From assembly GCA_964611205.1 (NCBI GenBank), contig CAZSZB010000003.1, positions 23,764-87,763 of the forward strand: DNA of 64,000 nt, given 5' to 3'. Of the stretch, positions 1 to 64,000 are shown piece after piece. Numbering within the stretch: position 1 is the first letter of the stretch; each line of letters opens with the position of its first letter. The notes beneath the pieces were generated by a model. The model was not told the DNA's origin, did no database searches, and was given only the letters and a program-made list of their open reading frames with translations. The position numbers were made by a program, and so were the translations under genes. Source of the DNA: an uncultured Candidatus Saccharibacteria bacterium (lineage in GTDB: Bacteria; Patescibacteriota; Minisyncoccia; Phycocordibacterales; UBA918).

Positions 1-1451
1 CGACTGGTGCCTTCTTACTCTTAGCACGTTTCGTTATCTTGATAATGTATATGATTTTTTCGCCGGTAATGTTTCTCGGTTGGATACTGCCAAAATTTGC
101 TCAGTATTCTACCAAGTGGTGGACAGGTTTTCTTTCTCAAGCTTTCTTAGCTCCCGCTTATCTCTTTATGCTCTATATATCCTATATTGCAATAGAGCGC
201 TTTCGTATCAACCAGAGGGTAGGTGATAGTCTAGGTGAGGTCCTACAAGAAACCTCCAAGATGGATATTGATACTTTTTATGTTGTTTTAGTCTTCGCTT
301 TTGCTGCTGCTATGCTCATCGCTTCGTTATTGGTAGCTAAACAAATGGGAGCGGTAGGTGCTGGCTCAACAATAAAATTTATGGATGGTATTCAAAAGAA
401 TATTCGGGGTAATATGCAGAGTGCTGTTGGCCGCAGAACAGTTGGGTGGGTAGGTAATAAACTAGCCGAGAGAACAAAACAAAATGAAGGTACCGCAGCG
501 GGTCGGGCCAGGAATAAATGGATGAGCAGAGCAACTTTAGGAACCTTCGATACTCAAGCTAGAATCAAAGCCGGTGATAAGATGGCTGGCAGCACTTTTG
601 GTGGCTCACGATCCTACAGTTCACAGCAGAAGTGGGCGGGAGAGAGACAGGCTTTAGAGGCTAGCGGTGCACAAAGTAATACTTTAAAAGCCGCAGTTAA
701 AAATTACAATGAGCACAAAAACAGTGACGATGCTCAAAAAGCAGCTAAAGCAACAGCGGAACTAGAGAGGGTCTTAAGAGAAACTCATCCAACTACTATA
801 ACTAATACCTTAAAAAATGATGGGGACGGTGCTACTCTTATTAGCTCAATAGCTGGAGAATTAACAGACTCCCAACTCAAAGCCATTAATGACGATAAAG
901 AAATAGATGTTGGTACTAAATCAACTATAGATTCTAACCGATCAACTCAAACCATTGAAAGGTTAGGAAGAATGTATAGTGAGAACAAGAGTCCGACAGC
1001 CAACCTGCAAAATACCATACACAAAGCAGCCGCATCGGAATTAGGAGCCATCGGATTAGAGGAAGTTATAAAGCATGCTGAATATTTATCTGCCAAACAA
1101 ATCGAAGACTGGAAAGATTTAACACCATCGGAAAAAGCTAACTTAAAACAAGCTCGGGAAGCACAATTAAAAGAAACCCTTGCTACACCCGCTGGTGCTG
1201 AAACAATATACAATCGCTTTAAAAGCGATATTGAGAGATCAAAACTACCTAAAGATATCTTGTTAAGTGGTGCCTCTAGTTTATATCTTAACAAAAATGT
1301 TCTAACTCATATTATAGACAACCCGGGAATGACAGGAGATGATAGGGCTAAAATAAAAGAGTTAATTAAAATGCGTTACCCGAGTGACACTCCAGAAGGT
1401 AAGGAGTGGAACGAGTGGTTTAACAAAAATAGTGCTGGACAAAGATTCTAA
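1..1451 (+). CDS. T4SS VirB6/TrbL-like membrane protein, C-terminal part (5' end cut by window edge; frame open to position 3)
   Basis: Hydrophobic N-terminal segment continues upstream with no stop, followed by a long hydrophilic K/A/E/Q-rich tail. It sits in a VirB3/VirB4 neighbourhood. Assignment is by architecture and context only. Confidence 0.35.
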   Translation, partial: TGAFLLLARFVILIMYMIFSPVMFLGWILPKFAQYSTKWWTGFLSQAFLAPAYLFMLYISYIAIERFRINQRVGDSLGEVLQETSKMDIDTFYVVLVFAFAAAMLIASLLVAKQMGAVGAGSTIKFMDGIQKNIRGNMQSAVGRRTVGWVGNKLAERTKQNEGTAAGRARNKWMSRATLGTFDTQARIKAGDKMAGSTFGGSRSYSSQQKWAGERQALEASGAQSNTLKAAVKNYNEHKNSDDAQKAAKATAELERVLRETHPTTITNTLKNDGDGATLISSIAGELTDSQLKAINDDKEIDVGTKSTIDSNRSTQTIERLGRMYSENKSPTANLQNTIHKAAASELGAIGLEEVIKHAEYLSAKQIEDWKDLTPSEKANLKQAREAQLKETLATPAGAETIYNRFKSDIERSKLPKDILLSGASSLYLNKNVLTHIIDNPGMTGDDRAKIKELIKMRYPSDTPEGKEWNEWFNKNSAGQRF

Positions 1452-1453
1452 AT

Positions 1454-2137
1454 ATGGAAATAAATGAACAAAACAGAATAGAAATTTACCGTCAGTCACC
1501 AACCAAGATACGAGAACTCTACACGAGTAGTCGGCCGGGAGAAATCATAACCAAGCTGGGCAATACTTTCGCGATGAATTTTTCTGAAAAATTAGCCATT
1601 GAAATAATCGGTGACTGTATTCTTGGTTTTTATAAAACCACCGACTTACCACGCTTGTTTCAAGAAAAGTTATTAGTCGGGGCTGATCAGGCCCATCGTA
1701 TGACTGCAGAATTTATAGAATTTCTAACACCCGTGATAGAGAGGGAGCAAGCACTGAACAATGCTAGTAAGGCAGAAGTGAAACAATTAGCTGATGATTT
1801 TTCTACCAAAACAGAACGAGAAGTTGTGACTAACGAGTCTGATGATATTACCCCAGTGACACCACTGCGAACTATGCAGGGCGATATCGATCGTATTCAT
1901 GGCTATGGTGCCTACCGAACACAAAACCCTCTATCAGCCAGTCCTGACAACGATGAACCCATCATACAGGCTAGACCGCAAGAAGACCTATTAAATAGAA
2001 ACCCCAAACCAGTAACAGACATGCCCAAATATGATGAAGACATTATCTCATCGGAAGAAGACTCTAGTCCTGCCAAACCGACAAACGAAATACCGACTAG
2101 TACAAAAATACCAATCAGACCAGTAAGCGAAGAATAA
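1454..2137 (+). CDS. hypothetical protein with acidic, Pro-rich C-terminus
   Basis: 227-aa ORF tightly packed after the upstream gene. No recognisable motif. Confidence 0.4.
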   Translation: MEINEQNRIEIYRQSPTKIRELYTSSRPGEIITKLGNTFAMNFSEKLAIEIIGDCILGFYKTTDLPRLFQEKLLVGADQAHRMTAEFIEFLTPVIEREQALNNASKAEVKQLADDFSTKTEREVVTNESDDITPVTPLRTMQGDIDRIHGYGAYRTQNPLSASPDNDEPIIQARPQEDLLNRNPKPVTDMPKYDEDIISSEEDSSPAKPTNEIPTSTKIPIRPVSEE

Positions 2138-2147
2138 GAACAAACTC

Positions 2148-2178
2148 AAAACCTAGGACATCGTAAGTCCTAGGTTTT
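2148..2178. terminator. hairpin plus T-run (aaaacctaggac..gtcctaggtttt)
   Basis: Perfect inverted repeat followed by T-run after the 1454..2137 ORF. Confidence 0.5.
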
Positions 2179-2241
2179 GGTAGAACGTGTTTATCCCTTA
2201 TCAGTCTTAAGGTTATTAGTAATCTCTTATATAATGAAGTT

Positions 2242-2649
2242 ATGCGTTTTGAAGTACCACAATTTATTGAAATAGAGGATAAGATTTTCGGGCCTTTTAC
2301 TTGGCGACAATTTGTCTACTTAGCAGGTGGTGTCGGGTTAGCCGCTGTTATCTTTTTAATAACTCCTTTATTTGTTTTTATTATTATCGGCATACCAATT
2401 GGAGGATTGGGTTTGGCTCTGGCTTTTTATCCAGTCAATAATCAACCTTTTTCAGTTTTTTTAGAATCTATTTTTAGATTTTATAGAAGTGGCCAAACAT
2501 ATCATTGGCGCAGCAAAAGAGACACTGTCTATCGCGATAAAGCTCCCGCCCTGGCTAGTAAGGCCATTTATACAACACCTGATCCTGATAATAATCTACA
2601 TTCTATATCTAAAAAATTAGAGTTGGAGGCCTTACAAAAGGATATCTAA
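2242..2649 (+). CDS. PrgI-family / VirB3-like small membrane protein (Tn916 Orf17-like)
   Basis: 135 aa. An N-terminal FGPFTWRQF motif is followed by two hydrophobic helices and a basic C-terminus, matching PrgI-family architecture. It lies directly upstream of VirB4. Confidence 0.55.
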   Translation: MRFEVPQFIEIEDKIFGPFTWRQFVYLAGGVGLAAVIFLITPLFVFIIIGIPIGGLGLALAFYPVNNQPFSVFLESIFRFYRSGQTYHWRSKRDTVYRDKAPALASKAIYTTPDPDNNLHSISKKLELEALQKDI

Positions 2650-2749
2650 ATATCGATATTGTCACATAACGACTTACTCAGGCGCATGGAAGACGGGTGT
2701 AGATAATTGTGAGACAATATAAACAACTAGGTGGTAATTTTGTTTAAGA

Positions 2750-3382
2750 ATGAAAACTCAAACTCAAAAAACAACTCAGAATTTTGTGCCCATAAGGGAT
2801 GTTAAGGATAATGTAGTAATCCTAAAAGATGGCCGTATGAACGGGGTTCTTTTGGCTTCTTCTATCAACTTTGCTTTGAAATCAGGTGACGAGCAAGCAG
2901 CTATTCTTTCTCATTTTCAGTCTTTTCTCAACACTATAGATTTTTCTGTCCAATTTTATGTCCAGTCAAGAAGACTTGATATACGACCTTATATGGAAAA
3001 ACTGGAGAAGAGAATTCCCGAGCAGCACAATGATTTAATGCGTATCCAGTTACGTGAATACATGGGTTTTATCCAGGCTTTCACTGACGAGGTAGAGGTG
3101 ATGACTAAAAACTTTTTTGTGGTAGTGCCTTATACTCCTACCGAAATAAACCTTAAAGCTAATCTGGGTTCAATTTTAGGAGGGAAGAAAGAGCTCCAGA
3201 TAGATAGTCATAAATTTCAAGAACACCGCACTCAGTTGGAACAACGTATGACTTTGGTAGAACAGGGGTTAAATAGAATAGGTGTAAAGACAGTGGCTCT
3301 AAAAAACGAAGAGTTGGTAGAACTCTATTATCATATTTTTAACCCTGGTGATAACATACCAACAGCACCTAAATATAAATAA
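2750..3382 (+). CDS. VirB4/TrsE N-terminal domain encoded as a separate ORF
   Basis: Segments FVPIRDVKDNVVILKDGR..INFALKSGDEQ..ILSHFQSFLNT resemble the CagE/TrbE/VirB4 N-terminal region. The ORF ends at TAA two bases before the VirB4 ATPase ORF, which is in another frame. Confidence 0.55.
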   Translation: MKTQTQKTTQNFVPIRDVKDNVVILKDGRMNGVLLASSINFALKSGDEQAAILSHFQSFLNTIDFSVQFYVQSRRLDIRPYMEKLEKRIPEQHNDLMRIQLREYMGFIQAFTDEVEVMTKNFFVVVPYTPTEINLKANLGSILGGKKELQIDSHKFQEHRTQLEQRMTLVEQGLNRIGVKTVALKNEELVELYYHIFNPGDNIPTAPKYK

Positions 3383-3384
3383 TT

Positions 3385-5223
3385 ATGGGTATATTAGATA
3401 ACTTAAGAAAGCAAGCCATAAATAAATTAGGCGGGACTAGCGAGAAGGAGAGCAACGAGTCAGATTTTACTCTACCGGACAATGCCTTAATGACCCTTGA
3501 GGATGTAATAGCTCCCTCTGGTGTAGAAGTCACACCCCGTAATATAAACATCAACGGTACTTACGCTCGAACTCTTTTTACCGTTTCTTATCCTCGTTAT
3601 CTTCACGAAGGCTGGTTAGAGCCAATTCTTAACTTAGAGAAAGAACTAGATATATCTATTATTATTCACCCGATTAATACGGCGGATACCCTAAAGAAGT
3701 TTCAGAAAAAAGTAGCTGAGGTAGAGAGTCAGATAAATATGCGCTCTGATAAAGGTATGGTTCGTGACCCTCAACTCGAGGCTGCCTTTCGCAACCTTGA
3801 AGATTTACGTGACAAGCTCCAACAGGCCGAAGAAAAATTATTTGATGTTGGTCTTTATATCACTATCTATGGTGATAATGAAAAGATGCTTGATAAAACA
3901 GAAAGTGAACTTAGAGGGATTCTAGATTCTCGTTTGATTTATCTTAAACCTGCTCTCTTCCAACAAGAGCAGGGGATTCGTAGCGTGCTGCCATTTTGTA
4001 ATGATGAATTAATGATTCATAACAAATTTAATTCATCACCTTTGTCTAGTTTTTTCCCCTTTACTTCTTTTGACCTTACCTCTGACACTGGTATTCTCTA
4101 CGGAATTAACCGTCACAACTCTAGCTTGGTGTTATTTGATCGTTTCCAATTAACCAACTACAACTCAGTAACCTTTGCCACCTCTGGAGCTGGTAAATCA
4201 TACGCCACAAAATTAGAAATCCTTCGGTCTTTAATGTTTGATACCGAAGTAATAGTGATAGATCCGGAAAGAGAGTACGAGTACCTAGCCGAAGCAACTG
4301 GTGGTCGGTTTTTTGATATTTCACTTTCCTCAGACCATAATATCAATCCTTTTGATTTACCTGTTCCGCAACCAGACGAGGACCCTGAAGATGTTTTACG
4401 CTCACATATTATAGAAACGATTGGTTTGTTCAGACTGATGCTGGGCGGCCTATCTGCTGAGGAGGAAACCTTAGTCGACCAAGCCATTCGTGAAACTTAT
4501 GCGCTAAAGGACATTAGTGGTAACGCTGATTACAGCGAATTAGAGCCGCCTTTATTATCTGATTTTGAAATGGTGCTAGCCGGTATGGAAGGTAGCTCTT
4601 CTCTAATTTCTAGGTTACAGAAATATACTTCTGGAACTTGGTCTGGTTTTATGAATCGCCCAACCAACGTCGACATCAACCAACGTTTTGTGGTCTTTTC
4701 CTTGCGTGATATGGAAGACGAACTAAAAACTATTGCGATGTACATCATCACGCACCATATCTGGGGAATGATCCGTCGCCGCTTACAAAAAAGATTGTTG
4801 GTGATAGACGAAGCTTGGTGGATGATGAAAAGTGAGGATACCGCTTCCTTCCTCTTTATGCTCGCTAAACGTGGACGAAAATATTACCTAGGATTAGCTA
4901 CCATCACTCAAGACGTTGATGACTTTTTACGCTCACCTTATGGAGAACCCATGATTACAAACTCCAGTCTTCAGTTTTTAATGAAACAGTCACCGACTGC
5001 TATAGATAATATTCAAAATACTTTCCAATTAACCGACGAAGAGAAGTTCTTACTTTTAGAATCAGCAGTGGGTGAGGGAATATTTTTTGCTGGACTAAAA
5101 CACGTGGCTATTAAGGTGATTGCTTCTTATACAGAAGACCAAATTATTACCTCAGACCCTTCTCAGATTCTACAAATTCAGAAAGCTCGAGCTGAACTCA
5201 AGCAAATACAACCAGATAAATAA
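3385..5223 (+). CDS. virB4: T4SS ATPase VirB4/TrsE family (ATPase portion)
   Basis: Walker A motif ATSGAGKSYAT, a VIDPEREYEY segment and an LLVIDEAWWMM Walker B-like motif. 612 aa. Confidence 0.85.
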   Translation: MGILDNLRKQAINKLGGTSEKESNESDFTLPDNALMTLEDVIAPSGVEVTPRNININGTYARTLFTVSYPRYLHEGWLEPILNLEKELDISIIIHPINTADTLKKFQKKVAEVESQINMRSDKGMVRDPQLEAAFRNLEDLRDKLQQAEEKLFDVGLYITIYGDNEKMLDKTESELRGILDSRLIYLKPALFQQEQGIRSVLPFCNDELMIHNKFNSSPLSSFFPFTSFDLTSDTGILYGINRHNSSLVLFDRFQLTNYNSVTFATSGAGKSYATKLEILRSLMFDTEVIVIDPEREYEYLAEATGGRFFDISLSSDHNINPFDLPVPQPDEDPEDVLRSHIIETIGLFRLMLGGLSAEEETLVDQAIRETYALKDISGNADYSELEPPLLSDFEMVLAGMEGSSSLISRLQKYTSGTWSGFMNRPTNVDINQRFVVFSLRDMEDELKTIAMYIITHHIWGMIRRRLQKRLLVIDEAWWMMKSEDTASFLFMLAKRGRKYYLGLATITQDVDDFLRSPYGEPMITNSSLQFLMKQSPTAIDNIQNTFQLTDEEKFLLLESAVGEGIFFAGLKHVAIKVIASYTEDQIITSDPSQILQIQKARAELKQIQPDK

Positions 5224-5225
5224 AT

Positions 5226-5975
5226 ATGGCTTCAGCAAAGAAAGTAGTCGGAGAGGGAGTGGAAAGTGTCAGTAGTCCACGTCACAACCAAAACAGCTAC
5301 AAGCCTTTTGGTGACCCAGATCAATATGCCGAAGATTACACAGCCGAACAATTAAAAAAAAGACGTCAGCGAGTTCAAAAAGGTAATCCCCAGCAGGGTG
5401 CGGATGCTAACGATCAACAGTCTTCAAAATACTTAAATCATCCTATACCATTTGCAAAAGACAGTGTTTCTCTCATTAGTGATGTAGCCCTAAAAATTAA
5501 GGCTACCAGAACCAGTATGGCTATCGGGGCTCCAACTTTCACCTGGTACCTGATGGTGCAATTACCTTTATTCGTTGCCTCTATGGTTTTTTTACTACTT
5601 GCTGCTTCTATGGAAGCTGTTTCTGCCACTGCCGATTCTTCAGTTATACTCAAAGCACTCACAGCCCCTTTAGCCGGGGCAAACTATGTACTGTCATTGG
5701 TTGGTATTGATATTTCTAAACTCAGTTATGATGCTCTGTTAGGAGCAGGAGCTGGTCTTAGTATGCTTAATGCCGGACTGGCTTTGGTATTTATGTTTGC
5801 GGCCGCTATTATGTACTCACTTTCTGGAGTACATTGGTTATTCGGTAAACACTCAGCTTTAAAAATTGGCTTTTTCTTATTGGCTATAATTGGTTATTTT
5901 TCTGGTATATTCCAATTTATTCCGTGGATTTTTGGCTGGATTTTTGTGGTTTCATTATACCCGGGCGATAATTAA
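5226..5975 (+). CDS. polytopic membrane protein of T4SS-like cluster
   Basis: Multiple hydrophobic helices and translational coupling to virB4. Confidence 0.5.
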   Translation: MASAKKVVGEGVESVSSPRHNQNSYKPFGDPDQYAEDYTAEQLKKRRQRVQKGNPQQGADANDQQSSKYLNHPIPFAKDSVSLISDVALKIKATRTSMAIGAPTFTWYLMVQLPLFVASMVFLLLAASMEAVSATADSSVILKALTAPLAGANYVLSLVGIDISKLSYDALLGAGAGLSMLNAGLALVFMFAAAIMYSLSGVHWLFGKHSALKIGFFLLAIIGYFSGIFQFIPWIFGWIFVVSLYPGDN

Positions 5976-6044
5976 GTCCTCTATTTAGTTTGGTTTTAAA
6001 CATTTTTTAAACAGAATGTAACACCTTCGTGTTAATCTAAAGCT

Positions 6045-7007
6045 ATGAAGAAATTATTTGCTCTTACATTTTTTTGGTTCTTTTTATTACCTTTTAGCAG
6101 TCTCCAAGCTCAAGGAGTTGCTATTGATCAAAATTTTTCTATTAAAACAAGCCCCGCAATACCAGAACCAAACTCCGAGGTCACTGTTGAGCTGGATGCT
6201 TATGCCTACGACACGGTAGGAGCAACTATAAATTGGTTTATAGATGGTCAAGAAAATACTAACGTCAAAAACCAATACAACTTTAAGCTAAATACCAAAG
6301 CGATTGGGCAGGCGACTGAAATAAAAGTTGTTGCGACAATGCCATCAGGAAAAACCTTAACGAAAACTATCTTACTGAAACCAGCTCGAGTAGATGTGGT
6401 TATTGAAGCAAATACTTTAGTGCCATCTTTTTATCAAGGACGAGCTTTGCCGACTATTGGCAGTACAATTAGGGTAATAGCTACTCCTTACACAGGCGAA
6501 AGTACCGCTGCTAAAGATTTCACCTATGCTTGGAAACACGACAATCAGGTACTTTTTGGTGGTCCTGTTAAAGGCAAGCAAGTAGCAGAAATAGAAGTAG
6601 GACAAGGTTTAGAACAGATTATTACTGTTGATGTTATAAACAAAAATGGAGTTACAGTCGCTAGAAAATCAGTTGTTCTACCTCTTCACAAACCAGAAGT
6701 TGTTTTTTATGAAGAAAATCCGTTACGAGGAGCTTCTCAAATAGCCATCAATAATAGTTACTATCTAACCAGTGACGAAGTAACACTACGAGCAGAACCA
6801 TATTATATGGACAAAAATATTTTTTCTAGTCAACCGTTAATCGAATGGACACTTAATAACAGGAAAATATCTAATCAGAGCCAAGATCCCCAATATCTAA
6901 CTTTGCAGAAAAAAACCGATGCTGGGGCTGTTAAGTTACGATTCCACATCCGTAATCTCAATCAATTATTGCAAGGAGTTAAAGGTGATCTGAGTATAAG
7001 TTTTTAA
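6045..7007 (+). CDS. secreted protein with N-terminal signal peptide
   Basis: MKKLFALTFFWFFLLPFSSLQAQG signal-like N-terminus, with beta-rich repeats downstream. Confidence 0.5.
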   Translation: MKKLFALTFFWFFLLPFSSLQAQGVAIDQNFSIKTSPAIPEPNSEVTVELDAYAYDTVGATINWFIDGQENTNVKNQYNFKLNTKAIGQATEIKVVATMPSGKTLTKTILLKPARVDVVIEANTLVPSFYQGRALPTIGSTIRVIATPYTGESTAAKDFTYAWKHDNQVLFGGPVKGKQVAEIEVGQGLEQIITVDVINKNGVTVARKSVVLPLHKPEVVFYEENPLRGASQIAINNSYYLTSDEVTLRAEPYYMDKNIFSSQPLIEWTLNNRKISNQSQDPQYLTLQKKTDAGAVKLRFHIRNLNQLLQGVKGDLSISF

Positions 7008-7054
7008 GATTATAAGTTAGCTGTATACAAGACAGTTAATAGGTAAGTCGTCCA

Positions 7055-8242
7055 TTGTATAATGGGATGGTGAAAAGAACGATAATCATAACGATTGGTG
7101 CAATCACCATATTACTTATATTCACCGTTTGGTTATATTTGCTATTTTTTGGTGCCCCTGATGAAACTAATGATATTTTTACCAATCTTGGTTTTGCACC
7201 AGCTATGCAGGAAACTATTCCTGAAATGGTCCCTATTGAAGTAAAGACAGAACATACGGTAAATGTCGCTGAGGGCTTGCAACAGCTCACCACCAAGGCC
7301 GTAGCCGGTTTCATAGCTATCAAAGCTAGCACTTCCACTCCAACCATTGTCCGTTACGTAGAACAGGGAACTGGTTATATTTTCGACATAGATTTAAATA
7401 CCGGTGAAGAAAAGGTGATTAGTCAAAATACTTTTCCTAAAGTCAGACAAGCAGTATTTTCACCCGATGGACAAGCGGTTGCTTTAACAGCTGTTACTGG
7501 TTATGAAAGAAATACTTTTGTCGGCTTAATTGATACTGTTAATAACAAAATAACTGGTGAAAATATAATTCCTAATGCAAATAATATTCATTTACCTAAT
7601 AATCACAGTGTTAAATACACGGTGGAGTCTGAAGATAACCTGCTTGGCTACACCTACGATTTTGTAGCTGGAAAGTTACGACAAGAATTTGTAGTTCCTT
7701 TCCTGGCTGTTAAAGTGCTCTGGCAAGAGGACAATGAAACCTATCTATACAATAAACCGACCGCTGAGTTACCAGGCTACCTATACAAAATAAAAGCCGG
7801 GAGTTATGAAGCAACTGATATTCATGGCTACAGTCTAACTGTTGAAAATAACAGTCAATTTCTAGGCTATAGTTATCAACAAAATGGTTCTTACCAAACT
7901 AAGTTTAAAAGCATTAGCAGTGGTACAGAGTATGATTCACCGATTGTTTTGGTACCAGAAAAATGTGCTTTTTATAATAAAACTAACCTAACCCAGATGT
8001 GGTGCGCTAACCCAATCATCCCAACCAGTTTCGATATCACCAAATGGTATCAGGGCAAAATATCAACTTCAGATTATTTGTGGCAGGTATCAGTCCAGCA
8101 AAATCAAGCTGTCCTACTTAGTGATTTAGAGGCAGTTAGTGGTAGACCGATTGATGTGAAAGATCTTATGATTACGGGTGATGACACTCTCTTACTTTTC
8201 TCTAATAAACTTGATAATACTTTATGGAAATTCGACATCTAG
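7055..8242 (+). CDS. N-terminally membrane-anchored exported protein
   Basis: Single N-terminal TM helix followed by a large hydrophilic domain. Confidence 0.45.
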   Translation: MYNGMVKRTIIITIGAITILLIFTVWLYLLFFGAPDETNDIFTNLGFAPAMQETIPEMVPIEVKTEHTVNVAEGLQQLTTKAVAGFIAIKASTSTPTIVRYVEQGTGYIFDIDLNTGEEKVISQNTFPKVRQAVFSPDGQAVALTAVTGYERNTFVGLIDTVNNKITGENIIPNANNIHLPNNHSVKYTVESEDNLLGYTYDFVAGKLRQEFVVPFLAVKVLWQEDNETYLYNKPTAELPGYLYKIKAGSYEATDIHGYSLTVENNSQFLGYSYQQNGSYQTKFKSISSGTEYDSPIVLVPEKCAFYNKTNLTQMWCANPIIPTSFDITKWYQGKISTSDYLWQVSVQQNQAVLLSDLEAVSGRPIDVKDLMITGDDTLLLFSNKLDNTLWKFDI

Positions 8243-9171
8243 ATAAGCATTTTATATTAAGCTCAGTACTTTTAACTCTGACTCTTTTGGCGATTATTTT
8301 TCCTTTACCAACCTTGGCAATAACCTACACTCCGCTGGTAGAAGGCATGCCTACTGTGGAAAGTTCAGATATATCAGGCTATATAAACGCCCTTTACACA
8401 TTAGCTATTAGCTTAGCAGCTCTCCTAGCGGTAGTAAAAATCATTCTCGCTGGTATGAAGTACATACTCTCTGATGTTGTCCCGAGCAAAAGCGACGCTA
8501 AAAAAGATATCTGGGGAGCTGTTATCGGATTATTAATTGTACTCTCTGCTGTTCTTATCCTTAACACCATCAACCCCAACCTAACTGATTTTAATATCTT
8601 CAAAGAAGCTATTTATACCGAAAGAGAATACTCCGGTGATTTGGGGGAATATTGTGATACTTACTCTCGAAGTAAAGAGTGCCAAGAAAAAGATTACTAT
8701 GGAGCAGCAGGAATTAGGGGAAATGACTCCTTAGGTAACCCGGTCTTGTACGATTATCAATCGCTATCCGCTACTAGAGTTCATCAGTTCATTGAAAGCT
8801 GCGGTTCCGGAAAAATTGTTACTAGTGTAGATGGTTCGATGACATGTAGAGGAGGTGACCAGGCTACACTAGGGAGTGTTGTAAATACCGAAGAGGCTCT
8901 CGAATTAATACCGCCAAGCTTAGCGGATAATGAAAAACAAATTTTAACAGAGCAATTTAGGGAATATGTGGCACCTTATGAGCCAAAAGATGTAGATATT
9001 AATTTAATTAAAGAACAGACTGGTGCTAACAACGTCCTTTTTGTTGTCCAACAAGACCTTCTCCAGACCCGTTCTAATGCTGGTGCTGAATCACAACAGG
9101 AAGCATATTGCTCAGCTATTGGTGGAGAAATAGTACAAGGAGGATCGTATTACAGAGCTTGTGTAAATTAA
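8224..9171 (+). CDS. pilin-like protein (VirB2/TrbC-type two-helix hairpin) with Cys-rich C-terminal domain
   Basis: Long leader, then two hydrophobic helices separated by a basic loop (SKSDAKKD), then a C-terminal domain with at least 6 Cys. Confidence 0.35.
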   Translation: MEIRHLDKHFILSSVLLTLTLLAIIFPLPTLAITYTPLVEGMPTVESSDISGYINALYTLAISLAALLAVVKIILAGMKYILSDVVPSKSDAKKDIWGAVIGLLIVLSAVLILNTINPNLTDFNIFKEAIYTEREYSGDLGEYCDTYSRSKECQEKDYYGAAGIRGNDSLGNPVLYDYQSLSATRVHQFIESCGSGKIVTSVDGSMTCRGGDQATLGSVVNTEEALELIPPSLADNEKQILTEQFREYVAPYEPKDVDINLIKEQTGANNVLFVVQQDLLQTRSNAGAESQQEAYCSAIGGEIVQGGSYYRACVN

Positions 9172-9899
9172 TTATTACGATGCCTTCGCACTACGAATTC
9201 TTGAGCGATGGCCATGAGGTTACTGACTGTGAAGTACAGAGCAATTGAAGCTGAAATAGTATAAGCCACTACAAAGATTATGGCTGGCATAACATAGCGC
9301 ATTTGCACGTGCATACTACGAGCGAAGTCTCCTTTAAGATCTGGTTTTTCACCCTCTTTCTTTGGCTCTGGTTTAGGAAGAGATATCTTAGCGTGAATAA
9401 ACTGAGTAATACCAGCTAGGGCTGCTAACGGGAGACTCTTAGCAGCAATATCTATAAAACCAAGGAAGAACATTGAGACTGTTTCGGGAGCAGTAACAAA
9501 AGAGTAAAGAATCTCGATATTAATATCTGGTAACGGAAATCCACCACCCCGAGAAACAGATAGGTAGAGGGCTATAATAACTGGTATCTGAATAAAAAGC
9601 TGAAGGATACTGGCAAACGGATTAACGTTATTCGTACGATAAAGCTCTAACATCGCCTTAGATTGTTCTTGTTTGTCCTTAATCCTGTCCTTAATTTCTT
9701 TGAGTTTTGGTTCTAGCTCACGCATAACCATTTGTGTTTTTGTCGCCTTAATAGAAAGCGGCAACAAAATTAGCTTTACCAAAATAGTTATCAAAATGAT
9801 AGAAAGACCAACATCTCCCCCTGGCACTACATCAATGAAAAAAACTAAACCATTATAAATCGGATCAAAGAAGACGTTGTGCCAGATGGAATTAAACAT
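9168..9899 (-). CDS. yidC: membrane protein insertase YidC (short form)
   Basis: YidC/Oxa1 hydrophobic core plus a charged coiled region (KLKEIKDRIKDKQEQ). Conserved rpmH-rnpA-yidC synteny. Confidence 0.85.
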   Translation of the reverse strand: MFNSIWHNVFFDPIYNGLVFFIDVVPGGDVGLSIILITILVKLILLPLSIKATKTQMVMRELEPKLKEIKDRIKDKQEQSKAMLELYRTNNVNPFASILQLFIQIPVIIALYLSVSRGGGFPLPDINIEILYSFVTAPETVSMFFLGFIDIAAKSLPLAALAGITQFIHAKISLPKPEPKKEGEKPDLKGDFARSMHVQMRYVMPAIIFVVAYTISASIALYFTVSNLMAIAQEFVVRRHRNN

Positions 9900-9983
9900 A
9901 TAAATTAGCTAAGTATTAAACGTCAGTTATTGTAGCTTGAAACAACGACAAAGTTAAGTTTATTTTATGTTCTGGTCATGGTT

Positions 9984-10307
9984 TTATTTTATATTACCAA
10001 GAACTGTCACTAGATCATTATTGATTTCTTTTTTTGTTAAATTTTTAGCCGCTGGTTTAACTAGCACCAAATAAACACCAGTTAGTGAGTGTTCCTTTTG
10101 AAAATTAAATAACTGACTATAGAGTCTACGGCGCAATAGATTACGTTTAACAGCTTGCTTGTAGACTTTCTTACCAACCACAACAGCCGCTTTAAAGTCA
10201 GCTTGTGGAGTATAGATTATTTGTATAGCAGGGGAGTGAAAACGTTTACCTTTTTTAAAGAAGTAATCAAATTCTGAGGTAGTAAGTCTTTGCTTTTTTC
10301 TAAACAT
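9984..10307 (-). CDS. rnpA: RNase P protein component
   Basis: MFRKKQRLTTSEFDYFFKKGKRFHS..VVVGKKVYKQAVKRNLLRRRL matches the RnpA signature. The start is trimmed to the internal Met. Confidence 0.8.
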   Translation of the reverse strand: MFRKKQRLTTSEFDYFFKKGKRFHSPAIQIIYTPQADFKAAVVVGKKVYKQAVKRNLLRRRLYSQLFNFQKEHSLTGVYLVLVKPAAKNLTKKEINNDLVTVLGNIK

Positions 10308-10387
10308 TTTTATTAGTTTAAGTTTAAACGGAGTAAAAGAAAAGAGCAACGACACCTTCTAAGTGTCGTTGCTCTTTTCTTAACCGA

Positions 10388-10537
10388 CTATTTTGATTTT
10401 TTAACCGCTAGTGAAACACGACCCTTACGACGTCGATTACGTAGAATCTTTATTCCTGTTTTTGAGGCCGTTCGCGCTAAGAAACCATGAGTGGTCATAC
10501 GTTTCTTTTGGCTCGGCTGATAAGTTCTTTTTACCAT
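10388..10537 (-). CDS. rpmH: 50S ribosomal protein L34
   Basis: Hand translation gives [49 protein letters not shown]. It is below the ORF-track size cutoff. Confidence 0.85.
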
Positions 10538-10656
10538 ATTGAATGTTTAGTGGCCACAACTATACACTACACACAGTATTTTTCAAGCCATTAAAATCAG
10601 TCTTAATTACCTTAGCTAAATTAAGGAGGGAGAGCAGAAGAAATAATATTTAAAAA

Positions 10657-10729
10657 GTTATACACAACTTATACACAGATGACTGGGGTTGCAAAAAAAA
10701 TCGGGCGGTTTCTTTTGGTTTTATCCACA
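10657..10729. promoter_or_regulatory. oriC-type DnaA box cluster upstream of dnaA
   Basis: TTATACACA at 10657-10665 and 10668-10676, and a perfect TTATCCACA at 10721-10729. Confidence 0.6.
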
Positions 10730-10734
10730 AAAAG

Positions 10735-10762
10735 TTTACAGTTTCGGTGGGGAGGGTATAAT
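10735..10762 (+). promoter_or_regulatory. putative sigma70-type dnaA promoter (TTTACA-16-TATAAT)
   Basis: Hexamers read directly, 34 nt upstream of the dnaA ATG. Confidence 0.4.
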
Positions 10763-10795
10763 GCTTTCACTACTTAAATTGACTAAGTCTTTGTT

Positions 10796-12178
10796 ATGAA
10801 TACACAATCACATCTATCTACAAACAATATTGTCCACACTGAACAAGTAGATGTAAAAAAATTGTGGGATGACGCCTTAGTCAATATTGAACTATCAATT
10901 ACTCCAGCCAACTTCAAAACTTGGTTTAAAGACACTTACATTGTTTCTCTGGAAGATGGGACCATCACTCTTGGGGTACCTAGTGTTTTTGTTCGTGACT
11001 GGTTACAGGATAAATTCCAAACTCTAGTGTTAAAAACCCTCCGAGAATTAACCCCTCATGTTCGCAGCATCGAATATACAGTAGTACAACGTAATGACAA
11101 AAAGCAAAGCAATAGCCGCACCCAAACAGTTAATGCTTCTTTACCTTTAGAAGAATATTACATAAACAAAAATGACAACTTAAACCCAAAATATACTTTT
11201 GGTACATTTGTCATAGGTCCTTTCAATGCCTTAGCCCACACTGCTGCTAAAACTGTTAGTGAGAAACCAGGGATTGCTTATAACCCACTCTTTATCTACG
11301 GAAAAACTGGTCACGGTAAAACTCATCTTATTCAAGCTGTTGGTAACCAACTTAAAAAAGCTGGCAAAAAAGTTTTTTATGTTACCAGCGAACGTTTTAC
11401 AGTAGATTATTTCAATTCTCTACAAAACGGTACGGCTAATAATTTTAAAGATAAATATCGCCAATATGACGTTCTGATAATGGATGATATTCAATTTTTA
11501 GCTAATAAAGAGAAAACTCAAGAAGAATTATTCCACTTATTTAACGCTTTACACGATTGTAATAAACAAATTGTTTTTTCTAGTGATCTTCATCCAGCTT
11601 TACTTTCTGGCTTAGAGGACAGACTACGATCTCGCTTTAGCCAGGGTATGATTGTTGATATTCCAGCTCCTGATATGGAATCACGAGCCGCTATTTTACG
11701 AGCTAAAGCAGCCCAAAATAGCTTAAGTCTATCTGAAGAAGTAGTTGACCACTTAGCAAATACTATTGAAGGTAATATTAGGGAATTGGAAGGGGCACTT
11801 AATACTATTATGTGTCAATCTCAGTTAATGGGGCGTACTCTTTCTCTAGATGAAGTTAAAACCATCATAAAAAATAGCACTCGACCGCGAAAAACTCTGG
11901 CTGTATCTGATGTAGTAGAAAAAGTTGCTCGTTATTTCGATATTGATCCAGCCTCAATCTATGAAAAAACCCGTCGCAAAGAAATTGTTAAACCAAGGCA
12001 ACTTATTATGTATATTTTGCGAGAAGATTTTCAAGTTTCTTACCCAGCGATTGGGCAAAAGTTAGGGGGCCGTGACCATACTACAGTTATTCACTCTTGT
12101 GAGAAGATAAGAAATGATTTGAAAGGTAACTCAGAACTTGATGAAGAAATTACTCAGATAAGATTACTTCTTAAATAA
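10796..12178 (+). CDS. dnaA: chromosomal replication initiator DnaA
   Basis: AAA+ Walker A GKTGHGKTHL, a DVLIMDDIQF box, and the C-terminal DNA-binding helix region. Confidence 0.95.
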   Translation: MNTQSHLSTNNIVHTEQVDVKKLWDDALVNIELSITPANFKTWFKDTYIVSLEDGTITLGVPSVFVRDWLQDKFQTLVLKTLRELTPHVRSIEYTVVQRNDKKQSNSRTQTVNASLPLEEYYINKNDNLNPKYTFGTFVIGPFNALAHTAAKTVSEKPGIAYNPLFIYGKTGHGKTHLIQAVGNQLKKAGKKVFYVTSERFTVDYFNSLQNGTANNFKDKYRQYDVLIMDDIQFLANKEKTQEELFHLFNALHDCNKQIVFSSDLHPALLSGLEDRLRSRFSQGMIVDIPAPDMESRAAILRAKAAQNSLSLSEEVVDHLANTIEGNIRELEGALNTIMCQSQLMGRTLSLDEVKTIIKNSTRPRKTLAVSDVVEKVARYFDIDPASIYEKTRRKEIVKPRQLIMYILREDFQVSYPAIGQKLGGRDHTTVIHSCEKIRNDLKGNSELDEEITQIRLLLK

Positions 12179-12180
12179 AA

Positions 12181-12208
12181 CACTTCAGTTAACTGAAGTG
12201 TTTTATTT
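12181..12208 (+). terminator. hairpin cacttcagttaactgaagtg plus T-run
   Basis: Lies immediately after the dnaA stop. Confidence 0.5.
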
Positions 12209-12349
12209 AATATCTACAGCTGTGTATAAAGCTGTAGATAAGTAATGGAAATTCAAAAGTTCCTCTGTTAGTAAAGCTAGTGTAGAATGAGGGACAACTG
12301 TGAATGCTTTGGGGATTAGAAAGAAGTTATACCCACTTTTTTAGAAACT

Positions 12350-12470
12350 CTCAGCTATACACAAACTTATCCGAGTTATTACCCACTTCTATTAACAGTT
12401 TCCACAAAAATAACCACTAAAATAAAACATATACTAAGCCATAGATTTGAGATTTCCACAGATCCACAGA
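12350..12470. promoter_or_regulatory. second DnaA-box-like cluster / AT-rich region between dnaA and dnaN
   Basis: cTATACACA, TTTCCACAA, TTTCCACAG and gATCCACAG variants lie within an AT-rich stretch, giving a bipartite-origin-like layout. Confidence 0.35.
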
Positions 12471-12510
12471 CCTAATAATAAGGAGTAAAATAGAAGAATA
12501 AAAAATAATT

Positions 12511-13605
12511 ATGCACATCACTCTCGACAAAGACCAATTATTAAAACAATTGGAATTAGCACAAAAGATAAGTACTAAACATGCTACCTTGCCGGTACTA
12601 CAGTGTTTACTTTTAGAAGCAAAAGATGGGCAATTAATTATTAGAGCTACTAACTTAGAAATTGGTTTAGAATCAACTATTAAAGCTAATATTGAAACAC
12701 CAGGAAAAATTGCCGTCCCTGCTACTACTTTGACACAAACTATTTCTTTTTTGAATTGTAAGGAAGTTACTCTGAAAGTAGAAGATTCTGTTTTATTGGT
12801 TGAAAGTAATGGTTCTAATACGAGTATAAAAACTATCCCCGATGATGAATTTCCTACTATCCCTAAGATAAAAACTACTGGTCAGACAATTAAGAAAGAT
12901 TTATTTTCTTTAGGAATTAAAACAGCTGCTATTGCAGCTAGTGTAGCCTCTATTAAACCTGAGTTAGGAAGTATTTACATAAATCAAAAAAAAGAACACA
13001 CTCTAACTTTTGTGGCAACAGATTCCTTTCGTTTAATAGAAAAAACAGTCCCCCAAAAAGGTTTTGTTTTAGATGAATCTATAATGATTCCTTATAAAAA
13101 TGCTCTGGAATTAGCTCGAGTTTGTGATGTGGAAGAAGGAGACGTTGAGTTAAAGATAAATGAAAATCAATGTGCCTTAGTCTTTTCAGATGGTCTTTAT
13201 ATAACTTCTCGTTTAACAACTGGATCTTTCCCTGATTATGAACAAATAATACCAAAAGAGTACTCTTCACATACCACTTTAATAAAACAAGATTTACAAA
13301 ATACCTTCAGAAAAACAAATATTTTTTTAAACAAGTTTTTACAAGTTACTCTAAACATAACCAATAATTCTCTAACCGTATCAGCTAATAGTGGAGATGT
13401 TGGTAATACTACTGAATCAATCAAAGCCCAAACAGAAGGTGATGAATTAACTTTAAGTTTTAATCAACGTTATCTTTCAGAACCTTTAAATTATATTACT
13501 GATGATAGTTTGGTGATGCATTTTGCTGGTATTGGTAGACCTTTGGTTATGAGTGGTGTGAATGATAATACTCTACGTTATTTGGTTATGCCGATGAATA
13601 AGTAG
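12511..13605 (+). CDS. dnaN: DNA polymerase III beta sliding clamp
   Basis: Position after dnaA, a three-domain clamp length of 364 aa, and the N-terminal MxITLDKDQLLKQL..PVLQCLLLEA pattern. Confidence 0.9.
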   Translation: MHITLDKDQLLKQLELAQKISTKHATLPVLQCLLLEAKDGQLIIRATNLEIGLESTIKANIETPGKIAVPATTLTQTISFLNCKEVTLKVEDSVLLVESNGSNTSIKTIPDDEFPTIPKIKTTGQTIKKDLFSLGIKTAAIAASVASIKPELGSIYINQKKEHTLTFVATDSFRLIEKTVPQKGFVLDESIMIPYKNALELARVCDVEEGDVELKINENQCALVFSDGLYITSRLTTGSFPDYEQIIPKEYSSHTTLIKQDLQNTFRKTNIFLNKFLQVTLNITNNSLTVSANSGDVGNTTESIKAQTEGDELTLSFNQRYLSEPLNYITDDSLVMHFAGIGRPLVMSGVNDNTLRYLVMPMNK

Positions 13606-13627
13606 GTTCTAAATACTTTATTATCTT

Positions 13628-13915
13628 ATGGCTCGCGGAGAAGGAATTAAAAAATTATCAGATTTATTTAGTAAGTATAAAAATACTTTAATTGCTCCCC
13701 AAGGATCAGTCATTAATACTTTTTGTGAAGTAGTTTATGAAACTTTAGATATATCCTTAAATAAAACACAAATTAAATATAATGTTCATAATAAAACTAT
13801 TATTTTAAATACACCTAGTGTCCTAAAGTCAGAAATAAAGTTGCACCAAAAAGATATATTAAATCACTTGAAAGGGAGGTTAGGAGTTGATAACGCACCA
13901 AAAGACATTCTTTAA
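13628..13915 (+). CDS. DUF721 / DciA-like small protein
   Basis: 95 aa immediately after dnaN. The C-terminal SEIKLHQKDILNHLKGRLG pattern is typical of DUF721. Confidence 0.4.
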   Translation: MARGEGIKKLSDLFSKYKNTLIAPQGSVINTFCEVVYETLDISLNKTQIKYNVHNKTIILNTPSVLKSEIKLHQKDILNHLKGRLGVDNAPKDIL

Positions 13916-13929
13916 ATAATTATGAAATT

Positions 13930-13961
13930 AAAAAACTCTGGAGTATTCTCCAGAGTTTTTT
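13930..13961. terminator. bidirectional hairpin aaaaaactctggag..ctccagagtttttt
   Basis: Lies between the convergent DUF721 and PBP genes. Confidence 0.5.
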
Positions 13962-13969
13962 AATTTAAT

Positions 13970-16195
13970 TTAGTCTTGATTTTCGGACTCTTCGTTTTCA
14001 GTTACGGTGTTTGTTATTTGTGGAATGAAAGAAGAAAAGTTTTCATTTTTCCACTTTTGGACAGCGTATTCCCAGTTCCTATACTGTGGATCATTGGCCG
14101 GGTTGCTAGGGTAATCTCCTAAAGGATCACTTTTATTAACAAAGTGAAGAATATTGTGAATACCAAATGATAAATCATTGAAGTCTAATGAACCATTGTC
14201 GCCCAAATTAATATTGTTGATAATGGTGCTAGCATCAACGACACTACCTCTTAAGATAGGTTTAATGTTACTTGGTATAGCATCTGGCTCAGAAAAACTC
14301 TGAGCTTCTGTTTTAGTGAGAGCAAAATCCATGAACTCCCGCCACATAGGTGTAGCAATTAAACCAGATAATCCACCGCCCATAGCTGAGTTGTCATTAT
14401 TTCCAACCCAAACACCAACTGCTAGATTTGGTGTATAACCCATTATCCAAGCATCAAGTAAGTTGTTGGTACTACCTGATTTAACGGCTACATCACGATT
14501 GGTAAAGTTAACTATCGAGTTATATCCCCAAAGTGGCGATCGAGCAGCATCATCCGATAGGATATCGCTTATTTGAAGAGCTACTTGTCTATCTAGGACA
14601 CGTCTTTGTTTTGGCTCAAATTCGTCTATAACGTTCCCTTGGGTATCTTCTACTCTTAAGATGGATCTACTGTCAGCCTTGACCCCCTCATTGGCAAATA
14701 CAGCATAAGCTCCAGTGTGTTCAGCAAGCTTTACCTCACCTCCTCCAAGTACTAGGGTTAAACCTAATCGATCAGGGTCGTTTAGAGTTGTTATTCCCAT
14801 ATCTCCAGCTAATCTAATAGCGTCACGTAGTCCAGTTAAATAAAGAACTTTTACAGCCGGTATGTTTAGAGATTGAGCTAAAGCTTCGCGCAGAGAGGTT
14901 GGACCTTTGAATTTATGGTTATAGTTATTAGGAGAATAACAAGGTGAAGCAGAAGTCATATCCCAAGGCTCACAAACCGCTCCAAACTGTGTCTTTACGT
15001 CATATACGATAGTACTAGGAGTATAGCCTTTACTAAAAGCAGAGGCATAAACTATTGGTTTAATAGAAGACCCTGGCTGACGAGAGGCTAGAGCGACGTT
15101 ATAGTTACCATCTATTTCTTCATCAAAGTAATCACGTGAACCAACCATCACTAAAATATCACCCTCCTGAGGATTAATCGCCACTAAGCCTGCATTGCTA
15201 GCGTTGTATTTCTCAGTGTTCTCTAAGGCCTTTCTCTTTACAATTTCCTCGGCCTCTTTTTGTAATTCCCAATCTAAAGTAGTGATAACCCGCAGGCCTT
15301 TTTCGGCTAAGGCATTTTCTCCGTACATTTGGGCCAGTTGTTCTCTGATATACATTACGAAATGAGGAGCTCTAATTCCAGAAACTGCTTGCGGTTGAAA
15401 TTCTACCTCGGTATTTACAGCCTCATCATATTCTTCTTGGTTGATGAAACCATTAATCTGCATTCTTTTAAGAACTAAACGGGCTCGCTCATCTAGCTTG
15501 TCCCGATTATTTCCGTACGGTGATAAATAAGTTGGAGCTTGTGGTAGGGCAGCTATATAAGCACTTTCTGCTAAGTTCACTTCACTAGCTGGCTTTCCAA
15601 AAAAAGATTGGGAAGCTTCCTCCACCCCATAAATAGTTCCACCGTACGGTGATTCATTTAGATAGTGACCAAGAATTTCATCTTTGGTTAAGGATTGTTC
15701 TAAACGGATAGCTAAGATAGCTTCTTTTATTTTACGTTGTAATTTTTTGTCACCCTCTAAAATAGAGTTTTTTACTACTTGTTGCGTAATGGTAGAACCA
15801 CCTTGTCCACCAAGTAAATTACCTTGGGTTAGGTTGGTTAAAGCCGCTCTAACAATCGCTTTCAAATCAACTCCCCAGTGCTTATAGAACTGATCGTCTT
15901 CAATTGCAACGGTGGCATTCTTAATATGGTAGGAGATATCTTCATAAGGAACTATGGTGCGACGGACATCCTGGTGTAGGTCATAAAGTAAGATTTCCCC
16001 TGTCCGGTCATAGATCTTTGTGGATTGGAGAATACGTCTTTGGTCGAAGCTGGAAAGATCAGGAATATCAAGAGTCGATATCCAAATAAATAAACCACCA
16101 ATTAATACCATCATTAGTACAAAAAAACCGATGAGACCGTCTATAGCTGTGTCTCGCCAGTGCTTTTTGAACCAACTTTTTATATTATTTTTCAT
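13970..16195 (-). CDS. class A penicillin-binding protein 1A (transglycosylase + transpeptidase)
   Basis: GT51 motifs (GGSTITQQVVKN region), and SSIKP, SGS and KSGSTNN transpeptidase motifs. N-terminal TM anchor. Confidence 0.9.
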   Translation of the reverse strand: MKNNIKSWFKKHWRDTAIDGLIGFFVLMMVLIGGLFIWISTLDIPDLSSFDQRRILQSTKIYDRTGEILLYDLHQDVRRTIVPYEDISYHIKNATVAIEDDQFYKHWGVDLKAIVRAALTNLTQGNLLGGQGGSTITQQVVKNSILEGDKKLQRKIKEAILAIRLEQSLTKDEILGHYLNESPYGGTIYGVEEASQSFFGKPASEVNLAESAYIAALPQAPTYLSPYGNNRDKLDERARLVLKRMQINGFINQEEYDEAVNTEVEFQPQAVSGIRAPHFVMYIREQLAQMYGENALAEKGLRVITTLDWELQKEAEEIVKRKALENTEKYNASNAGLVAINPQEGDILVMVGSRDYFDEEIDGNYNVALASRQPGSSIKPIVYASAFSKGYTPSTIVYDVKTQFGAVCEPWDMTSASPCYSPNNYNHKFKGPTSLREALAQSLNIPAVKVLYLTGLRDAIRLAGDMGITTLNDPDRLGLTLVLGGGEVKLAEHTGAYAVFANEGVKADSRSILRVEDTQGNVIDEFEPKQRRVLDRQVALQISDILSDDAARSPLWGYNSIVNFTNRDVAVKSGSTNNLLDAWIMGYTPNLAVGVWVGNNDNSAMGGGLSGLIATPMWREFMDFALTKTEAQSFSEPDAIPSNIKPILRGSVVDASTIINNINLGDNGSLDFNDLSFGIHNILHFVNKSDPLGDYPSNPANDPQYRNWEYAVQKWKNENFSSFIPQITNTVTENEESENQD

Positions 16196-16280
16196 ATTGT
16201 TAGTCGTTATAAAAACAATAGTAGCACGGTCTGTCTAGCTATACTTAAAGCAATCCTGTGGTAAAGTTATTTCATAATTA

Positions 16281-17531
16281 ATGTTTATGAAACTATCTGA
16301 AGAGTTAAAAGCACGAGGATTTATTAGTCAACACACGGGGGAATCACTCGACGAAGTATTGGATGGTGATAAGCGGACTGTTTACCATGGAATAGACCCT
16401 TCAGCTGATTCCGCTCACGCTGGAAATATGGTGATGTGGATGTTGTTAAGACACTTAACCAATAATGGACATAAAGTAATCTTCTTGGTGGGTGGTGGAA
16501 CCGGTATGATTGGAGACCCTAAACCAGACTCTGAACGAGTATTGCAGAGTACAGAAAAAGTAGAGGAGAATGTCCAAAAAATTAAATCCCAAGCGGAGCG
16601 TTTGATTGGAGGACAGGCCGGAATTGAGTTTGTGAATAATGCAGACTGGTTGTGTCAGGTTGGCTTAATTGATTTTTTACGTGATATTGGTAAACACTTC
16701 ACTGTTAATGAATTAGTAAAAAAAGAAGCTATCTCTTCAAGGATGGAGAGTGAGCAAGGTATTTCTTATACTGAGTTTGCCTATCCCTTGCTTCAAGGAT
16801 TTGATTATTTAACTCTATATCGAGACAAGGGTTGTACTCTTCAAGTAGGTGGCTCTGACCAATGGGGAAATATTATAGCGGGAGTTGATTTAGTTAGGAG
16901 AAAAGAGCAGAAAACAGTCCATGCTCTGACAACTCCTCTGGTCGTTGATAAAGCAACTGGTAAAAAGTTTGGTAAAAGTGAAGGTAACGCTGTTTGGCTT
17001 GATGCAGAAAAAACATCACCTTATCAATTTTATCAATTTTGGTTGAATGTCTCTGATGAAAGCGTAATTGATTACCTTAAGCTGTTCACCTTCTTATCTC
17101 TAGATGAAATAGCCGTCATTGAGGCTGAATTTACGGCTAACCCGGGTTCACGTCAGGCGCAAAGAAAATTGGCAGCCGAAGTTACCAAGTTTGTGCATAA
17201 AGAAGATGTTACCGAATCGGTTATAAAAGCTTCTGAAGCATTATTTGGCACAGTTGAGTTTGCTGATTTGAGCGAAGCTGAGCTTTCGATGGTGAAAGAA
17301 AATGCACCAGCTTTTAAAGTTGCTAATAAAATTACCTTAGTAGATGCTCTAGTTGAATCAAAGTTAGCTGCCAGTAAAAGAGAGGCTAGGACTTTTATTA
17401 CTGAAGGAGCTGTTCAGATAAACAATAATAAAATAGAAGATACAGATAGTGTTTTAGATAGCAGTAGCTTAGGACAGGATGTTTTATTAAAACGGGGTAA
17501 GAAATATTACGCTATTTTGAGCCTTGGTTAG
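16281..17531 (+). CDS. tyrS: tyrosyl-tRNA synthetase
   Basis: HIGH-region variant (SAHAGN), a KFGKSEGN KMSKS-type motif, and a C-terminal S4-like domain. Confidence 0.9.
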   Translation: MFMKLSEELKARGFISQHTGESLDEVLDGDKRTVYHGIDPSADSAHAGNMVMWMLLRHLTNNGHKVIFLVGGGTGMIGDPKPDSERVLQSTEKVEENVQKIKSQAERLIGGQAGIEFVNNADWLCQVGLIDFLRDIGKHFTVNELVKKEAISSRMESEQGISYTEFAYPLLQGFDYLTLYRDKGCTLQVGGSDQWGNIIAGVDLVRRKEQKTVHALTTPLVVDKATGKKFGKSEGNAVWLDAEKTSPYQFYQFWLNVSDESVIDYLKLFTFLSLDEIAVIEAEFTANPGSRQAQRKLAAEVTKFVHKEDVTESVIKASEALFGTVEFADLSEAELSMVKENAPAFKVANKITLVDALVESKLAASKREARTFITEGAVQINNNKIEDTDSVLDSSSLGQDVLLKRGKKYYAILSLG

Positions 17532-17543
17532 ATTACTATTATT

Positions 17544-17584
17544 AAAATACCCGCTTCATAGTCTGACTATGAAGCGGGTATTTT
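17544..17584. terminator. bidirectional hairpin aaaatacccgcttcata..tatgaagcgggtatttt
   Basis: Lies between tyrS and the convergent acidic-protein gene. Confidence 0.55.
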
Positions 17585-17598
17585 AGCAAATTTTGTTT

Positions 17599-17880
17599 TT
17601 AGAGTTCATCAACATCATCGAAACGGTCATAATCCATATCCTCAGCATCGTCCTCCAGCTCGGGATCGTCCTCGTCTTCTTTGTCATCAGAATCGTCATC
17701 ATCGTCCTCGTCGTCTGATTCATCTAGTAGTCCAAAACCTTCAGTATCATCATCTGTATCATCGTCACTGGATATCTCATCTAGGATATCGTCGCCCAAA
17801 CTAACATCATCATCTACCATGTCAGATTCTTCATCTGGGTTTAATTCCTCGTCATTAATAGTATCGGTAAAAAAAGTCAT
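17599..17880 (-). CDS. extremely acidic small protein (Asp/Glu over 45%)
   Basis: 93-aa ORF with D/E runs and a terminator downstream. The complementary-strand Ser-rich ORF is the mirror artefact. Confidence 0.45.
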   Translation of the reverse strand: MTFFTDTINDEELNPDEESDMVDDDVSLGDDILDEISSDDDTDDDTEGFGLLDESDDEDDDDDSDDKEDEDDPELEDDAEDMDYDRFDDVDEL

Positions 17881-17969
17881 ACGTTTTGCTTTGGTGATTT
17901 ATTTATACTAATTTTTAACAAAGTTTCAAATCTTTGCAACCATTGTTTGTTGCGCAGATTTTATCTAAA

Positions 17970-18440
17970 TCATCGTTGGTATGCAAGTGTTGTAATACCA
18001 ATAGCAATAGCATCGTACTCATCGTCAAGGGCATTCTCAGGTACATTCTGCACTAATCGTTTAACCATATCAATAACAGCGTTTTTATCGCTCTTACCAT
18101 ACCCGGTCACAGCTATTTTTATCTGCTGAGGGCTGAGTTCAAGAACCTGTGCTTTCGCTTCCTGAGCTAGAAACATCACTACTCCTCTCGCCTGAGCGAC
18201 ACCAATAGCGGTTTTTATGTTTTTGTTAAAAAATAAGGTCTCGATACCGACCACGGTGGGTTGATATTTTTTAAGTAGTGTCTGCACCACCTTTCCTAAT
18301 TCATACAGACGTTCATCCAAGGTAGCTTCTTTATTTGTTTCGATACAGACTGAATATAGCAATATTTCTTTGCCATTTTGTTTTTCCATAACGGCTACAC
18401 CCATCCGGTCGTAGCCTGGATCAACTGCTAAAACTTTCAT
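17970..18440 (-). CDS. ruvC: crossover junction endodeoxyribonuclease RuvC
   Basis: An MKVLAVDPGYDRMGVAV start and a VVGIETLFFNKN..AxGVAQARG core. Confidence 0.85.
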   Translation of the reverse strand: MKVLAVDPGYDRMGVAVMEKQNGKEILLYSVCIETNKEATLDERLYELGKVVQTLLKKYQPTVVGIETLFFNKNIKTAIGVAQARGVVMFLAQEAKAQVLELSPQQIKIAVTGYGKSDKNAVIDMVKRLVQNVPENALDDEYDAIAIGITTLAYQR

Positions 18441-18513
18441 GATTTAATTAGAATATCACGAATTAAATAGATTATTTCTTATACCTTAGTCAGACTAAGG
18501 TGTAAGGAGTTAC

Positions 18514-19056
18514 TTATTCTTCGGTACTATCAGCCCCAGTGAAGACATCAGTTACATCTTCCAGATCTTCTAACTTCTCGATAAATTCTGCCAATTTTTC
18601 ACCAGTTGCGTCGTCCAGTTCCATAGGTGTTTGCGGAATGTAGACACCATCTTGTTTAGTAAAAGCCCAAGCAGCACTACCCGGGGTGCCCATTTCTAAT
18701 CCTGATTTAGAAAAGACATTTCGTACTTCGGCGGAAGTCCGGTTGTTGTTGTCTGTTACCGCTTGAATAAGGATAGCTACTCCGCCCGGACCATAACCCT
18801 CAAACATAACTTCCTCTAAGGCGTTGCCGCCACCACCAGATCCTTTGGCCACCGCTCGATCGATATTATCTTTAGGCATAGAATCTTTTTTAGCTCTTTC
18901 AATAGCGGCCGCTAGTCCGGCTGAGTTTATATCACCACCGGCTTTACGCGACTCCATTGCAATAATAGCCGAGTGCTTAGAAAAGATTTTACTTTTTGCA
19001 GCATCAGTCGCGGCTTTTTTGTGTTTAATTTTTGACCATTTATTATGTCCACTCAT
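18514..19056 (-). CDS. yebC: YebC/PmpR family DNA-binding regulator (short form)
   Basis: MSGHNKWSKIKHKKAATDAAKSKIFSK, a family-typical N-terminus. Confidence 0.8.
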   Translation of the reverse strand: MSGHNKWSKIKHKKAATDAAKSKIFSKHSAIIAMESRKAGGDINSAGLAAAIERAKKDSMPKDNIDRAVAKGSGGGGNALEEVMFEGYGPGGVAILIQAVTDNNNRTSAEVRNVFSKSGLEMGTPGSAAWAFTKQDGVYIPQTPMELDDATGEKLAEFIEKLEDLEDVTDVFTGADSTEE

Positions 19057-19116
19057 ATTATTATTAGTTTAAATTAATTTTTTTAAATTGTCTCTCTAGA
19101 AGTTGTATTTATTTTA

Positions 19117-20103
19117 TTATAAATTTTGTATGTGATTATAAGCACTAGCACTAGCTATTCGTCCCCGAGGAGTTCTCTCCAGCAAGCCTTGGCGGATAAG
19201 GTAGGGTTCGATAACATCCTCTATCGTAGATTGCTCCTCACCAGTGGCTGCTGCAATAGTGTTGAGTCCGACTGGCCCACCATTAAATTTATTGATGATA
19301 ACTTCTAGAACTGCTCGGTCTGGCGAACTAAGTCCGAGCTGGTCTATCTCTAAAAGATCAAAAGTTCTGTCTACAATCTCAGAAGTTAATCCATCACCTT
19401 CAAGTTGTGCTAAGTCTCGACAACGTTTCAGTAGATAATTAGCTGTTCGCGGGGTAGCTCGACAACGTTTCGCGATGTCACTCATTATTTGACTGTTGGT
19501 TTCTATATTAAGTAGGTTAGCCGAGCGAGCGAGGATGTGAGCGATTTCTTCTTCTTTGTAAAATTCTAGACGAAAAGTTCCACCCGAAAAACGAGAACGC
19601 AAAGGAGAGGATAGAAGTGAGATGCGAGTAGTGGCGGCGACTAAAGTAAAAGGCGGTAATTCTAGTTGGACAGTTCGAGCAGAGGGACCTTTGCCGATAA
19701 TTATATCGAGTACACCGGATTCCATAGCGGGATAAAGCACCTCCTCGATACTTTTAGATAGACGATGGATTTCATCGATAAAGAGTACATCTCCAGGTGA
19801 AAGGTTAGTTAAGATGGCTGCTAGATCACCAACTCGTTCGATAGCTGGTCCTGAGGTAGTACGCATATTGGTGCCAAGAGTCTTAGAGACTAAGTGAGCT
19901 AAAGTAGTTTTACCTAGTCCAGGCGGTCCGTATAACAAAATATGCTCAGCCGCGTGACCACGTTGCCTAGCTGCAGTTAAGAGGATTCTTAAATTTTCTT
20001 TAGTTTTTGTTTGACCGACATATTCCTCCCAGCTTTGTGGACGTAGAGTTTGGTCCAGGTTGCCAGAATTGTCTCGTATGAAGTCGCTGGTTGTTTCTGC
20101 CAT
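19117..20103 (-). CDS. ruvB: Holliday junction helicase RuvB
   Basis: Walker A LLYGPPGLGKTTLA, a sensor region, and a winged-helix C-terminus. The start is placed at the MAETTSDF Met. Confidence 0.9.
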   Translation of the reverse strand: MAETTSDFIRDNSGNLDQTLRPQSWEEYVGQTKTKENLRILLTAARQRGHAAEHILLYGPPGLGKTTLAHLVSKTLGTNMRTTSGPAIERVGDLAAILTNLSPGDVLFIDEIHRLSKSIEEVLYPAMESGVLDIIIGKGPSARTVQLELPPFTLVAATTRISLLSSPLRSRFSGGTFRLEFYKEEEIAHILARSANLLNIETNSQIMSDIAKRCRATPRTANYLLKRCRDLAQLEGDGLTSEIVDRTFDLLEIDQLGLSSPDRAVLEVIINKFNGGPVGLNTIAAATGEEQSTIEDVIEPYLIRQGLLERTPRGRIASASAYNHIQNL

Positions 20104-20168
20104 AATAACTTTATTGTATACAAAAATATACTGACTGGATACTTGTTCTGAGCAAAGTGTATTATCCA

Positions 20169-20208
20169 ATAGGTACGTACTATGGTACGTACCATAGTAC
20201 GTACCTAT
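20169..20208. promoter_or_regulatory. 40-bp perfect palindrome containing three GTACGTAC units at 12-bp spacing
   Basis: ataggtacgtactatggtacgtaccatagtacgtacctat equals its own reverse complement. A TATAAT box lies at 20211-20216, and the element sits between divergent ruvB and the AbrB-like gene. Confidence 0.6.
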
Positions 20209-20229
20209 GTTATAATTTAAATAAATAAT

Positions 20230-20406
20230 ATGACAAAAAGAACTATTGATTTAACCCGTACTCATAAATTATCAAAAGCTGGAGGTAAAAGTTACTATGT
20301 AACTTTACCGATTGAATTTATTCGGCATTTGGGCTGGCAAGAAGGTCAAAAAATAGATGTTACTTTAGAAGGGGAAAGCTTATCCATAAAAGACTGGAAG
20401 AAGTAA
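20230..20406 (+). CDS. AbrB/MazE/SpoVT-type swapped-hairpin DNA-binding protein (58 aa)
   Basis: Hand-translated MTKRTIDLTRTHKLSKAGGKSYYVTLPIEFIRHLGWQEGQKIDVTLEGESLSIKDWKK. It is below the ORF-track cutoff. The pattern matches the SpoVT/AbrB beta-hairpin. Confidence 0.5.
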   Translation: MTKRTIDLTRTHKLSKAGGKSYYVTLPIEFIRHLGWQEGQKIDVTLEGESLSIKDWKK

Positions 20407-20410
20407 TAAA

Positions 20411-20454
20411 GTCAATAAAATATTGACAAAATTGTATACTGTGCTAGTATATTG
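20411..20454 (+). promoter_or_regulatory. palindrome gtcaataaaatattgac overlapping TTGACA-18-TATATT promoter
   Basis: Read directly. No downstream CDS exists before the terminator at 20527-20552. Confidence 0.35.
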
Positions 20455-20459
20455 CTAAT

Positions 20460-20552
20460 TCGTTCTCTTGGGGCAGGTTTCTTCTGCCCGTCTGATCTAT
20501 TTTAAATATTCCATAAAATAAAAAAGCACCCAGCTTAGGGTGTAATTATTTT
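20460..20552 (+). ncRNA. candidate short sRNA (promoter to rho-independent terminator, about 90 nt)
   Basis: Strong promoter upstream and internal hairpin gggcag..ctgccc, ending in a cacccagcttagggtg hairpin and T-run. No ORF present. Confidence 0.2.
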
Positions 20553-20569
20553 GCATTGGTTATTATTTT

Positions 20570-20700
20570 CAGTGTATAACCCTCTAAACAACAAAAGGCT
20601 GCTCTGCGAGGATCTCATGGTGCTCATCATTGAATGAGTGAGCTGTGATTCTCCTTAGTACAGTATCCACTTCGTCCGCGAAGTTTTGCTTAGAGGGTTA
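20570..20700 (-). ncRNA. candidate structured RNA closed by a long-range stem, ending at the 20514-20552 terminator
   Basis: Inverted repeats gtataaccctctaa and ttagagggttat enclose internal hairpins. On the minus strand this is followed by cacccTAAGCTgggtg plus a T-run. It lies between convergent genes. The RNA class is unidentified. Confidence 0.2.
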
Positions 20701-20806
20701 TCTACTGAAAAAGGACTTTTCTTTAAATCGTTTTTGACTATAACATACAGAATAAAAAAACACCCTTGACCGGGTAGTTTTTTTATTCTTGAAATGAAAA
20801 AATAAA

Positions 20807-22537
20807 TTAAGTTAGACTTGGTGTGGTGTCAGAGTCAGTGTTTTCTTTTTCATCAGACTTCTGTTCGTGTCGTCCGTTAAATAAATCTACAACACGTTGT
20901 AGCTCGGTAAGAGACGTTATGCCTCTGATCACTTTATCTATTCCGTCTTCGGCCATAGTAGGGATGTTTTGTTTTTCGGCGGCTTCTAATATTACGTGTT
21001 CACGTGAGTCTTCTATGACTGCGGCTTCTACTTCTTTGTCCATACGAATGGCTTCAAAAACAGCCTCTCGTCCACTGAAACCTGTTTGGTTACAAGCATC
21101 ACAACCCTTAGCTTCAAATATATATAAATCTTTAGGTATGGTCGGAGTTTGCGGATGAGTTAATAGTATTGACTCTATCAAGCTTCTTTCTTCGGGGGTA
21201 GCCAACTTAGCTTCCTTACACTCGTTGCATAAAACTCGAACTAAGCGTTGTCCCAAAACCAGGTTTATAGACGAACCAATTATGTGATCTTGGATACCCA
21301 AATCTATCAAACGTGGGAAAGCCCCGACTGCACTATTGGTATGCAGGGTAGAGAAGACAAGGTGACCAGTCTGGGCCGCGTGAATAGCAGTTTCTGCTAC
21401 TTCACGATCACGAATCTCACCGATCATAATGATGTCCGGGTCTTGTCTGAGGATTGCTTTCAAACCAGTTTCAAAAGAGTAGCCTTCGGCTACTTGAGTC
21501 TGCACGATATTATCAAGTTTGTATTCAACTGGGTTTTCAACTGTAATAATTTTAACTCCTGGCTTGTGAACTTGTTGCAAAAAAGCGTAAAGGGCAGTAG
21601 TTTTTCCGGACCCGGTTGGACCAGTCGTTAGGATTAGTCCGTTTGGTCTTTGTAATTCTTCTTTTAGAACATCATAAAGAGCTTTGTTTAATCCTAATGA
21701 ATCCATTTTAAAACTGGCTACTGTTGGATCAAGTAAACGCATCACCATAGATTCTCCAGAGGCGCCAGGAATAATAGAAGATCGTACTTCAGTATCTTTA
21801 TCTTTAGTGTTGAAAGTAAAACGTCCGTCCTGAGCTTGATCTTTTATATTAAGGATCATGCCAGAGAGTAGTTTCAAGCGTGAGATTAGGCGTTCATAAA
21901 TACTTTTATCTAGGTCAACTATGTCGTGAAGAACTCCATCTAAACGGTAACGCAATCTGATGCTACCTTCTTCTGGTTCAATGTGAATGTCTGAAGCATT
22001 CAGAGCTAAAGCTCCAGCCAGAATAGCCTCTAGAGTTTCTGAAATCCGGCGGGCGTTGTTAAGGGTTTTGATATTAGTGAGATAGTTGGAAACAGCTTCG
22101 GGAGTTTTTAATTTTTTAGTTTGCTCGCTAATATTGTTGGTATCAATATCAAGGGCACCGTATTTTACGGCAGTGGTATCTTTTTGGTCTTTATAACGCT
22201 GCCAGCCGTGCTCTAAGCTATTGGTGGAGGTCATAAAAATATTAATTTCATAACCTTTATCCCTTAAATCGTTGAGAACCGCTTGGGTTTTTTGATTGTT
22301 GGGATTACGGATAGCTACCGATAAATTTTTGCGGTTAGTTTCAAAAGCTATCATATTAGCTTCCTGAGCTGTTACTTCAGGAATAGTTTTTAAGGCTGAA
22401 GGATTTATATAAGCACCGCGTAAATCAATAAATTCGTAACCATATTGATTGGAGAGGGAACGAATCAAACCTTCCTCCTCAAGACGGCGGAGTTGCTTTA
22501 ATTTGTCTTCATCAAAAGTATCATCGAATTGAACCAT
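20807..22537 (-). CDS. pilB: type IV pilus assembly ATPase PilB (GspE family)
   Basis: Walker A TGPTGSGKTT, Asp and His boxes, and a CxxC tetracysteine motif (CNECK..CDACNQTG). Confidence 0.9.
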   Translation of the reverse strand: MVQFDDTFDEDKLKQLRRLEEEGLIRSLSNQYGYEFIDLRGAYINPSALKTIPEVTAQEANMIAFETNRKNLSVAIRNPNNQKTQAVLNDLRDKGYEINIFMTSTNSLEHGWQRYKDQKDTTAVKYGALDIDTNNISEQTKKLKTPEAVSNYLTNIKTLNNARRISETLEAILAGALALNASDIHIEPEEGSIRLRYRLDGVLHDIVDLDKSIYERLISRLKLLSGMILNIKDQAQDGRFTFNTKDKDTEVRSSIIPGASGESMVMRLLDPTVASFKMDSLGLNKALYDVLKEELQRPNGLILTTGPTGSGKTTALYAFLQQVHKPGVKIITVENPVEYKLDNIVQTQVAEGYSFETGLKAILRQDPDIIMIGEIRDREVAETAIHAAQTGHLVFSTLHTNSAVGAFPRLIDLGIQDHIIGSSINLVLGQRLVRVLCNECKEAKLATPEERSLIESILLTHPQTPTIPKDLYIFEAKGCDACNQTGFSGREAVFEAIRMDKEVEAAVIEDSREHVILEAAEKQNIPTMAEDGIDKVIRGITSLTELQRVVDLFNGRHEQKSDEKENTDSDTTPSLT

Positions 22538-22572
22538 ATTAGGATGTATTTCATTTATTGTAGCAGGTTGGT

Positions 22573-22599
22573 GGCGGGAAAAGCTGTGCTTTTCCCGCC
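22573..22599. promoter_or_regulatory. 12-bp perfect GC-rich stem-loop in pilB/tsaE divergent intergenic region
   Basis: ggcgggaaaagc-tgt-gcttttcccgcc. Confidence 0.3.
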
Positions 22600-22630
22600 T
22601 TGGTCTTAAAATGTTAGAATAAGAATAATT

Positions 22631-23071
22631 ATGAAATGGGAACTTACCACAATTGTTGATTTAGAAATTGTCGTCAAAGCAGTCTTAGAAAAATTAGAAA
22701 AAAATCTAGAGCTTGAGCAAGCAACTGTTTTAGCTCTGCACGGTGATCTTGGAGCCGGTAAGACTACTTTTATGCAGACTTTGGCTCGACATCTTAAGGT
22801 TACAGAAACAGTCACCAGCCCGACGTTTGTGGTGATGAAGATTTATGATCTGTATGATCAGTCTTGGGATAAGTTAATCCACATAGATGCGTACCGGATT
22901 GAGGAAGTTGACGAGATGCGACCTTTGGGGTTTGACGAACTCTTAAAAAGAAAAGGTACTATTATAGGTATTGAATGGGCTGAAAAAATTGAGTCTTTAT
23001 TACCTAAAAATACAGTCCATCTTAATTTCTCAGTAGCAGGCAATCATCATCAGATCACTCTTCTTGAATAA
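22631..23071 (+). CDS. tsaE: tRNA t6A37 biosynthesis ATPase TsaE
   Basis: P-loop LHGDLGAGKTTF, an SPTF motif, and a DAYR..IEW tail. Confidence 0.8.
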   Translation: MKWELTTIVDLEIVVKAVLEKLEKNLELEQATVLALHGDLGAGKTTFMQTLARHLKVTETVTSPTFVVMKIYDLYDQSWDKLIHIDAYRIEEVDEMRPLGFDELLKRKGTIIGIEWAEKIESLLPKNTVHLNFSVAGNHHQITLLE

Positions 23072-25469
23072 AATGGTTACCAAAGATAAAAACAAAAAAA
23101 CTCTAGTCTTGTTAGATGCTCACGCTATATTGCATCGAGCTTATCATGCTTTACCAGACTTCACTTCACCGAGTGGTGAACCAACAGGAGCTCTTTATGG
23201 AGTGGTAGCAATGTTGCTAAAAATAGTAGAAGAAATAAAACCAGATTACATCGCAGCTTGTTATGACCTACCGGAGCCAACCTATCGACATGAAGCTTTT
23301 GCGGATTATAAAAATGGTCGCAGAAAAACTGATAATGAACTAGTAGAGCAAATAAACAGATCACGAGATATTTTTTCAGTTTTCGGTATTCGTATTTTTG
23401 AACAGCCAGGATTTGAGGCTGATGATATTTTAGGTACCATCGCTCACCAATTGAAAGACAATAAAGATCTGTCGGTCATTATTGCTTCTGGTGATATGGA
23501 TACGTTGCAGTGTGTAGATGGTAAAAGAGTACAAGTATATACACTGAAAAAAGGTATTAAAGATACCATTATGTATAACGAAAAAACGGTCAAGGATCGT
23601 TATGGGTTTCCTCCGAGTTTGGTACCAGACTACAAGGGTCTTCGGGGTGATCCATCAGATAATATTCCAGGCATACCGGGGATTGGAGAAAAGACCGCCA
23701 CTACTTTAATTACTGAATTTGGCAGTATTGATAATATCTATAAAAAACTGAAAAAATCAGAACAAACATTTTTAGATAAAGGTATTAAACCAAGAATCAT
23801 AAATCTTTTAAAAGAACATGAGGAGGAGGCTCAGTTCTCTAAAATGTTAGCGACTATTCGTATTGACGCTGATGTTACTTTTGAAATACCAGAACAGACA
23901 TGGCGTGAGAAGTTAGACATTGAGAAGATTATGAATCTATTTAGCGAGCTTGGTTTCCGTACTTTGTCTGCTCGGGTTAAAAATTTCCTAGCGGTCGAAG
24001 ATGATGTATCAATCGACCAAATAACAGCCAAGGTAAATGATAAGGATGTACAAGAGGCAGCTATCCTACTCTGGCTTTTAGAAAGTGAGCGAACTAATTC
24101 ATCTTATGAAGATATAGTCGATTACGGTCGATCCTATTTTAAGTTAAAAGATTTCTCTGAGATCCTTGAAAGATTGAAGGTGGAAACTAAAAAAGCCGGA
24201 GTTTATGATGTGTATGAAAAAATTGAAAAACCTCTTATTCCGGTTCTTAAAGAGGTAAATGATACGGGTGTAGTTTTAGATAAAAAATATTTAAAAAGTT
24301 TATCTGTAAAATTACATAAAGAATTAACTAAGCTCGAGAGTGCAATTTGGCAACAAGCTGGTGTTGAGTTTAATATCAACTCACCAAAACAAATGGGTGA
24401 TATCTTATTTGATAAATTAGCTTTAAAACCCAAAAATGCTAAAAAAACTACTGGCGGGCAGCGTTCTACGAGAGAGAGTGAATTAGAAAAAATGAAAGAT
24501 GATCACCCAATCATCGCCAAAATATTACGTTACCGGGAATTACAAAAATTACTTTCTACTTATATAGATAACCTACCGGAGATGGTTAGTGAGGATGGGC
24601 GGTTGCGGACTACCTTTATCCAAACCGGAACTGCGACTGGTCGGTTTTCTAGTAAGGAACCAAACTTACAAAATATACCAGCTCGAAGCGAGGAGGGCAG
24701 GGCTATTAGAAGAGCTTTTGTGGCAGCACCTGGTTATAAGCTAGTAGCCATAGATTATTCTCAGATAGAGCTAAGAATTGCCGCAATCCTATCAGGAGAT
24801 GAAAAAATGATTGATATCTTTAAAAATAAAGAAGACGTTCACGCAGGTGTTGCCGCCCGAGTATTTGCCGTAGAGCAATCGGCAGTAACTCCCGATATGC
24901 GTCGCCAGGCTAAGGTAATTAATTTTGGCATTCTTTATGGTATGGGAGTTAATGCTTTGCGGAGTAATTTAGGAGCAGAGACAACCAGGGAAGAAGCACA
25001 GGAATTTTTAAATGCCTACTTCAATACCTTCACTCGATTAGCTGAGTATTTAGAAGAGACTAAAGAATTTGCCCGAACCAATGGCTACACAGAGACGATG
25101 TTTGGTAGGAGGCGACAATTTCCGAGTATTTCTTCTCGGATACCATTTATGAGAGCAGCCGCTGAAAGGATGGCAATCAATGCTCCGGTTCAAGGAACAG
25201 AAGGTGATATTTTGAGGATTGCTATGGTTGATATACATAATTATGTCGCTAAGAACAAACTGGTTGGTGATGTAAAAATGTTACTTCAAGTACATGATGA
25301 ATTAGTTTTTGAGATTAAGGAAGAAAAAATGTCAGAAGTAATACCAGAGATTAAAAAGATCATGGAGGGCGTACTCACTAGCTGGAAGAAGGATAGTAAA
25401 GGGGTACCGATTTCGACAGATATTAAAGTTGGACATAATTGGCAGGAAATGACCCCTTGGGAAAAATAG
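23064..25469 (+). CDS. polA: DNA polymerase I (5'-3' exonuclease + polymerase domains)
   Basis: FEN-like N-terminus. Polymerase motif A DYSQIELR, motif B RRQAKVINFGILYG and motif C QVHDELVFE are present. Confidence 0.9.
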   Translation: MNKMVTKDKNKKTLVLLDAHAILHRAYHALPDFTSPSGEPTGALYGVVAMLLKIVEEIKPDYIAACYDLPEPTYRHEAFADYKNGRRKTDNELVEQINRSRDIFSVFGIRIFEQPGFEADDILGTIAHQLKDNKDLSVIIASGDMDTLQCVDGKRVQVYTLKKGIKDTIMYNEKTVKDRYGFPPSLVPDYKGLRGDPSDNIPGIPGIGEKTATTLITEFGSIDNIYKKLKKSEQTFLDKGIKPRIINLLKEHEEEAQFSKMLATIRIDADVTFEIPEQTWREKLDIEKIMNLFSELGFRTLSARVKNFLAVEDDVSIDQITAKVNDKDVQEAAILLWLLESERTNSSYEDIVDYGRSYFKLKDFSEILERLKVETKKAGVYDVYEKIEKPLIPVLKEVNDTGVVLDKKYLKSLSVKLHKELTKLESAIWQQAGVEFNINSPKQMGDILFDKLALKPKNAKKTTGGQRSTRESELEKMKDDHPIIAKILRYRELQKLLSTYIDNLPEMVSEDGRLRTTFIQTGTATGRFSSKEPNLQNIPARSEEGRAIRRAFVAAPGYKLVAIDYSQIELRIAAILSGDEKMIDIFKNKEDVHAGVAARVFAVEQSAVTPDMRRQAKVINFGILYGMGVNALRSNLGAETTREEAQEFLNAYFNTFTRLAEYLEETKEFARTNGYTETMFGRRRQFPSISSRIPFMRAAAERMAINAPVQGTEGDILRIAMVDIHNYVAKNKLVGDVKMLLQVHDELVFEIKEEKMSEVIPEIKKIMEGVLTSWKKDSKGVPISTDIKVGHNWQEMTPWEK

Positions 25470-25470
25470 T

Positions 25471-26172
25471 ATGCTCAAGGTTTATTTTGGTAATGATACG
25501 GTAAAGGTTAGACAAGCAGCTTTTGCTTTGGTTGCGAAGAAGGAGTTAGCAGGAGCAACTATAGTAACGATTGATGAGGATAGTTTTGCGCCGGGAATAG
25601 TGCCAAGTGCTGCCAGCACAGCTTCTCTTTTTGCTGGTGAAGAAATCTATGTATTGGACACACCTAGCAGTAATGAAGAGTTTGCCCAAGAGGTAAGGGA
25701 TAGTCTAAGTGCCCTGCATGAGTCAAACAACCTTTTTATTTTAATTGAGAATAGCTTATTGGCTCCCGAGAAGAAAAAGATAGAAAAAGCAGCAGATAGC
25801 ATAGAAGAATTTAAGGGAGGGCCGGCCGAAAGATTTGATGTTTTTGCTTTTGCTGACTTACTCGCTAGACGTGATAAGCGTTCGCTTTGGGTACATCTGC
25901 AATCAGCTCGAGTAAAAGAAATACCAGCTGAAGAAATTATTGGTATTTTGTGGTGGCAACTAAAAACTTTGCGTTTAGCAACTTTGGTAGCAAATGCTGA
26001 AGAGGCAGGGATGAAAGATTTTTCTTTTAATAAGGCTAAGCAGGCGTTAGGTAAATTCAAGACAGGAGAACTAGAGAGCCTTTCTCAACAGTTACTGGCT
26101 GTTTATCATGATGGCCACGGTGGTATTAGAGATATAGACTTGGCTTTAGAAAAGTGGGTCTTGACTATATAA
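25471..26172 (+). CDS. hypothetical; weak resemblance to DNA polymerase III delta (HolA) but short
   Basis: 233 aa translationally coupled to polA. The N-terminal pattern is HolA-like. The assignment is uncertain. Confidence 0.3.
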   Translation: MLKVYFGNDTVKVRQAAFALVAKKELAGATIVTIDEDSFAPGIVPSAASTASLFAGEEIYVLDTPSSNEEFAQEVRDSLSALHESNNLFILIENSLLAPEKKKIEKAADSIEEFKGGPAERFDVFAFADLLARRDKRSLWVHLQSARVKEIPAEEIIGILWWQLKTLRLATLVANAEEAGMKDFSFNKAKQALGKFKTGELESLSQQLLAVYHDGHGGIRDIDLALEKWVLTI

Positions 26173-26179
26173 GGTCAAT

Positions 26180-26220
26180 AAAATACAACTACTCCAGTTA
26201 ACTGAAGTAGTTGTATTTTA
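26180..26220. terminator. hairpin aaaatacaactactccagttaactgaagtagttgtatttt
   Basis: Perfect inverted repeat with a flanking T-run. Confidence 0.5.
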
Positions 26221-26319
26221 TAGAGGGTCTCGATTTTTTTGTGGTATGTGTTATATTTTGGCAACTTTTATAGGTTTTTATAAAAGTTATAACTTTATAT
26301 TGTTATAGTATTAAGTACA

Positions 26320-26393
26320 TCCGCCTATAGCTCAGATGGTAGAGCAGAGGACTTTTAATCCTTGTGTCCCAGGTTCGAGTCCTGGTGGGCGGA
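26320..26393 (+). tRNA. tRNA-Lys (anticodon TTT), no encoded CCA
   Basis: Hand-folded: acceptor UCCGCCU/GGGCGGA, D-arm AGCUCAGAUGGUAGAGC, anticodon loop CUUUUAA, and a GGTTCGAGTCC T-loop. Confidence 0.9.
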
Positions 26394-26522
26394 CAAAATA
26401 AAGGAAAGAAAAGCGAATACTTGGAGTTTTTAGTGACTATTATTTTGCAACCAACAGGACTCGAAAAGGTTGCCTACGATTTTGACGAAGGAAAAATCGT
26501 GACAACCTGTACAGAATATGTA

Positions 26523-26544
26523 ATATTCGAGTCCTGGTGGGCGG
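26523..26544 (+). repeat. 21-bp exact duplicate of the tRNA-Lys 3' end (ttcgagtcctggtgggcggac)
   Basis: Identical to 26372-26393, 130 bp downstream of the gene. This is an att-site-like footprint. Confidence 0.7.
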
Positions 26545-26763
26545 ACTCGGGTAAGAAAAAAGAAGATGTTTAAACATCTTCTTTTTTCTTAGTTCCTGAC
26601 TGGTGTCAGGAACGGCTCGAGTCCGAGGCGGAGCGTTGTGAGGTGAGAAAGTACCAAAGTACTTTCGCAAGACTTTTTGTGATTTTTCATATGAAAAATC
26701 CAAAAGGTTTACCGTTCCTGTAAGGAAGGACTCTGTCCCGTCCCGACGAACCGCGAGCCGGGG

Positions 26764-26818
26764 TCGAGAGTACTTAGTATAATTTATATTAAATATAAAT
26801 TATACTTAGTAACTCGTG
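26764..26818. repeat. tRNA-associated MITE-like element copy (inverted orientation), itself a near-perfect palindrome
   Basis: The termini tcgagagtacttagta and tacttagtaactcgtg match the copies at 30158-30215 and 63166-63221. Confidence 0.6.
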
Positions 26819-27062
26819 ACGACAAGTCTAGAATATGTAATATTCGAGTTCCTCTACAGAACCTGTAAACAAGTTTCCTAAAACTGCATTCGTATTACAT
26901 TTATAAGTGAAACTTCTAAATAAATACTCACTTGTTTCAGTAGAGTTCAAGAGTGCTTAGTTGTGACGACAAGTCCAGAACCAAAGTTAGAGACCTGGTC
27001 TCTAAGACCTACCTAACTTCCTTGAGTCAAAAGTCTAAGTGTCTGTTAAAATTGTATAGAAT

Positions 27063-27563
27063 TTGCAAATTATGAACGATATCCAGATTATTCTCGATAA
27101 TATACGAAGTGCCCACAATGTGGGCTCTATTTTTCGTACCAGTGATGGCGCTGGGGTATCTAAGATATATTTAGTTGGCTCTACACCTACTCCGGTCGAC
27201 CGGTTTGGTCGAGTTCAAGCGGAAATAAAAAAGACTTCTTTAGGAGCTAGCGAGAGCGTGGCCTTCGAACATATTGGGGAAGCTAGTAGCAAGTCGAGTG
27301 CTGCAGCAGTTAAACTTATTGTTCGATTGAAAGCCGAGGGTTACACCATCGTAGCAGTCGAGCAAGTAAAAAATAGTATTCTCCTACCAGATTTTGTCGT
27401 ACCAGATAAGGTTGTTTATATTTTTGGAGCTGAAGTAGATGGAGTGGGGCCAGAGCTTATAGCGACGGCTGATTGTGTTGTAGAAATACCAATGGCCGGA
27501 ATCAAAGAATCTTTAAATGTTTCAGTCACAGCCGGTATAGTTTTGTTCCATAAACACAAATAA
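27063..27563 (+). CDS. SpoU/TrmH-class RNA 2'-O-methyltransferase
   Basis: SPOUT motifs: an AHNVGSIFRTSDGAG segment, an IVAVEQ segment, and a VVYIFGAEVDGV..EIPMAGIKESLNVSVTAGIVL tail. Confidence 0.75.
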   Translation: MQIMNDIQIILDNIRSAHNVGSIFRTSDGAGVSKIYLVGSTPTPVDRFGRVQAEIKKTSLGASESVAFEHIGEASSKSSAAAVKLIVRLKAEGYTIVAVEQVKNSILLPDFVVPDKVVYIFGAEVDGVGPELIATADCVVEIPMAGIKESLNVSVTAGIVLFHKHK

Positions 27564-27594
27564 TAAGTACTGTGATTAATCACAGTAGTAAAAC

Positions 27595-27637
27595 AAAATC
27601 CCCCAGAGATTAAAATCTCTGGGGGATTTTGTTTTTT
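27595..27637. terminator. bidirectional hairpin aaaatcccccagagatt..aatctctgggggatttt
   Basis: Perfect stem with T-runs on both sides, between the convergent trmH-like gene and murE. Confidence 0.6.
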
Positions 27638-27653
27638 AGAAGACTTAAACTAG

Positions 27654-28949
27654 TTAAGATTTTTTTGGTAGATCAGCCAATTCCTTCTTTACCACCTCGG
27701 CGTCACTCCAGGGTTGTCTGGTGTTATGAGGGCCCATTATATAAGGATCGGTACCCTTACCAGAAACAATAACATAACCACCTTCTTCAGCTTTTTCAAT
27801 CGCAGTTCTTATCGCCAATCTACGATCCATAATAATTTCAAACTTACTCTTATCTTCTATTCCTTTGGCCATTTGCTCGACAATTTTACGTGGGTTTTCA
27901 TCATACGGATCTTCGTTAGTGAGGATCACATAATCACAGTGTTCTTCGGCAATATGAGCCATAACTGGTCTCTTCCATGAGTCGCGTCCACCACCACAAT
28001 TACCCAGTACAGCTATCTTAGGAATACCTTTAAAGGCACCGTATAACTTAGTGAGGGAGTCAGGTGTATGAGCATAGTCCACAACTCCAGTTACGTATTT
28101 TTGAGTTTCGCGATCACTAGTAAAATGCTCAACTCGACCTTTGATAGGCGGTAGGGAACGCAGGGCTTTTTCAATTGTTCGTAATTGTACGCCGAGAGCT
28201 CGAGTTAGAGTAATAGCAGCTAACGCATTATAGACGTTGAAAAGTCCCACCAAAGGAACTCTGATTGTTACTTGTTCGTCGCCATCGTTGAAAATAAGTC
28301 CAGAACCGTCTTTGTGCAGAGTGTAGAGACTGAGATCTTTTAAACAGTATGGTAATTTTTCCTCCACCTTTATATTCAAAAAATCTTCACCATGCTCATC
28401 ATCGGTGTTGACTACGATGTAACGAGGTTGCTTGGCTGAATTTTCTAGTTGTTTAGCAATCTCTAATTTCGCTGCTTTGTATTTTTCGAAAGATCCGTGT
28501 GATTCAATATGTTCAGGAGTTAGATTGGTGAAAACTAAAGCATCCATTTCTATAAAACGATGGCGGAATTGTTTAGCTCCCTCGGATGTCATTTCGATAA
28601 CTGCGTGAGTACAGCCGATATCGACAGCTTTACGTAAAAAGTGTTGAACAAAGAAACGACCAGGTGTGGTCATTTTGTATAAGTTACGTTCGATGGTGTC
28701 TCCGTATTTAAATTGGATGGTAGAAAGAGAGGCTACTTTATGACCGTCAGTTTCCAAAATGGCCGCAATCATTTCAGTGACTGTAGATTTGCCTTTTGTC
28801 CCAGTAACAGCAATTACATTTATTTCTTTAGACGGACTACGGTAGATAAGGTTACCCAAGTATGCTAAAGCAAAGTGATATGGTGGGCGAATAGCCTTTA
28901 GAGCCGATTTGGGGAGTAGTTTTTTGATCCAATATAATATGGTGTCCAT
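27654..28949 (-). CDS. murE: Mur ligase family, MurE-like (UDP-MurNAc-tripeptide synthetase)
   Basis: P-loop AVTGTKGKST and a DYAHTPDSL motif. Confidence 0.65.
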   Translation of the reverse strand: MDTILYWIKKLLPKSALKAIRPPYHFALAYLGNLIYRSPSKEINVIAVTGTKGKSTVTEMIAAILETDGHKVASLSTIQFKYGDTIERNLYKMTTPGRFFVQHFLRKAVDIGCTHAVIEMTSEGAKQFRHRFIEMDALVFTNLTPEHIESHGSFEKYKAAKLEIAKQLENSAKQPRYIVVNTDDEHGEDFLNIKVEEKLPYCLKDLSLYTLHKDGSGLIFNDGDEQVTIRVPLVGLFNVYNALAAITLTRALGVQLRTIEKALRSLPPIKGRVEHFTSDRETQKYVTGVVDYAHTPDSLTKLYGAFKGIPKIAVLGNCGGGRDSWKRPVMAHIAEEHCDYVILTNEDPYDENPRKIVEQMAKGIEDKSKFEIIMDRRLAIRTAIEKAEEGGYVIVSGKGTDPYIMGPHNTRQPWSDAEVVKKELADLPKKS

Positions 28950-28997
28950 AGTTCTAGTATACGATAATAATTAAATTTAAGGGATTGAACTGGCTGG

Positions 28998-29585
28998 TTA
29001 ATTCTGGCCGAGTTCCTTCAGGATTACTTTTATAGCATCATTTACATTATCTATATCGTTTGGTAGTTGTTGTACCAGATTACGGGCTTCGCTTTGCGGG
29101 TAACCAAGAGAGACGAGAGCATCGATGGTGTCTGTCTGGAAACTAGTGATAATGGTGTTGGTGCTTCCATCAGTATGGTTTGCTATACCCAGGTTATCCA
29201 ATTTGTCTTTTAAGCCGAGAACAATTTTTTCAGCCGTTTTTTTTCCAATACCAGACATTTTTGAGAGGTGATTAGGATCATTGTTTAAAACTGCAATTTT
29301 AAGTAATTCAATATCTGCTTGATTCATTATTTGAGCAGCCGACTTAGGTCCTACTTTCGGCAAAGAAAGTAGTAATTCAAAAGTCTCTAATTCATCTAGG
29401 GTAAAAAAACCGTACAAGTCAGAGACCGTATCACGCAGTACGTGGTAAGTATGTAAGGTGATTTCAGCATCTATCTTGAACTGCTCTGTTCGGCTAACAT
29501 AAACCTGATAGCCGATACCATTATTATCAATAACAATATAGTTACTATTTAGGTGAGAGATTTTGCCTGTGATATGTCTAATCAT
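28998..29585 (-). CDS. ruvA: Holliday junction DNA helicase RuvA
   Basis: OB-fold N-terminus (MIRHITGKI..GIGYQVYVS), and HhH motifs LPKVGPKSAAQI and IGKKTAEKIV. Confidence 0.85.
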   Translation of the reverse strand: MIRHITGKISHLNSNYIVIDNNGIGYQVYVSRTEQFKIDAEITLHTYHVLRDTVSDLYGFFTLDELETFELLLSLPKVGPKSAAQIMNQADIELLKIAVLNNDPNHLSKMSGIGKKTAEKIVLGLKDKLDNLGIANHTDGSTNTIITSFQTDTIDALVSLGYPQSEARNLVQQLPNDIDNVNDAIKVILKELGQN

Positions 29586-29728
29586 AAATCTATTAGAGTT
29601 TAGTATACAACAGCTTATCTGATGACGTGTCTAGACATATTCATATATTGTAATTTGTTATAAGGACAATCCTCCAATCTTGCAATTTTTGATAGGTTAC
29701 GGTATAGTTGCGGCCACATAAAAACAAT

Positions 29729-29998
29729 ATGCCAATTACTACAGGAGCAAAAAAAGCCCACCGTTCGTCACTGAAAAAACGTATCTTTAATTTACGTCGA
29801 CGACGTGATATGAACGAGTCTGTTAAAGCAGTACAGAAACTTATTGCCTCTGGCGCAACAGCTGAAGCTGAAAAAATGATGCCAGAAGTATATAAGGTTA
29901 TCGATAAAGCCGCTAAGCGGGGAGTTATTAAAGACAATACAGCTGACCGCAAAAAATCACGATTAATGATTGCTATTGCAAAAACCAAGACTAAATAA
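29729..29998 (+). CDS. rpsT: 30S ribosomal protein S20
   Basis: MPITTGAKKAHRSSLKKRIFNLRRRR... is a basic helical protein of about 89 aa. The start is trimmed to the internal Met. Confidence 0.75.
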   Translation: MPITTGAKKAHRSSLKKRIFNLRRRRDMNESVKAVQKLIASGATAEAEKMMPEVYKVIDKAAKRGVIKDNTADRKKSRLMIAIAKTKTK

Positions 29999-30004
29999 TA
30001 AATC

Positions 30005-30030
30005 AAAAAACTGCCCTCGGGCAGTTTTTT
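30005..30030 (+). terminator. hairpin aaaaaactgccctcgggcagtttttt
   Basis: Lies after rpsT. Confidence 0.6.
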
Positions 30031-30157
30031 GATTGGGGGGTGCGGGTTACTAAGTACTCGCGTTTTTATTTGTGAGAAGCTGAAGCTTGTTTATATATTC
30101 TGCGGTCGCACAGATAAGAAAAAAGCACAAACAAGTTGTGCTCTTTTATTTACGCGG

Positions 30158-30215
30158 TCACGAGTTACTAAGTATATTTGTTGTCTATGACTACAGATCT
30201 ACTAAGTACTCTCGA
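30158..30215. repeat. tRNA-associated MITE-like element copy
   Basis: Bounded by cacgagttactaagta and ctaagtactctcga, the same termini as 63166-63221. Confidence 0.6.
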
Positions 30216-30447
30216 ACTCTACGAGTTCTGTACACCTTGTCACTACTCTTTGCTTCACTCAAAGATAGTAGGCAAGGTTTTACGAAGTGACATTGAGTCA
30301 CTTCTCACCCGCCTCGACCGTTTTCATTTCTAGGAAAAAAGAAATGAAAACAAGTCTGCGGCCAGCACCAAGGTACGCAAGCAAAGCAGTTTGCTTGCTA
30401 TAGGAAAGATAGTCAGTTCTTAAAAACTGACTATCTTTCTTATATCT

Positions 30448-30522
30448 TGGTGCTCTCGCCAGGAGTCGAACCTGGAGCATCGGTACCGCAAACCGATATT
30501 TTATCCATTAAACTACGAGAGC
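30448..30522 (-). tRNA. tRNA-Arg (anticodon read as GCG), CCA encoded
   Basis: Hand-folded: acceptor GCUCUCG/CGAGAGC, anticodon stem UCGGU/ACCGA with loop UUGCGGU, and a GGTTCGACTCC T-loop. Confidence 0.7.
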
Positions 30523-30565
30523 AAGCGAGGAAACAAATGAAAGTTTACTTTCATTTGCTTTCCGA

Positions 30566-30711
30566 GAGCAGCTCTCGCAACAAATTCGACGTCAGAAGAA
30601 TTTGTTCCAGTAGAGCAAGCGCCCCGGAAGATTATATTCGATTGTGTCTTGGAGCAGCTCTCGCAACAAATTCGACGTCAGAAGAATTTGTTCCAGTAGA
30701 GCAAGCGCCCG
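30566..30711. repeat. two tandem copies of a 59-bp unit (period 87 bp), each containing the hairpin aacaaattc-N10-gaatttgtt
   Basis: Identical copies at 30566-30624 and 30653-30711. The unit end agtagagcaagcgccc resembles the tRNA-Arg 5' flank. Confidence 0.7.
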
Positions 30712-30772
30712 TTTATTGCTATTGCTACAGATACTAAAGTAATCGTCACTTGGTATCGAGCAACATAATATA

Positions 30773-31243
30773 TTAAAAACCGAAAAAATCCAGCAACTGT
30801 TGGAAGAATGGTATTTCCAAATATTCTTCTGGTAAGCGACTGGCTATAATGTCTTCTATTTCATCTACATACTCTTCTGGCAACGGCATAACAATCAAGG
30901 GCATAAACATCTTTTCGGAACGGGCTAATAGTTGGGGTCCCCAAGGATTTTCTTCATCTATATAAAAACACTCCAATGTACTATAAGGATATAATTTATC
31001 TTCGATACGCAGACCGCGTTGACTAACAGCAAAGGGAACAGTGTTGGGTTCACGAACTGCTATGATACCCATCACAATACCTGATATCAGTATGACAAAA
31101 GCAAAAAGAGAGTTACCTAACAGCAAGGCAGCTCCAGTAGCGGAGACGGTAAGAATACCCAAAGCCCAGAGCCAGTTTGCTTCCTGGGGTCCATGACTGT
31201 GTTCCAGAGCCTTCCAGGTTACTTCTTTAATGTAGTCAGACAT
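30773..31243 (-). CDS. hypothetical membrane protein
   Basis: 156-aa ORF with a central hydrophobic stretch. Confidence 0.4.
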   Translation of the reverse strand: MSDYIKEVTWKALEHSHGPQEANWLWALGILTVSATGAALLLGNSLFAFVILISGIVMGIIAVREPNTVPFAVSQRGLRIEDKLYPYSTLECFYIDEENPWGPQLLARSEKMFMPLIVMPLPEEYVDEIEDIIASRLPEEYLEIPFFQQLLDFFGF

Positions 31244-31397
31244 GGCTAAATTGTAACATGCTGTAAAAAACTTTTTACAAGCTAATTTGCTAGAAACTAC
31301 TTCTTTATTTTACGATATGCTATATTTTGTTAAATAATATGACAGAATAAGCGTTTTCTGGAAAGAAAACGCTTATTCGTTCGTCATTAGTTAATCT

Positions 31398-33191
31398 ATG
31401 TTTTTTAAACCAGCAAAAACAGAACAAACCAAAAAAGTAAATCAAGGAAACGGTACCCCAAGAACACCGTTGCGGTTTTTATGGTATACGGTAAAACCGT
31501 ATCGCTACTGGTTATTGTTGGGGGTGAGTTTGAATATCATCAATCAACTTCTTAGCGTCTATGTCGCTATATTTATTGGTAATTTAGCTGATGCGGCGGC
31601 CAAAGTGTCTGAGCCAGAGCAGTTTTTAAGTTGGGTCATCGGCTTTTTGGTATTGATTGTTTCTACCTTCATTTTTTATCGAGTGGGAGGTTTCATTACT
31701 ATACATTTTGTTCTAAAACAAAATCAGTACGCTTTTGAAACAGTCAAAGGCTATCTCTTAAAACACAGTCATACATATTATATAGATCGCTTTGCAGGAA
31801 CTTTAACTGGCAAGATATTTAATGCTGGTGACCGCAGTAGTGAGATACTGCTGATGATTAATTATGGTTTTGTTCGTTTGGTAGTTAGTTTGACAGCGAC
31901 CGGTGTTGTTATCGGCTTTTTTAGTATCAAGCTTACCCTCATATACGCCGCAATCGTTTTCTTAACTATCTTAGTGAATATTTATTTGGTCAAACGCCGT
32001 CGTCCATTAGTTGTTGATTATGCTAAAACCACTTCACGCTACCGGGGGCAATTAACAGATGTTGTCTCAAACATCCAGGCGGTGCGACAATTTTCCGCGA
32101 TAAATAGTGAATTTGATTATCTTAAACAAACTCTCAGTGAAAGAGTTTTAAAAGATCGCAAGCAATGGACAGTCGGCGAGTGGAATCATGTGGTCAACAA
32201 TATCCTCACTACGCTCCTGATGGTTCTGATGATTGGTGGAACTTATATCTTGCTCATTAACGGCTCAGTAACTTTAGGTGCGATGGTTTCGGTTATGATA
32301 CTTATGTATCGAGTATCAGGAATTATGGTTGATCTTGGTGACTGGATGAATCGAATTATAAGGATATACGGCGATGTGGAAGAAGGATTAGACGATATTT
32401 TGGTAGACCATGAGATAGTCGATGAGCCTGGGGCGGGCTTGCTTAAGGCAGAAGAGGGTAGGATTCAGTTCAATAATGTAACTTTCCAATATGGTGAGAA
32501 TTGCATTTTTAAAGATTTTAATTTAACCATCGAACCAGGACAGAGAGTTGGTTTGGTTGGTTCCTCAGGGGCTGGAAAAACTACCCTGATTTCTTTGCTG
32601 TTAAGACAACATGATATTCAAGAAGGAGAAATTAATATCGACGGACAAAATATTTCTTCAGTTACTCAGGATTCTCTACGGGAAAATATTGCGATAGTCC
32701 CGCAAGAACCCATTCTGTTTCATCGTTCGATAAGGGAAAATATTATTTATGGCAAACCAAACGCTACCGAGGAAGAAATTATTGCGGTAGCAAAAAAAGC
32801 CCAAGCCCATGATTTTATTATGCAATTATCAGAAGGCTACGATACATTGGTTGGAGAAAGAGGAGTGAAGCTTTCAGGTGGACAAAAACAACGGGTCGCA
32901 ATTGCCAGAGCTATGCTTAAAGAAGCGCCGATATTAGTATTGGATGAAGCCACTTCTGCGCTAGATAGTGAAAGCGAGGTAGCTATACAAAAGGCCCTGA
33001 GTGAATTAATGAAAGGGAAGACCGTGTTAGCGATTGCTCACCGGCTATCGACTTTGCGGGAGATGGATAGAATTCTGGTACTAGAAAGTGGAACCATTAT
33101 TGAAGATGGTACCCATAGAGAATTAGCTAAAGGTGGTTGTACCTACCAAAAACTTTGGGAGCACCAAGCGGGCGGATTTTTGCAGGAGTAG
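31398..33191 (+). CDS. ABC exporter, fused permease + ATPase (MsbA-like)
   Basis: Six-TM N-terminal half, Walker A GSSGAGKTT, signature LSGGQKQRVAIARA, and Walker B ILVLDEATSALD. Confidence 0.9.
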   Translation: MFFKPAKTEQTKKVNQGNGTPRTPLRFLWYTVKPYRYWLLLGVSLNIINQLLSVYVAIFIGNLADAAAKVSEPEQFLSWVIGFLVLIVSTFIFYRVGGFITIHFVLKQNQYAFETVKGYLLKHSHTYYIDRFAGTLTGKIFNAGDRSSEILLMINYGFVRLVVSLTATGVVIGFFSIKLTLIYAAIVFLTILVNIYLVKRRRPLVVDYAKTTSRYRGQLTDVVSNIQAVRQFSAINSEFDYLKQTLSERVLKDRKQWTVGEWNHVVNNILTTLLMVLMIGGTYILLINGSVTLGAMVSVMILMYRVSGIMVDLGDWMNRIIRIYGDVEEGLDDILVDHEIVDEPGAGLLKAEEGRIQFNNVTFQYGENCIFKDFNLTIEPGQRVGLVGSSGAGKTTLISLLLRQHDIQEGEINIDGQNISSVTQDSLRENIAIVPQEPILFHRSIRENIIYGKPNATEEEIIAVAKKAQAHDFIMQLSEGYDTLVGERGVKLSGGQKQRVAIARAMLKEAPILVLDEATSALDSESEVAIQKALSELMKGKTVLAIAHRLSTLREMDRILVLESGTIIEDGTHRELAKGGCTYQKLWEHQAGGFLQE

Positions 33192-33259
33192 TTTTTGGCT
33201 CTAGACTTTGTGAAAGAAATTAGATAGTTTAAGTTGAACAAAAAAGAAGGAGTTCTTCA

Positions 33260-33532
33260 ATGGAAGCAGAAAAAGTCCAAGAGGTCATCCAGCTTTATCG
33301 TCGCGAGTTTGAGGCGACGGGTGTTGGTAAGACCAAATATCCTCACGGAAAGTCGTTGGATCAGTCCAGTCACAGCCTCGAGCATTGCCACGCTATGCTC
33401 GATGATATGGATGAATTCCTGAAGGAAGGTAGGACTGACAAAGTCTTCCGCTGGCTCGGTTTCATACAGGGAGTTCTTTGGGCCCAAGGCCTTTACTCAC
33501 TGACCGAATTGACCGGTCACAATCGCCCTTAG
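33260..33532 (+). CDS. hypothetical protein encoded in GC-rich (about 52%) DNA
   Basis: 90-aa ORF starting where GC content jumps relative to the ABC transporter gene. A hairpin terminator lies at about 33568-33600. Confidence 0.35.
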   Translation: MEAEKVQEVIQLYRREFEATGVGKTKYPHGKSLDQSSHSLEHCHAMLDDMDEFLKEGRTDKVFRWLGFIQGVLWAQGLYSLTELTGHNRP

Positions 33533-33777
33533 TTGGGAGGAAAAGACAGAAAGACAGTAAGATTTAAGGTCGTCCGATTTATCGGACGGCCTTTCTGGTT
33601 GGAGTTAATGGAAAGGGATTGCTTTGCTTTTTCTAATTCTTTACAGGAACTGTGTAGGTTAACTAATATTTTTCCTTCGTCAAAATATTAGTTAACCTCT
33701 CGAGAAAATGTGTAAACATTTTCTCTCCCCAACCCTCCCATGCGCGCACTGAACCATCTGAAAACAGATAGTCTTCC

Positions 33778-33807
33778 AAAAAAAACCACCAGTATGCACA
33801 CTGGTGG
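33778..33807 (-). terminator. rho-independent terminator on minus strand (ccaccagtgtgcatactggtgg + T8)
   Basis: Perfect 8-bp GC-rich stem followed by eight T on the minus strand. Confidence 0.55.
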
Positions 33808-33932
33808 CATTTTCGGTTCGTGTGTTGGCTTGCGGACAAGCCTTCAGGGACGTGTCCGCTCTGCGAGCGGAAAGGAACGGTGCTGGTGCATCAGCGTGTT
33901 GGACATCCATGTCCTGAACCGACGGGCTGGGC

Positions 33933-34052
33933 TCAGACGATGGTGTCGATGGCGGCGCAGTGGCTCGGGTAGCCAGCGGCTGGGTTGTTCGCGCCATTGG
34001 TCATCAGCTCGACGGGACCGGCACGAACGGTGGTGAGTGCGAAGCGTTTCAT
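33933..34052 (-). CDS. candidate 39-aa micro-ORF in about 60% GC DNA with consensus Shine-Dalgarno
   Basis: AAGGAG sits 6 nt upstream of the ATG. Hand translation gives MKRFALTTVRAGPVELMTNGANNPAAGYPSHCAAIDTIV, followed about 120 nt downstream by the strong terminator. Confidence 0.25.
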   Translation of the reverse strand: MKRFALTTVRAGPVELMTNGANNPAAGYPSHCAAIDTIV

Positions 34053-34177
34053 CGCAGTCTCCTTGTCCGAGTGTGAAGGAAGTCACACGCTCATTGGCCA
34101 GATAATACTGACCTCTATAGCTAAAAGTAGTAGATTTTGTTTTTTTTCAAGTGAGAAGTGAAGAGAAAAGTGAAAAT

Positions 34178-34195
34178 TGGCGGAGAGGGATTCTC
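34178..34195. repeat. partial copy of tRNA-Ser 3' end (ttggcggagag..ggattc), candidate attL
   Basis: Matches 46295-46305 exactly (11 nt) plus a further 6 nt after a 4-nt gap. It has the same orientation as the tRNA gene. Confidence 0.35.
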
Positions 34196-34465
34196 TCGTT
34201 ACACGAGCAGTATACCTTTTGCATCAGATTACTTCGCAAGCTCATAATCTGACGCAAAAGCTTTCGAATCCCCACAGAAGTGACACTGAGTCACTTCTTC
34301 TCTCTCCACCAACAAAATAGCACCCCAAAAAGGGTGCTATTTTGTACTCGCGGGCTACGTGGGTTAAGTACCCACACGTTCAAGCCTTGTAAGGGTATTC
34401 TAGCGCATTTTGGGTATGCGAATCTAGGTACGTGGGTCGGGGTCTAAGAGTAGACAAAGTAGACA

Positions 34466-34912
34466 CTAATAGCGACTTCGGCGGTATCGCTTCTTTCGCC
34501 TGCCTCCAGGCTCTTTAAGGTAAACCCAGAAGCCAGTGAGATTAAGGAGTATCCCAGAGCAAAGGAAGATAAGTAAGTGAAGTGCAAGTGGCCACTTCAA
34601 GCAATAGACAAAGTTGCCGAAGATCGTGGTGAAGATGAGGAATGTCAGGGTCTGCAATCCAAGGTATGTCCCGCTTCCGACAAAGCGGTTGAATGTCGGC
34701 GAGAAGCCGTTGTCGGAATTGTAATGGGCGGTGCCGTTGCGGGTGTAAATCTCCCAAGCTACCCACCCGATCATGGCAAGAATGATCCAGACGAAATGCC
34801 ACGGCCACAGATACTTGATCGCAGTCCAGAGAAAATCGGAAAGCGAAGAAACCGCCATATCCGATACGGTTGAGCAGATTTCTCCAAATGAAAATATTGT
34901 TTGTGGATCCAT
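34466..34912 (-). CDS. hypothetical polytopic membrane protein with Arg/Lys-rich C-terminus
   Basis: 148-aa ORF, hydrophobic, in the island. Confidence 0.35.
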   Translation of the reverse strand: MDPQTIFSFGEICSTVSDMAVSSLSDFLWTAIKYLWPWHFVWIILAMIGWVAWEIYTRNGTAHYNSDNGFSPTFNRFVGSGTYLGLQTLTFLIFTTIFGNFVYCLKWPLALHLLIFLCSGILLNLTGFWVYLKEPGGRRKKRYRRSRY

Positions 34913-35308
34913 GTCTTTGACACCTCGGTTCTGGGAAATGCCCCGACCTCGGCGTTTCTTATCTTCTCGCTAATCGTCAATTTACACTATTGACACTGTG
35001 GATAAATACTTGTTTGATTTTTAATACGGAAGTGCATATAATTCACTCAGTTCTTCACAGATGAAACTACCTTCTCCCTCGGGAGAGGCAGTCCGATCGC
35101 ATAGGTCATCGACCAAAAAAAATATGCGTGAGGGTTGTCGAATGGAGTGCGTATTGAACGAATCGTTGTCGGGTCCATTGTGGCAAAAAGACAGCTGTTC
35201 GAGATCGCAGTCGAAGGCACACCAAGCATCACGCTTGCTGTTTCTTTGAGTGCGATTTTTTGTTTGTAGAAAATCAAAACTCTCCGTGCAGAACTAATTA
35301 TCAATTAT

Positions 35309-36652
35309 TTGAAATTAGTTATGACCAATCACAACCACACATTAGAAATCCAATACGTCGCAGTCGGTGACCTCAAGGAGAACGAATACAACCCGAAGAA
35401 GTTCTCAGCGGAGGCTTTGGACGGCATCAGAGAAAGCGTTACCCGTTTCGGGTTCGCAGATCCATTGGTAGTTAACAGCAACGAAGAGCGGAAAAACATT
35501 CTCATCGGAGGACATGCACGCCTCAAGATCGCCAAGGAGCTCGGCTTCGAGACCGTACCAGTCGTCTTCGTTAATCTGAGTGAAGACAAGGAAAAGGAAC
35601 TCAACCTCCGTCTCCACAGGAACCAAGGAGCGTTCGACTTGGAACTGCTCGCAAAGTTCGACGAGACGCTTCTTGCGGACATCGGATTCAACTCGGAGGA
35701 TCTCGATTCGATCTTCAACATGGACCCGACACCCGAGCACTTCGACCTCAAGAAGGAACTTGAGAAGTTGAATATCAAGGACGTGAAGGTAAAGCACGGA
35801 GACCGATACGAGATCGACGGCTCGATCCTCATGTGCGGAGACAGCACCATCGAGGAAGACATGCTCAAGCTCATGCAGGGAGCAAAAGCCGACATGGTGA
35901 TGACCGATCCTCCTTACATTCTCGACTACCTCAAGGGTAAGACGAAGAACAAGGACGGGATCACGGAAGGCTTCGGTGCGAAGAAGAACCGCGTCTATCT
36001 CGGCACCACTTCCTTGCCCGACAACTTCACCGACCTCTGGATGAACGGCGTGTCCAAGGTTCAGAAGGAGGACTTCTCGATCGTCATCTTCGAGCATCCG
36101 AAGAATCTCCGCACCATCTGGAACGCACTTGAGAAGCACTGGAAGTATCGCAACACCATCACATGGCACGTGCCAAACCGCATGCAGGGATTCGCTGGGA
36201 AGTACAAGCTTTTCAACAAGCAGGACATCGCACTTGTAGGAAGCACCGACCGAGTGATCGTTAATCTCGAGCCAGAGGATGAGCTGTTCCAGAACGAGTA
36301 CGAGAATGCCATTTATGCCACGAGCGGAAGACCGCATTGGGAAAGCTACGGCAAAGGAAAGAAGAACTGCCCGACGGACTTCATCGAGCACATCGCCGCA
36401 GACAAGAAGTCCTCTGGTCAGGACATCATATTTGGCACGAAGCCGATAGAGCTTCTCATCCCGTACATCAAGGTACTCACGAAGCGTGACGACTTGGTGC
36501 TCGAGCCGTTCGGAGGATCGGGATCAACGCTCATCGCATCGCTGAAGATCGGACGCAAGTGCCGCATCATGGAGAAGCAGCCGATCTATGCGGAGGTCAT
36601 TATCAAACGCTGGGAGAAAGCGACCGGCAAGAAGGCGGTGAAGATAGACTAG
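35309..36652 (+). CDS. ParB-like nuclease domain fused to N4/N6 DNA methyltransferase (beta-class)
   Basis: N-terminal ParB/Srx motif (ILIGGHARLKIAKELG). Motif IV VMTDPPY comes before motif I LEPFGGSGST. Confidence 0.8.
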   Translation: MKLVMTNHNHTLEIQYVAVGDLKENEYNPKKFSAEALDGIRESVTRFGFADPLVVNSNEERKNILIGGHARLKIAKELGFETVPVVFVNLSEDKEKELNLRLHRNQGAFDLELLAKFDETLLADIGFNSEDLDSIFNMDPTPEHFDLKKELEKLNIKDVKVKHGDRYEIDGSILMCGDSTIEEDMLKLMQGAKADMVMTDPPYILDYLKGKTKNKDGITEGFGAKKNRVYLGTTSLPDNFTDLWMNGVSKVQKEDFSIVIFEHPKNLRTIWNALEKHWKYRNTITWHVPNRMQGFAGKYKLFNKQDIALVGSTDRVIVNLEPEDELFQNEYENAIYATSGRPHWESYGKGKKNCPTDFIEHIAADKKSSGQDIIFGTKPIELLIPYIKVLTKRDDLVLEPFGGSGSTLIASLKIGRKCRIMEKQPIYAEVIIKRWEKATGKKAVKID

Positions 36653-36653
36653 T

Positions 36654-37229
36654 ATGGCAAAGCAGAAAGAAGCGGTCGCTACCGCACAGCTGAAGCACAA
36701 GCTCGTACAGCACCTACGGGACATCCCGATCCCGACATATGCGTGCCAGCGGGTCGGCGTTCCCAAAGCCACCTACTACAAGTGGCGGAAGACAGACCAG
36801 ATATTCCGTGAAGCGAGCGACGAGGCGATCATCACGGGAAAGCTCACACTTAATGATGTTGCTAAGTCCCAGCTCGTGAAGCTCATCAAGGAGGGAGACT
36901 ATCGCTCGATCAACTTCTGGCTGAAGCACAACGACGAGGACTTCGGATCGAAGCTCAAGCTTGAGATCGAGGACAGGACGAGAAAGTACGACCCCGAAGA
37001 ACTCAAACTCATGGCGACAGCGATGCATAATGCAGGATTGGTCGGCGTTACACTCGCTCACCAAAAGATGGCGAAGGTGTTTCAGGGATTGCAGGAAAAG
37101 GAAGAAGAGCGAGCCAACGAGAAGAACGAATACGACGAGGATGAAGAACCTGTCGTTCAGGAAAAACAGAAGCGAAAAGGCGGAGTGAAGATTGCAGAGT
37201 TTATGAAGAAGAGGAAGTCTGAGGAATAA
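36654..37229 (+). CDS. HTH DNA-binding protein, phage terminase small subunit-like
   Basis: N-terminal HTH (ACQRVGVPKATYYKWRK), and charged helices downstream. It is translationally coupled to the ParB-MTase. Confidence 0.4.
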   Translation: MAKQKEAVATAQLKHKLVQHLRDIPIPTYACQRVGVPKATYYKWRKTDQIFREASDEAIITGKLTLNDVAKSQLVKLIKEGDYRSINFWLKHNDEDFGSKLKLEIEDRTRKYDPEELKLMATAMHNAGLVGVTLAHQKMAKVFQGLQEKEEERANEKNEYDEDEEPVVQEKQKRKGGVKIAEFMKKRKSEE

Positions 37230-37659
37230 GTCGCCTCAGCACCTCTCCCGTGAGGATGCGGTGCTTCTTGAAGGCGTTGCACCGCTTGCATGCAAGCGTC
37301 AGGTTTCTCGGGTGGTTGGAGCCGAAGCTTTGTGGTTCGACTTTCACACCCGACACGCCTTTCATCTTACGAAGCTCCTTGTTCAGGACATTCGATGACA
37401 GCGGAATGATGTGGTCGGGTTCGAAGATTCCATCGTTGGTGCACTCAGGGTGAATGCTTAACTGGCATTCGCCTTTGTGCTTTTCGATGAGTTCATGCAA
37501 TACCTTCTTGCTGGTCTTGTCGAATTGCCACCGCTTGATTGCAGGATGCTGAAAATCAAAGAGATCGGAATATTCTTTGTTGAAATACTCTAGGTCTCCG
37601 TCTGCAAGCAGGTGTACGAAAAAATCCTGATCCTCAGGATTTTCAAACTGCATTCGCAA
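37201..37659 (-). CDS. HNH endonuclease
   Basis: A CxxC ... H-N-H core (EPDHIIPLS..NHPRNLTLACKRCNAFKKHR). Confidence 0.8.
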   Translation of the reverse strand: MRMQFENPEDQDFFVHLLADGDLEYFNKEYSDLFDFQHPAIKRWQFDKTSKKVLHELIEKHKGECQLSIHPECTNDGIFEPDHIIPLSSNVLNKELRKMKGVSGVKVEPQSFGSNHPRNLTLACKRCNAFKKHRILTGEVLRRLIPQTSSSS

Positions 37660-38002
37660 TGAAGATGAAAAGGACTATGGCGGTAAAGACAACTAAACCG
37701 ATGAGTACCTTTTCGCTTCGAGTATAGATTCGAGCAGGTTCTTTTTCAGCCAGAGCCTGCTCGAGTGTTTTGCCTTGGTCAGCCAAGAGCTTCTGTCCGA
37801 TTGGAGAATCCAACGGAATCAGATTGGTCGCACCACAGGCGGAGCACTTCTTGTACCTTGATGACGATCGCCACACCGAATATATGAGACCCGGAATGAT
37901 GAAGAAGCACCAGAGGATTATTTCTATTAAAAGGTTTCCCTTAACGGCAGTTTTGGAACTGCCAATATGCCCACAAGCGGAGCATATGAGTTTCTTAGAC
38001 AT
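37643..38002 (-). CDS. zinc-ribbon (2x CxxC) membrane protein
   Basis: CSACGH..CSACG pairs flank a TM helix, with a second TM at the C-terminus. It overlaps the HNH start by 17 nt. Confidence 0.4.
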   Translation of the reverse strand: MSKKLICSACGHIGSSKTAVKGNLLIEIILWCFFIIPGLIYSVWRSSSRYKKCSACGATNLIPLDSPIGQKLLADQGKTLEQALAEKEPARIYTRSEKVLIGLVVFTAIVLFIFIANAV

Positions 38003-38227
38003 GTTTTTTGGACGGTTTTCATGACGCTAATAATTCTGGTAGGTAGCAAAAATCTCCTAACCAGGGCTGATATATCCCGTGAGATATACCCATACCCCTT
38101 TCGGGATATGACCGTCCAAAGTGGCCTCTGATTAGGAGGTTTTTACTTTGGACGGAATTTGCGACCATATCCTAGAAAACCAAGGGTTCTTTAGGGGTTA
38201 GGTCGACTGTATTCAGTTGTATGTACA

Positions 38228-38250
38228 TGATACCAAAATTGATGGTATCA
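38228..38250. promoter_or_regulatory. palindrome tgatacca-N7-tggtatca upstream of the putative restriction endonuclease gene
   Basis: 8-bp perfect arms, about 80 bp upstream of the 38330 start. Confidence 0.3.
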
Positions 38251-38329
38251 GTCAGTACCTTAGCTTAGTTATTGGGTCTTGCGAAGGGCTTCATAAAGGC
38301 TTGATAAATTGCTAGAATGAGGCGTAACC

Positions 38330-39397
38330 ATGGCAGTATCCGCTCAAAAAGTAAGCAAGTATGTCGATTCCATTTCCAAGAGCGGTCTTAGCATCTATGA
38401 CCCTATTGAAGTCGGAGATCCAAATCTTTGGATACCTTCAGGAGAACTGGAGGTTATTTTGAATGAGGCTTTAAAAGGTCTCTCCCTTACAGGTCTGCCC
38501 CTAAGAACACGATCAAAAGTTGTGAAGCAGAAAGTATGCTCTGCTTTGGGCTATCCTGTGCCAAATAGTTTTGAGAAAACACAGCCACGTTTCCCAGGAC
38601 AGTGCTTCGATACTTATATTCAGAAATCAAACAACTTGCAGATTTGGAACGAAGAACTTTCATCAACCCGACGATACGTAACGATCAAAGTAACCGACGA
38701 AGACGTGGTTGAAGTTGTACGTGTCGTAACTGGAGACACTCTTGCTGTACTTGATACAACAGGCACCCTCACTCAGAAATACCAAGCTCGACTTACAGTC
38801 GGTGATAATGTGTCAGAACTTGTATCTGCGGAGGATACTGACCGAATCGTTGCGATAATCGAATCTGCAAACGGTGATCAAAAGCTTGGTGATCCCACAG
38901 ATCATGTATCAGCTGAAAACATTCTTCCTATCGAAGATGTATTTGAAAAACTTAAGACAATAATCGGAAAGTCTTTTGCTGACGCTGGTTCTGATCAAGA
39001 AAGGAATCGAGGTGGACTACTCCACAAACTAGTGTGTCATGCATTGGGTTATGAAATACATCGAGACAACGGACAGTTTCCTGATGTACCGAATCAATTA
39101 CTTGAAGTAAAGCTTCAAACTTCTCCAACTATTGATCTTGGCTTGGTTACACCCGACAGTAAGGACGCATTGGATACGCCTAAAATCAACGGGAAGCAGA
39201 TACGTCACTGCGACGTTCGCTATGCAATCTTTTATGCCAACATCGAGAACGGACAAATTAATGTCACCAACCTTTTTCTATCAACAGGAAAAGATTTCTT
39301 TAGTCGTTTCCCTCGCTTTGAAGGAAAGGTACTTAATAAGAAAATTCAGATACCCCTTCCGTCAGATTTTTTCACCTATAAGCCGAAGGCTGAATAG
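38330..39397 (+). CDS. putative type II restriction endonuclease (PD-(D/E)xK-like)
   Basis: Convergent and overlapping by 22 bp with the N6-adenine MTase gene. It has a candidate catalytic HRDNGQFPDVPNQLLEVKLQT segment (D..EVK). Confidence 0.45.
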   Translation: MAVSAQKVSKYVDSISKSGLSIYDPIEVGDPNLWIPSGELEVILNEALKGLSLTGLPLRTRSKVVKQKVCSALGYPVPNSFEKTQPRFPGQCFDTYIQKSNNLQIWNEELSSTRRYVTIKVTDEDVVEVVRVVTGDTLAVLDTTGTLTQKYQARLTVGDNVSELVSAEDTDRIVAIIESANGDQKLGDPTDHVSAENILPIEDVFEKLKTIIGKSFADAGSDQERNRGGLLHKLVCHALGYEIHRDNGQFPDVPNQLLEVKLQTSPTIDLGLVTPDSKDALDTPKINGKQIRHCDVRYAIFYANIENGQINVTNLFLSTGKDFFSRFPRFEGKVLNKKIQIPLPSDFFTYKPKAE

Positions 39398-41070
39398 ACA
39401 AGTTTGTTTAGCTTCTCCTCCTGAGAATCAAATTCAGCATCTACAGGCAACTCGTAGATTGATTTAGTTAAGTTGATGATCTCTTTTGCTATCTTTGATT
39501 TTGGATCAGGCAATGGAAACTTCTCAACGTATTGAGTAATAAAGCGTCTTCGTCCCGAGTAGAGTTTATTGTTGAAACTGTGGTCGTAGAACTCCTCGAC
39601 AAACTTTGAGTTTGCAATTGCCAAAGCGAGCCACAGCAATTCGGAATTATCTTCTTCTGAAGTTAACCAGTAGCAGTCTCCATTCACCACACCGCCTGTT
39701 TGATCCATCCAAAAGATTGGTTGTTCAGAAATATCTCTGAAGACTAACTTGGGCTTCTCCCAAGTCTTTGGATTATGAGGAACCCAGATCTCGTACCAGT
39801 TACGTCCTGAATCAATCACGTAACTTCTCGATGAGAGCTGATCTTTGTGTTCTTCAAGATACCTTTTTACGTTGGGATACTGATCAAGATCAATGGGCTT
39901 CTTTTTGTTGCCGATTTCCTCATGTGTGTAAACAACATGCTTCTTTGCTGAATCTGTTTTGTATCTTCTTGCGACGTGATGAGTAATCAGTGGCTTTAGA
40001 GTTTCAGGTAGGTTTCCATTAAATTTAGAAATGTCGGATACGATAAAAACATTGTCAGCAGTCGTTTTGATACCAACTTTTACCTTGCCAATATCCCCAA
40101 ATAAAAGTTGAGTCTTTTCTTTAACTTTCTTCAACCACAGGTCTGCTTTGTCATGAGCAAGCCTCCATGTGTCGCCGATCTTATTGCCAATATCAAGCTT
40201 GCCGTGCAGTACTTTAAAATGTTCCGATTCCTCTCCTTCGAGTGATTGAAAGACTTGTTGTGGATCAATCTTTGTATTCTTTCCCGAAAGATATATTGAT
40301 GTGAATCTAGGGTCAGCATCCTTTGATGTCTCTTTTTGCAAAAGCAGAACAGCTGGAAGCACTGCCGCTTCAAACAAGCGTGTATCTCCTAAATCCCATA
40401 CATGTAGAACACTAAAATCATTTAGGAGATTCTTTCGAACAGCTTCGCCTGATTTAGTGGTAAGAAAGCGATTGGAAACAATGATACCTACTACACCTTC
40501 TGGCTTAAGAAGTTTCTCAATTCCTTTTAGGAAAGCGTGATACAGATCAACTCGACCTGAGAGATTAAAATCTTCCGCAAGCTTTTGAGCCTTTTCAGCA
40601 CCCATGACTTGAGTTCTGACATAAGGCGGATTCGCAATAACAAGATCAAAGAGTGGAACATCTGTTTTTGAAAACAAAGAACCTCCATAAGTTTCAGAGA
40701 CCCATTCTAAGAAATCCTGAGTTTTAATATCAGCCTTAACTTCAGGGAAATCCTTCTTGATTAGATCCAGAGAAGCATCAACTGCATCTTGATTAATATC
40801 GAAACCGAATACTTCGATTTTATTGAATCCGCGCGAGTAGGCTATCTGTATAAGATTACGCAGAAGCTCCCCGTCACCAACAGCAGGATCAATTACTTTT
40901 AGTGTTTTGGTTTTCTTTAAATTCTTTTTCTCAACTTGATCAAAGATTTGAGATGCCACAAAGCCAGCCAAAGAAGTTGGGGTGTAATGAGCCCCTGTAT
41001 TCTTTCTTAATCCAGCATCGAGTTGTGCATCTAAAGTTGGCATTTGTAAACCTATTTTAACATTTTTCAA
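39376..41070 (-). CDS. N6-adenine DNA methyltransferase, gamma-class (Eco57I/TaqI-like) with C-terminal target-recognition half
   Basis: A TGAHYTP segment, motif I VIDPAVGDGELL and motif IV VIANPPY. 564 aa. Confidence 0.85.
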   Translation of the reverse strand: MKNVKIGLQMPTLDAQLDAGLRKNTGAHYTPTSLAGFVASQIFDQVEKKNLKKTKTLKVIDPAVGDGELLRNLIQIAYSRGFNKIEVFGFDINQDAVDASLDLIKKDFPEVKADIKTQDFLEWVSETYGGSLFSKTDVPLFDLVIANPPYVRTQVMGAEKAQKLAEDFNLSGRVDLYHAFLKGIEKLLKPEGVVGIIVSNRFLTTKSGEAVRKNLLNDFSVLHVWDLGDTRLFEAAVLPAVLLLQKETSKDADPRFTSIYLSGKNTKIDPQQVFQSLEGEESEHFKVLHGKLDIGNKIGDTWRLAHDKADLWLKKVKEKTQLLFGDIGKVKVGIKTTADNVFIVSDISKFNGNLPETLKPLITHHVARRYKTDSAKKHVVYTHEEIGNKKKPIDLDQYPNVKRYLEEHKDQLSSRSYVIDSGRNWYEIWVPHNPKTWEKPKLVFRDISEQPIFWMDQTGGVVNGDCYWLTSEEDNSELLWLALAIANSKFVEEFYDHSFNNKLYSGRRRFITQYVEKFPLPDPKSKIAKEIINLTKSIYELPVDAEFDSQEEKLNKLVYSAFGL

Positions 41071-41111
41071 GATCGCTTGATACCTTAGCTTAGACCTGAA
41101 AAATTGTGTAA

Positions 41112-41507
41112 TTGGTTACCAGATTGACCCTTTGCAGACCTCTGGACTTATTTGCAGTTCAGCGTCATTCCTTGGGTGTGGATGAAGATATCGAGGCAAT
41201 TATTGATGCGAGTAAGCATTTCAAATACCACGAGGAGCGTGGGATGACCCTCTTTAATCGCGTCTCTCATCTACCCGAATCAAAGCGACACATGAAGATG
41301 GCAATTAAGGAACGCATACTCTTCTTGGCAGGTGCTTATATATCTCTTGCGTCATTCATTGATGATGACCTCGTGGATTTCTTAGAGAACGCTGACAATG
41401 AATCAGATAAAGAAAAAATAAAGAGAATTTATAGCGATGTAATCAAACAGATGGATACTCTACGTAAGGAGATGGAAGAATTCAAAATCATAGACTTACC
41501 AACCTAA
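41112..41507 (+). CDS. hypothetical protein upstream of the recombinase (true start probably internal)
   Basis: ORF with a charged helical C-terminus. Confidence 0.3.
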   Translation: MVTRLTLCRPLDLFAVQRHSLGVDEDIEAIIDASKHFKYHEERGMTLFNRVSHLPESKRHMKMAIKERILFLAGAYISLASFIDDDLVDFLENADNESDKEKIKRIYSDVIKQMDTLRKEMEEFKIIDLPT

Positions 41508-41541
41508 GGGTACTTAGGACGCTCTGGACTCTTCAAAGGGA

Positions 41542-42882
41542 TTGCGTCATTCATTGGGTTGTATGAATAACGCAATATCAATGCCGTACGGGACAACGGT
41601 ACAAGAGCAAGTCCCTGTAAAGGTGAAGTACTGCCTTTATGCGAGAAAGTCGACAGAATCGGAGGAGCGACAAGTGCTGTCCATAGATAGCCAGATCAAG
41701 GAGATGCTCCAGCTCGCGGATCGAGAATGTTTAGAGATTGTGGAGATGAAGCGAGAGTCACACTCTGCAAAAGAGACAGGTCAGCGACCAGTCTTCAATG
41801 AAATAATCGAGGAGATACGAGAAGGAAAATACAACGGTATCCTGACATGGGCACCAGACCGTATTTCAAGAAACGCAGGTGACCTTGGAAGGATTGTAGA
41901 CCTGATGGATTCGGGCAAGCTTGAGGAAATACGAACTTTTGGTCAGAAGTTCGGCAACAATCCAAACGAGAAGTTTCTCCTGATGATTCTGGGGTCACAA
42001 GCAAAGCTTGAGAACGACAATCGAGGAATCAACGTGAAGCGAGGTCTGCGAACGAGAGCGGAGATGGGGCTATGGTCAGGCATGCCTCCTCTCGGGTACG
42101 TGACGCAGGGACTAATGGAAAAGAAATGTCAGGTAGCGGTAGATCCGCTACGAGCACCAACAGTGAAGAAGATGTTTGAGAAAGTTGCATACGAACAATG
42201 GTCTGGGCGAAAGGTATACAACTGGCTGAGGTTTGAGCTGAACTTCTACACCAGAGGAAACAAACCACTCACTCTCGGAGGTGTGTATCGCATATTAGAA
42301 AACCCTTTCTACTATGGAGTGTTCGAGAGACCAAAGAAGAGCGGAAACTGGTATCAAGGAAAGCACACGCCACTCATCACGCAGGAACTGTTCGAGAAAG
42401 CAAAGGCACAGCTTAAGCGTGACCAGATAGTGCGAGAGACGAAGGAGTTCGCATTCACTAAGCTCTTCACCTGCGGGTACTGCGGAAGCGGGATATCCGC
42501 CGAAGAGAAATGGAAACAGCTCAAGGATGGCGGCGTGAACAGATACATCTACTACTCCTGTGCCAGATCAAGAGACCGCAACTGCAAGAACATGTACATA
42601 CGAGAAGAAGATTTGATACTCGAACTACTGAAAATACTCGACAAAGTGAACATCAACGAGCTTGGCATGCGAAAGAAACTGGAGGATGAGATTGCGAGGT
42701 TCAATATATTCCAAAGGTCGGTACTCGGCGCCAAAGAAAAGATAAAGACGGATGCAGAGACAGATATCAGGAACTATGCGAAGTACATCCTAAAAGAAGG
42801 GTCTACTACTGAAAAACGAGAGCTATTGGCTAACCTGAGATCACGAATTGAATACAAAGATAAGAACCTAAGGCTCGTCTAG
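41542..42882 (+). CDS. large serine recombinase (resolvase catalytic domain + recombinase domain + zinc ribbon)
   Basis: YARKSTESEERQ catalytic Ser motif, a recombinase domain, and CGYCGS..YYSC zinc-ribbon cysteines. Confidence 0.85.
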   Translation: MRHSLGCMNNAISMPYGTTVQEQVPVKVKYCLYARKSTESEERQVLSIDSQIKEMLQLADRECLEIVEMKRESHSAKETGQRPVFNEIIEEIREGKYNGILTWAPDRISRNAGDLGRIVDLMDSGKLEEIRTFGQKFGNNPNEKFLLMILGSQAKLENDNRGINVKRGLRTRAEMGLWSGMPPLGYVTQGLMEKKCQVAVDPLRAPTVKKMFEKVAYEQWSGRKVYNWLRFELNFYTRGNKPLTLGGVYRILENPFYYGVFERPKKSGNWYQGKHTPLITQELFEKAKAQLKRDQIVRETKEFAFTKLFTCGYCGSGISAEEKWKQLKDGGVNRYIYYSCARSRDRNCKNMYIREEDLILELLKILDKVNINELGMRKKLEDEIARFNIFQRSVLGAKEKIKTDAETDIRNYAKYILKEGSTTEKRELLANLRSRIEYKDKNLRLV

Positions 42883-42962
42883 ACAGAATAGATGGGTTGT
42901 TGCAAAAGTGTTAAAATAGAGGCGTAACATGAAATCCAAATTTCACCTTACGAGAACATTGC

Positions 42963-45900
42963 ATGAGCCCAAATACCGCTCCACAACCAAACACGCTCAT
43001 TCTCCCAATCTTAGAATTGGGGCCTATTAGGCATGATCTCGGACAGATAAGGCATGTTTTGGATCTTGGCGGGAGCAAAGAGATAGTATCAACAGAAGAT
43101 TTCAATACTTCGCCTAGAGTTGTAGAAAAGCTACACGTACTCTCTGACGGACAAAGAGTATTGGTAACAAAGAAAAAGAAACTCCAGCTACCTGTCGATG
43201 TGGACGGAGTGCTTCATCGTAACGAAGAAGGAGAACTAAAGTGGGTTGCTCATAGAAAACTGGAAGCGATAGAACAGGATATTGCTCGAGACGGGATAGA
43301 AAGTGTCGCATCTGAAATAGCTGAAAGCTGGTCTGGGAAATTTAACTTTCGTGCAGAAGAGCGAGATGCTTCAGGAAACATCACTAAGGCAGGACTGAGA
43401 CCTCCACAAATCGGTGGACTTCATGCGATTGGTGCTCACTGGAGTCTCTACCAGCAACCTGCGACGGTTGTAATGCCCACTGGTACAGGAAAGACAGAAA
43501 CGATGTTGGCAACTCTCGTGGCATATTCACCAGGTAGCTTGCTTGTAGTGGTTCCCTCAAAAGTACTTCGGGATCAAACCGCAAGAAAATTTCTAACGTT
43601 AGGATTGCTTCGTTCTCTCGGTAATATTTCTCCAGAAACAAAAAATCCAATTGTTGGAGTAATCAAAAAGAGACCTCAGTCAGAACAAGATCTGGATATT
43701 TTTGATAAATGCAATGTCGTTATTGCAACCATGAGTGCCATGGGTGGCGAAGCATCCGATGACATATCCCTTCCTGTTGCCGACCATGCCAAAACACTGA
43801 TCGTCGACGAAGCACATCACATTGGAGCAAATGGATGGAGTGCTTTTCGAGAAAAATTTAAGGAAAACAAGGTTTTACAATTTACAGCAACCCCCTATCG
43901 AAGAGACGGAAAGCTTGTCGATGGAAAGGTTATTTATGAGTATCCTCTACACTCAGCCCAGAAAGACGGATATTTCAAAAATATCAACTTCGAGCCCGTA
44001 TATGAGATTGATCAAGAAGATGCGGATGAAGCAATAGCCACAAAGGCAGTAGAAGTGCTCAGAAGCGATATTGAGTCTGGAATGGACCATCTCATGATGG
44101 CAAGATGTGTGAGCATTGGTCGGGCAAGGACAATACATGCTATTTACAGCAGGATCGCTCCTGACCTGAACCCTGTTCTAATACATTCAGAGGCTGACGA
44201 AGCCGATGCTTCTATTGAGCTCATAAAATCTCGTGGAAGTCGTATTGCAGTTTGCGTAAATATGCTCGGAGAAGGTTTTGATTTGCCTCAACTTAAAATT
44301 GCAGCTGTCCACGATGCTCATAAAAGCCTTGCTATCCTTTTGCAATTTACGGGTAGATTCACTCGAAGTTCAGGAGAAGCAATTGGTGATGCGACTGTCG
44401 TGGCAAATATCGCAGATCAGGATGTCTCCTCATCGCTTGAACGTCTTTACAGTGAGGATGCGGATTGGAATCAATTGTTAAGTGAATTTAGCTCCGAAGC
44501 AGCAAAAGCCCATTCAGAGCTTATTGCCTTTTTGAATTCATCCGAAAGGCTTGATGACCCAGAAGATGAAGAGAAGATCGAAATATCCCACCATCTATTT
44601 CGCCCTACCTTCAGCACACTAATGTACGAAGCAGATTCTTTCACTCCTAAAAAATTCATCGAAGGAATTCCCAAAGGAACGACTGTGCACAATGTCTGGA
44701 TTCACGAAGAATCCAAAACCCTCTATTTTGTAACAAGACTAGAACCATCCATTCGTTGGACAAGATCACGCAAACTAAAGGATAGGACATGGGATTTGCA
44801 CGTTTTTCATTATGACGAAGCGCGCCACATGTTGTTCGTGTCCTCGAGTGACAAGTCCTCAGCGCATGAAAAAATTGCCAAGGCCATTGGTGCCACACGA
44901 CTCATTTCTGGTGACGTTATTTTCCGAGCACTAGGACGAATCAATAGACTTATCTTTCAGAACGTGGGAGTAACCAAGCATGGCCGTCGAAACCTGAGGT
45001 ATGCAATGTATACAGGTTCTGATGTTGCTACAGCGTTGAGTGTGTCTGAACGAGCTGGTTCAGTTAAATCAAACCTAAGTGGTACTGGTTGGGAAAATGG
45101 TGAACCTGTCACAATCGGATGCTCCTACAAAGGACGTGTGTGGGCTAGAGATCCTGGATCAATACCTGAACTCGTAAAATGGTGTGAAGCTGTTGGCGAT
45201 AAAATTAAAGATGAAGGAATAGACACGGCAGATATTATTGCCAACGTTCTTATCCCCGAAGAAGTAACAGCATTGCCAGATAAACAGGTACTCAGCATTG
45301 AGTGGCCTCTGGAAATTATCAGACAGTCGGAAGAAAGAGTGGTTATCAAGAAAGGAGCTGTTGAGAGATCAATTTCAATGTTTGATCTTCAATTCGTTAA
45401 AACTGATCTGGTAACCAGTCAGGTTGAATTTAATCTTGTCACAGATCCTGAGGAGGTTTGGGCAAAATTAGTTCTGACAGTGGGTGGCGATGACGGATTC
45501 AAAGTCACAAAAAGCACAAGAGAAGCTGTAACAATTCGTGTTGGGAATTTGGAACTTCCAATCGAGGAGTATTTTTCAAATTACCCTCCGATGATTCGCT
45601 TCATAGATATTTCTGAGCTTGACGGCAACTTACTCATTAAGCCGCAAAACACTCAAGACCTTGTGTTTCCTGAAGAAAGTTTTGAGGTCTGGGACTGGGA
45701 AGGAGTCGACATGCAAAAGGAGTCTATTTGGAAAGGTGGTAATGAACGTCAGGACTCAATCCAATGGAAAGCGGCTCAGCAGTTTATTGCTGGAAACTTC
45801 GATGTGGTCTTTGATGATGACAGTGCGGGAGAAGCTGCTGATCTTGTCTGTTTTAAGGAAGAAGATGATCATATACGGTTAGCTTTGGTGCATTGTAAAT

Positions 45901-46256
45901 TCACAAAAGGTACAACCGCAGGTGAGCGAGTAAGTGACGTTGTGGAAGTTTCATCTCAAGCGGTTCGATCAGCAAAATGGAAATGGAAATTTAAAGATTT
46001 GTGCCGACACGTTCTTGAAAGAGAGAAGAGGCTTTCTGGTGGTCGCACAACTAGATTCCTCAAAGGAATTGGATCAGATATGAATAGGTTCGTGAAGTTG
46101 AGCAGATTCAAGGAAATTAGACCAGAGATCATTATCGTTCAACCTGGCTTATCAAAGGCTAATCACACGGCAGATCAGACAGCCGTATTAGCAGCAGCTC
46201 ATAGCTATCTCAAGGAGACAGTCGGAGTTGATCTTGATGTTATTTGTAGCGAATAA
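42963..46256 (+). CDS. 1097-aa SF2 (DEAH / ResIII-type) helicase with roughly 600-aa C-terminal extension carrying a possible degenerate nuclease-like motif
   Basis: Q-like motif LRPPQ, Walker A MPTGTGKTET, DEAH box LIVDEAHH and motif VI QFTGRFTR. The C-terminal segment FDVVFDDD..ADLVCFK..ALVHCKFT is PD-(D/E)xK-like but not canonical. Confidence 0.8.
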   Translation: MSPNTAPQPNTLILPILELGPIRHDLGQIRHVLDLGGSKEIVSTEDFNTSPRVVEKLHVLSDGQRVLVTKKKKLQLPVDVDGVLHRNEEGELKWVAHRKLEAIEQDIARDGIESVASEIAESWSGKFNFRAEERDASGNITKAGLRPPQIGGLHAIGAHWSLYQQPATVVMPTGTGKTETMLATLVAYSPGSLLVVVPSKVLRDQTARKFLTLGLLRSLGNISPETKNPIVGVIKKRPQSEQDLDIFDKCNVVIATMSAMGGEASDDISLPVADHAKTLIVDEAHHIGANGWSAFREKFKENKVLQFTATPYRRDGKLVDGKVIYEYPLHSAQKDGYFKNINFEPVYEIDQEDADEAIATKAVEVLRSDIESGMDHLMMARCVSIGRARTIHAIYSRIAPDLNPVLIHSEADEADASIELIKSRGSRIAVCVNMLGEGFDLPQLKIAAVHDAHKSLAILLQFTGRFTRSSGEAIGDATVVANIADQDVSSSLERLYSEDADWNQLLSEFSSEAAKAHSELIAFLNSSERLDDPEDEEKIEISHHLFRPTFSTLMYEADSFTPKKFIEGIPKGTTVHNVWIHEESKTLYFVTRLEPSIRWTRSRKLKDRTWDLHVFHYDEARHMLFVSSSDKSSAHEKIAKAIGATRLISGDVIFRALGRINRLIFQNVGVTKHGRRNLRYAMYTGSDVATALSVSERAGSVKSNLSGTGWENGEPVTIGCSYKGRVWARDPGSIPELVKWCEAVGDKIKDEGIDTADIIANVLIPEEVTALPDKQVLSIEWPLEIIRQSEERVVIKKGAVERSISMFDLQFVKTDLVTSQVEFNLVTDPEEVWAKLVLTVGGDDGFKVTKSTREAVTIRVGNLELPIEEYFSNYPPMIRFIDISELDGNLLIKPQNTQDLVFPEESFEVWDWEGVDMQKESIWKGGNERQDSIQWKAAQQFIAGNFDVVFDDDSAGEAADLVCFKEEDDHIRLALVHCKFTKGTTAGERVSDVVEVSSQAVRSAKWKWKFKDLCRHVLEREKRLSGGRTTRFLKGIGSDMNRFVKLSRFKEIRPEIIIVQPGLSKANHTADQTAVLAAAHSYLKETVGVDLDVICSE

Positions 46257-46295
46257 CCCGAGCCCCATTCAAGGGTACTCGGGTCACTCCGATAC

Positions 46296-46385
46296 TTAGT
46301 TCTCTTGGCGGAGAGAGAGGGATTCGAACCCTCGGTACGCGTAAACGTACAACGGTTTTCAAGACCGCCGCCTTCAACCACTCAG
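46296..46385 (-). tRNA. tRNA-Ser (anticodon TGA), long variable arm, CCA encoded
   Basis: Hand-folded: GGAGAGA acceptor, GCTGAGTGGTTGAAGGC D-arm, anticodon loop CUUGAAA, long extra arm, and a GGTTCGAATCC T-loop. Confidence 0.9.
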
Positions 46386-46541
46386 CCATCTCTCCAGATA
46401 TTAAATTGTTGCGGTAAACGATTGTTATCAGTTCAACCAGCTTACCACCGCATGCTTAATCCTTGATAAGGATTGTGACCAGGATATTACCAGAAAAAAA
46501 GCTTTTTTCCAACTATATTTTCATCGTGTTATGATTATCGA

Positions 46542-46925
46542 ATGCGAAAAATGGGTATTGATTTTGGAAGTAAACGGGTTGGTATAGCCTTAAGTGATGA
46601 CCAAGGGCTGATGGCTTTTCCAGAAATGGTAATAGAAAATAATAAAGATTTACTTAAAACCATAGTGAAGCTTATTTCTGATAAGCAAGTAGGGGAAATA
46701 GTAATCGGTCATTCCTTAGGACGTGATGGTAAGCCCAACGAAATTCACGATATGGTTGAGGATTTAATCACCGCTTTAACTCTGGAGACTGGTCTACCGA
46801 CCCATCTGGAACCAGAGCAATACACAACTCAGGAAGCCATTCGTTTTCAAGGTCGCAACCAAGAGACAGATGCTTCGGCGGCCGCTATAATCTTGAATAG
46901 TTACATAACGAGAAATAAAAAATAA
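46542..46925 (+). CDS. ruvX: RuvX/YqgF Holliday-junction-resolvase-like nuclease
   Basis: MGIDFGSKRVGIALSD start and a VIGHSLGRDGKPNE core. Confidence 0.8.
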   Translation: MRKMGIDFGSKRVGIALSDDQGLMAFPEMVIENNKDLLKTIVKLISDKQVGEIVIGHSLGRDGKPNEIHDMVEDLITALTLETGLPTHLEPEQYTTQEAIRFQGRNQETDASAAAIILNSYITRNKK

Positions 46926-46926
46926 T

Positions 46927-47343
46927 ATGACAGACAACAACGAACAAAAAGATTTAACAGCAAACGATGAATCTAATACTTCTCCAGCGGCAGAAGCTGA
47001 AGCTACCAATCACATTAGTTACAGTGACTTCGCTAAGTTAGATATAAGAATCGGTACAATAACAGCAGCGGAGATAGTGGTCGAGGCTGACAAACTTCTC
47101 AAACTAACTGTTGATTTAGGAGAAGAAAATAAACGACAAATTATTTCCGGCATTCGTGAATATTTTGCTGACCCAGAAGAACTAGTGGGTCGACAGTGTC
47201 CGTTTGTAGCTAATCTAGAGCCAAGGGTAATTCGTGGCTTAGAAAGTCAGGGGATGATTATGGCTGCCTATGATGATAAGGAAAATATTTTTGCCTTATT
47301 AAACCCACATGTAACTCTGCCACCGGGCACGAAAGTTAACTAA
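46927..47343 (+). CDS. tRNA-binding protein (Myf/EMAPII-like OB domain, CsaA-type)
   Basis: DIRIGTITAAE..QIISGIREYF..RGLESQGMIMAAY matches the tRNA-binding OB fold. Confidence 0.7.
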   Translation: MTDNNEQKDLTANDESNTSPAAEAEATNHISYSDFAKLDIRIGTITAAEIVVEADKLLKLTVDLGEENKRQIISGIREYFADPEELVGRQCPFVANLEPRVIRGLESQGMIMAAYDDKENIFALLNPHVTLPPGTKVN

Positions 47344-47348
47344 TTGTT

Positions 47349-47948
47349 ATGAACGGATATTTTAAAAAAAGAACCATTGCGGTTGTGGCTAGTAGTTCAG
47401 AGTATTTGCGTTCCAAATACGCAGGGCTAGCCTTGGGAGTTTTTGCGTTTGCTGAGTCGGCCTTCTTGCCGGTTGTTATCGACCCTCTGCTGGCGGCTAT
47501 GATTCTGGTAAAGCCAGAGAAATGGCGACGTTACACAATCATCGCTATTTTAGCTTCAGTTTTGGGTGGTGTCTTTGGTTATCTCTTAGGAACTTTATTT
47601 TTTGATACTTTGGGAGTTAGGTTGGTTGCCTTTTATTCTTTAGAGTCAGTCTTTGCTTCAGTATCTGATAATCTTAATCAAAACGGTTTTGTATTTGTTT
47701 TAATTGGAGCATTAACACCAGTTCCTTATAAACTAGTTGCCATCGCTAGTGGATTATTACATCTTAATATCTTCACATTTATTATTGCTTCTTTGGTCGG
47801 TCGCTGTCTGCGGTTGGGTATTGTGGGTTTGATCACTTACTATGCTGGTCCGCAAACTTTGGCTATCATCCGAAAAAATTTATACCAAATTTCCTTATTC
47901 ATAGCCGTCATCCTATCAACCTACTTACTGATTAAGTTTTTTATTTAA
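47349..47948 (+). CDS. DedA/YqaA-type polytopic membrane protein
   Basis: Four to five hydrophobic helices. The family call is tentative. Confidence 0.35.
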   Translation: MNGYFKKRTIAVVASSSEYLRSKYAGLALGVFAFAESAFLPVVIDPLLAAMILVKPEKWRRYTIIAILASVLGGVFGYLLGTLFFDTLGVRLVAFYSLESVFASVSDNLNQNGFVFVLIGALTPVPYKLVAIASGLLHLNIFTFIIASLVGRCLRLGIVGLITYYAGPQTLAIIRKNLYQISLFIAVILSTYLLIKFFI

Positions 47949-49097
47949 GTGTGGGTTGTTGGTAATTCAGCTATCTTTTCATCGTATAATGATGGGATGA
48001 GTATCTATAGCTATATCAATAGATTTTTCCCTGCCCCTACCTATATGCAACTACCAGGTGCTGGGGTTGATATATCTGACTCTTCTTTAAAATATATAAA
48101 GTTTAAAACTACTTATAATAAAGAATCTCCTTTGGAATTAGAGTATTGGGGAGATATTGATATCCCTGATGGGGTACTACAAAGAGGCGCTGTCAATGAT
48201 CCAGAAAAACTAACAGCTGTGATTAGAGAAGTTCGCAAGCGAACAGGGGTTAAGTACGTTCGGGTTTCTCTGCCAGAAGAACATGCTTATATTTTTGAAA
48301 CAGAGATTAGAAAGGATACTAAATTTAAAGAGATTAGAGGACAGTTAGAGTTCAAGATGCAAGAGGAGGTACCTCTTTCTCCGGCGGATGCATTTTTTGA
48401 TTATGATATATCAGAATCAGGCCGAGACACCTCAATGTTGAACTTAACGGTGACTGCTTATGCTCGGGATACAGTTATGAGTTATTACGATGCTTGTATA
48501 AAAGCTGGCGTTAGACCACTCTCCTTTGAGGTTGAGGCCCAAGCTATTACTCGAGCAGCAATTTTAACAGGCAACGTTCACACCCATTTGATTGTTGATT
48601 TTGGACATACTAGAACTGGGATTGGAATAGTTCACGATGGGGTATTGATGTATACATCCACTATTGATATTGGAGGCCGAGATTTGTCGCAAGCTCTCCG
48701 GTCGACTCTGGGTGATAAAACTGAAGATGAACTAACCGAGATTAAAAACAAAAAAGGTTTAGTTCCTGGCACCGAAGACACTATTGTTTATGACACACTT
48801 AAACCAGTTATTGATTCAATCATAAAAGAGCTCAACCAAAGAATTCAATACTGGAATAATAAAGAAGATAATCTAAACGACCGACAAATAGAATCAGTGA
48901 TTCTTTGTGGTGGTAGCATTAATATGCGCGGATTACTGTCTTATTTTAAGAGTGAATTAAAACTAGAAGTGAAGCAAGCAGAGGTCTGGCAAAATGCTTT
49001 TTCTTTGGAAGAAATAGTACCGCCGATAGATCGTCAGCATTCTTATGGTTACGCTACTGCTATCGGTTTGGCCCTAAGTTTCTTTAGCGAAAAATAA
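47949..49097 (+). CDS. pilM: type IV pilus assembly protein PilM (actin-like ATPase fold); start uncertain
   Basis: Actin-fold phosphate motifs (LIVDFGHTRTGIGIV, GGSINM) and position ahead of pilN/O-like genes. Confidence 0.7.
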   Translation: MWVVGNSAIFSSYNDGMSIYSYINRFFPAPTYMQLPGAGVDISDSSLKYIKFKTTYNKESPLELEYWGDIDIPDGVLQRGAVNDPEKLTAVIREVRKRTGVKYVRVSLPEEHAYIFETEIRKDTKFKEIRGQLEFKMQEEVPLSPADAFFDYDISESGRDTSMLNLTVTAYARDTVMSYYDACIKAGVRPLSFEVEAQAITRAAILTGNVHTHLIVDFGHTRTGIGIVHDGVLMYTSTIDIGGRDLSQALRSTLGDKTEDELTEIKNKKGLVPGTEDTIVYDTLKPVIDSIIKELNQRIQYWNNKEDNLNDRQIESVILCGGSINMRGLLSYFKSELKLEVKQAEVWQNAFSLEEIVPPIDRQHSYGYATAIGLALSFFSEK

Positions 49098-49104
49098 AAT
49101 AATT

Positions 49105-49650
49105 ATGGCTAACTTATTACCACCAATTGCGCGTACTAAAATCAAAAGAGAATATTGGCTCCGGGTTATTACGGTCTGGGTTTCTCTATTGGGTACAGCG
49201 TTTCTAATGTTGGCCACTCTCCAAATACCGGCCTACGTATTGGTCACCGAACAACTAAAGGTTTTTAATAATTGGTATAACGAGACAGGAGTTGATAAGG
49301 ATCAATTGCAGTATTTATCCGATGTTACTGAATACAGTAACAGTCTCAGTCTTTTACTAAATAACAACTCTGAGTCAATCTTATTTTCTGATGTAATGTC
49401 AGAGGTTGAGATGGTGGCGACGGATTTAGTAGAGGTAGATAACATTAAGTTGGTACGTAGTGCGGGGAAGATAGAAGCTTTTACCATAACCGGCAAAGCT
49501 AAGTCACGTATAAAATTAGCTGACTTCCGTAACAACTTGGAGGCTAGCGAGATGTTTGGCACAGCTACTTTGCCGTTGGCAAACTTAGCTAAAGATATTG
49601 ATGTGCCATTTACCATAACTGTCACGATGGCAACAACAGATAATATTTAA
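49105..49650 (+). CDS. PilN-like bitopic membrane protein
   Basis: Short cytoplasmic N-terminus, one TM and a periplasmic domain, following pilM. Confidence 0.5.
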   Translation: MANLLPPIARTKIKREYWLRVITVWVSLLGTAFLMLATLQIPAYVLVTEQLKVFNNWYNETGVDKDQLQYLSDVTEYSNSLSLLLNNNSESILFSDVMSEVEMVATDLVEVDNIKLVRSAGKIEAFTITGKAKSRIKLADFRNNLEASEMFGTATLPLANLAKDIDVPFTITVTMATTDNI

Positions 49651-49651
49651 T

Positions 49652-50173
49652 ATGAAAAACCAACGAACAAAAATAATATTCATAATCGCTTTGGTTTATT
49701 TATCTCTATCCCTGTTTGTTTTATGGTGGATGTTTTCTAGTGTTGAAAAAACTGGTCAGGAGATGAGTGCCCAAGCTATCATTTTGGCTGACAATATGGC
49801 TCAAGAGAGAGAGGTGGGGGATTTAAGTAGATTGGTCGACGCTAGTTTTGTGGTCCGGAGTCAATTGGAGGAGTTCGTTTTAGCTGAAGCAGAAACAGTT
49901 AATTTCCTAGCTGATATAGAGCTAATAGGGAATGAGCAAGGTGTGAAGTTAGAGACCTCATCCCTTGAGGTTATAGATAGTGGAGGTGAATTTCCTATCT
50001 TGTTAGTAGATTTTTCGATTATTGGATACGAAAAAGATGCTTTAAAAATGATTAAGATTCTTGAAAATATTCCTTACCATAGTGAGTTGAGAAGTATAAC
50101 CTTTGACCGTAATCCGGATAATGAATCGTTGGTTTTAATTTCTACTACCTTAGCTGTTAGTATGAATAGATAA
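49652..50173 (+). CDS. PilO-like bitopic membrane protein
   Basis: N-terminal TM plus a coiled and beta-rich domain, translationally coupled. Confidence 0.45.
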   Translation: MKNQRTKIIFIIALVYLSLSLFVLWWMFSSVEKTGQEMSAQAIILADNMAQEREVGDLSRLVDASFVVRSQLEEFVLAEAETVNFLADIELIGNEQGVKLETSSLEVIDSGGEFPILLVDFSIIGYEKDALKMIKILENIPYHSELRSITFDRNPDNESLVLISTTLAVSMNR

Positions 50174-50180
50174 AAGTATC

Positions 50181-50582
50181 ATGGATAAATCCGATATTAT
50201 AAAAATTGCAAAACATGTATTTAAGAAAGGTGGTGGTTCATCAGATCATTCCTTTTTCAACCCAAGCCGAGACTGGCTAATTGGAATTTTTATTTTTATT
50301 ATCATCCTTTTAGTAGGTAGTTATATCAGTGGCTTAAACTATGCTCGATATCATAATGTTGAAGTTACCGAGCTCGGAACAAAAACAAATCTTCCTAAAT
50401 ACAATGAAGTGAGGGTAAACGAAGCAATTTTAAAATATAAAAGTATCGATGCTAAATTCAAAGGATTGATAAGTGAGACACCAAATGGAACTCGGAGGTT
50501 AGAATTAATTGATAAAGACAACGTTGAACCCGAGCCTGACATTAGAAGAGACACTCCACCAGAAAGTTACTCGGCTGAGTAG
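50181..50582 (+). CDS. small membrane-anchored protein (possible PilP-like)
   Basis: One TM, and operon position. Confidence 0.3.
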   Translation: MDKSDIIKIAKHVFKKGGGSSDHSFFNPSRDWLIGIFIFIIILLVGSYISGLNYARYHNVEVTELGTKTNLPKYNEVRVNEAILKYKSIDAKFKGLISETPNGTRRLELIDKDNVEPEPDIRRDTPPESYSAE

Positions 50583-50672
50583 TTAATTTTTATATTTAGT
50601 TAAGTTTAATAATTAAAACAAATACATTACACTTTGTTTCTATAAAATATAAAATTTAGTTATAATGCTCGA

Positions 50673-51236
50673 ATGAAAAATGATTTACTTACTATAAGTG
50701 ATCGCTATAAACAGGCAGCAGATATTTTGATTGAAGAGTCTGGTTTAGTTAATGTTCTTAAAAAATATGGCTATATTGAATACGAAGGTGCTTACTCTGG
50801 TAATGTAATGATGCATGGTGATATTGATATAAAGGTAATTCGGGATTCTGAGTATACTCAAGATGATATATTTATTATCCTAAGAGACATTTATGATACT
50901 TGTGATAAATACTTCAGAAGTTTGTTTATCAAAGCAGACTGGGATGATCCAAGAATTGGACAACAATTTCCATACGGTAGATATATAGGGCTTAAAACAT
51001 ACTTTAATGATGAGCGTTGGAAGTTTGATATCTGGTTCATTTCTGAAAAAGAAAATGCTAAAGAAAAAACAAAACTAGATATTAGTAAGGTTAGTCTCAC
51101 TGAAGAGCAACGCATTAAAATTTTAGAGTTTAAACAATTCAGGAAAGATCAAAATATTAAAATTTCGGGACAAGAAATATACGAAGCAGTTTTAGAAAAG
51201 AATTTTATAAGTCCTGAATTGTTTTTTAACAAATAA
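50673..51236 (+). CDS. nucleotidyltransferase-fold protein (pol-beta superfamily GS..DxD motif) in about 30% GC islet
   Basis: YEGAYSGNVMMHGDIDIKV matches G-S-x(n)-D-h-D. Confidence 0.4.
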   Translation: MKNDLLTISDRYKQAADILIEESGLVNVLKKYGYIEYEGAYSGNVMMHGDIDIKVIRDSEYTQDDIFIILRDIYDTCDKYFRSLFIKADWDDPRIGQQFPYGRYIGLKTYFNDERWKFDIWFISEKENAKEKTKLDISKVSLTEEQRIKILEFKQFRKDQNIKISGQEIYEAVLEKNFISPELFFNK

Positions 51237-51238
51237 GT

Positions 51239-51673
51239 ATGAATTTAATAAACAGATGGCATGACATTCTCAATATGCCCAAACTTGACGAAGTTTGGCA
51301 TAGACAAGATATGTCAGATGAACTAGCAGAATATGAAGAAGCTTGTGGTTTTTTAAATAATTGGAGTGAATTATCAGATGTTGTCTATACTTATAGTCGT
51401 GCAAGGTGGTCTGGACACACCACAATATATTTTCCACTCTCTAAAACAAAATTATTTTTTGGTGTTATATATATGATACCTAAGTACACATTACGTTGGC
51501 GATTTTTCCGTAAAATAGGTCATCAGTTTGATAAAAATCTTAATATTTCAGAAGTTCGTAACCCTAAAAAAATTGAAAAACTGAAAAAGATTGCTAGTAA
51601 GTACGAACTTGATCCTGAAATATTTGTAATAAAAGCTGAAAAAATGCGTCGAAGGACAATTTTATTAAAATAG
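51239..51673 (+). CDS. hypothetical protein, partner of NTase-fold gene (possible R-x6-H HEPN-like motif)
   Basis: RFFRKIGH segment, translationally coupled, and equally AT-rich. Confidence 0.3.
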   Translation: MNLINRWHDILNMPKLDEVWHRQDMSDELAEYEEACGFLNNWSELSDVVYTYSRARWSGHTTIYFPLSKTKLFFGVIYMIPKYTLRWRFFRKIGHQFDKNLNISEVRNPKKIEKLKKIASKYELDPEIFVIKAEKMRRRTILLK

Positions 51674-51712
51674 TTTATTTACTCCTTAGCTTTTAATTAT
51701 GTAAACAGTTCT

Positions 51713-54142
51713 CTAAAGATCCCTCGTTATTTTCAAGTTTACAGAATTTTGTTTTTGTTCTAAAAAACGACCGATGCGTCTTTTTGAAAATTCTGTAGTA
51801 ACAAAATACAGTGCAGTAAGTGAGAGAATTAGACCTAGGTCAGAAAAAGATGGTCTGACAAACCCAAAGTAATAAGCGGTTAATGGGATGAACGGAATAA
51901 GGAGAGTAGTCACAAATGCTCCTAGTGATAGCCATATAATACTCTTAGCTGGCGGGCCTGCTTTTTCAATAGGTAACATAGAACGAATGGAAAAAATCAG
52001 TACTAGTTCAGTTAGAATGCTTGCTATGAACCAGTTAGTTTGCAAAATACTGGCTCCTTCTTTGTAGAATAAACCGAACCATAAAAAGTCGAATACTGTA
52101 CTCACTAAGCCAACTGTAATAAAAATAATATAAAGAGTTTTAAAATCGTATTTCTGTGGATGTTGGATTTCGTTTTTATTTACTCGGTCAAAGGCAATAG
52201 CCATTAAAGGAAAGTCAGATAGTAGATTCAGTAATAATAATTGTTTCGGCAGCATTGGTAAAAAAGTAATGAAGAGGGAACTAATTGCCACTGCATAGAA
52301 ATTACCAAAGTTGGCAATCAAAGTAGTACGGATATATTTCAAAGTGTTGGCGTGGGTTTCTCTACCAATCTGAATACCGTCAATAATGACTCGCAAATCT
52401 GATTTTAATAAAATAATATCCGCTGTCTCTCGTGATACATCTGAAGCTGACTTGACCACTAGAGCTACGTCAGCTGTTTTTAAGGCTGCTGCATCATTAA
52501 TTCCTTCTCCTAAAAATCCGACGGTATACTGCTCTTTAAGTAGTTGAATCAAAGTCACTTTTTGTTCTGGGGTTGTCCGGGCGAAAACACGAATAGTGGA
52601 TAGTCGCTCAAATTGTTCAGTAGTTGATAGAGCAAAGAAGGCATTAGCCTCGATTGCTTCTTCAGGTTTGGTCACCAAATTCACTTCACGTCCAATGGCT
52701 TCAGCTACCCGCAGAGAATCGCCAGTAATGATAGTGACAGCCACATTCAAGTCGCGGGCTTGGTTGAGAGTTTTTATAGTGGTACTTTTTAAGGCATCAG
52801 AGAAGGAGATAAAGCCACCAAATGAAGCACCCGAACCAGTATCGTAACTTACACCTAAAATACGCCGACCAAGTTTCTCTTCTGCCTCTAGCCACTCTTC
52901 CACTAGCGCCTGATCGATTAGTCCTTGTTCAATAAAATATTCCGGAGCCCCACGACGAATATGTATTTGGTTTCCGCGAGCATCTTTTACGATGGCACCA
53001 TTGCTGCGTAAAGCAGGTTCGAAAGCCTCCTCGGTAACCAACTGATATTCTTCCAAATGAGACTTTTGTTCGGCACTGAGTGCACTTAAAGTAGCTCGGT
53101 CAAATGGTTCAGGATTGGCTTTGTGAGTACTGTTAACAGTTAGTGCAGAGAGAATGAGTGGGTGCCACCGACTATCAGGTATAAGATAGTCATTTTGAAA
53201 TTCCAGTTCGTTTTTTGTAATGGTACCAGTTTTATCGGTGCATAAAAGTTCGATTGAACCAAGATCTTGGATAGAGGATAGGCGTTTTACAATCACGCCT
53301 TTCTTTACTAGCTTTAACGCACCATTTGAGAGGGAGAAAGCCATCACTAAAGGTAGAGCTTCGGGGATGACTGATATAGCCAAGGCGATAGCAAAGATAA
53401 GTAGGTGGGGGATATCAGCTGCACTGCCATCAATTAAAATATTAGCTAGAACAACAAATAATAACGTCACTAAAGTTACTCGCAGTATAAAGGTACTGAT
53501 GCGATCGATACTCTTTACATTATGGCTCTTACTCTCGATTGCGGAAGTCTTTTTAAGAATTTGAGCTAGTCTAGTATTTTTTCCAGTAGCTATTACTTCA
53601 GCGAAGGCTAAGCCTTTCACTACAACAATTCCTTGGAGAATTAAAGATTCATCGGTTGCGTCATCACTGCTGGCGTGTTTAGTAACAGGAATACTTTCAC
53701 CGGTGAAAGTTGTTTCGTCCACCTGAAAGCCAGTAGTAAAACGTATAACACAATCGGCTGGCACTATATCTCCCGACTCGAGTTTTATGATATCTCCAGG
53801 CACTAGTTCTGAAACTGGTACCTCTTTATCTGTGTTATTTCGTCTAACAGTAATAGACCGCGCTAGGTATGATTGTAGTTGACTGGCAGTGGCGTTTGAT
53901 TTGTACTCTTGAAAAAAACTGAGTCCAATACTTAAGACAACAAACACGAGAATGAAACTAGCGTCAAATGGCTCTTCTAGCATATAGGTAATTGCTGAGG
54001 CCAATATTAAGAGAATGACAAAGATACTTTTGAATTGCCGAGCAAGCAACCGTAGAGTTTGGTACTTAGGTTGAGGGATTTCATTTAACCCAAATTCAGC
54101 TTGCCGCTGAGTAATTTCTTTTGTGGTTAGTCCAGGGAACAT
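51713..54142 (-). CDS. cation-transporting P-type ATPase
   Basis: CTDKTGTITKN phosphorylation motif, a GEGINDAAALKTADVAL hinge, a TGES motif and 10 TM segments. Confidence 0.9.
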   Translation of the reverse strand: MFPGLTTKEITQRQAEFGLNEIPQPKYQTLRLLARQFKSIFVILLILASAITYMLEEPFDASFILVFVVLSIGLSFFQEYKSNATASQLQSYLARSITVRRNNTDKEVPVSELVPGDIIKLESGDIVPADCVIRFTTGFQVDETTFTGESIPVTKHASSDDATDESLILQGIVVVKGLAFAEVIATGKNTRLAQILKKTSAIESKSHNVKSIDRISTFILRVTLVTLLFVVLANILIDGSAADIPHLLIFAIALAISVIPEALPLVMAFSLSNGALKLVKKGVIVKRLSSIQDLGSIELLCTDKTGTITKNELEFQNDYLIPDSRWHPLILSALTVNSTHKANPEPFDRATLSALSAEQKSHLEEYQLVTEEAFEPALRSNGAIVKDARGNQIHIRRGAPEYFIEQGLIDQALVEEWLEAEEKLGRRILGVSYDTGSGASFGGFISFSDALKSTTIKTLNQARDLNVAVTIITGDSLRVAEAIGREVNLVTKPEEAIEANAFFALSTTEQFERLSTIRVFARTTPEQKVTLIQLLKEQYTVGFLGEGINDAAALKTADVALVVKSASDVSRETADIILLKSDLRVIIDGIQIGRETHANTLKYIRTTLIANFGNFYAVAISSLFITFLPMLPKQLLLLNLLSDFPLMAIAFDRVNKNEIQHPQKYDFKTLYIIFITVGLVSTVFDFLWFGLFYKEGASILQTNWFIASILTELVLIFSIRSMLPIEKAGPPAKSIIWLSLGAFVTTLLIPFIPLTAYYFGFVRPSFSDLGLILSLTALYFVTTEFSKRRIGRFLEQKQNSVNLKITRDL

Positions 54143-54253
54143 CTGTAAAGTATAGCCAATTATAAAAGTTATTCATCTTAAGGGGGTTAGCAGTTTGCTT
54201 TCTAAAATTAAAAGACCGATAGCAAAGCTGTTGGTCTTTTAATTTTACCAATG

Positions 54254-54325
54254 TGCCCCCACCAGGAATCGAACCCAGATCAAGAGCTTAGAAGTCTCCT
54301 GTTTTATCCATTAAACTATAGGGGC
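54254..54325 (-). tRNA. tRNA-Arg (anticodon TCT)
   Basis: Hand-folded: acceptor GCCCCUA/UGGGGGC, D-arm GTTTAATGGATAAAAC, anticodon loop CUUCUAA, and a GGTTCGATTCC T-loop. Confidence 0.75.
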
Positions 54326-54526
54326 AACAAACCCAATATATATGTTCTGGGCAGAGATACAATAGCAAATTATGGTGAGAATTTAAACCAAAGCAGACGG
54401 GAGCTTCGCCCCCGTCTGCTTTGGTTTAAATAATTTAGTTGTTTTATCCAGAAAAAAGAGCGGGTCAAACAAGTGATATAAATATTGTGCTTGTGACACG
54501 CTCTTGAGTTTTTCTGATCTGGCCGC

Positions 54527-54691
54527 CTATTCAGCAGCCAGATCAGGTTGCTCCGGTATCTTGGCAGGTTCGGAATACTGTTCCTCCACCAGCTCGAACT
54601 CTCGGCTGCCCTCGGTGAGATTCCCGTGGGTTATGGCGTCGGCTAACTGAGGATATTTGTCCGCAATCAGCTTAACTTCTTTGTGGCACAT
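54527..54691 (-). CDS. candidate 54-aa ORF in GC-rich patch with consensus SD (AGGAGG-6-ATG)
   Basis: Hand translation gives MCHKEVKLIADKYPQLADAITHGNLTEGSREFELVEEQYSEPAKIPEQPDLAAE. Local GC is about 55%. Confidence 0.3.
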   Translation of the reverse strand: MCHKEVKLIADKYPQLADAITHGNLTEGSREFELVEEQYSEPAKIPEQPDLAAE

Positions 54692-55356
54692 TTTATCCTC
54701 CTGTCTGTCTATGCCCTGACCTCACTATAACTGCTGTGGGGTGAGATTTTCTCCTGACTTTGTGGATAAAGAAGTTAATTAATTAGTGAAAAGAAAATAA
54801 AGCCCAAACTGTAAAGATTATCGATTCTTAGAATAGTATCGTAACTGCAAATAATACAGATTGACCCACGAAAGATGCAAATCAATCCGTGGGTCAGATC
54901 AGGCGGTTCGAATCTTGTATTGATTGCCAGCACTGCCGGCAAAGAACATGGTCTTTATCTGGGGGAGGTCCCCAGCGACCCTGTATACAAACTCGAATTC
55001 TCCGACCACATTCGCAGTATCTAGACATAACGATCTCCCTACGACCGTGGTTGTCTCTTTATTATGAATATAATTGATAGCTTGTCAATTAATTATTTTC
55101 CTACCCGAGTATTTGTATAATTGTGGGGTCAAGTTTCTAATTCGCTTTGCTCATAAGAACTTCCTCCTCGGACTCGACTGTTTCCTTTAAAGGGAGCGAA
55201 AGATTTGAATCTTACAGATTCGGTACACCTTTTGGGGGTTTTAATTCGCTTTGCTCTTAAAACTCCACAAAAGCTTTTCAAATCTCACGTAACAGTGTGT
55301 AAGCACTGTTACTTCATCGCGCACAAGAAAAACCGCCAAAGGCGATTTTCTAATTG

Positions 55357-55429
55357 TGCGCGATGAGAGATTTGAACTCCCGACCTTCGCAGTGTAAATG
55401 CGCTGCTCTACCAACTGAGCTAATCGCGC
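55357..55429 (-). tRNA. tRNA-Val (anticodon TAC)
   Basis: Hand-folded: GCGCGAU acceptor, AGCTCAGTTGGTAGAGC D-arm, anticodon loop UUUACAC, and a GGGAGTTCAAATCTCTC T-arm. A terminator hairpin lies at 55327-55349. Confidence 0.85.
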
Positions 55430-55914
55430 AGACGTGTTGTCTGTGTTTTTTTGTAAAGAGTGTATGTAATACGCCTCCTCACAGGAGCTGTACAGGTTAT
55501 CAGTATTTTTCGTAAACTTAAAATATCAGGTAACCTCTTGCGAAGTGACGTTAGGTCACTTCTCACTCCACCACCTTCGCTAATTACGCGTCGGCACCTG
55601 TAATAGGTACGTCCACGTTCTGAATGTGTGGCAAAAAGTATAGCGTATATAAGACTAAATGCAATAGTTTTACTATTTAAACGATAAATATATTAGGTAA
55701 AAATGGAGGTCGATCCCCAAAGGGATCGACCTCCATACTTGTTACCGACTCTTGCCTTGACGCCAGGGTGTGCGTCCCTGATTGTTGTGTTCGGTTTCGT
55801 CACGAGCTCGAATCGGTGTACCAAGAATCATCTTTGCCTCCTCTGTTGCTGATTCCTCCGCTCCATATATTTTATAAGTCGATTTCTGTTTATTTGCAAG
55901 GTATACTTCAACCC

Positions 55915-56187
55915 ATGATGGAAATTCATTGTGTGGTTAGTGGTTTGGTACAGCAAGTGTCTTACCGTACCTACGTACAAGATTCGGCAACTTTGCTCGG
56001 TATTTGTGGTTGGGTAGAGAATCTTCCAGATGGTACAGTAGAAGTATTAGCTCAGGGGGAAAAGGATTTGCTTAATGATTTTGTGGAATATCTACACGAA
56101 GGTTCACTTAAAGCAAAGGTAGAGTCGGTGGCTGTAGATTGGCAAACCCCAAAAGTGATATATGATGACTTTTCGGTTAAATTTTAA
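55915..56187 (+). CDS. acyP: acylphosphatase
   Basis: VSGLVQQVSYRTYVQ..GICGWVENLPDGTVEV..GE is the acylphosphatase signature. The start is trimmed to the internal Met. Confidence 0.7.
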   Translation: MMEIHCVVSGLVQQVSYRTYVQDSATLLGICGWVENLPDGTVEVLAQGEKDLLNDFVEYLHEGSLKAKVESVAVDWQTPKVIYDDFSVKF

Positions 56188-56937
56188 TTGTTTGTGTCTA
56201 ATAATATAGAAATTTTATTTGAGAATGATGATGTCCTGGTAGTTGATAAACCAGTTGGTTTGTTAGTGCATGAAGACGGTCATAATGAAGGAGAAACTTT
56301 GGTCGATTGGTTTTTACACCGGCAGCCAGAGGCTGCCGGCGTTGGCGAACCTGGTTATTCATCACAAGGTAAACTACTAGAACGATCGGGTGTGGTTCAT
56401 CGTCTAGATCGTAATACATCGGGGGTGATGATTTTGGCAAAAAAACAGGAGACTTTTACATATTTGAAAGATCAGTTTCAGAAACGAGCTGTTAAAAAAA
56501 CCTACATCGCATTAGTTTATGGATTGATGAAAGAAGAATGGGGAACAATAAGTAAACCAATTGGTCGTTCACCTAGTGATTATCGCAAACGGCTTTCTGG
56601 TCGGGGGGCAGTTGGTAGTATACGAGAAGCAGAAACGGATTGGCGATGTCTCAAGACAGGACAATACAATAATGAACCTTTTTCTTATTTACAGTTAAAT
56701 CCTAAAACCGGACGTACTCATCAGATTAGAGTCCACCTGAGATCTATAAGTCGTCCGGTGGTAGGGGACAATTTATATGCTGAAAGTGAGATGTCCAAAT
56801 CAAATAATCTTGAATTAGACCGCATGGCCTTACACGCACTGGAATTAAGGTTGTCCTTGCCGGGTGGAGAAGAAAAAGTATTTACATCATCAGTCCCACA
56901 TGAGTTAGCAGAGGCAATCGAATTAATAGAAAAATAG
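56188..56937 (+). CDS. RluA-family pseudouridine synthase
   Basis: A VHRLDRNTSGVMILAKK catalytic Asp motif and a VVDKPVGLLVH segment. Confidence 0.85.
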   Translation: MFVSNNIEILFENDDVLVVDKPVGLLVHEDGHNEGETLVDWFLHRQPEAAGVGEPGYSSQGKLLERSGVVHRLDRNTSGVMILAKKQETFTYLKDQFQKRAVKKTYIALVYGLMKEEWGTISKPIGRSPSDYRKRLSGRGAVGSIREAETDWRCLKTGQYNNEPFSYLQLNPKTGRTHQIRVHLRSISRPVVGDNLYAESEMSKSNNLELDRMALHALELRLSLPGGEEKVFTSSVPHELAEAIELIEK

Positions 56938-57014
56938 GACATTGCGTGACGGCGGCTCTTATGGTAAAGTACGCCCGTTTTAACGACTATTTGTAGTTAT
57001 TAAGAGTAAAAAAT

Positions 57015-57623
57015 ATGAACACAGTAAAAGCCGGTGTCACAATCTCTCCAGTTAACATGGAGGACCGTAAGAATCTAGGTCTTAGATCTGGAGATACAGT
57101 TCGTGTACACCAAAAAATTCAAGATAAAGGAAAAACCCGACTTCAGATTTTTGAAGGTTTGGTGTTGGCACGTAAGCACGGAAGTGAACCGGGAGCTACT
57201 TTTACAGTACGAAAAGTTGCTAGTGGAGTAGGAGTAGAAAAAATCTACCCACTGTACTCACCTAATATAGATAAGATTGAGATTGTAAAAAGAGCCAAAG
57301 TTCGTCGAGCAAAACTTTACTACATACGTGAGAAGGTTGCGCGCGAGATTAAACGACAGATGCGTCGTATGAACCTAGTCGACATTTCAACAGAATCAGA
57401 GACTGAAGAAGCCAAAAAAGCTGAGGAAGCAGAAAAAGCAGCTGCCGAAGCTGCAGCCAAGGCAGAAGAAGAAGCTACAGCAGCCTTAGAGCAAGAGGCA
57501 GCAGAAAAGGAAGAGGTTGCTGCAGAAGAGACTCCAGCAGAATCAACTGAAGAAGTTGATGTTAAGGAAGAAGCTTCAGAGGCAGAAAAAACTGAAGAGG
57601 AAGAAAGCGAAAAGAAGGAATAA
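57015..57623 (+). CDS. rplS: 50S ribosomal protein L19 with about 80-aa Glu/Ala-rich C-terminal extension
   Basis: L19 core (GDTVRVHQKIQDKGKTRLQIFEGLVLARK..FTVRKVASGVGVEKIYPLYSP), then an AEEAEKAAAEAAAKAEEE repeat region. Confidence 0.85.
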   Translation: MNTVKAGVTISPVNMEDRKNLGLRSGDTVRVHQKIQDKGKTRLQIFEGLVLARKHGSEPGATFTVRKVASGVGVEKIYPLYSPNIDKIEIVKRAKVRRAKLYYIREKVAREIKRQMRRMNLVDISTESETEEAKKAEEAEKAAAEAAAKAEEEATAALEQEAAEKEEVAAEETPAESTEEVDVKEEASEAEKTEEEESEKKE

Positions 57624-57737
57624 TATTTTCCAAAGTCAGTACGAAAAACCCCGGCATGGCCGGGGTTTTTCGTACTGTAACCATGATCATGGTTCTTAAC
57701 TCCAATTACTTAATTACTTTGGGTATAATAAAGAAGT

Positions 57738-58202
57738 ATGATTGAAACATTATTTCCTTTAGGGGTATCACAATATGTGATAGGTGGTTTATTAGTTGGA
57801 ATAGGAATTGCTATTCCGTTTCTTTTAACCGGGTTAGTGGCTGGTGTCTCGACAGTCTATACATCAACTTGGTCGTATCTCTCTGGGGGAAGTTTTTTTC
57901 AGAGTGGTAAATTTATCAAGGTTAGAATACAAAGATTGTTGCTGGCAGGTGGTTTAGTTACCGGTGGAATTATATATTTGTTCTTCATAAATGATGGAGC
58001 GGTATTAATGACAGAACTAGAACCGTGGCGTTTACTACTAGGCGGAATATTGGCCGGTATCGGGACTCGAATGGCTAACGGTTGTACTTCCGGTCATGGT
58101 ATTTGTGGTAATGCGAGTCTGGAGAAATCATCTATGGTAGCAACAGTCACGTTTTTAGTAACAGGTATTTTAGTAGCATACTTAACAGCTTTTATTTTCT
58201 AG
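57738..58202 (+). CDS. YeeE/YedE family transporter, N-terminal half
   Basis: GCTSGHGICG motif and four TM helices. Confidence 0.65.
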   Translation: MIETLFPLGVSQYVIGGLLVGIGIAIPFLLTGLVAGVSTVYTSTWSYLSGGSFFQSGKFIKVRIQRLLLAGGLVTGGIIYLFFINDGAVLMTELEPWRLLLGGILAGIGTRMANGCTSGHGICGNASLEKSSMVATVTFLVTGILVAYLTAFIF

Positions 58203-58203
58203 T

Positions 58204-58617
58204 ATGAAAAATTTCTCAATGTATGTCGGTGGGGTAGTATTCGGACTCGGTCTGGCTATTGCTGGAGCTACACAACCGGAAATAGTTCTGTCTTTTTTGC
58301 GCCTAGAAGATTTAGGTTTGGCTCTAGTGATTGGTGTGGCGTTAGTCCTCACTTTATTTGTTTTTCAAGTAGTGACCCGAGTTATGGGTAAGCCTGTGTT
58401 TGGTGGTCAGTTTGACTTGCATGACGGATTTCCAATTACCCGCGGTACGATACTGGGGTCTATTATCTTTGGTATTGGCTGGGGTATTTCTGGTTTATGT
58501 CCAGCTACTTCTCTAGCAGCTATTGGCGCAGGTAATCTTCCGGTAGTTTGGGGAGTCATTGGTATGTTTGTCGGGGCTTTCATCTACGGATCGATTCGTA
58601 GCCGGCAGAGCAAGTAA
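58204..58617 (+). CDS. YeeE/YedE family transporter, C-terminal half
   Basis: GISGLCPATS motif, adjacent and translationally coupled. Confidence 0.65.
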   Translation: MKNFSMYVGGVVFGLGLAIAGATQPEIVLSFLRLEDLGLALVIGVALVLTLFVFQVVTRVMGKPVFGGQFDLHDGFPITRGTILGSIIFGIGWGISGLCPATSLAAIGAGNLPVVWGVIGMFVGAFIYGSIRSRQSK

Positions 58618-58643
58618 CGGAAACTACTTTAGATGATTTAAAC

Positions 58644-58679
58644 AAACAAAACCTTTCATTCGAATGAAAGGTTTTGTTT
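58644..58679. terminator. bidirectional hairpin aaacaaaacctttcatt..aatgaaaggttttgttt
   Basis: Perfect inverted repeat between the YedE half and tRNA-Leu. Confidence 0.55.
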
Positions 58680-58688
58680 GTTTCTTTG

Positions 58689-58772
58689 TGTCCAAGACTG
58701 GAGTTGAACCAGCACGTCCGTAAGGACACATCCCCCTCAAGGATGCGCGTCTACCAATTTCGCCACTTGGAC
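58689..58772 (-). tRNA. tRNA-Leu (anticodon GAG), long variable arm
   Basis: Hand-folded: GUCCAAG acceptor, GCGAAATTGGTAGACGC D-arm, anticodon loop UUGAGGG, long extra arm, and a GGTTCAACTCC T-loop. Confidence 0.85.
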
Positions 58773-58864
58773 TCCTGTGTTCCTATGGAGAGTTTGCTAA
58801 TTCTAAATACTTTTTGCTTTTTTGCAAATATTCTAGAATCTAAATATTTGCTATAATTTTTAAT

Positions 58865-59485
58865 ATGAATACAAAAATTGTGATGCTACTTAGCATTGTG
58901 GTGGTAATCATAGCGGCTGGATTTTATTTCTTAACAAAATCACCAGACACTAATGATGCTACCGGAACAGAAGCTGATAAAGAGGCGACTGATTCTAAGG
59001 ATTTTAAAAATAGTGGACGGGGGTCATTCGCCTCTCTTATGAACTCGGGAGAAAATATAAAATGTTCTTTTTCTACCACAGAAGAAGACGCTGTCTCCAC
59101 AGGAGTGTTTTATCATAGCGGTGGAAAATATCGAGTTGAAGCAGAAACTCAATCAGAAGGACAAACATACCAAACAAATATGATCGGCCTATCTAATAAG
59201 ACATATATGTGGGGATCGTCACCTGAAGGTGAGATGGCCTTTGTGATGTCAAACGATATGATGAACAATGACGGAGCAGTAGCGCAGTATACTGAAACTC
59301 AGGGTAGTGCAGCGGTAGATATGGAAACTGAGGCAGAGTATGACTGTGATTCGTGGCGACCAAATACTTCCGTATTTGTACCCCCAAGTGATGTAGAGTT
59401 TGTAGATATAGAAGTGATGATGAGGGAAATGTTTTCCGCAGAAATACAAGGTTTGCCAGAAGGCTTTAAGATACAAGCGCAGTAG
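58865..59485 (+). CDS. exported protein with N-terminal TM/signal anchor
   Basis: MNTKIVMLLSIVVVIIAAGFYFL anchor and an acidic mature region with 3 Cys. Confidence 0.45.
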   Translation: MNTKIVMLLSIVVVIIAAGFYFLTKSPDTNDATGTEADKEATDSKDFKNSGRGSFASLMNSGENIKCSFSTTEEDAVSTGVFYHSGGKYRVEAETQSEGQTYQTNMIGLSNKTYMWGSSPEGEMAFVMSNDMMNNDGAVAQYTETQGSAAVDMETEAEYDCDSWRPNTSVFVPPSDVEFVDIEVMMREMFSAEIQGLPEGFKIQAQ

Positions 59486-59560
59486 ATTCTCCTACTAATT
59501 TTAAAAAACGGGCATTTTATGCCCGTTTTTTAATAGCTACAGAAGCAATATATAAACATT

Positions 59561-60214
59561 TTGTTTGTTATAGTTGAGCTTATGAAAAAGATAAAAAATT
59601 ACGTAGTGCCGAAATATATTTATGCGATGTGGTTCACATTAGTATTGGCAATCGGGTTTGGAATTTATCTTCAAGAATGGTCGACAGTTTTTGTTAGCCT
59701 AATGACATTGGGTATATCAATCTATGTTATTTCATTAAGTCGACGGATAAAGATACGCATTCCAGCCTCACTTCTCACGGCGTCAATTATTTTTGTATAT
59801 GCAACATTATTTCTAGGGGAAGTAGGTAGTTTCTACGAACGTTTTTGGTGGTGGGATGTAATTCTACATGCTGGATCAGCTATTGGATTTGGTTTGATTG
59901 GAGCGATTATTTTGATTTTGTTATTTCACCAGGGAAAGGTAAAAACTAGTCCATTACTAGTGTCTGTCTTTGTTTTCGCGTTTGCAGTCGCCATCGGGGC
60001 AGTTTGGGAGATATTTGAATTTAGTATGGACCAGTTGTTTGGTTTGTCGATGCAAAAGAGTGGTCTGGTGGATACTATGGCTGATTTAATTGTTGATAGT
60101 ATCGGGGCTCTTCTTGCTGCTTTAGCAAGTTATGCATATTTAACTAAAGGCAGAAAATCATTTCTCACTGCCATATTAGAAGAAGCTGTTGCAATAAATA
60201 GTAAGTACGAATAG
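59561..60214 (+). CDS. hypothetical polytopic membrane protein
   Basis: Five to six hydrophobic helices. No family motif recognised. Confidence 0.4.
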   Translation: MFVIVELMKKIKNYVVPKYIYAMWFTLVLAIGFGIYLQEWSTVFVSLMTLGISIYVISLSRRIKIRIPASLLTASIIFVYATLFLGEVGSFYERFWWWDVILHAGSAIGFGLIGAIILILLFHQGKVKTSPLLVSVFVFAFAVAIGAVWEIFEFSMDQLFGLSMQKSGLVDTMADLIVDSIGALLAALASYAYLTKGRKSFLTAILEEAVAINSKYE

Positions 60215-60334
60215 GAATGTTAGTGGATAAAGGTGTCCTAGGTTTTCCTAGAACGATAGAGTAAGGAAGGTCTTAATTGTGTTTGATGGGAATATGATAA
60301 TGTTTTGCTGGTTTCTACAAATTTTAATTTAGGG

Positions 60335-62239
60335 CTAATACGTGAGGCCGAAATATCGAGGAAAAAGAACAGCACTACCATCACTTGTTTTTCCAGATGT
60401 AGAAATAGGTAGTTGGTTTATATGTGCCGGCCACGGCAAGGGAAGCGAGCCAGTAAAAGGTTTTTCACCAAAAAGTACATCAGCCACGCCGGCCCCCTCA
60501 CTGCCTGGCAACCACGCAACTACGACTGCATCCCAATCATCGATCTCATCAGTAATTATGAGAGGTCGTCCAGTCACCAGTACCACGATTACTATCTGAC
60601 TGGCTTTCTGAAGATTTTTAATAGTTGACAAGTCCTCCTCGCTTAACGACGGTTTTTCATTGTCGCCCCAACCTTCAGCGTAGGGTGATTCACCAACAAC
60701 AGCGATGCCGATATCGGCTCTTTGTGAACTGTTGGGGAATAGAGCGTGTTCTTCAAACTCAACCAGTGTACTTTCGCCAGCAGTCTCTTTAATGCCTTCT
60801 AGGATAGATGTGGAATTAGGTAGCCAATTACCATCTATACCCTGCCATTCAACCGTCCAGGCACCCACTTGTTTCCCAATGTTATCCGCAGCACTCCCAG
60901 AAACTCGAATGGTGGAGTTCTTCTTTATAGGGAGTACATTATTTTTATTTTTCAATAATACCAATGACTCTGCTACTGCTTCACGAGCTAACATTTTATT
61001 ATCTTCCGAACCAAGAACAGAAATATCAAGAATCTTACGAGTATCATCGAAAAGTCCTAATGTAAATTTTGCAGTCAAAATTCGTCGTACTGCATCGTCA
61101 ATTCTCTCTTTTGAAATATCACCTCTTTGTACCGCTAAGCGGACGTTTTTAACGAAGTTTTTATATTCAAAAGGTAGCATTACCATATCAACACCAGCAT
61201 TAATGGCTGTAACTGTGGCTTGGTAGTTACCACCAGGAATTTCATAAACGCCATACCAGTCAGATACGACAAAACCCTGGAAGCCGAGCTCTCCTTTAAG
61301 CACATCAGTAATAAGATAAGAGTCTGCTGCTAGCTTGGTATTGCCCCAACTATTAAGTCCCACCATAATACTCAAGGCGCCAACATCGACGGCTTTAGCA
61401 AAGGCCGGTAGGTAGATATTATGTAATTTCTGTTCATTTTTTGGTGTGACCCCCCGATCAATTTTAAAATCTTTATTACTTGATGTGTTCCAAAACATTG
61501 AGCCACCACCGATGTAGTGTTTTGGTGTAGCGAGAATTGATATGGTTGTTGGGTCAATTTTATTTTCTTGTAGCCCAGTAATATATGCGGCCCCAAGCTT
61601 ACTTACTAGGTCCGGGTCATTAGAAAAAGTTTCGTACACTCGACCCCACCGAATATCTTCTGGCATGTCATAAGTTGGAGAGAAGTTCCAGTTAACACCA
61701 GTGGCTAGAAGCTCATCTCTAGTTGCTTTTGCAATTGTGGTAACAAGTGTTTGGTTGCCACTAGCACCAAGTCCAATAAAATGAGGAAACACCGTTGCTC
61801 CGGGCACATTGCTGTGTCCGTGAATAGCATCAACTCCATACAAAATTGGTATCTCTAGTCTCGATGAGTAGGACTCTTTACTAAAGTTTTCTACCATTTG
61901 TTTCCAGCCAAGTGGAGTATTGTCTTTTGGTCTACCTCCAAATCCGCTTAAGATTCCCCCGAGGCCATACTGACTGACATCACTAAGTTTTTTGATACTA
62001 TTTTTTTCAACGAGTGCCATTTGCCCAATTTTTTCGTCTAGTGTCATGAGCGATAATAAATTATCAACACGCGTCGAGACAGAGAATGAGGTATCTAAAT
62101 ATAAAGGATTATCGGGTATTGAAGGTGAAGTTATTTGTCGCATAAACATAAAGAGGAAGATTGCACTACCAATAATCACTACTAGTACACCAGCCGAAAT
62201 ATATAGATATTTTTTAGATTTGAAATGTTTCAATATCAT
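60335..62239 (-). CDS. glycoside hydrolase family 3 (beta-glucosidase/beta-hexosaminidase-like), N-terminal membrane anchor
   Basis: GH3 motifs GFQGFVVSDW (catalytic Asp region) and a KHYIGGG segment. Two-domain length of 634 aa. Confidence 0.85.
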   Translation of the reverse strand: MILKHFKSKKYLYISAGVLVVIIGSAIFLFMFMRQITSPSIPDNPLYLDTSFSVSTRVDNLLSLMTLDEKIGQMALVEKNSIKKLSDVSQYGLGGILSGFGGRPKDNTPLGWKQMVENFSKESYSSRLEIPILYGVDAIHGHSNVPGATVFPHFIGLGASGNQTLVTTIAKATRDELLATGVNWNFSPTYDMPEDIRWGRVYETFSNDPDLVSKLGAAYITGLQENKIDPTTISILATPKHYIGGGSMFWNTSSNKDFKIDRGVTPKNEQKLHNIYLPAFAKAVDVGALSIMVGLNSWGNTKLAADSYLITDVLKGELGFQGFVVSDWYGVYEIPGGNYQATVTAINAGVDMVMLPFEYKNFVKNVRLAVQRGDISKERIDDAVRRILTAKFTLGLFDDTRKILDISVLGSEDNKMLAREAVAESLVLLKNKNNVLPIKKNSTIRVSGSAADNIGKQVGAWTVEWQGIDGNWLPNSTSILEGIKETAGESTLVEFEEHALFPNSSQRADIGIAVVGESPYAEGWGDNEKPSLSEEDLSTIKNLQKASQIVIVVLVTGRPLIITDEIDDWDAVVVAWLPGSEGAGVADVLFGEKPFTGSLPLPWPAHINQLPISTSGKTSDGSAVLFPRYFGLTY

Positions 62240-62423
62240 TTATGTAGTATAACAATATTATGTCTAATTAATTAGGACCAAGATTAGACAAGGAACAATT
62301 ATTGTGGTGCCTATTATATGTACCATTGAGGTGTTATAATATAAATATAAGAGGGTGATACCTATCATCATCTGTTACTACTAAATCGTATCGCACTCTT
62401 AAGCGGTCGAAACAATAAAATAT

Positions 62424-62798
62424 ATGAATACAAAAAATGTATTATTAGCAATTCTCATAGTGTTCGTTTTTGCTGTTGGCTTTATGATGGGGCGTTTTAG
62501 TTCCGTTGGTAGCTCATACATGAGTGGCCCAGCATCAGCACCGGCCACCATAAACACAGATAGTGATAATGGTGACGCTACCACTGCTGAAGGTACGACA
62601 ATTCAAGCTTCGAGTTTGTCTGAGGGACAAATTAAATTACTCGGCGCTCTCGGTATTGATGCTGACTCAATTAATGTAACACCAGAGATGGTTGCTTGTG
62701 CGGAAGCCAGTTTAGGTTCAGCGCGAATAGAGGAGATTATTAATGGAGCCACTCCGTCTTTTTCGGAAGGCCTCAAGTTAGCTGGATGTTATAAATAA
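62424..62798 (+). CDS. small secreted protein
   Basis: N-terminal hydrophobic anchor, 124 aa. Confidence 0.35.
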   Translation: MNTKNVLLAILIVFVFAVGFMMGRFSSVGSSYMSGPASAPATINTDSDNGDATTAEGTTIQASSLSEGQIKLLGALGIDADSINVTPEMVACAEASLGSARIEEIINGATPSFSEGLKLAGCYK

Positions 62799-62812
62799 CT
62801 AAAAATAAATAT

Positions 62813-63061
62813 ATGGGTATATTACTATGGATAGTGTTTGGTGCATTAGTTGGTTGGGTGGGATCAATGATTATGGGTACCGATGAACAACAAGGTCTAA
62901 TTCTCAACATTGTAGTGGGTGTTATTGGAGCAAGTCTTGGTGGGTACATCATGAGCTTGTTTGGTGAAAGTGGTGTCAGTGGTTTCAACCTGTACAGCTT
63001 CGTGGTAGCAGTTGTCGGAGCTATAGTACTGCTGGCCATTTTGAAACTTATTCGGGGATAG
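62813..63061 (+). CDS. GlsB/YeaQ/YmgE family membrane protein
   Basis: 82 aa with an ALVGWVGSMIMG...GVIGASLGGYI pattern. Confidence 0.8.
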   Translation: MGILLWIVFGALVGWVGSMIMGTDEQQGLILNIVVGVIGASLGGYIMSLFGESGVSGFNLYSFVVAVVGAIVLLAILKLIRG

Positions 63062-63100
63062 AATTGATTTGTTAGGTAAGAACAACCCAACCACTGAAGT

Positions 63101-63137
63101 AAAAAACAACACTCCTTAGAAAGGAGTGTTGTTTTTT
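63101..63137 (+). terminator. hairpin aaaaaacaacactcctt-aga-aaggagtgttgtttttt
   Basis: Perfect stem plus T-run after the GlsB-like gene. Confidence 0.6.
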
Positions 63138-63165
63138 CTAGGGAGACTACCGGGAAGGAATCGGT

Positions 63166-63221
63166 CACGAGTTACTAAGTTTTTTATTTCGTTTCATTCA
63201 TAAAAATCTAAGTACTCTCGA
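63166..63221. repeat. tRNA-associated MITE-like element copy
   Basis: Termini cacgagttactaagt and ctaagtactctcga, adjacent to tRNA-His. Confidence 0.6.
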
Positions 63222-63338
63222 CCCCGACTCGTCTGTCGCAAGCGACATGACTCCGTCTTTCGATTCCCGGACAGAAGCAAAGCAATTTGCTTCTTTAGCC
63301 GCTCCATACGCAAAAATCCCCACAAGGGGATTTTGCTT

Positions 63339-63414
63339 TGGGGCGGCTACCGGGAATCGAACCCGAATTTTCGGTACCACAAACCGACGTAATAACCGTT
63401 ATACAATAGCCGCC
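63339..63414 (-). tRNA. tRNA-His (anticodon GTG) with encoded G-1 and CCA
   Basis: Hand-folded: G-1 + GCGGCUA acceptor, anticodon loop UUGUGGU, and a GGGTTCGATTCCCGG T-arm. A terminator hairpin lies at 63312-63334. Confidence 0.85.
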
Positions 63415-63693
63415 ATGAATTTTTCCTGCTCATCAGGGTGGTGATGAACGAGGTGGTGGCAATTGTGGCATAGCTTGTTTAAATATTCAATACTTAAAAG
63501 GTTTTGGTCTGATATTGTTTGTTATAATTAACATACACGTATGGACAAAGAAGCAATGCAGGCTGCAATTTTCTTCATTTTTTTAGCCGGATCGGGGATC
63601 GGTTTTTATCTGGCTCATTTCTTTCTTGGCTAGGGTTGTTTGTGAAGACAGATATATCTATAATTAGTTTAGTTTATTAATAACTATTTTGTT

Positions 63694-64000
63694 ATGCGCG
63701 GATTTATAGATGAATTCAAGGCTTTCGCCATGAAGGGGAATGTAATCGATTTGGCAGTAGCGGTTGTTATTGGTGCAGCTTTTGGAAAAATTGTCTCCTC
63801 TTTAGTGGACAATATAATTACTCCTTTAATTGGTTTGATTTTGGGAGGTATCAATTTTTCTGGTTTAGGTTACACAGTTGGAGGGTCTGTTATTTCGTAC
63901 GGCATGTTTATTCAGGCAGTCATCGATTTCCTGATTGTGGCTCTGGTTATATTTGTAGTTGTGAAGGCAATTAATAAAGCACAGAGTTTAGGTCAGGAAG
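63694..64000 (+). CDS. mscL: large-conductance mechanosensitive channel MscL (3' end beyond window)
   Basis: [44 protein letters not shown] is the MscL signature. Confidence 0.8.

Follow-up and report, generated by a model that had tools for sequence, protein, structure and literature searches.

The window, a 64-kb stretch of a Saccharibacteria (TM7) chromosome, contains a gap of about 1 kb between the genes of tRNA-Arg(tct) (54253-54325) and tRNA-Val(TAC) (55356..55429), both of which lie on the minus strand; the latter was identified by ARAGORN and scored 69.4 bits with the Rfam tRNA model. No open reading frame (ORF) longer than 62 aa was found between tRNA-Arg(tct) and tRNA-Val(tac), as the initial annotation of this DNA had stated. 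The features it reported in the interval are all real, with offsets of a few bases, but they make up more than one object. A total of 10 terminator-like sites was counted in 54000-56000, against the 1.6 ± 1.2 expected.

A structured cassette behind tRNA-Val

Just 3' of tRNA-Val, positions 55198-55355 of the window form a complete structured cassette of about 150 nt, read on the minus strand like the tRNA. The last ~22 nt of the tRNA gene, from the T-loop to the 3' end (TTCAAATCTCTCATCGCGCACA), are here called sequence X (DR1), and the cassette carries both an inverted copy of them (X') and a direct copy of the same T-loop-to-3'-end stretch (DR2). The order of its parts is a terminator, X' split by hairpin P1, hairpin P2, a conserved junction, hairpin P3, and DR2.

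The first part, directly after tRNA-Val, is the putative terminator hairpin T1 (AAAAUCGCC-UUU-GGCGGUUUU, 55328..55350). Its stem is present in the minimum free energy (MFE) fold and canonical members of the family have a terminator at the same position; the terminator scan did not flag it and its U tract is imperfect, and it is recognised by fold and position. It is followed by X'a (TTGTGCGCGATGA, 55314..55326), a 13-nt inverted copy, 100% complementary, of the tRNA-Val acceptor 3' strand and trailer, which covaries with the trailer in the orthologous locus L011 (CAA/TTG versus CGA/TCG). P1, a 9-bp hairpin (AGTAACAGTG-CTTACA-CACTGTTAC, 55289..55313) recovered by the fold and as a blastn self-complementary match at 55289-55312, is inserted within the inverted copy, and the same hairpin was found in L011. 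The cassette core (55199..55289) matched a covariance model, R1, with 94.1 bits and E = 1.5e-21; this model was built from 48 metagenome copies only and contains no window sequence. The core includes X'b (GAGATTTGAA, 55286..55277), the 17-bp hairpin P2 (55273..55229) with its loop GAGCAAAGCGAA at 55256..55245, the conserved junction CCAAAAGGTGTACC between P2 and P3, P3 (GAATCT-GTA-AGATTC, 55221..55207), and the DR2 remnant TTCAAATCT (55209..55201). DR2 is truncated to this remnant in the window and is intact in strains L003 and L008.

Two other identities were considered for X' and rejected. It is not a remnant of a tRNA 5' half, because it complements the 3' strand exactly, including the G-U position (X' reads GAGAG, where the 5' T-stem strand of the tRNA itself reads GGGAG). 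Neither is it a retrovirus-like primer-binding site for mature tRNA, because it pairs with the genomic trailer (CAA or CGA) and not with CCA.

The direct repeat that had been reported as 28 bp long is present at 55135-55156 and 55239-55260, but extends over 22 nt at 91% identity (27 nt at 89% by blastn). The copy at 55239-55260 is the apex of P2. The other belongs to a second P2-like hairpin (55131..55162, minus strand), with an identical loop GAGCAAAGCGAA at 55152..55141 and a partial R1 match of 13.1 bits, which represents a decayed cassette or else a short subtype ("type-B"); its motif TTATGARCAAAGYGAATTAG recurs behind tRNA-Gln in L017. A further hairpin, GAAGTGAC-N5-GTCACTTC, had been placed at 55543 and was found at 55542-55562, where it is the P1 of a divergent cassette copy lying 5' of tRNA-Val (55466..55572, minus strand). 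This copy gave E = 1.1e-17 with an nhmmer profile in which it was itself included and a weak match to the independent R1 (18 bits, E = 0.03), and it is missing from the orthologous spacer of L011. The repeat and the GAAGTGAC hairpin are parts of one tRNA-linked element family, a link that the initial annotation had missed. Relatives of the GAAGTGAC-N5-GTCACTTC hairpin also occur at 30284-30306 and 34270-34298.

Spread, tRNA matching and structure of the cassette family

On the window, R1 gave eight full-length matches, seven at E ≤ 0.03 and one, at 63155-63229, only marginal (E = 0.068), plus one partial match. All the full-length matches are co-oriented with the nearest tRNA. Stretches with the exact cassette pattern numbered at least 100 in metagenome contigs and zero in viral contigs. 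In the metagenomes, cassettes were found behind at least 16 tRNA types, with direct and inverted copies matching whichever tRNA precedes them, and a co-oriented tRNA was located within 400 nt upstream in 52 of 81 instances. By the strict pattern, 48 of the 94 tRNAs in the same contigs have no cassette.

In 20 of 34 comparisons, at least 12 of the 13 positions of DR2 were the same as in the neighbouring tRNA; with other tRNAs this level was reached in 0 of 340. For X'a, matches to the neighbouring and to other tRNAs were 19/34 and 3/340, and for X'b 17/34 and 2/340. The offset of DR2 is fixed, 34-36 nt past the P2 loop, and the flanking duplication of ~21 nt always spans from the tRNA T-loop to its 3' end.

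Across 59 sequences, 90.9% of the cells at paired positions were paired, compared with at most 52% when the partners were slid. Cells with double changes were 300, against 106 in shuffles, and none of 500 shuffles reached 300. In the family the stems covary, the loops are fixed (the 12 nt of the P2 loop are invariant) and the junction is invariant; the P3 positions show four pair types and zero unpaired cells. Between the window copy and its orthologue in L011, five changes are fully compensatory. Furthermore, X' and DR2 are paired with each other in the MFE folds of all 10 canonical copies, and a second terminator, T2, is present after DR2. Copies closer to the tRNA tend to score higher, a trend only (~9 of 12 chains).

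The initial annotation had proposed small RNA genes in the interval. The repeat and hairpins do lie in a covarying structured element, but not in any known small RNA: no Rfam family was found for any part of the interval. In the window, only tRNAs and LOOT (38069-38204) reached the gathering score of Rfam 15, and a permissive search returned nothing relevant at E ≤ 10 in 54100-55800 and nothing in 12 canonical cassette loci. Literature searches did not retrieve a description of the cassette, and the family is apparently undescribed so far. The commonest gene clusters within 3 kb of cassettes are housekeeping genes. In the contigs examined, two spurious ORFs, of 174 and 246 aa, had been called across cassettes.

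The cassette at tRNA-Val is shared between the window and L011 and is absent in L015/L016, which have a cassette behind tRNA-Ser instead. At least two tandem copies are present in L003, and 55198-55230 is a break point of contigs that come from five samples. Different cassette variants stand before one common downstream flank in L053 and L102/L103, and L063 contains a mixed array of variant 1 followed by variant 2 twice. The closest species-representative genome (L006, ATPase 70% identical) shows no synteny at the interval.

Cassettes also form the far end of gene-carrying islands. In the window, a GC-richer stretch between tRNA-Ser and the Ser-type cassette M4 (34.3-46.3 kb) carries a large serine recombinase (41542-42882) and restriction-modification genes; in L016, the Ser cassette directly abuts the tRNA. 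The genes next to cassettes in L084 and L104 include ParB-methylase and orf191 homologues, and recombinase homologues lie 4-5.5 kb from cassettes in L029, L048, and L095.

The remainder of the interval (54330-55197)

The part of the interval on the tRNA-Arg side was found in this species alone, and most of 54330-55100 is unconserved in other genera. Besides the second, shorter hairpin of the P2 type, 54330-55197 contains a GC-richer segment restricted to this species, which is most likely the remnant of an older insert. For the micro-ORF segment this is something we infer, because no distal tRNA-Val repeat bounds it (matches were at chance level only). A blastn search of the interval against phages and plasmids returned nothing, and an origin as a host gene fragment is unsupported because no Pfam domain was found in the six-frame ORFs of the GC-rich patches.

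The 54-aa ORF previously noted on the minus strand was confirmed at 54691..54527 (54527..54702 with its AGGAGG), the AGGAGG lying at 54702..54697 with a spacer of 5 nt instead of 6. The local GC is raised, at 0.515 against 0.40 in the whole window. The encoded peptide is acidic, its gene exceeds the genome in GC, and the codon log-likelihood of the ORF is +17.4 in frame and -44 and -26 out of frame, where real genes score 21.1 ± 8.1; its GC3 is 0.60 versus 0.33. Six contigs carry it with zero sequence variation. A word-indexed search of 5.8 billion proteins retrieved the 54-aa protein alone, and a full HMMER scan of 1.84 billion representatives retrieved only itself and P0002, a repeat-rich glycosyltransferase that was rejected as a homologue (BLASTP E = 7.5). 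Scans of genome, viral, and metagenome collections with the back-translated ORF returned nothing. The 54-codon ORF is a plausible orphan gene. A 13-bp hairpin (54514..54546, minus strand, z = -6.0) spans its stop codon.

A second micro-ORF of 44 codons, with a CxC...CxxC pattern, follows GGGAG at 54894..55028 (minus strand). Its coding status is doubtful: its codon log-likelihood is -12.7, and only 3% of real-gene windows fall below 0. The word-indexed search of the same 5.8 billion proteins gave no match for it, and neither peptide matched Pfam, NCBIfam, PHROGs, or PADLOC. Single-sequence AlphaFold models reached a pLDDT of 69 for the 54-codon and 56 for the 44-codon ORF, too poor for a fold search. 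The earlier proposal of small RNA or peptide genes is therefore supported only in part: the 54-codon ORF has gene-like codons and no homologue, and the 44-codon ORF, added here, scores as non-coding. A promoter-like TTGACA-16-CATAAT is found at 55061..55088 (minus strand) with 11 of 12 consensus matches, but the case for it is weakened by the C that replaces the final T of the -10 hexamer in L001, L002, and L004.

The large hairpins of the interval are best read as terminators. The one described with a 17-bp stem at 54393-54430 is longer, a 24-bp hairpin (54381..54431, on no particular strand) with arms of 24 nt at 54381-54404 and 54408-54431 that are 96% complementary. It folds at -40.3 kcal/mol (z = -10.1), a value that none of 200 shuffles equalled; within it, the terminator scan flags short inner sub-stems only, and the U tract is imperfect. 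L015 has an unrelated 20-bp hairpin in the same relative place, and in L002 the loop is inverted and a compensatory C-G to T-A change is present. This hairpin is best read as a putative two-way terminator, which would shield a candidate tRNA-Arg promoter recognised in the sequence (TTGCTA-18-CATATA, 54335..54368, minus strand). The promoter scan gave no flag there; a block TTG(C/T)TATTGTATCTCTGC is common to the window, L015, and L002. The hairpin reported at 54871-54900 lies ~9 nt further left, with arms TGACCCACG at 54862-54870 and CGTGGGTCA at 54888-54896 (z = -4.8), and a terminator-like hairpin followed by AUUAUUU (54856..54890, minus strand, z = -4.8) passes the terminator scan, although its U tract is imperfect.

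Proposed integration at tRNA 3' ends and other readings

The interval had been described as a landing pad of degenerated inserts, and this description is borne out: the 160 nt proximal to tRNA-Val form a cassette at whose edges the 3' end of that tRNA is repeated, strains vary in cassette copy number, and the tRNA-Arg boundary is a strain-specific recombination point. We propose that attachment sites are stacked in the 3' flank of tRNA-Val, which makes it an insertion hot spot, and that the cassettes are miniature elements integrating at tRNA 3' ends, a reading to which we assign a probability of roughly 55%. According to this model, cassettes and islands would enter at the T-loop of a tRNA gene by site-specific recombination, the incoming element would bring a new tRNA 3' end and terminator, and the old 3' end and the older inserts would be pushed outward and then decay. 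The 150-nt cassettes would be cargo-less and non-autonomous, moved in trans by an island recombinase, a role for which the candidate is the large serine recombinase encoded at 41542-42882. When folded as a single strand, the X':X stem may serve as the attachment site.

A similar organization is known at the ssrA gene of Dehalococcoides, where islands insert at the T-loop, with a 20-bp direct repeat of the gene 3' end at each boundary, several stand in tandem, and a CcrB-type large serine recombinase and a ParB-domain protein are encoded (PMC3146451). A conserved motif lies just upstream of each repeat, and cargo-less units have been interpreted as cis-mobilizable elements (PMC3146451). The cassettes share with them the 3'-end repeats, the tandem arrays, a conserved sequence adjacent to the repeat, and the cargo-less units; a large serine recombinase and a ParB-domain protein are encoded in islands here too, putatively linked with the cassettes. 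However, they target at least 16 tRNA types instead of one gene, their repeat-adjacent sequence is a covarying three-hairpin structure of ~100 nt and not a 15-bp motif, they add a full inverted copy of the target, and most units are gene-free and ~150 nt long.

In general, islands and phages that integrate at tRNA genes, and cis-mobilizable elements, produce repeats from the T-loop to the 3' end, restore the tRNA, keep a fixed orientation and accrete in tandem, and non-autonomous cis-mobilizable units may retain attachment sites only. Coherently, in the cassettes DR2 starts from the T-loop, and presence/absence and tandem accretion of different units are observed. The cassettes differ from tRNA-integrating islands in that they mostly have no adjacent integrase and carry an inverted target copy and a structured core, and they are ten to a hundred times smaller than cis-mobilizable elements.

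Attachment sites formed by single-strand hairpins are used by CTX-phi type elements, which exploit Xer recombinases, and by the attC sites of integrons. Similarly, the cassettes present an X ... X'-spacer-X arrangement with copies ~90 nt apart, which can fold into a target-mimicking duplex, they occur in co-oriented tandem arrays, and their structure is conserved rather than the stem sequence. The inverted and direct target copies are specific to the cognate tRNA, can fold into a duplex and stand beside one boundary. Here, however, the target is a tRNA gene and not dif or attI, and a single-stranded intermediate is pure conjecture. By eye, neither an Xer-site motif nor a GTTRRRY-type attC core was seen in the cassette consensus, and neither IntI nor phage genes, filamentous ones included, are recurrent in the commonest clusters within 3 kb of cassettes.

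If the element brings its attachment site with it, the origin of more than 16 tRNA-specific versions is left without an explanation, and so is the full inverted copy X'. No cassette was seen in excised form or with an empty site, and the commonest gene clusters near cassettes, of housekeeping type, do not favour mobility either. The array pattern could also have an alternative source, in deletions between direct repeats within one ancestral array.

Among the other readings, we regard as possible, with considerable doubt, that the cassette is a conserved and non-mobile non-coding RNA gene, which read-through of T1 would let be transcribed together with the tRNA or after it. Its X':DR2 stem, carrying P1-P3, would act on the cognate tRNA or on the enzymes recognising it, perhaps by serving as decoy or as partner in processing, and the match of X' and DR2 to the tRNA would then be maintained through selection, gene conversion, and palindrome correction. 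The strong covariation with invariant loops and junction is the classic signature of a functional RNA, and T2 after DR2, the housekeeping neighbours and the lack of copies in viral contigs point in the same direction. Furthermore, G-U pairs outnumber A-C pairs (69 versus 42), which mildly favours a single-stranded sense-strand molecule, and the cassettes of the window and L011 are 79% identical, compared with ~70% in the flanking coding DNA, with most stem changes being compensatory. On the other hand, a terminator separates the cassette from the tRNA, a promoter is not apparent, about half of the tRNAs in the same contigs have no cassette by the strict pattern, and cassettes also cap gene-carrying islands. 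Mixed tandem arrays, differing variants at orthologous sites, and presence/absence between genera are likewise unusual for a housekeeping RNA. Among known tRNA-like non-coding RNAs are the tRNA-like domain of tmRNA, the bacterial Y RNAs (YrlA), and mascRNA. The cassette stem resembles them in reproducing the acceptor/T-stem helix, and its location would permit joint processing with the tRNA; in contrast to them, its helix is paired through the T-loop and trailer, leaving no free 3' end and no T-loop, it takes the sequence of the neighbouring tRNA rather than a fixed identity, and it has no Rfam match.

More speculatively, and in our opinion improbably, the cassette could be a self-contained single-stranded (DNA or RNA) element of ~150 nt whose closing stem copies the target, from the tRNA T-loop to its 3' end, in both orientations, so that the choice of target would be encoded in nucleic acid and could be re-written for any tRNA. 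This would amount to a programmable hairpin- or guide-based integration in Saccharibacteria and their relatives, serving mini-cassettes and 10-kb islands.

It is unlikely that the core of the interval is a functional pair of small proteins, for instance cargo from an old island with a toxin-antitoxin-like or defence-related role. Both micro-ORFs have a Shine-Dalgarno sequence and downstream hairpins, one has a near-consensus promoter, and the 54-codon ORF has plausible codon usage and does not vary among six contigs; moreover, a GC-rich micro-ORF led by a Shine-Dalgarno sequence recurs at 33933-34052, downstream of a cassette or tRNA, and another is present in the L015 interval. Nevertheless, no homologue and no match in the protein family databases named above was found, the sole other hit (P0002) is a repeat artefact, the structure models are of low confidence, and the 44-codon ORF combines a non-coding score with a non-synonymous Q16R change and a -10 mutated in three contigs.

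A transposase-driven miniature repeat, either a MITE, an IS200/IS605-type palindrome element, or a TnpB/IscB-style guide-RNA remnant with flanking DNA as its 3' guide, is very improbable. Several hairpins in a unit of ~100 nt with many copies per genome would fit it, and the variable 3' segment beside a conserved scaffold is superficially guide-like; however, the ends are not conserved inverted repeats and change with the adjacent tRNA, and the flanking duplication, of ~21 nt, always spans T-loop to 3' end. Copies are found on both strands and their orientation tracks the tRNA and not replication, in a comparison where all copies lie at higher coordinates than dnaA/dnaN, taken as the origin without a skew test. 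Indeed, the conserved ends, short fixed target and replication strand bias of MITE and IS200/IS605 elements were not seen in the cassettes. No transposase or TnpB-like ORF is recurrent in the commonest clusters within 3 kb of cassettes, and a Pfam scan of the 30 longer window ORFs detected none. Multi-copy, hairpin-rich intergenic repeats of ~100-150 nt, often near terminators, include BOX, RUP, Correia, REP/BIME, and the Rickettsia palindromic elements; those have family-wide conserved ends and no known tie to tRNA genes, whereas the cassette ends are copied from the adjacent tRNA, behind which the cassette has a fixed position. Retrons, diversity-generating retroelements, and group I/II introns were rejected on size and on the lack of a reverse transcriptase in the commonest cassette-near clusters or the scanned window ORFs.

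Finally, that the interval is ordinary spacer of tRNA terminators and promoters with chance repeats and micro-ORFs has hardly any credit with us, and for 55198-55355 it is already contradicted: several hairpins do resemble plain terminators, the 44-codon ORF scores as non-coding and most of 54330-55100 is unconserved in other genera, but the cassette match by an independent model, the covariation across 59 sequences, the gene-like codon statistics of the 54-codon ORF, and the 96-99% identity of the segment among strains in which the neighbouring tRNA-Arg reaches only 86% all argue against it.

The genomes of Saccharibacteria and their relatives are tiny and densely packed, and yet 7-8 full-length cassette matches and a partial one are found in 64 kb. 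If they are miniature integrating elements, each active hot spot of insertion in such genomes would be marked by cassettes, which would also offer a sequence handle for finding islands, and their matching to many tRNAs via direct and inverted copies would be a behaviour unexplained by known integrases. If they are RNAs, this hard-to-study lineage would possess a large family of structured, tRNA-linked RNAs that had gone unrecognised. With either reading, the family can be used in the annotation of RNAs and mobile elements and helps to avoid spurious gene calls.

The tRNA-Arg/tRNA-Val interval and its cassette

The gap between tRNA-Arg(tct) (54253-54325, minus strand) and tRNA-Val(tac) (55356-55429, minus strand) had been read in the initial annotation as a landing pad of degenerated inserts and small RNA or peptide genes; all the features named there exist, but this interpretation is supported in part only. 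As claimed, no ORF exceeds 62 aa, and a 54-aa ORF lies on the minus strand behind AGGAGG (54691..54527, spacer of 5 nt, local GC ~52%). The large hairpin is present at 54381-54431 (24 bp, -40.3 kcal/mol, z = -10.1), a second one (TGACCCACG/CGTGGGTCA) at 54862-54896, and the copy of the GAAGTGAC-N5-GTCACTTC hairpin at 55542-55562. The direct repeat was recovered as two copies of TTAATTCGCTTTGCTC, at 55135-55156 and 55239-55260. The Rfam scan proposed for the interval matched no family at either threshold, and terminator-like sites were over-represented (10 vs 1.6 expected). In themselves, the hairpins and micro-ORFs of the interval are modest.

The direct repeat is the apex of a hairpin, P2, within a structured unit of ~150 nt located 3' of tRNA-Val, hereafter the cassette. 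Read in the tRNA sense, it comprises the tRNA 3' end (X), a terminator (T1), an inverted copy of X (X', with parts X'a and X'b, split by the hairpin P1 in the Val copies), P2 (stem of ~17 bp, loop GAGCAAAGCGAA), the junction CCAAAAGGTRTAC, the hairpin P3 (stem of 5-6 bp, loop GTA(A)) and, as the last part, a second direct copy of X (DR2). The second copy of the repeat (55131-55162) is a shorter hairpin made of P2 only, found also behind tRNA-Gln in contig L017, and the GAAGTGAC hairpin corresponds to P1 in a divergent cassette copy 5' of tRNA-Val. X' is the exact complement of the tRNA 3' strand (GAGAG where the 5' T-stem strand of the tRNA has GGGAG) and co-varies with the genomic trailer (TTG/CAA in the window, TCG/CGA in the relative L011), so it is a true inverted copy of X; the same two observations rule out that it is what is left of the 5' half of the tRNA.

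The window comes from a Saccharibacteria (TM7) chromosome and contains dnaA, dnaN, polA, ruvB and tyrS; among species-representative genomes, the closest is that of an uncultured Saccharibacteria MAG (ATPase identity 70%). Relatives were reached via the pseudouridine synthase gene (L011-L013, 71% aa; L015/L016, 68% aa), and in both groups the gene order acylphosphatase, RluA-type synthase, L19 is conserved. Window positions 55198-55430 are 82.5% conserved in L011, compared with ~70% for the coding flanks. In L015/L016 the two tRNAs are still neighbours, with an unrelated intervening sequence of 517 nt, and the homologous piece is located behind tRNA-Ser(tga).

Elsewhere in the window, dnaA (10796-12178) and dnaN (12511-13605) come after a 440-nt AT-rich gap (region 10356-13605), which places the replication origin probably near 10.4-10.8 kb. 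Type IV secretion-like genes lie at positions 1-9200, namely one for a TraG P-loop ATPase (3385-5223) and one for a protein with a T4SS pilin domain (8224-9171). The perfect hairpin at 55703-55736 (15 bp, ATGGAGGTCGATCCC/GGGATCGACCTCCAT), after which comes a T run, lies between the acylphosphatase gene and cassette copy M2 and looks like a terminator.

A cassette family matched to neighbouring tRNA genes

The same architecture recurs in metagenome contigs, with direct and inverted copies that match the adjacent tRNA and stems that co-vary. The pattern GAAAAGCTTTT-N10-14-GAGYRAAGCGAA gave 100 exact matches in metagenome contigs and 0 in viral contigs. Among the 81 instances with enough upstream sequence, 52 had a co-oriented tRNA within 400 nt, and in the tRNA-adjacent copies the tRNA 3' end typically lies 58-98 nt ahead of the pattern. 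DR2 is found 34-36 nt past the P2 loop, and in most cases 17-22 of its 22 nt are identical to the neighbouring tRNA. Across 34 non-redundant tRNA-adjacent cassettes, representing 16 tRNA types, a match to the cognate tRNA was far commoner than a match to other tRNAs (DR2, 20/34 vs 0/340; X'a, 19/34 vs 3/340; X'b, 17/34 vs 2/340).

In an alignment of 59 sequences, 90.9% of the cells were paired, vs at most 52% with slid partners, and 300 double changes were counted vs 106 in shuffles, a value reached by 0/500 shuffles; several P3 and P2 positions showed three or four pair types. The minimum-energy folds of ten canonical copies share one shape, in which T1 is a separate hairpin and the X':DR2 pairing closes a junction bearing P2, P3 and, if present, P1. 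Rfam holds no family for the canonical copies, and no description of the family was found in the literature searched.

A covariance model trained on 48 metagenome copies only (R1) recovered the minus-strand copies 3' (55199-55289, 94.1 bits) and 5' (55466-55550, 18 bits) of tRNA-Val. It also matched two plus-strand copies behind tRNA-Lys (26453-26536, 53 bits; 26657-26736, 36 bits) and, on the minus strand, one copy behind tRNA-Arg(gcg) (30206-30292, 38.7 bits, wider element 30206-30306) and a marginal one with a DR2-like piece behind tRNA-His (63155-63229, 16.6 bits, E = 0.068). Two further minus-strand elements have no adjacent tRNA: 33628-33724 (match 33628-33711, 28.3 bits) and the Ser-type M4, 34186-34298 (match 34186-34275, 74.4 bits). 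The orientation of all six copies away from tRNA-Val is that of the nearest tRNA, and the tRNA-Lys cassette has a perfect 21-nt DR2 at 26526-26546.

The ORFs (174 and 246 aa) that gene callers and a naive ORF scan drew over single cassettes or arrays of them (L012 1059-1583, L013 1092-1616, L040 7134-7874) are almost certainly spurious. A second repeat family, GAGAGTACTTAGTA ... ACTTAGTAACTCGTGAC, adjoins cassettes in several tRNA flanks (window ~30150-30215, ~26765-26825 and ~30040-30060) and is present also in a related genus (L011 ~880-960). Immediately upstream of tRNA-Arg(gcg), positions 30561-30712 hold a tandem direct repeat of ~89 nt (CCGAGAGCAGCTCTCGCAACAAATTCGACGTCAGAAGAATTTGTTCCAGTAGAGCAAGCGCCC).

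Strain variation, islands and micro-ORFs

Contig L007 (SRR8449813) is 100% identical to window positions 50194-58500. Contigs L001, L004 and L005 (99.4-99.8% identity) each begin at window position 55230, and L008 and L009, arriving from the opposite side, end at 55198-55206; therefore, there is a repeated or variable node at 55198-55230. The node is due to a tandem unit such as that of L003, in which 166 nt are present in two tandem copies joined through an intact tRNA-Val 3'-end copy. L008 has the unit, then an intact TTCAAATCTCTCATCGCGCAC, then a different trailer. On the other side, L002/L003 are 96-99% identical to window 54307-55115/55376, but the identity falls to 86% in their tRNA-Arg, which has 113 additional nt ahead of it and other genes behind it. 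This makes the tRNA-Arg side a recombination boundary specific to the strain.

Downstream of tRNA-Arg, strains of one species carry a P-type ATPase (window 51713-54142) or CYTH and thymidylate kinase genes (L002 1100-3472); L009, from the same sample as L002, has 99.85% nucleotide identity to the RluA side of the window. Upstream of tRNA-Arg, L002 (780-891), L003 (1097-1208) and L015/L016 (~5020-5090, reverse strand) have a piece of ~70-113 nt that is similar to the tRNA-Arg 5' half and bears a P1-like hairpin (loop CTGGGAG or CTGAGA); in the window this piece is deleted between two TAGTTTAATGG repeats. In L016, the tRNA-Arg 3' half is partly duplicated immediately after the gene.

Cassettes form arrays, exchange variants, vary in presence at a given tRNA and are linked to islands. 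At tRNA-Val the cassette is present in the window and L011 and absent in L015/L016; at tRNA-Ser(tga) it is present in L015/L016 and not directly behind the tRNA in the window. At tRNA-Trp, L053 and L102/L103 share a near-identical downstream flank with different cassette variants, and L063 carries variant 1 followed by two copies of variant 2, the outermost lacking DR2. In multi-copy chains the best score usually belongs to the tRNA-proximal copy (~9/12 chains).

The commonest neighbours of cassettes are housekeeping genes, and cassettes are also found at the ends of larger inserts. Between tRNA-Ser(tga) (46306-46395, minus strand) and M4 (X'a TGGTGGAGAGAGA, DR2 GAATCCCTCTC--TCCGCCA), window positions 34.3-46.3 kb form a GC-richer island (0.43-0.49 vs ~0.39). 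Its genes, some of them for restriction-modification, include those for a large serine recombinase (41542-42882), a ParB-N6 methylase (35309-36652), an Eco57I-like methylase (39376-41070) and a ResIII helicase (42963-46256), and it also carries a LOOT RNA (38069-38204, 73.4 bits). Homologues of the ParB-methylase and of orf191 adjoin cassettes in contigs L084 and L104, recombinase homologues lie 4-5.5 kb away from cassettes in L029, L048 and L095, and L017 has a 1791-aa ORF between tRNA-Gln and a Gln-type cassette.

For the remainder of the interval (54330-55197), a distal tRNA-Val-end copy bounding it was looked for and none was found. The 54-codon ORF, encoded in six contigs, has a codon log-likelihood of +17.4 in frame and -44 and -26 out of frame (real genes, 21.1 +/- 8.1), a GC3 of 0.60 vs 0.33 for the genome, and 0 homologues in any collection searched; an orphan gene of foreign composition is plausible. 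The 44-codon ORF comes with a ribosome-binding site (GGGAG) and a promoter-like site (TTGACA-16-CATAAT), and a hairpin lies downstream of it. Its codon score is -12.7, it bears a Q16R polymorphism and the -10 hexamer ahead of it is mutated in three contigs; judged on these traits, it is probably not a gene. Similar GC-rich, SD-led micro-ORFs are found in the L015 interval and downstream of M4 (33933-34052), and such recurring micro-ORFs fit, without proving, remnants of older, GC-richer inserts. The 24-bp hairpin stands immediately upstream of a candidate tRNA-Arg promoter (block TTGCTATTGTATCTCTGC, common to L015 and L002), a place that in L015 is taken by a strong hairpin of unrelated sequence; this fits a terminator insulating the promoter. 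In L002 the loop of the 24-bp hairpin is inverted, and its stem differs by one compensatory change.

The "first" micro-ORF alluded to in the initial annotation is a 39-codon SD-led ORF at 33933-34052 (minus strand), downstream of M4 and between it and cassette M5 (GC3 0.78, codon score +10.4). Beside it, a 90-aa ORF (33260-33532, plus strand) matches phrog_7775 (E = 1.4e-10).

Proposed integrating element and rival RNA gene

The nearest published parallel to these cassettes and islands is offered by the ssrA islands of Dehalococcoides, in which insertion is in the T-loop with a direct repeat of 20 bp, islands stand in tandem, every repeat is preceded by a conserved motif and the serine recombinase is of the CcrB type (PMC3146451). 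Under the element model, a site-specific recombinase would integrate the cassette at the tRNA T-loop, the newest insert would adjoin the tRNA and older ones would decay outward. The 150-nt units may be cargo-less derivatives mobilised in trans, with X':X as a putative folded attachment site. The retention of a full inverted target copy and the origin of versions for so many tRNAs are left unexplained by the element model.

The main rival is that the cassette is a tRNA-linked structured RNA gene, a reading favoured by stems that co-vary around invariant loops and by G-U pairs being mildly more numerous than A-C pairs (69 vs 42). Against it stand the terminator ahead of the cassette, the mixed arrays and the association with islands. 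The two readings are not mutually exclusive. We rate the cassettes as a variant form of the elements that integrate at tRNA ends; that they are something more unusual is less likely. What had been annotated as a "28-bp repeat" leads to a large family of structured cassettes linked to tRNA 3' ends, which neither Rfam nor the literature searched contains.
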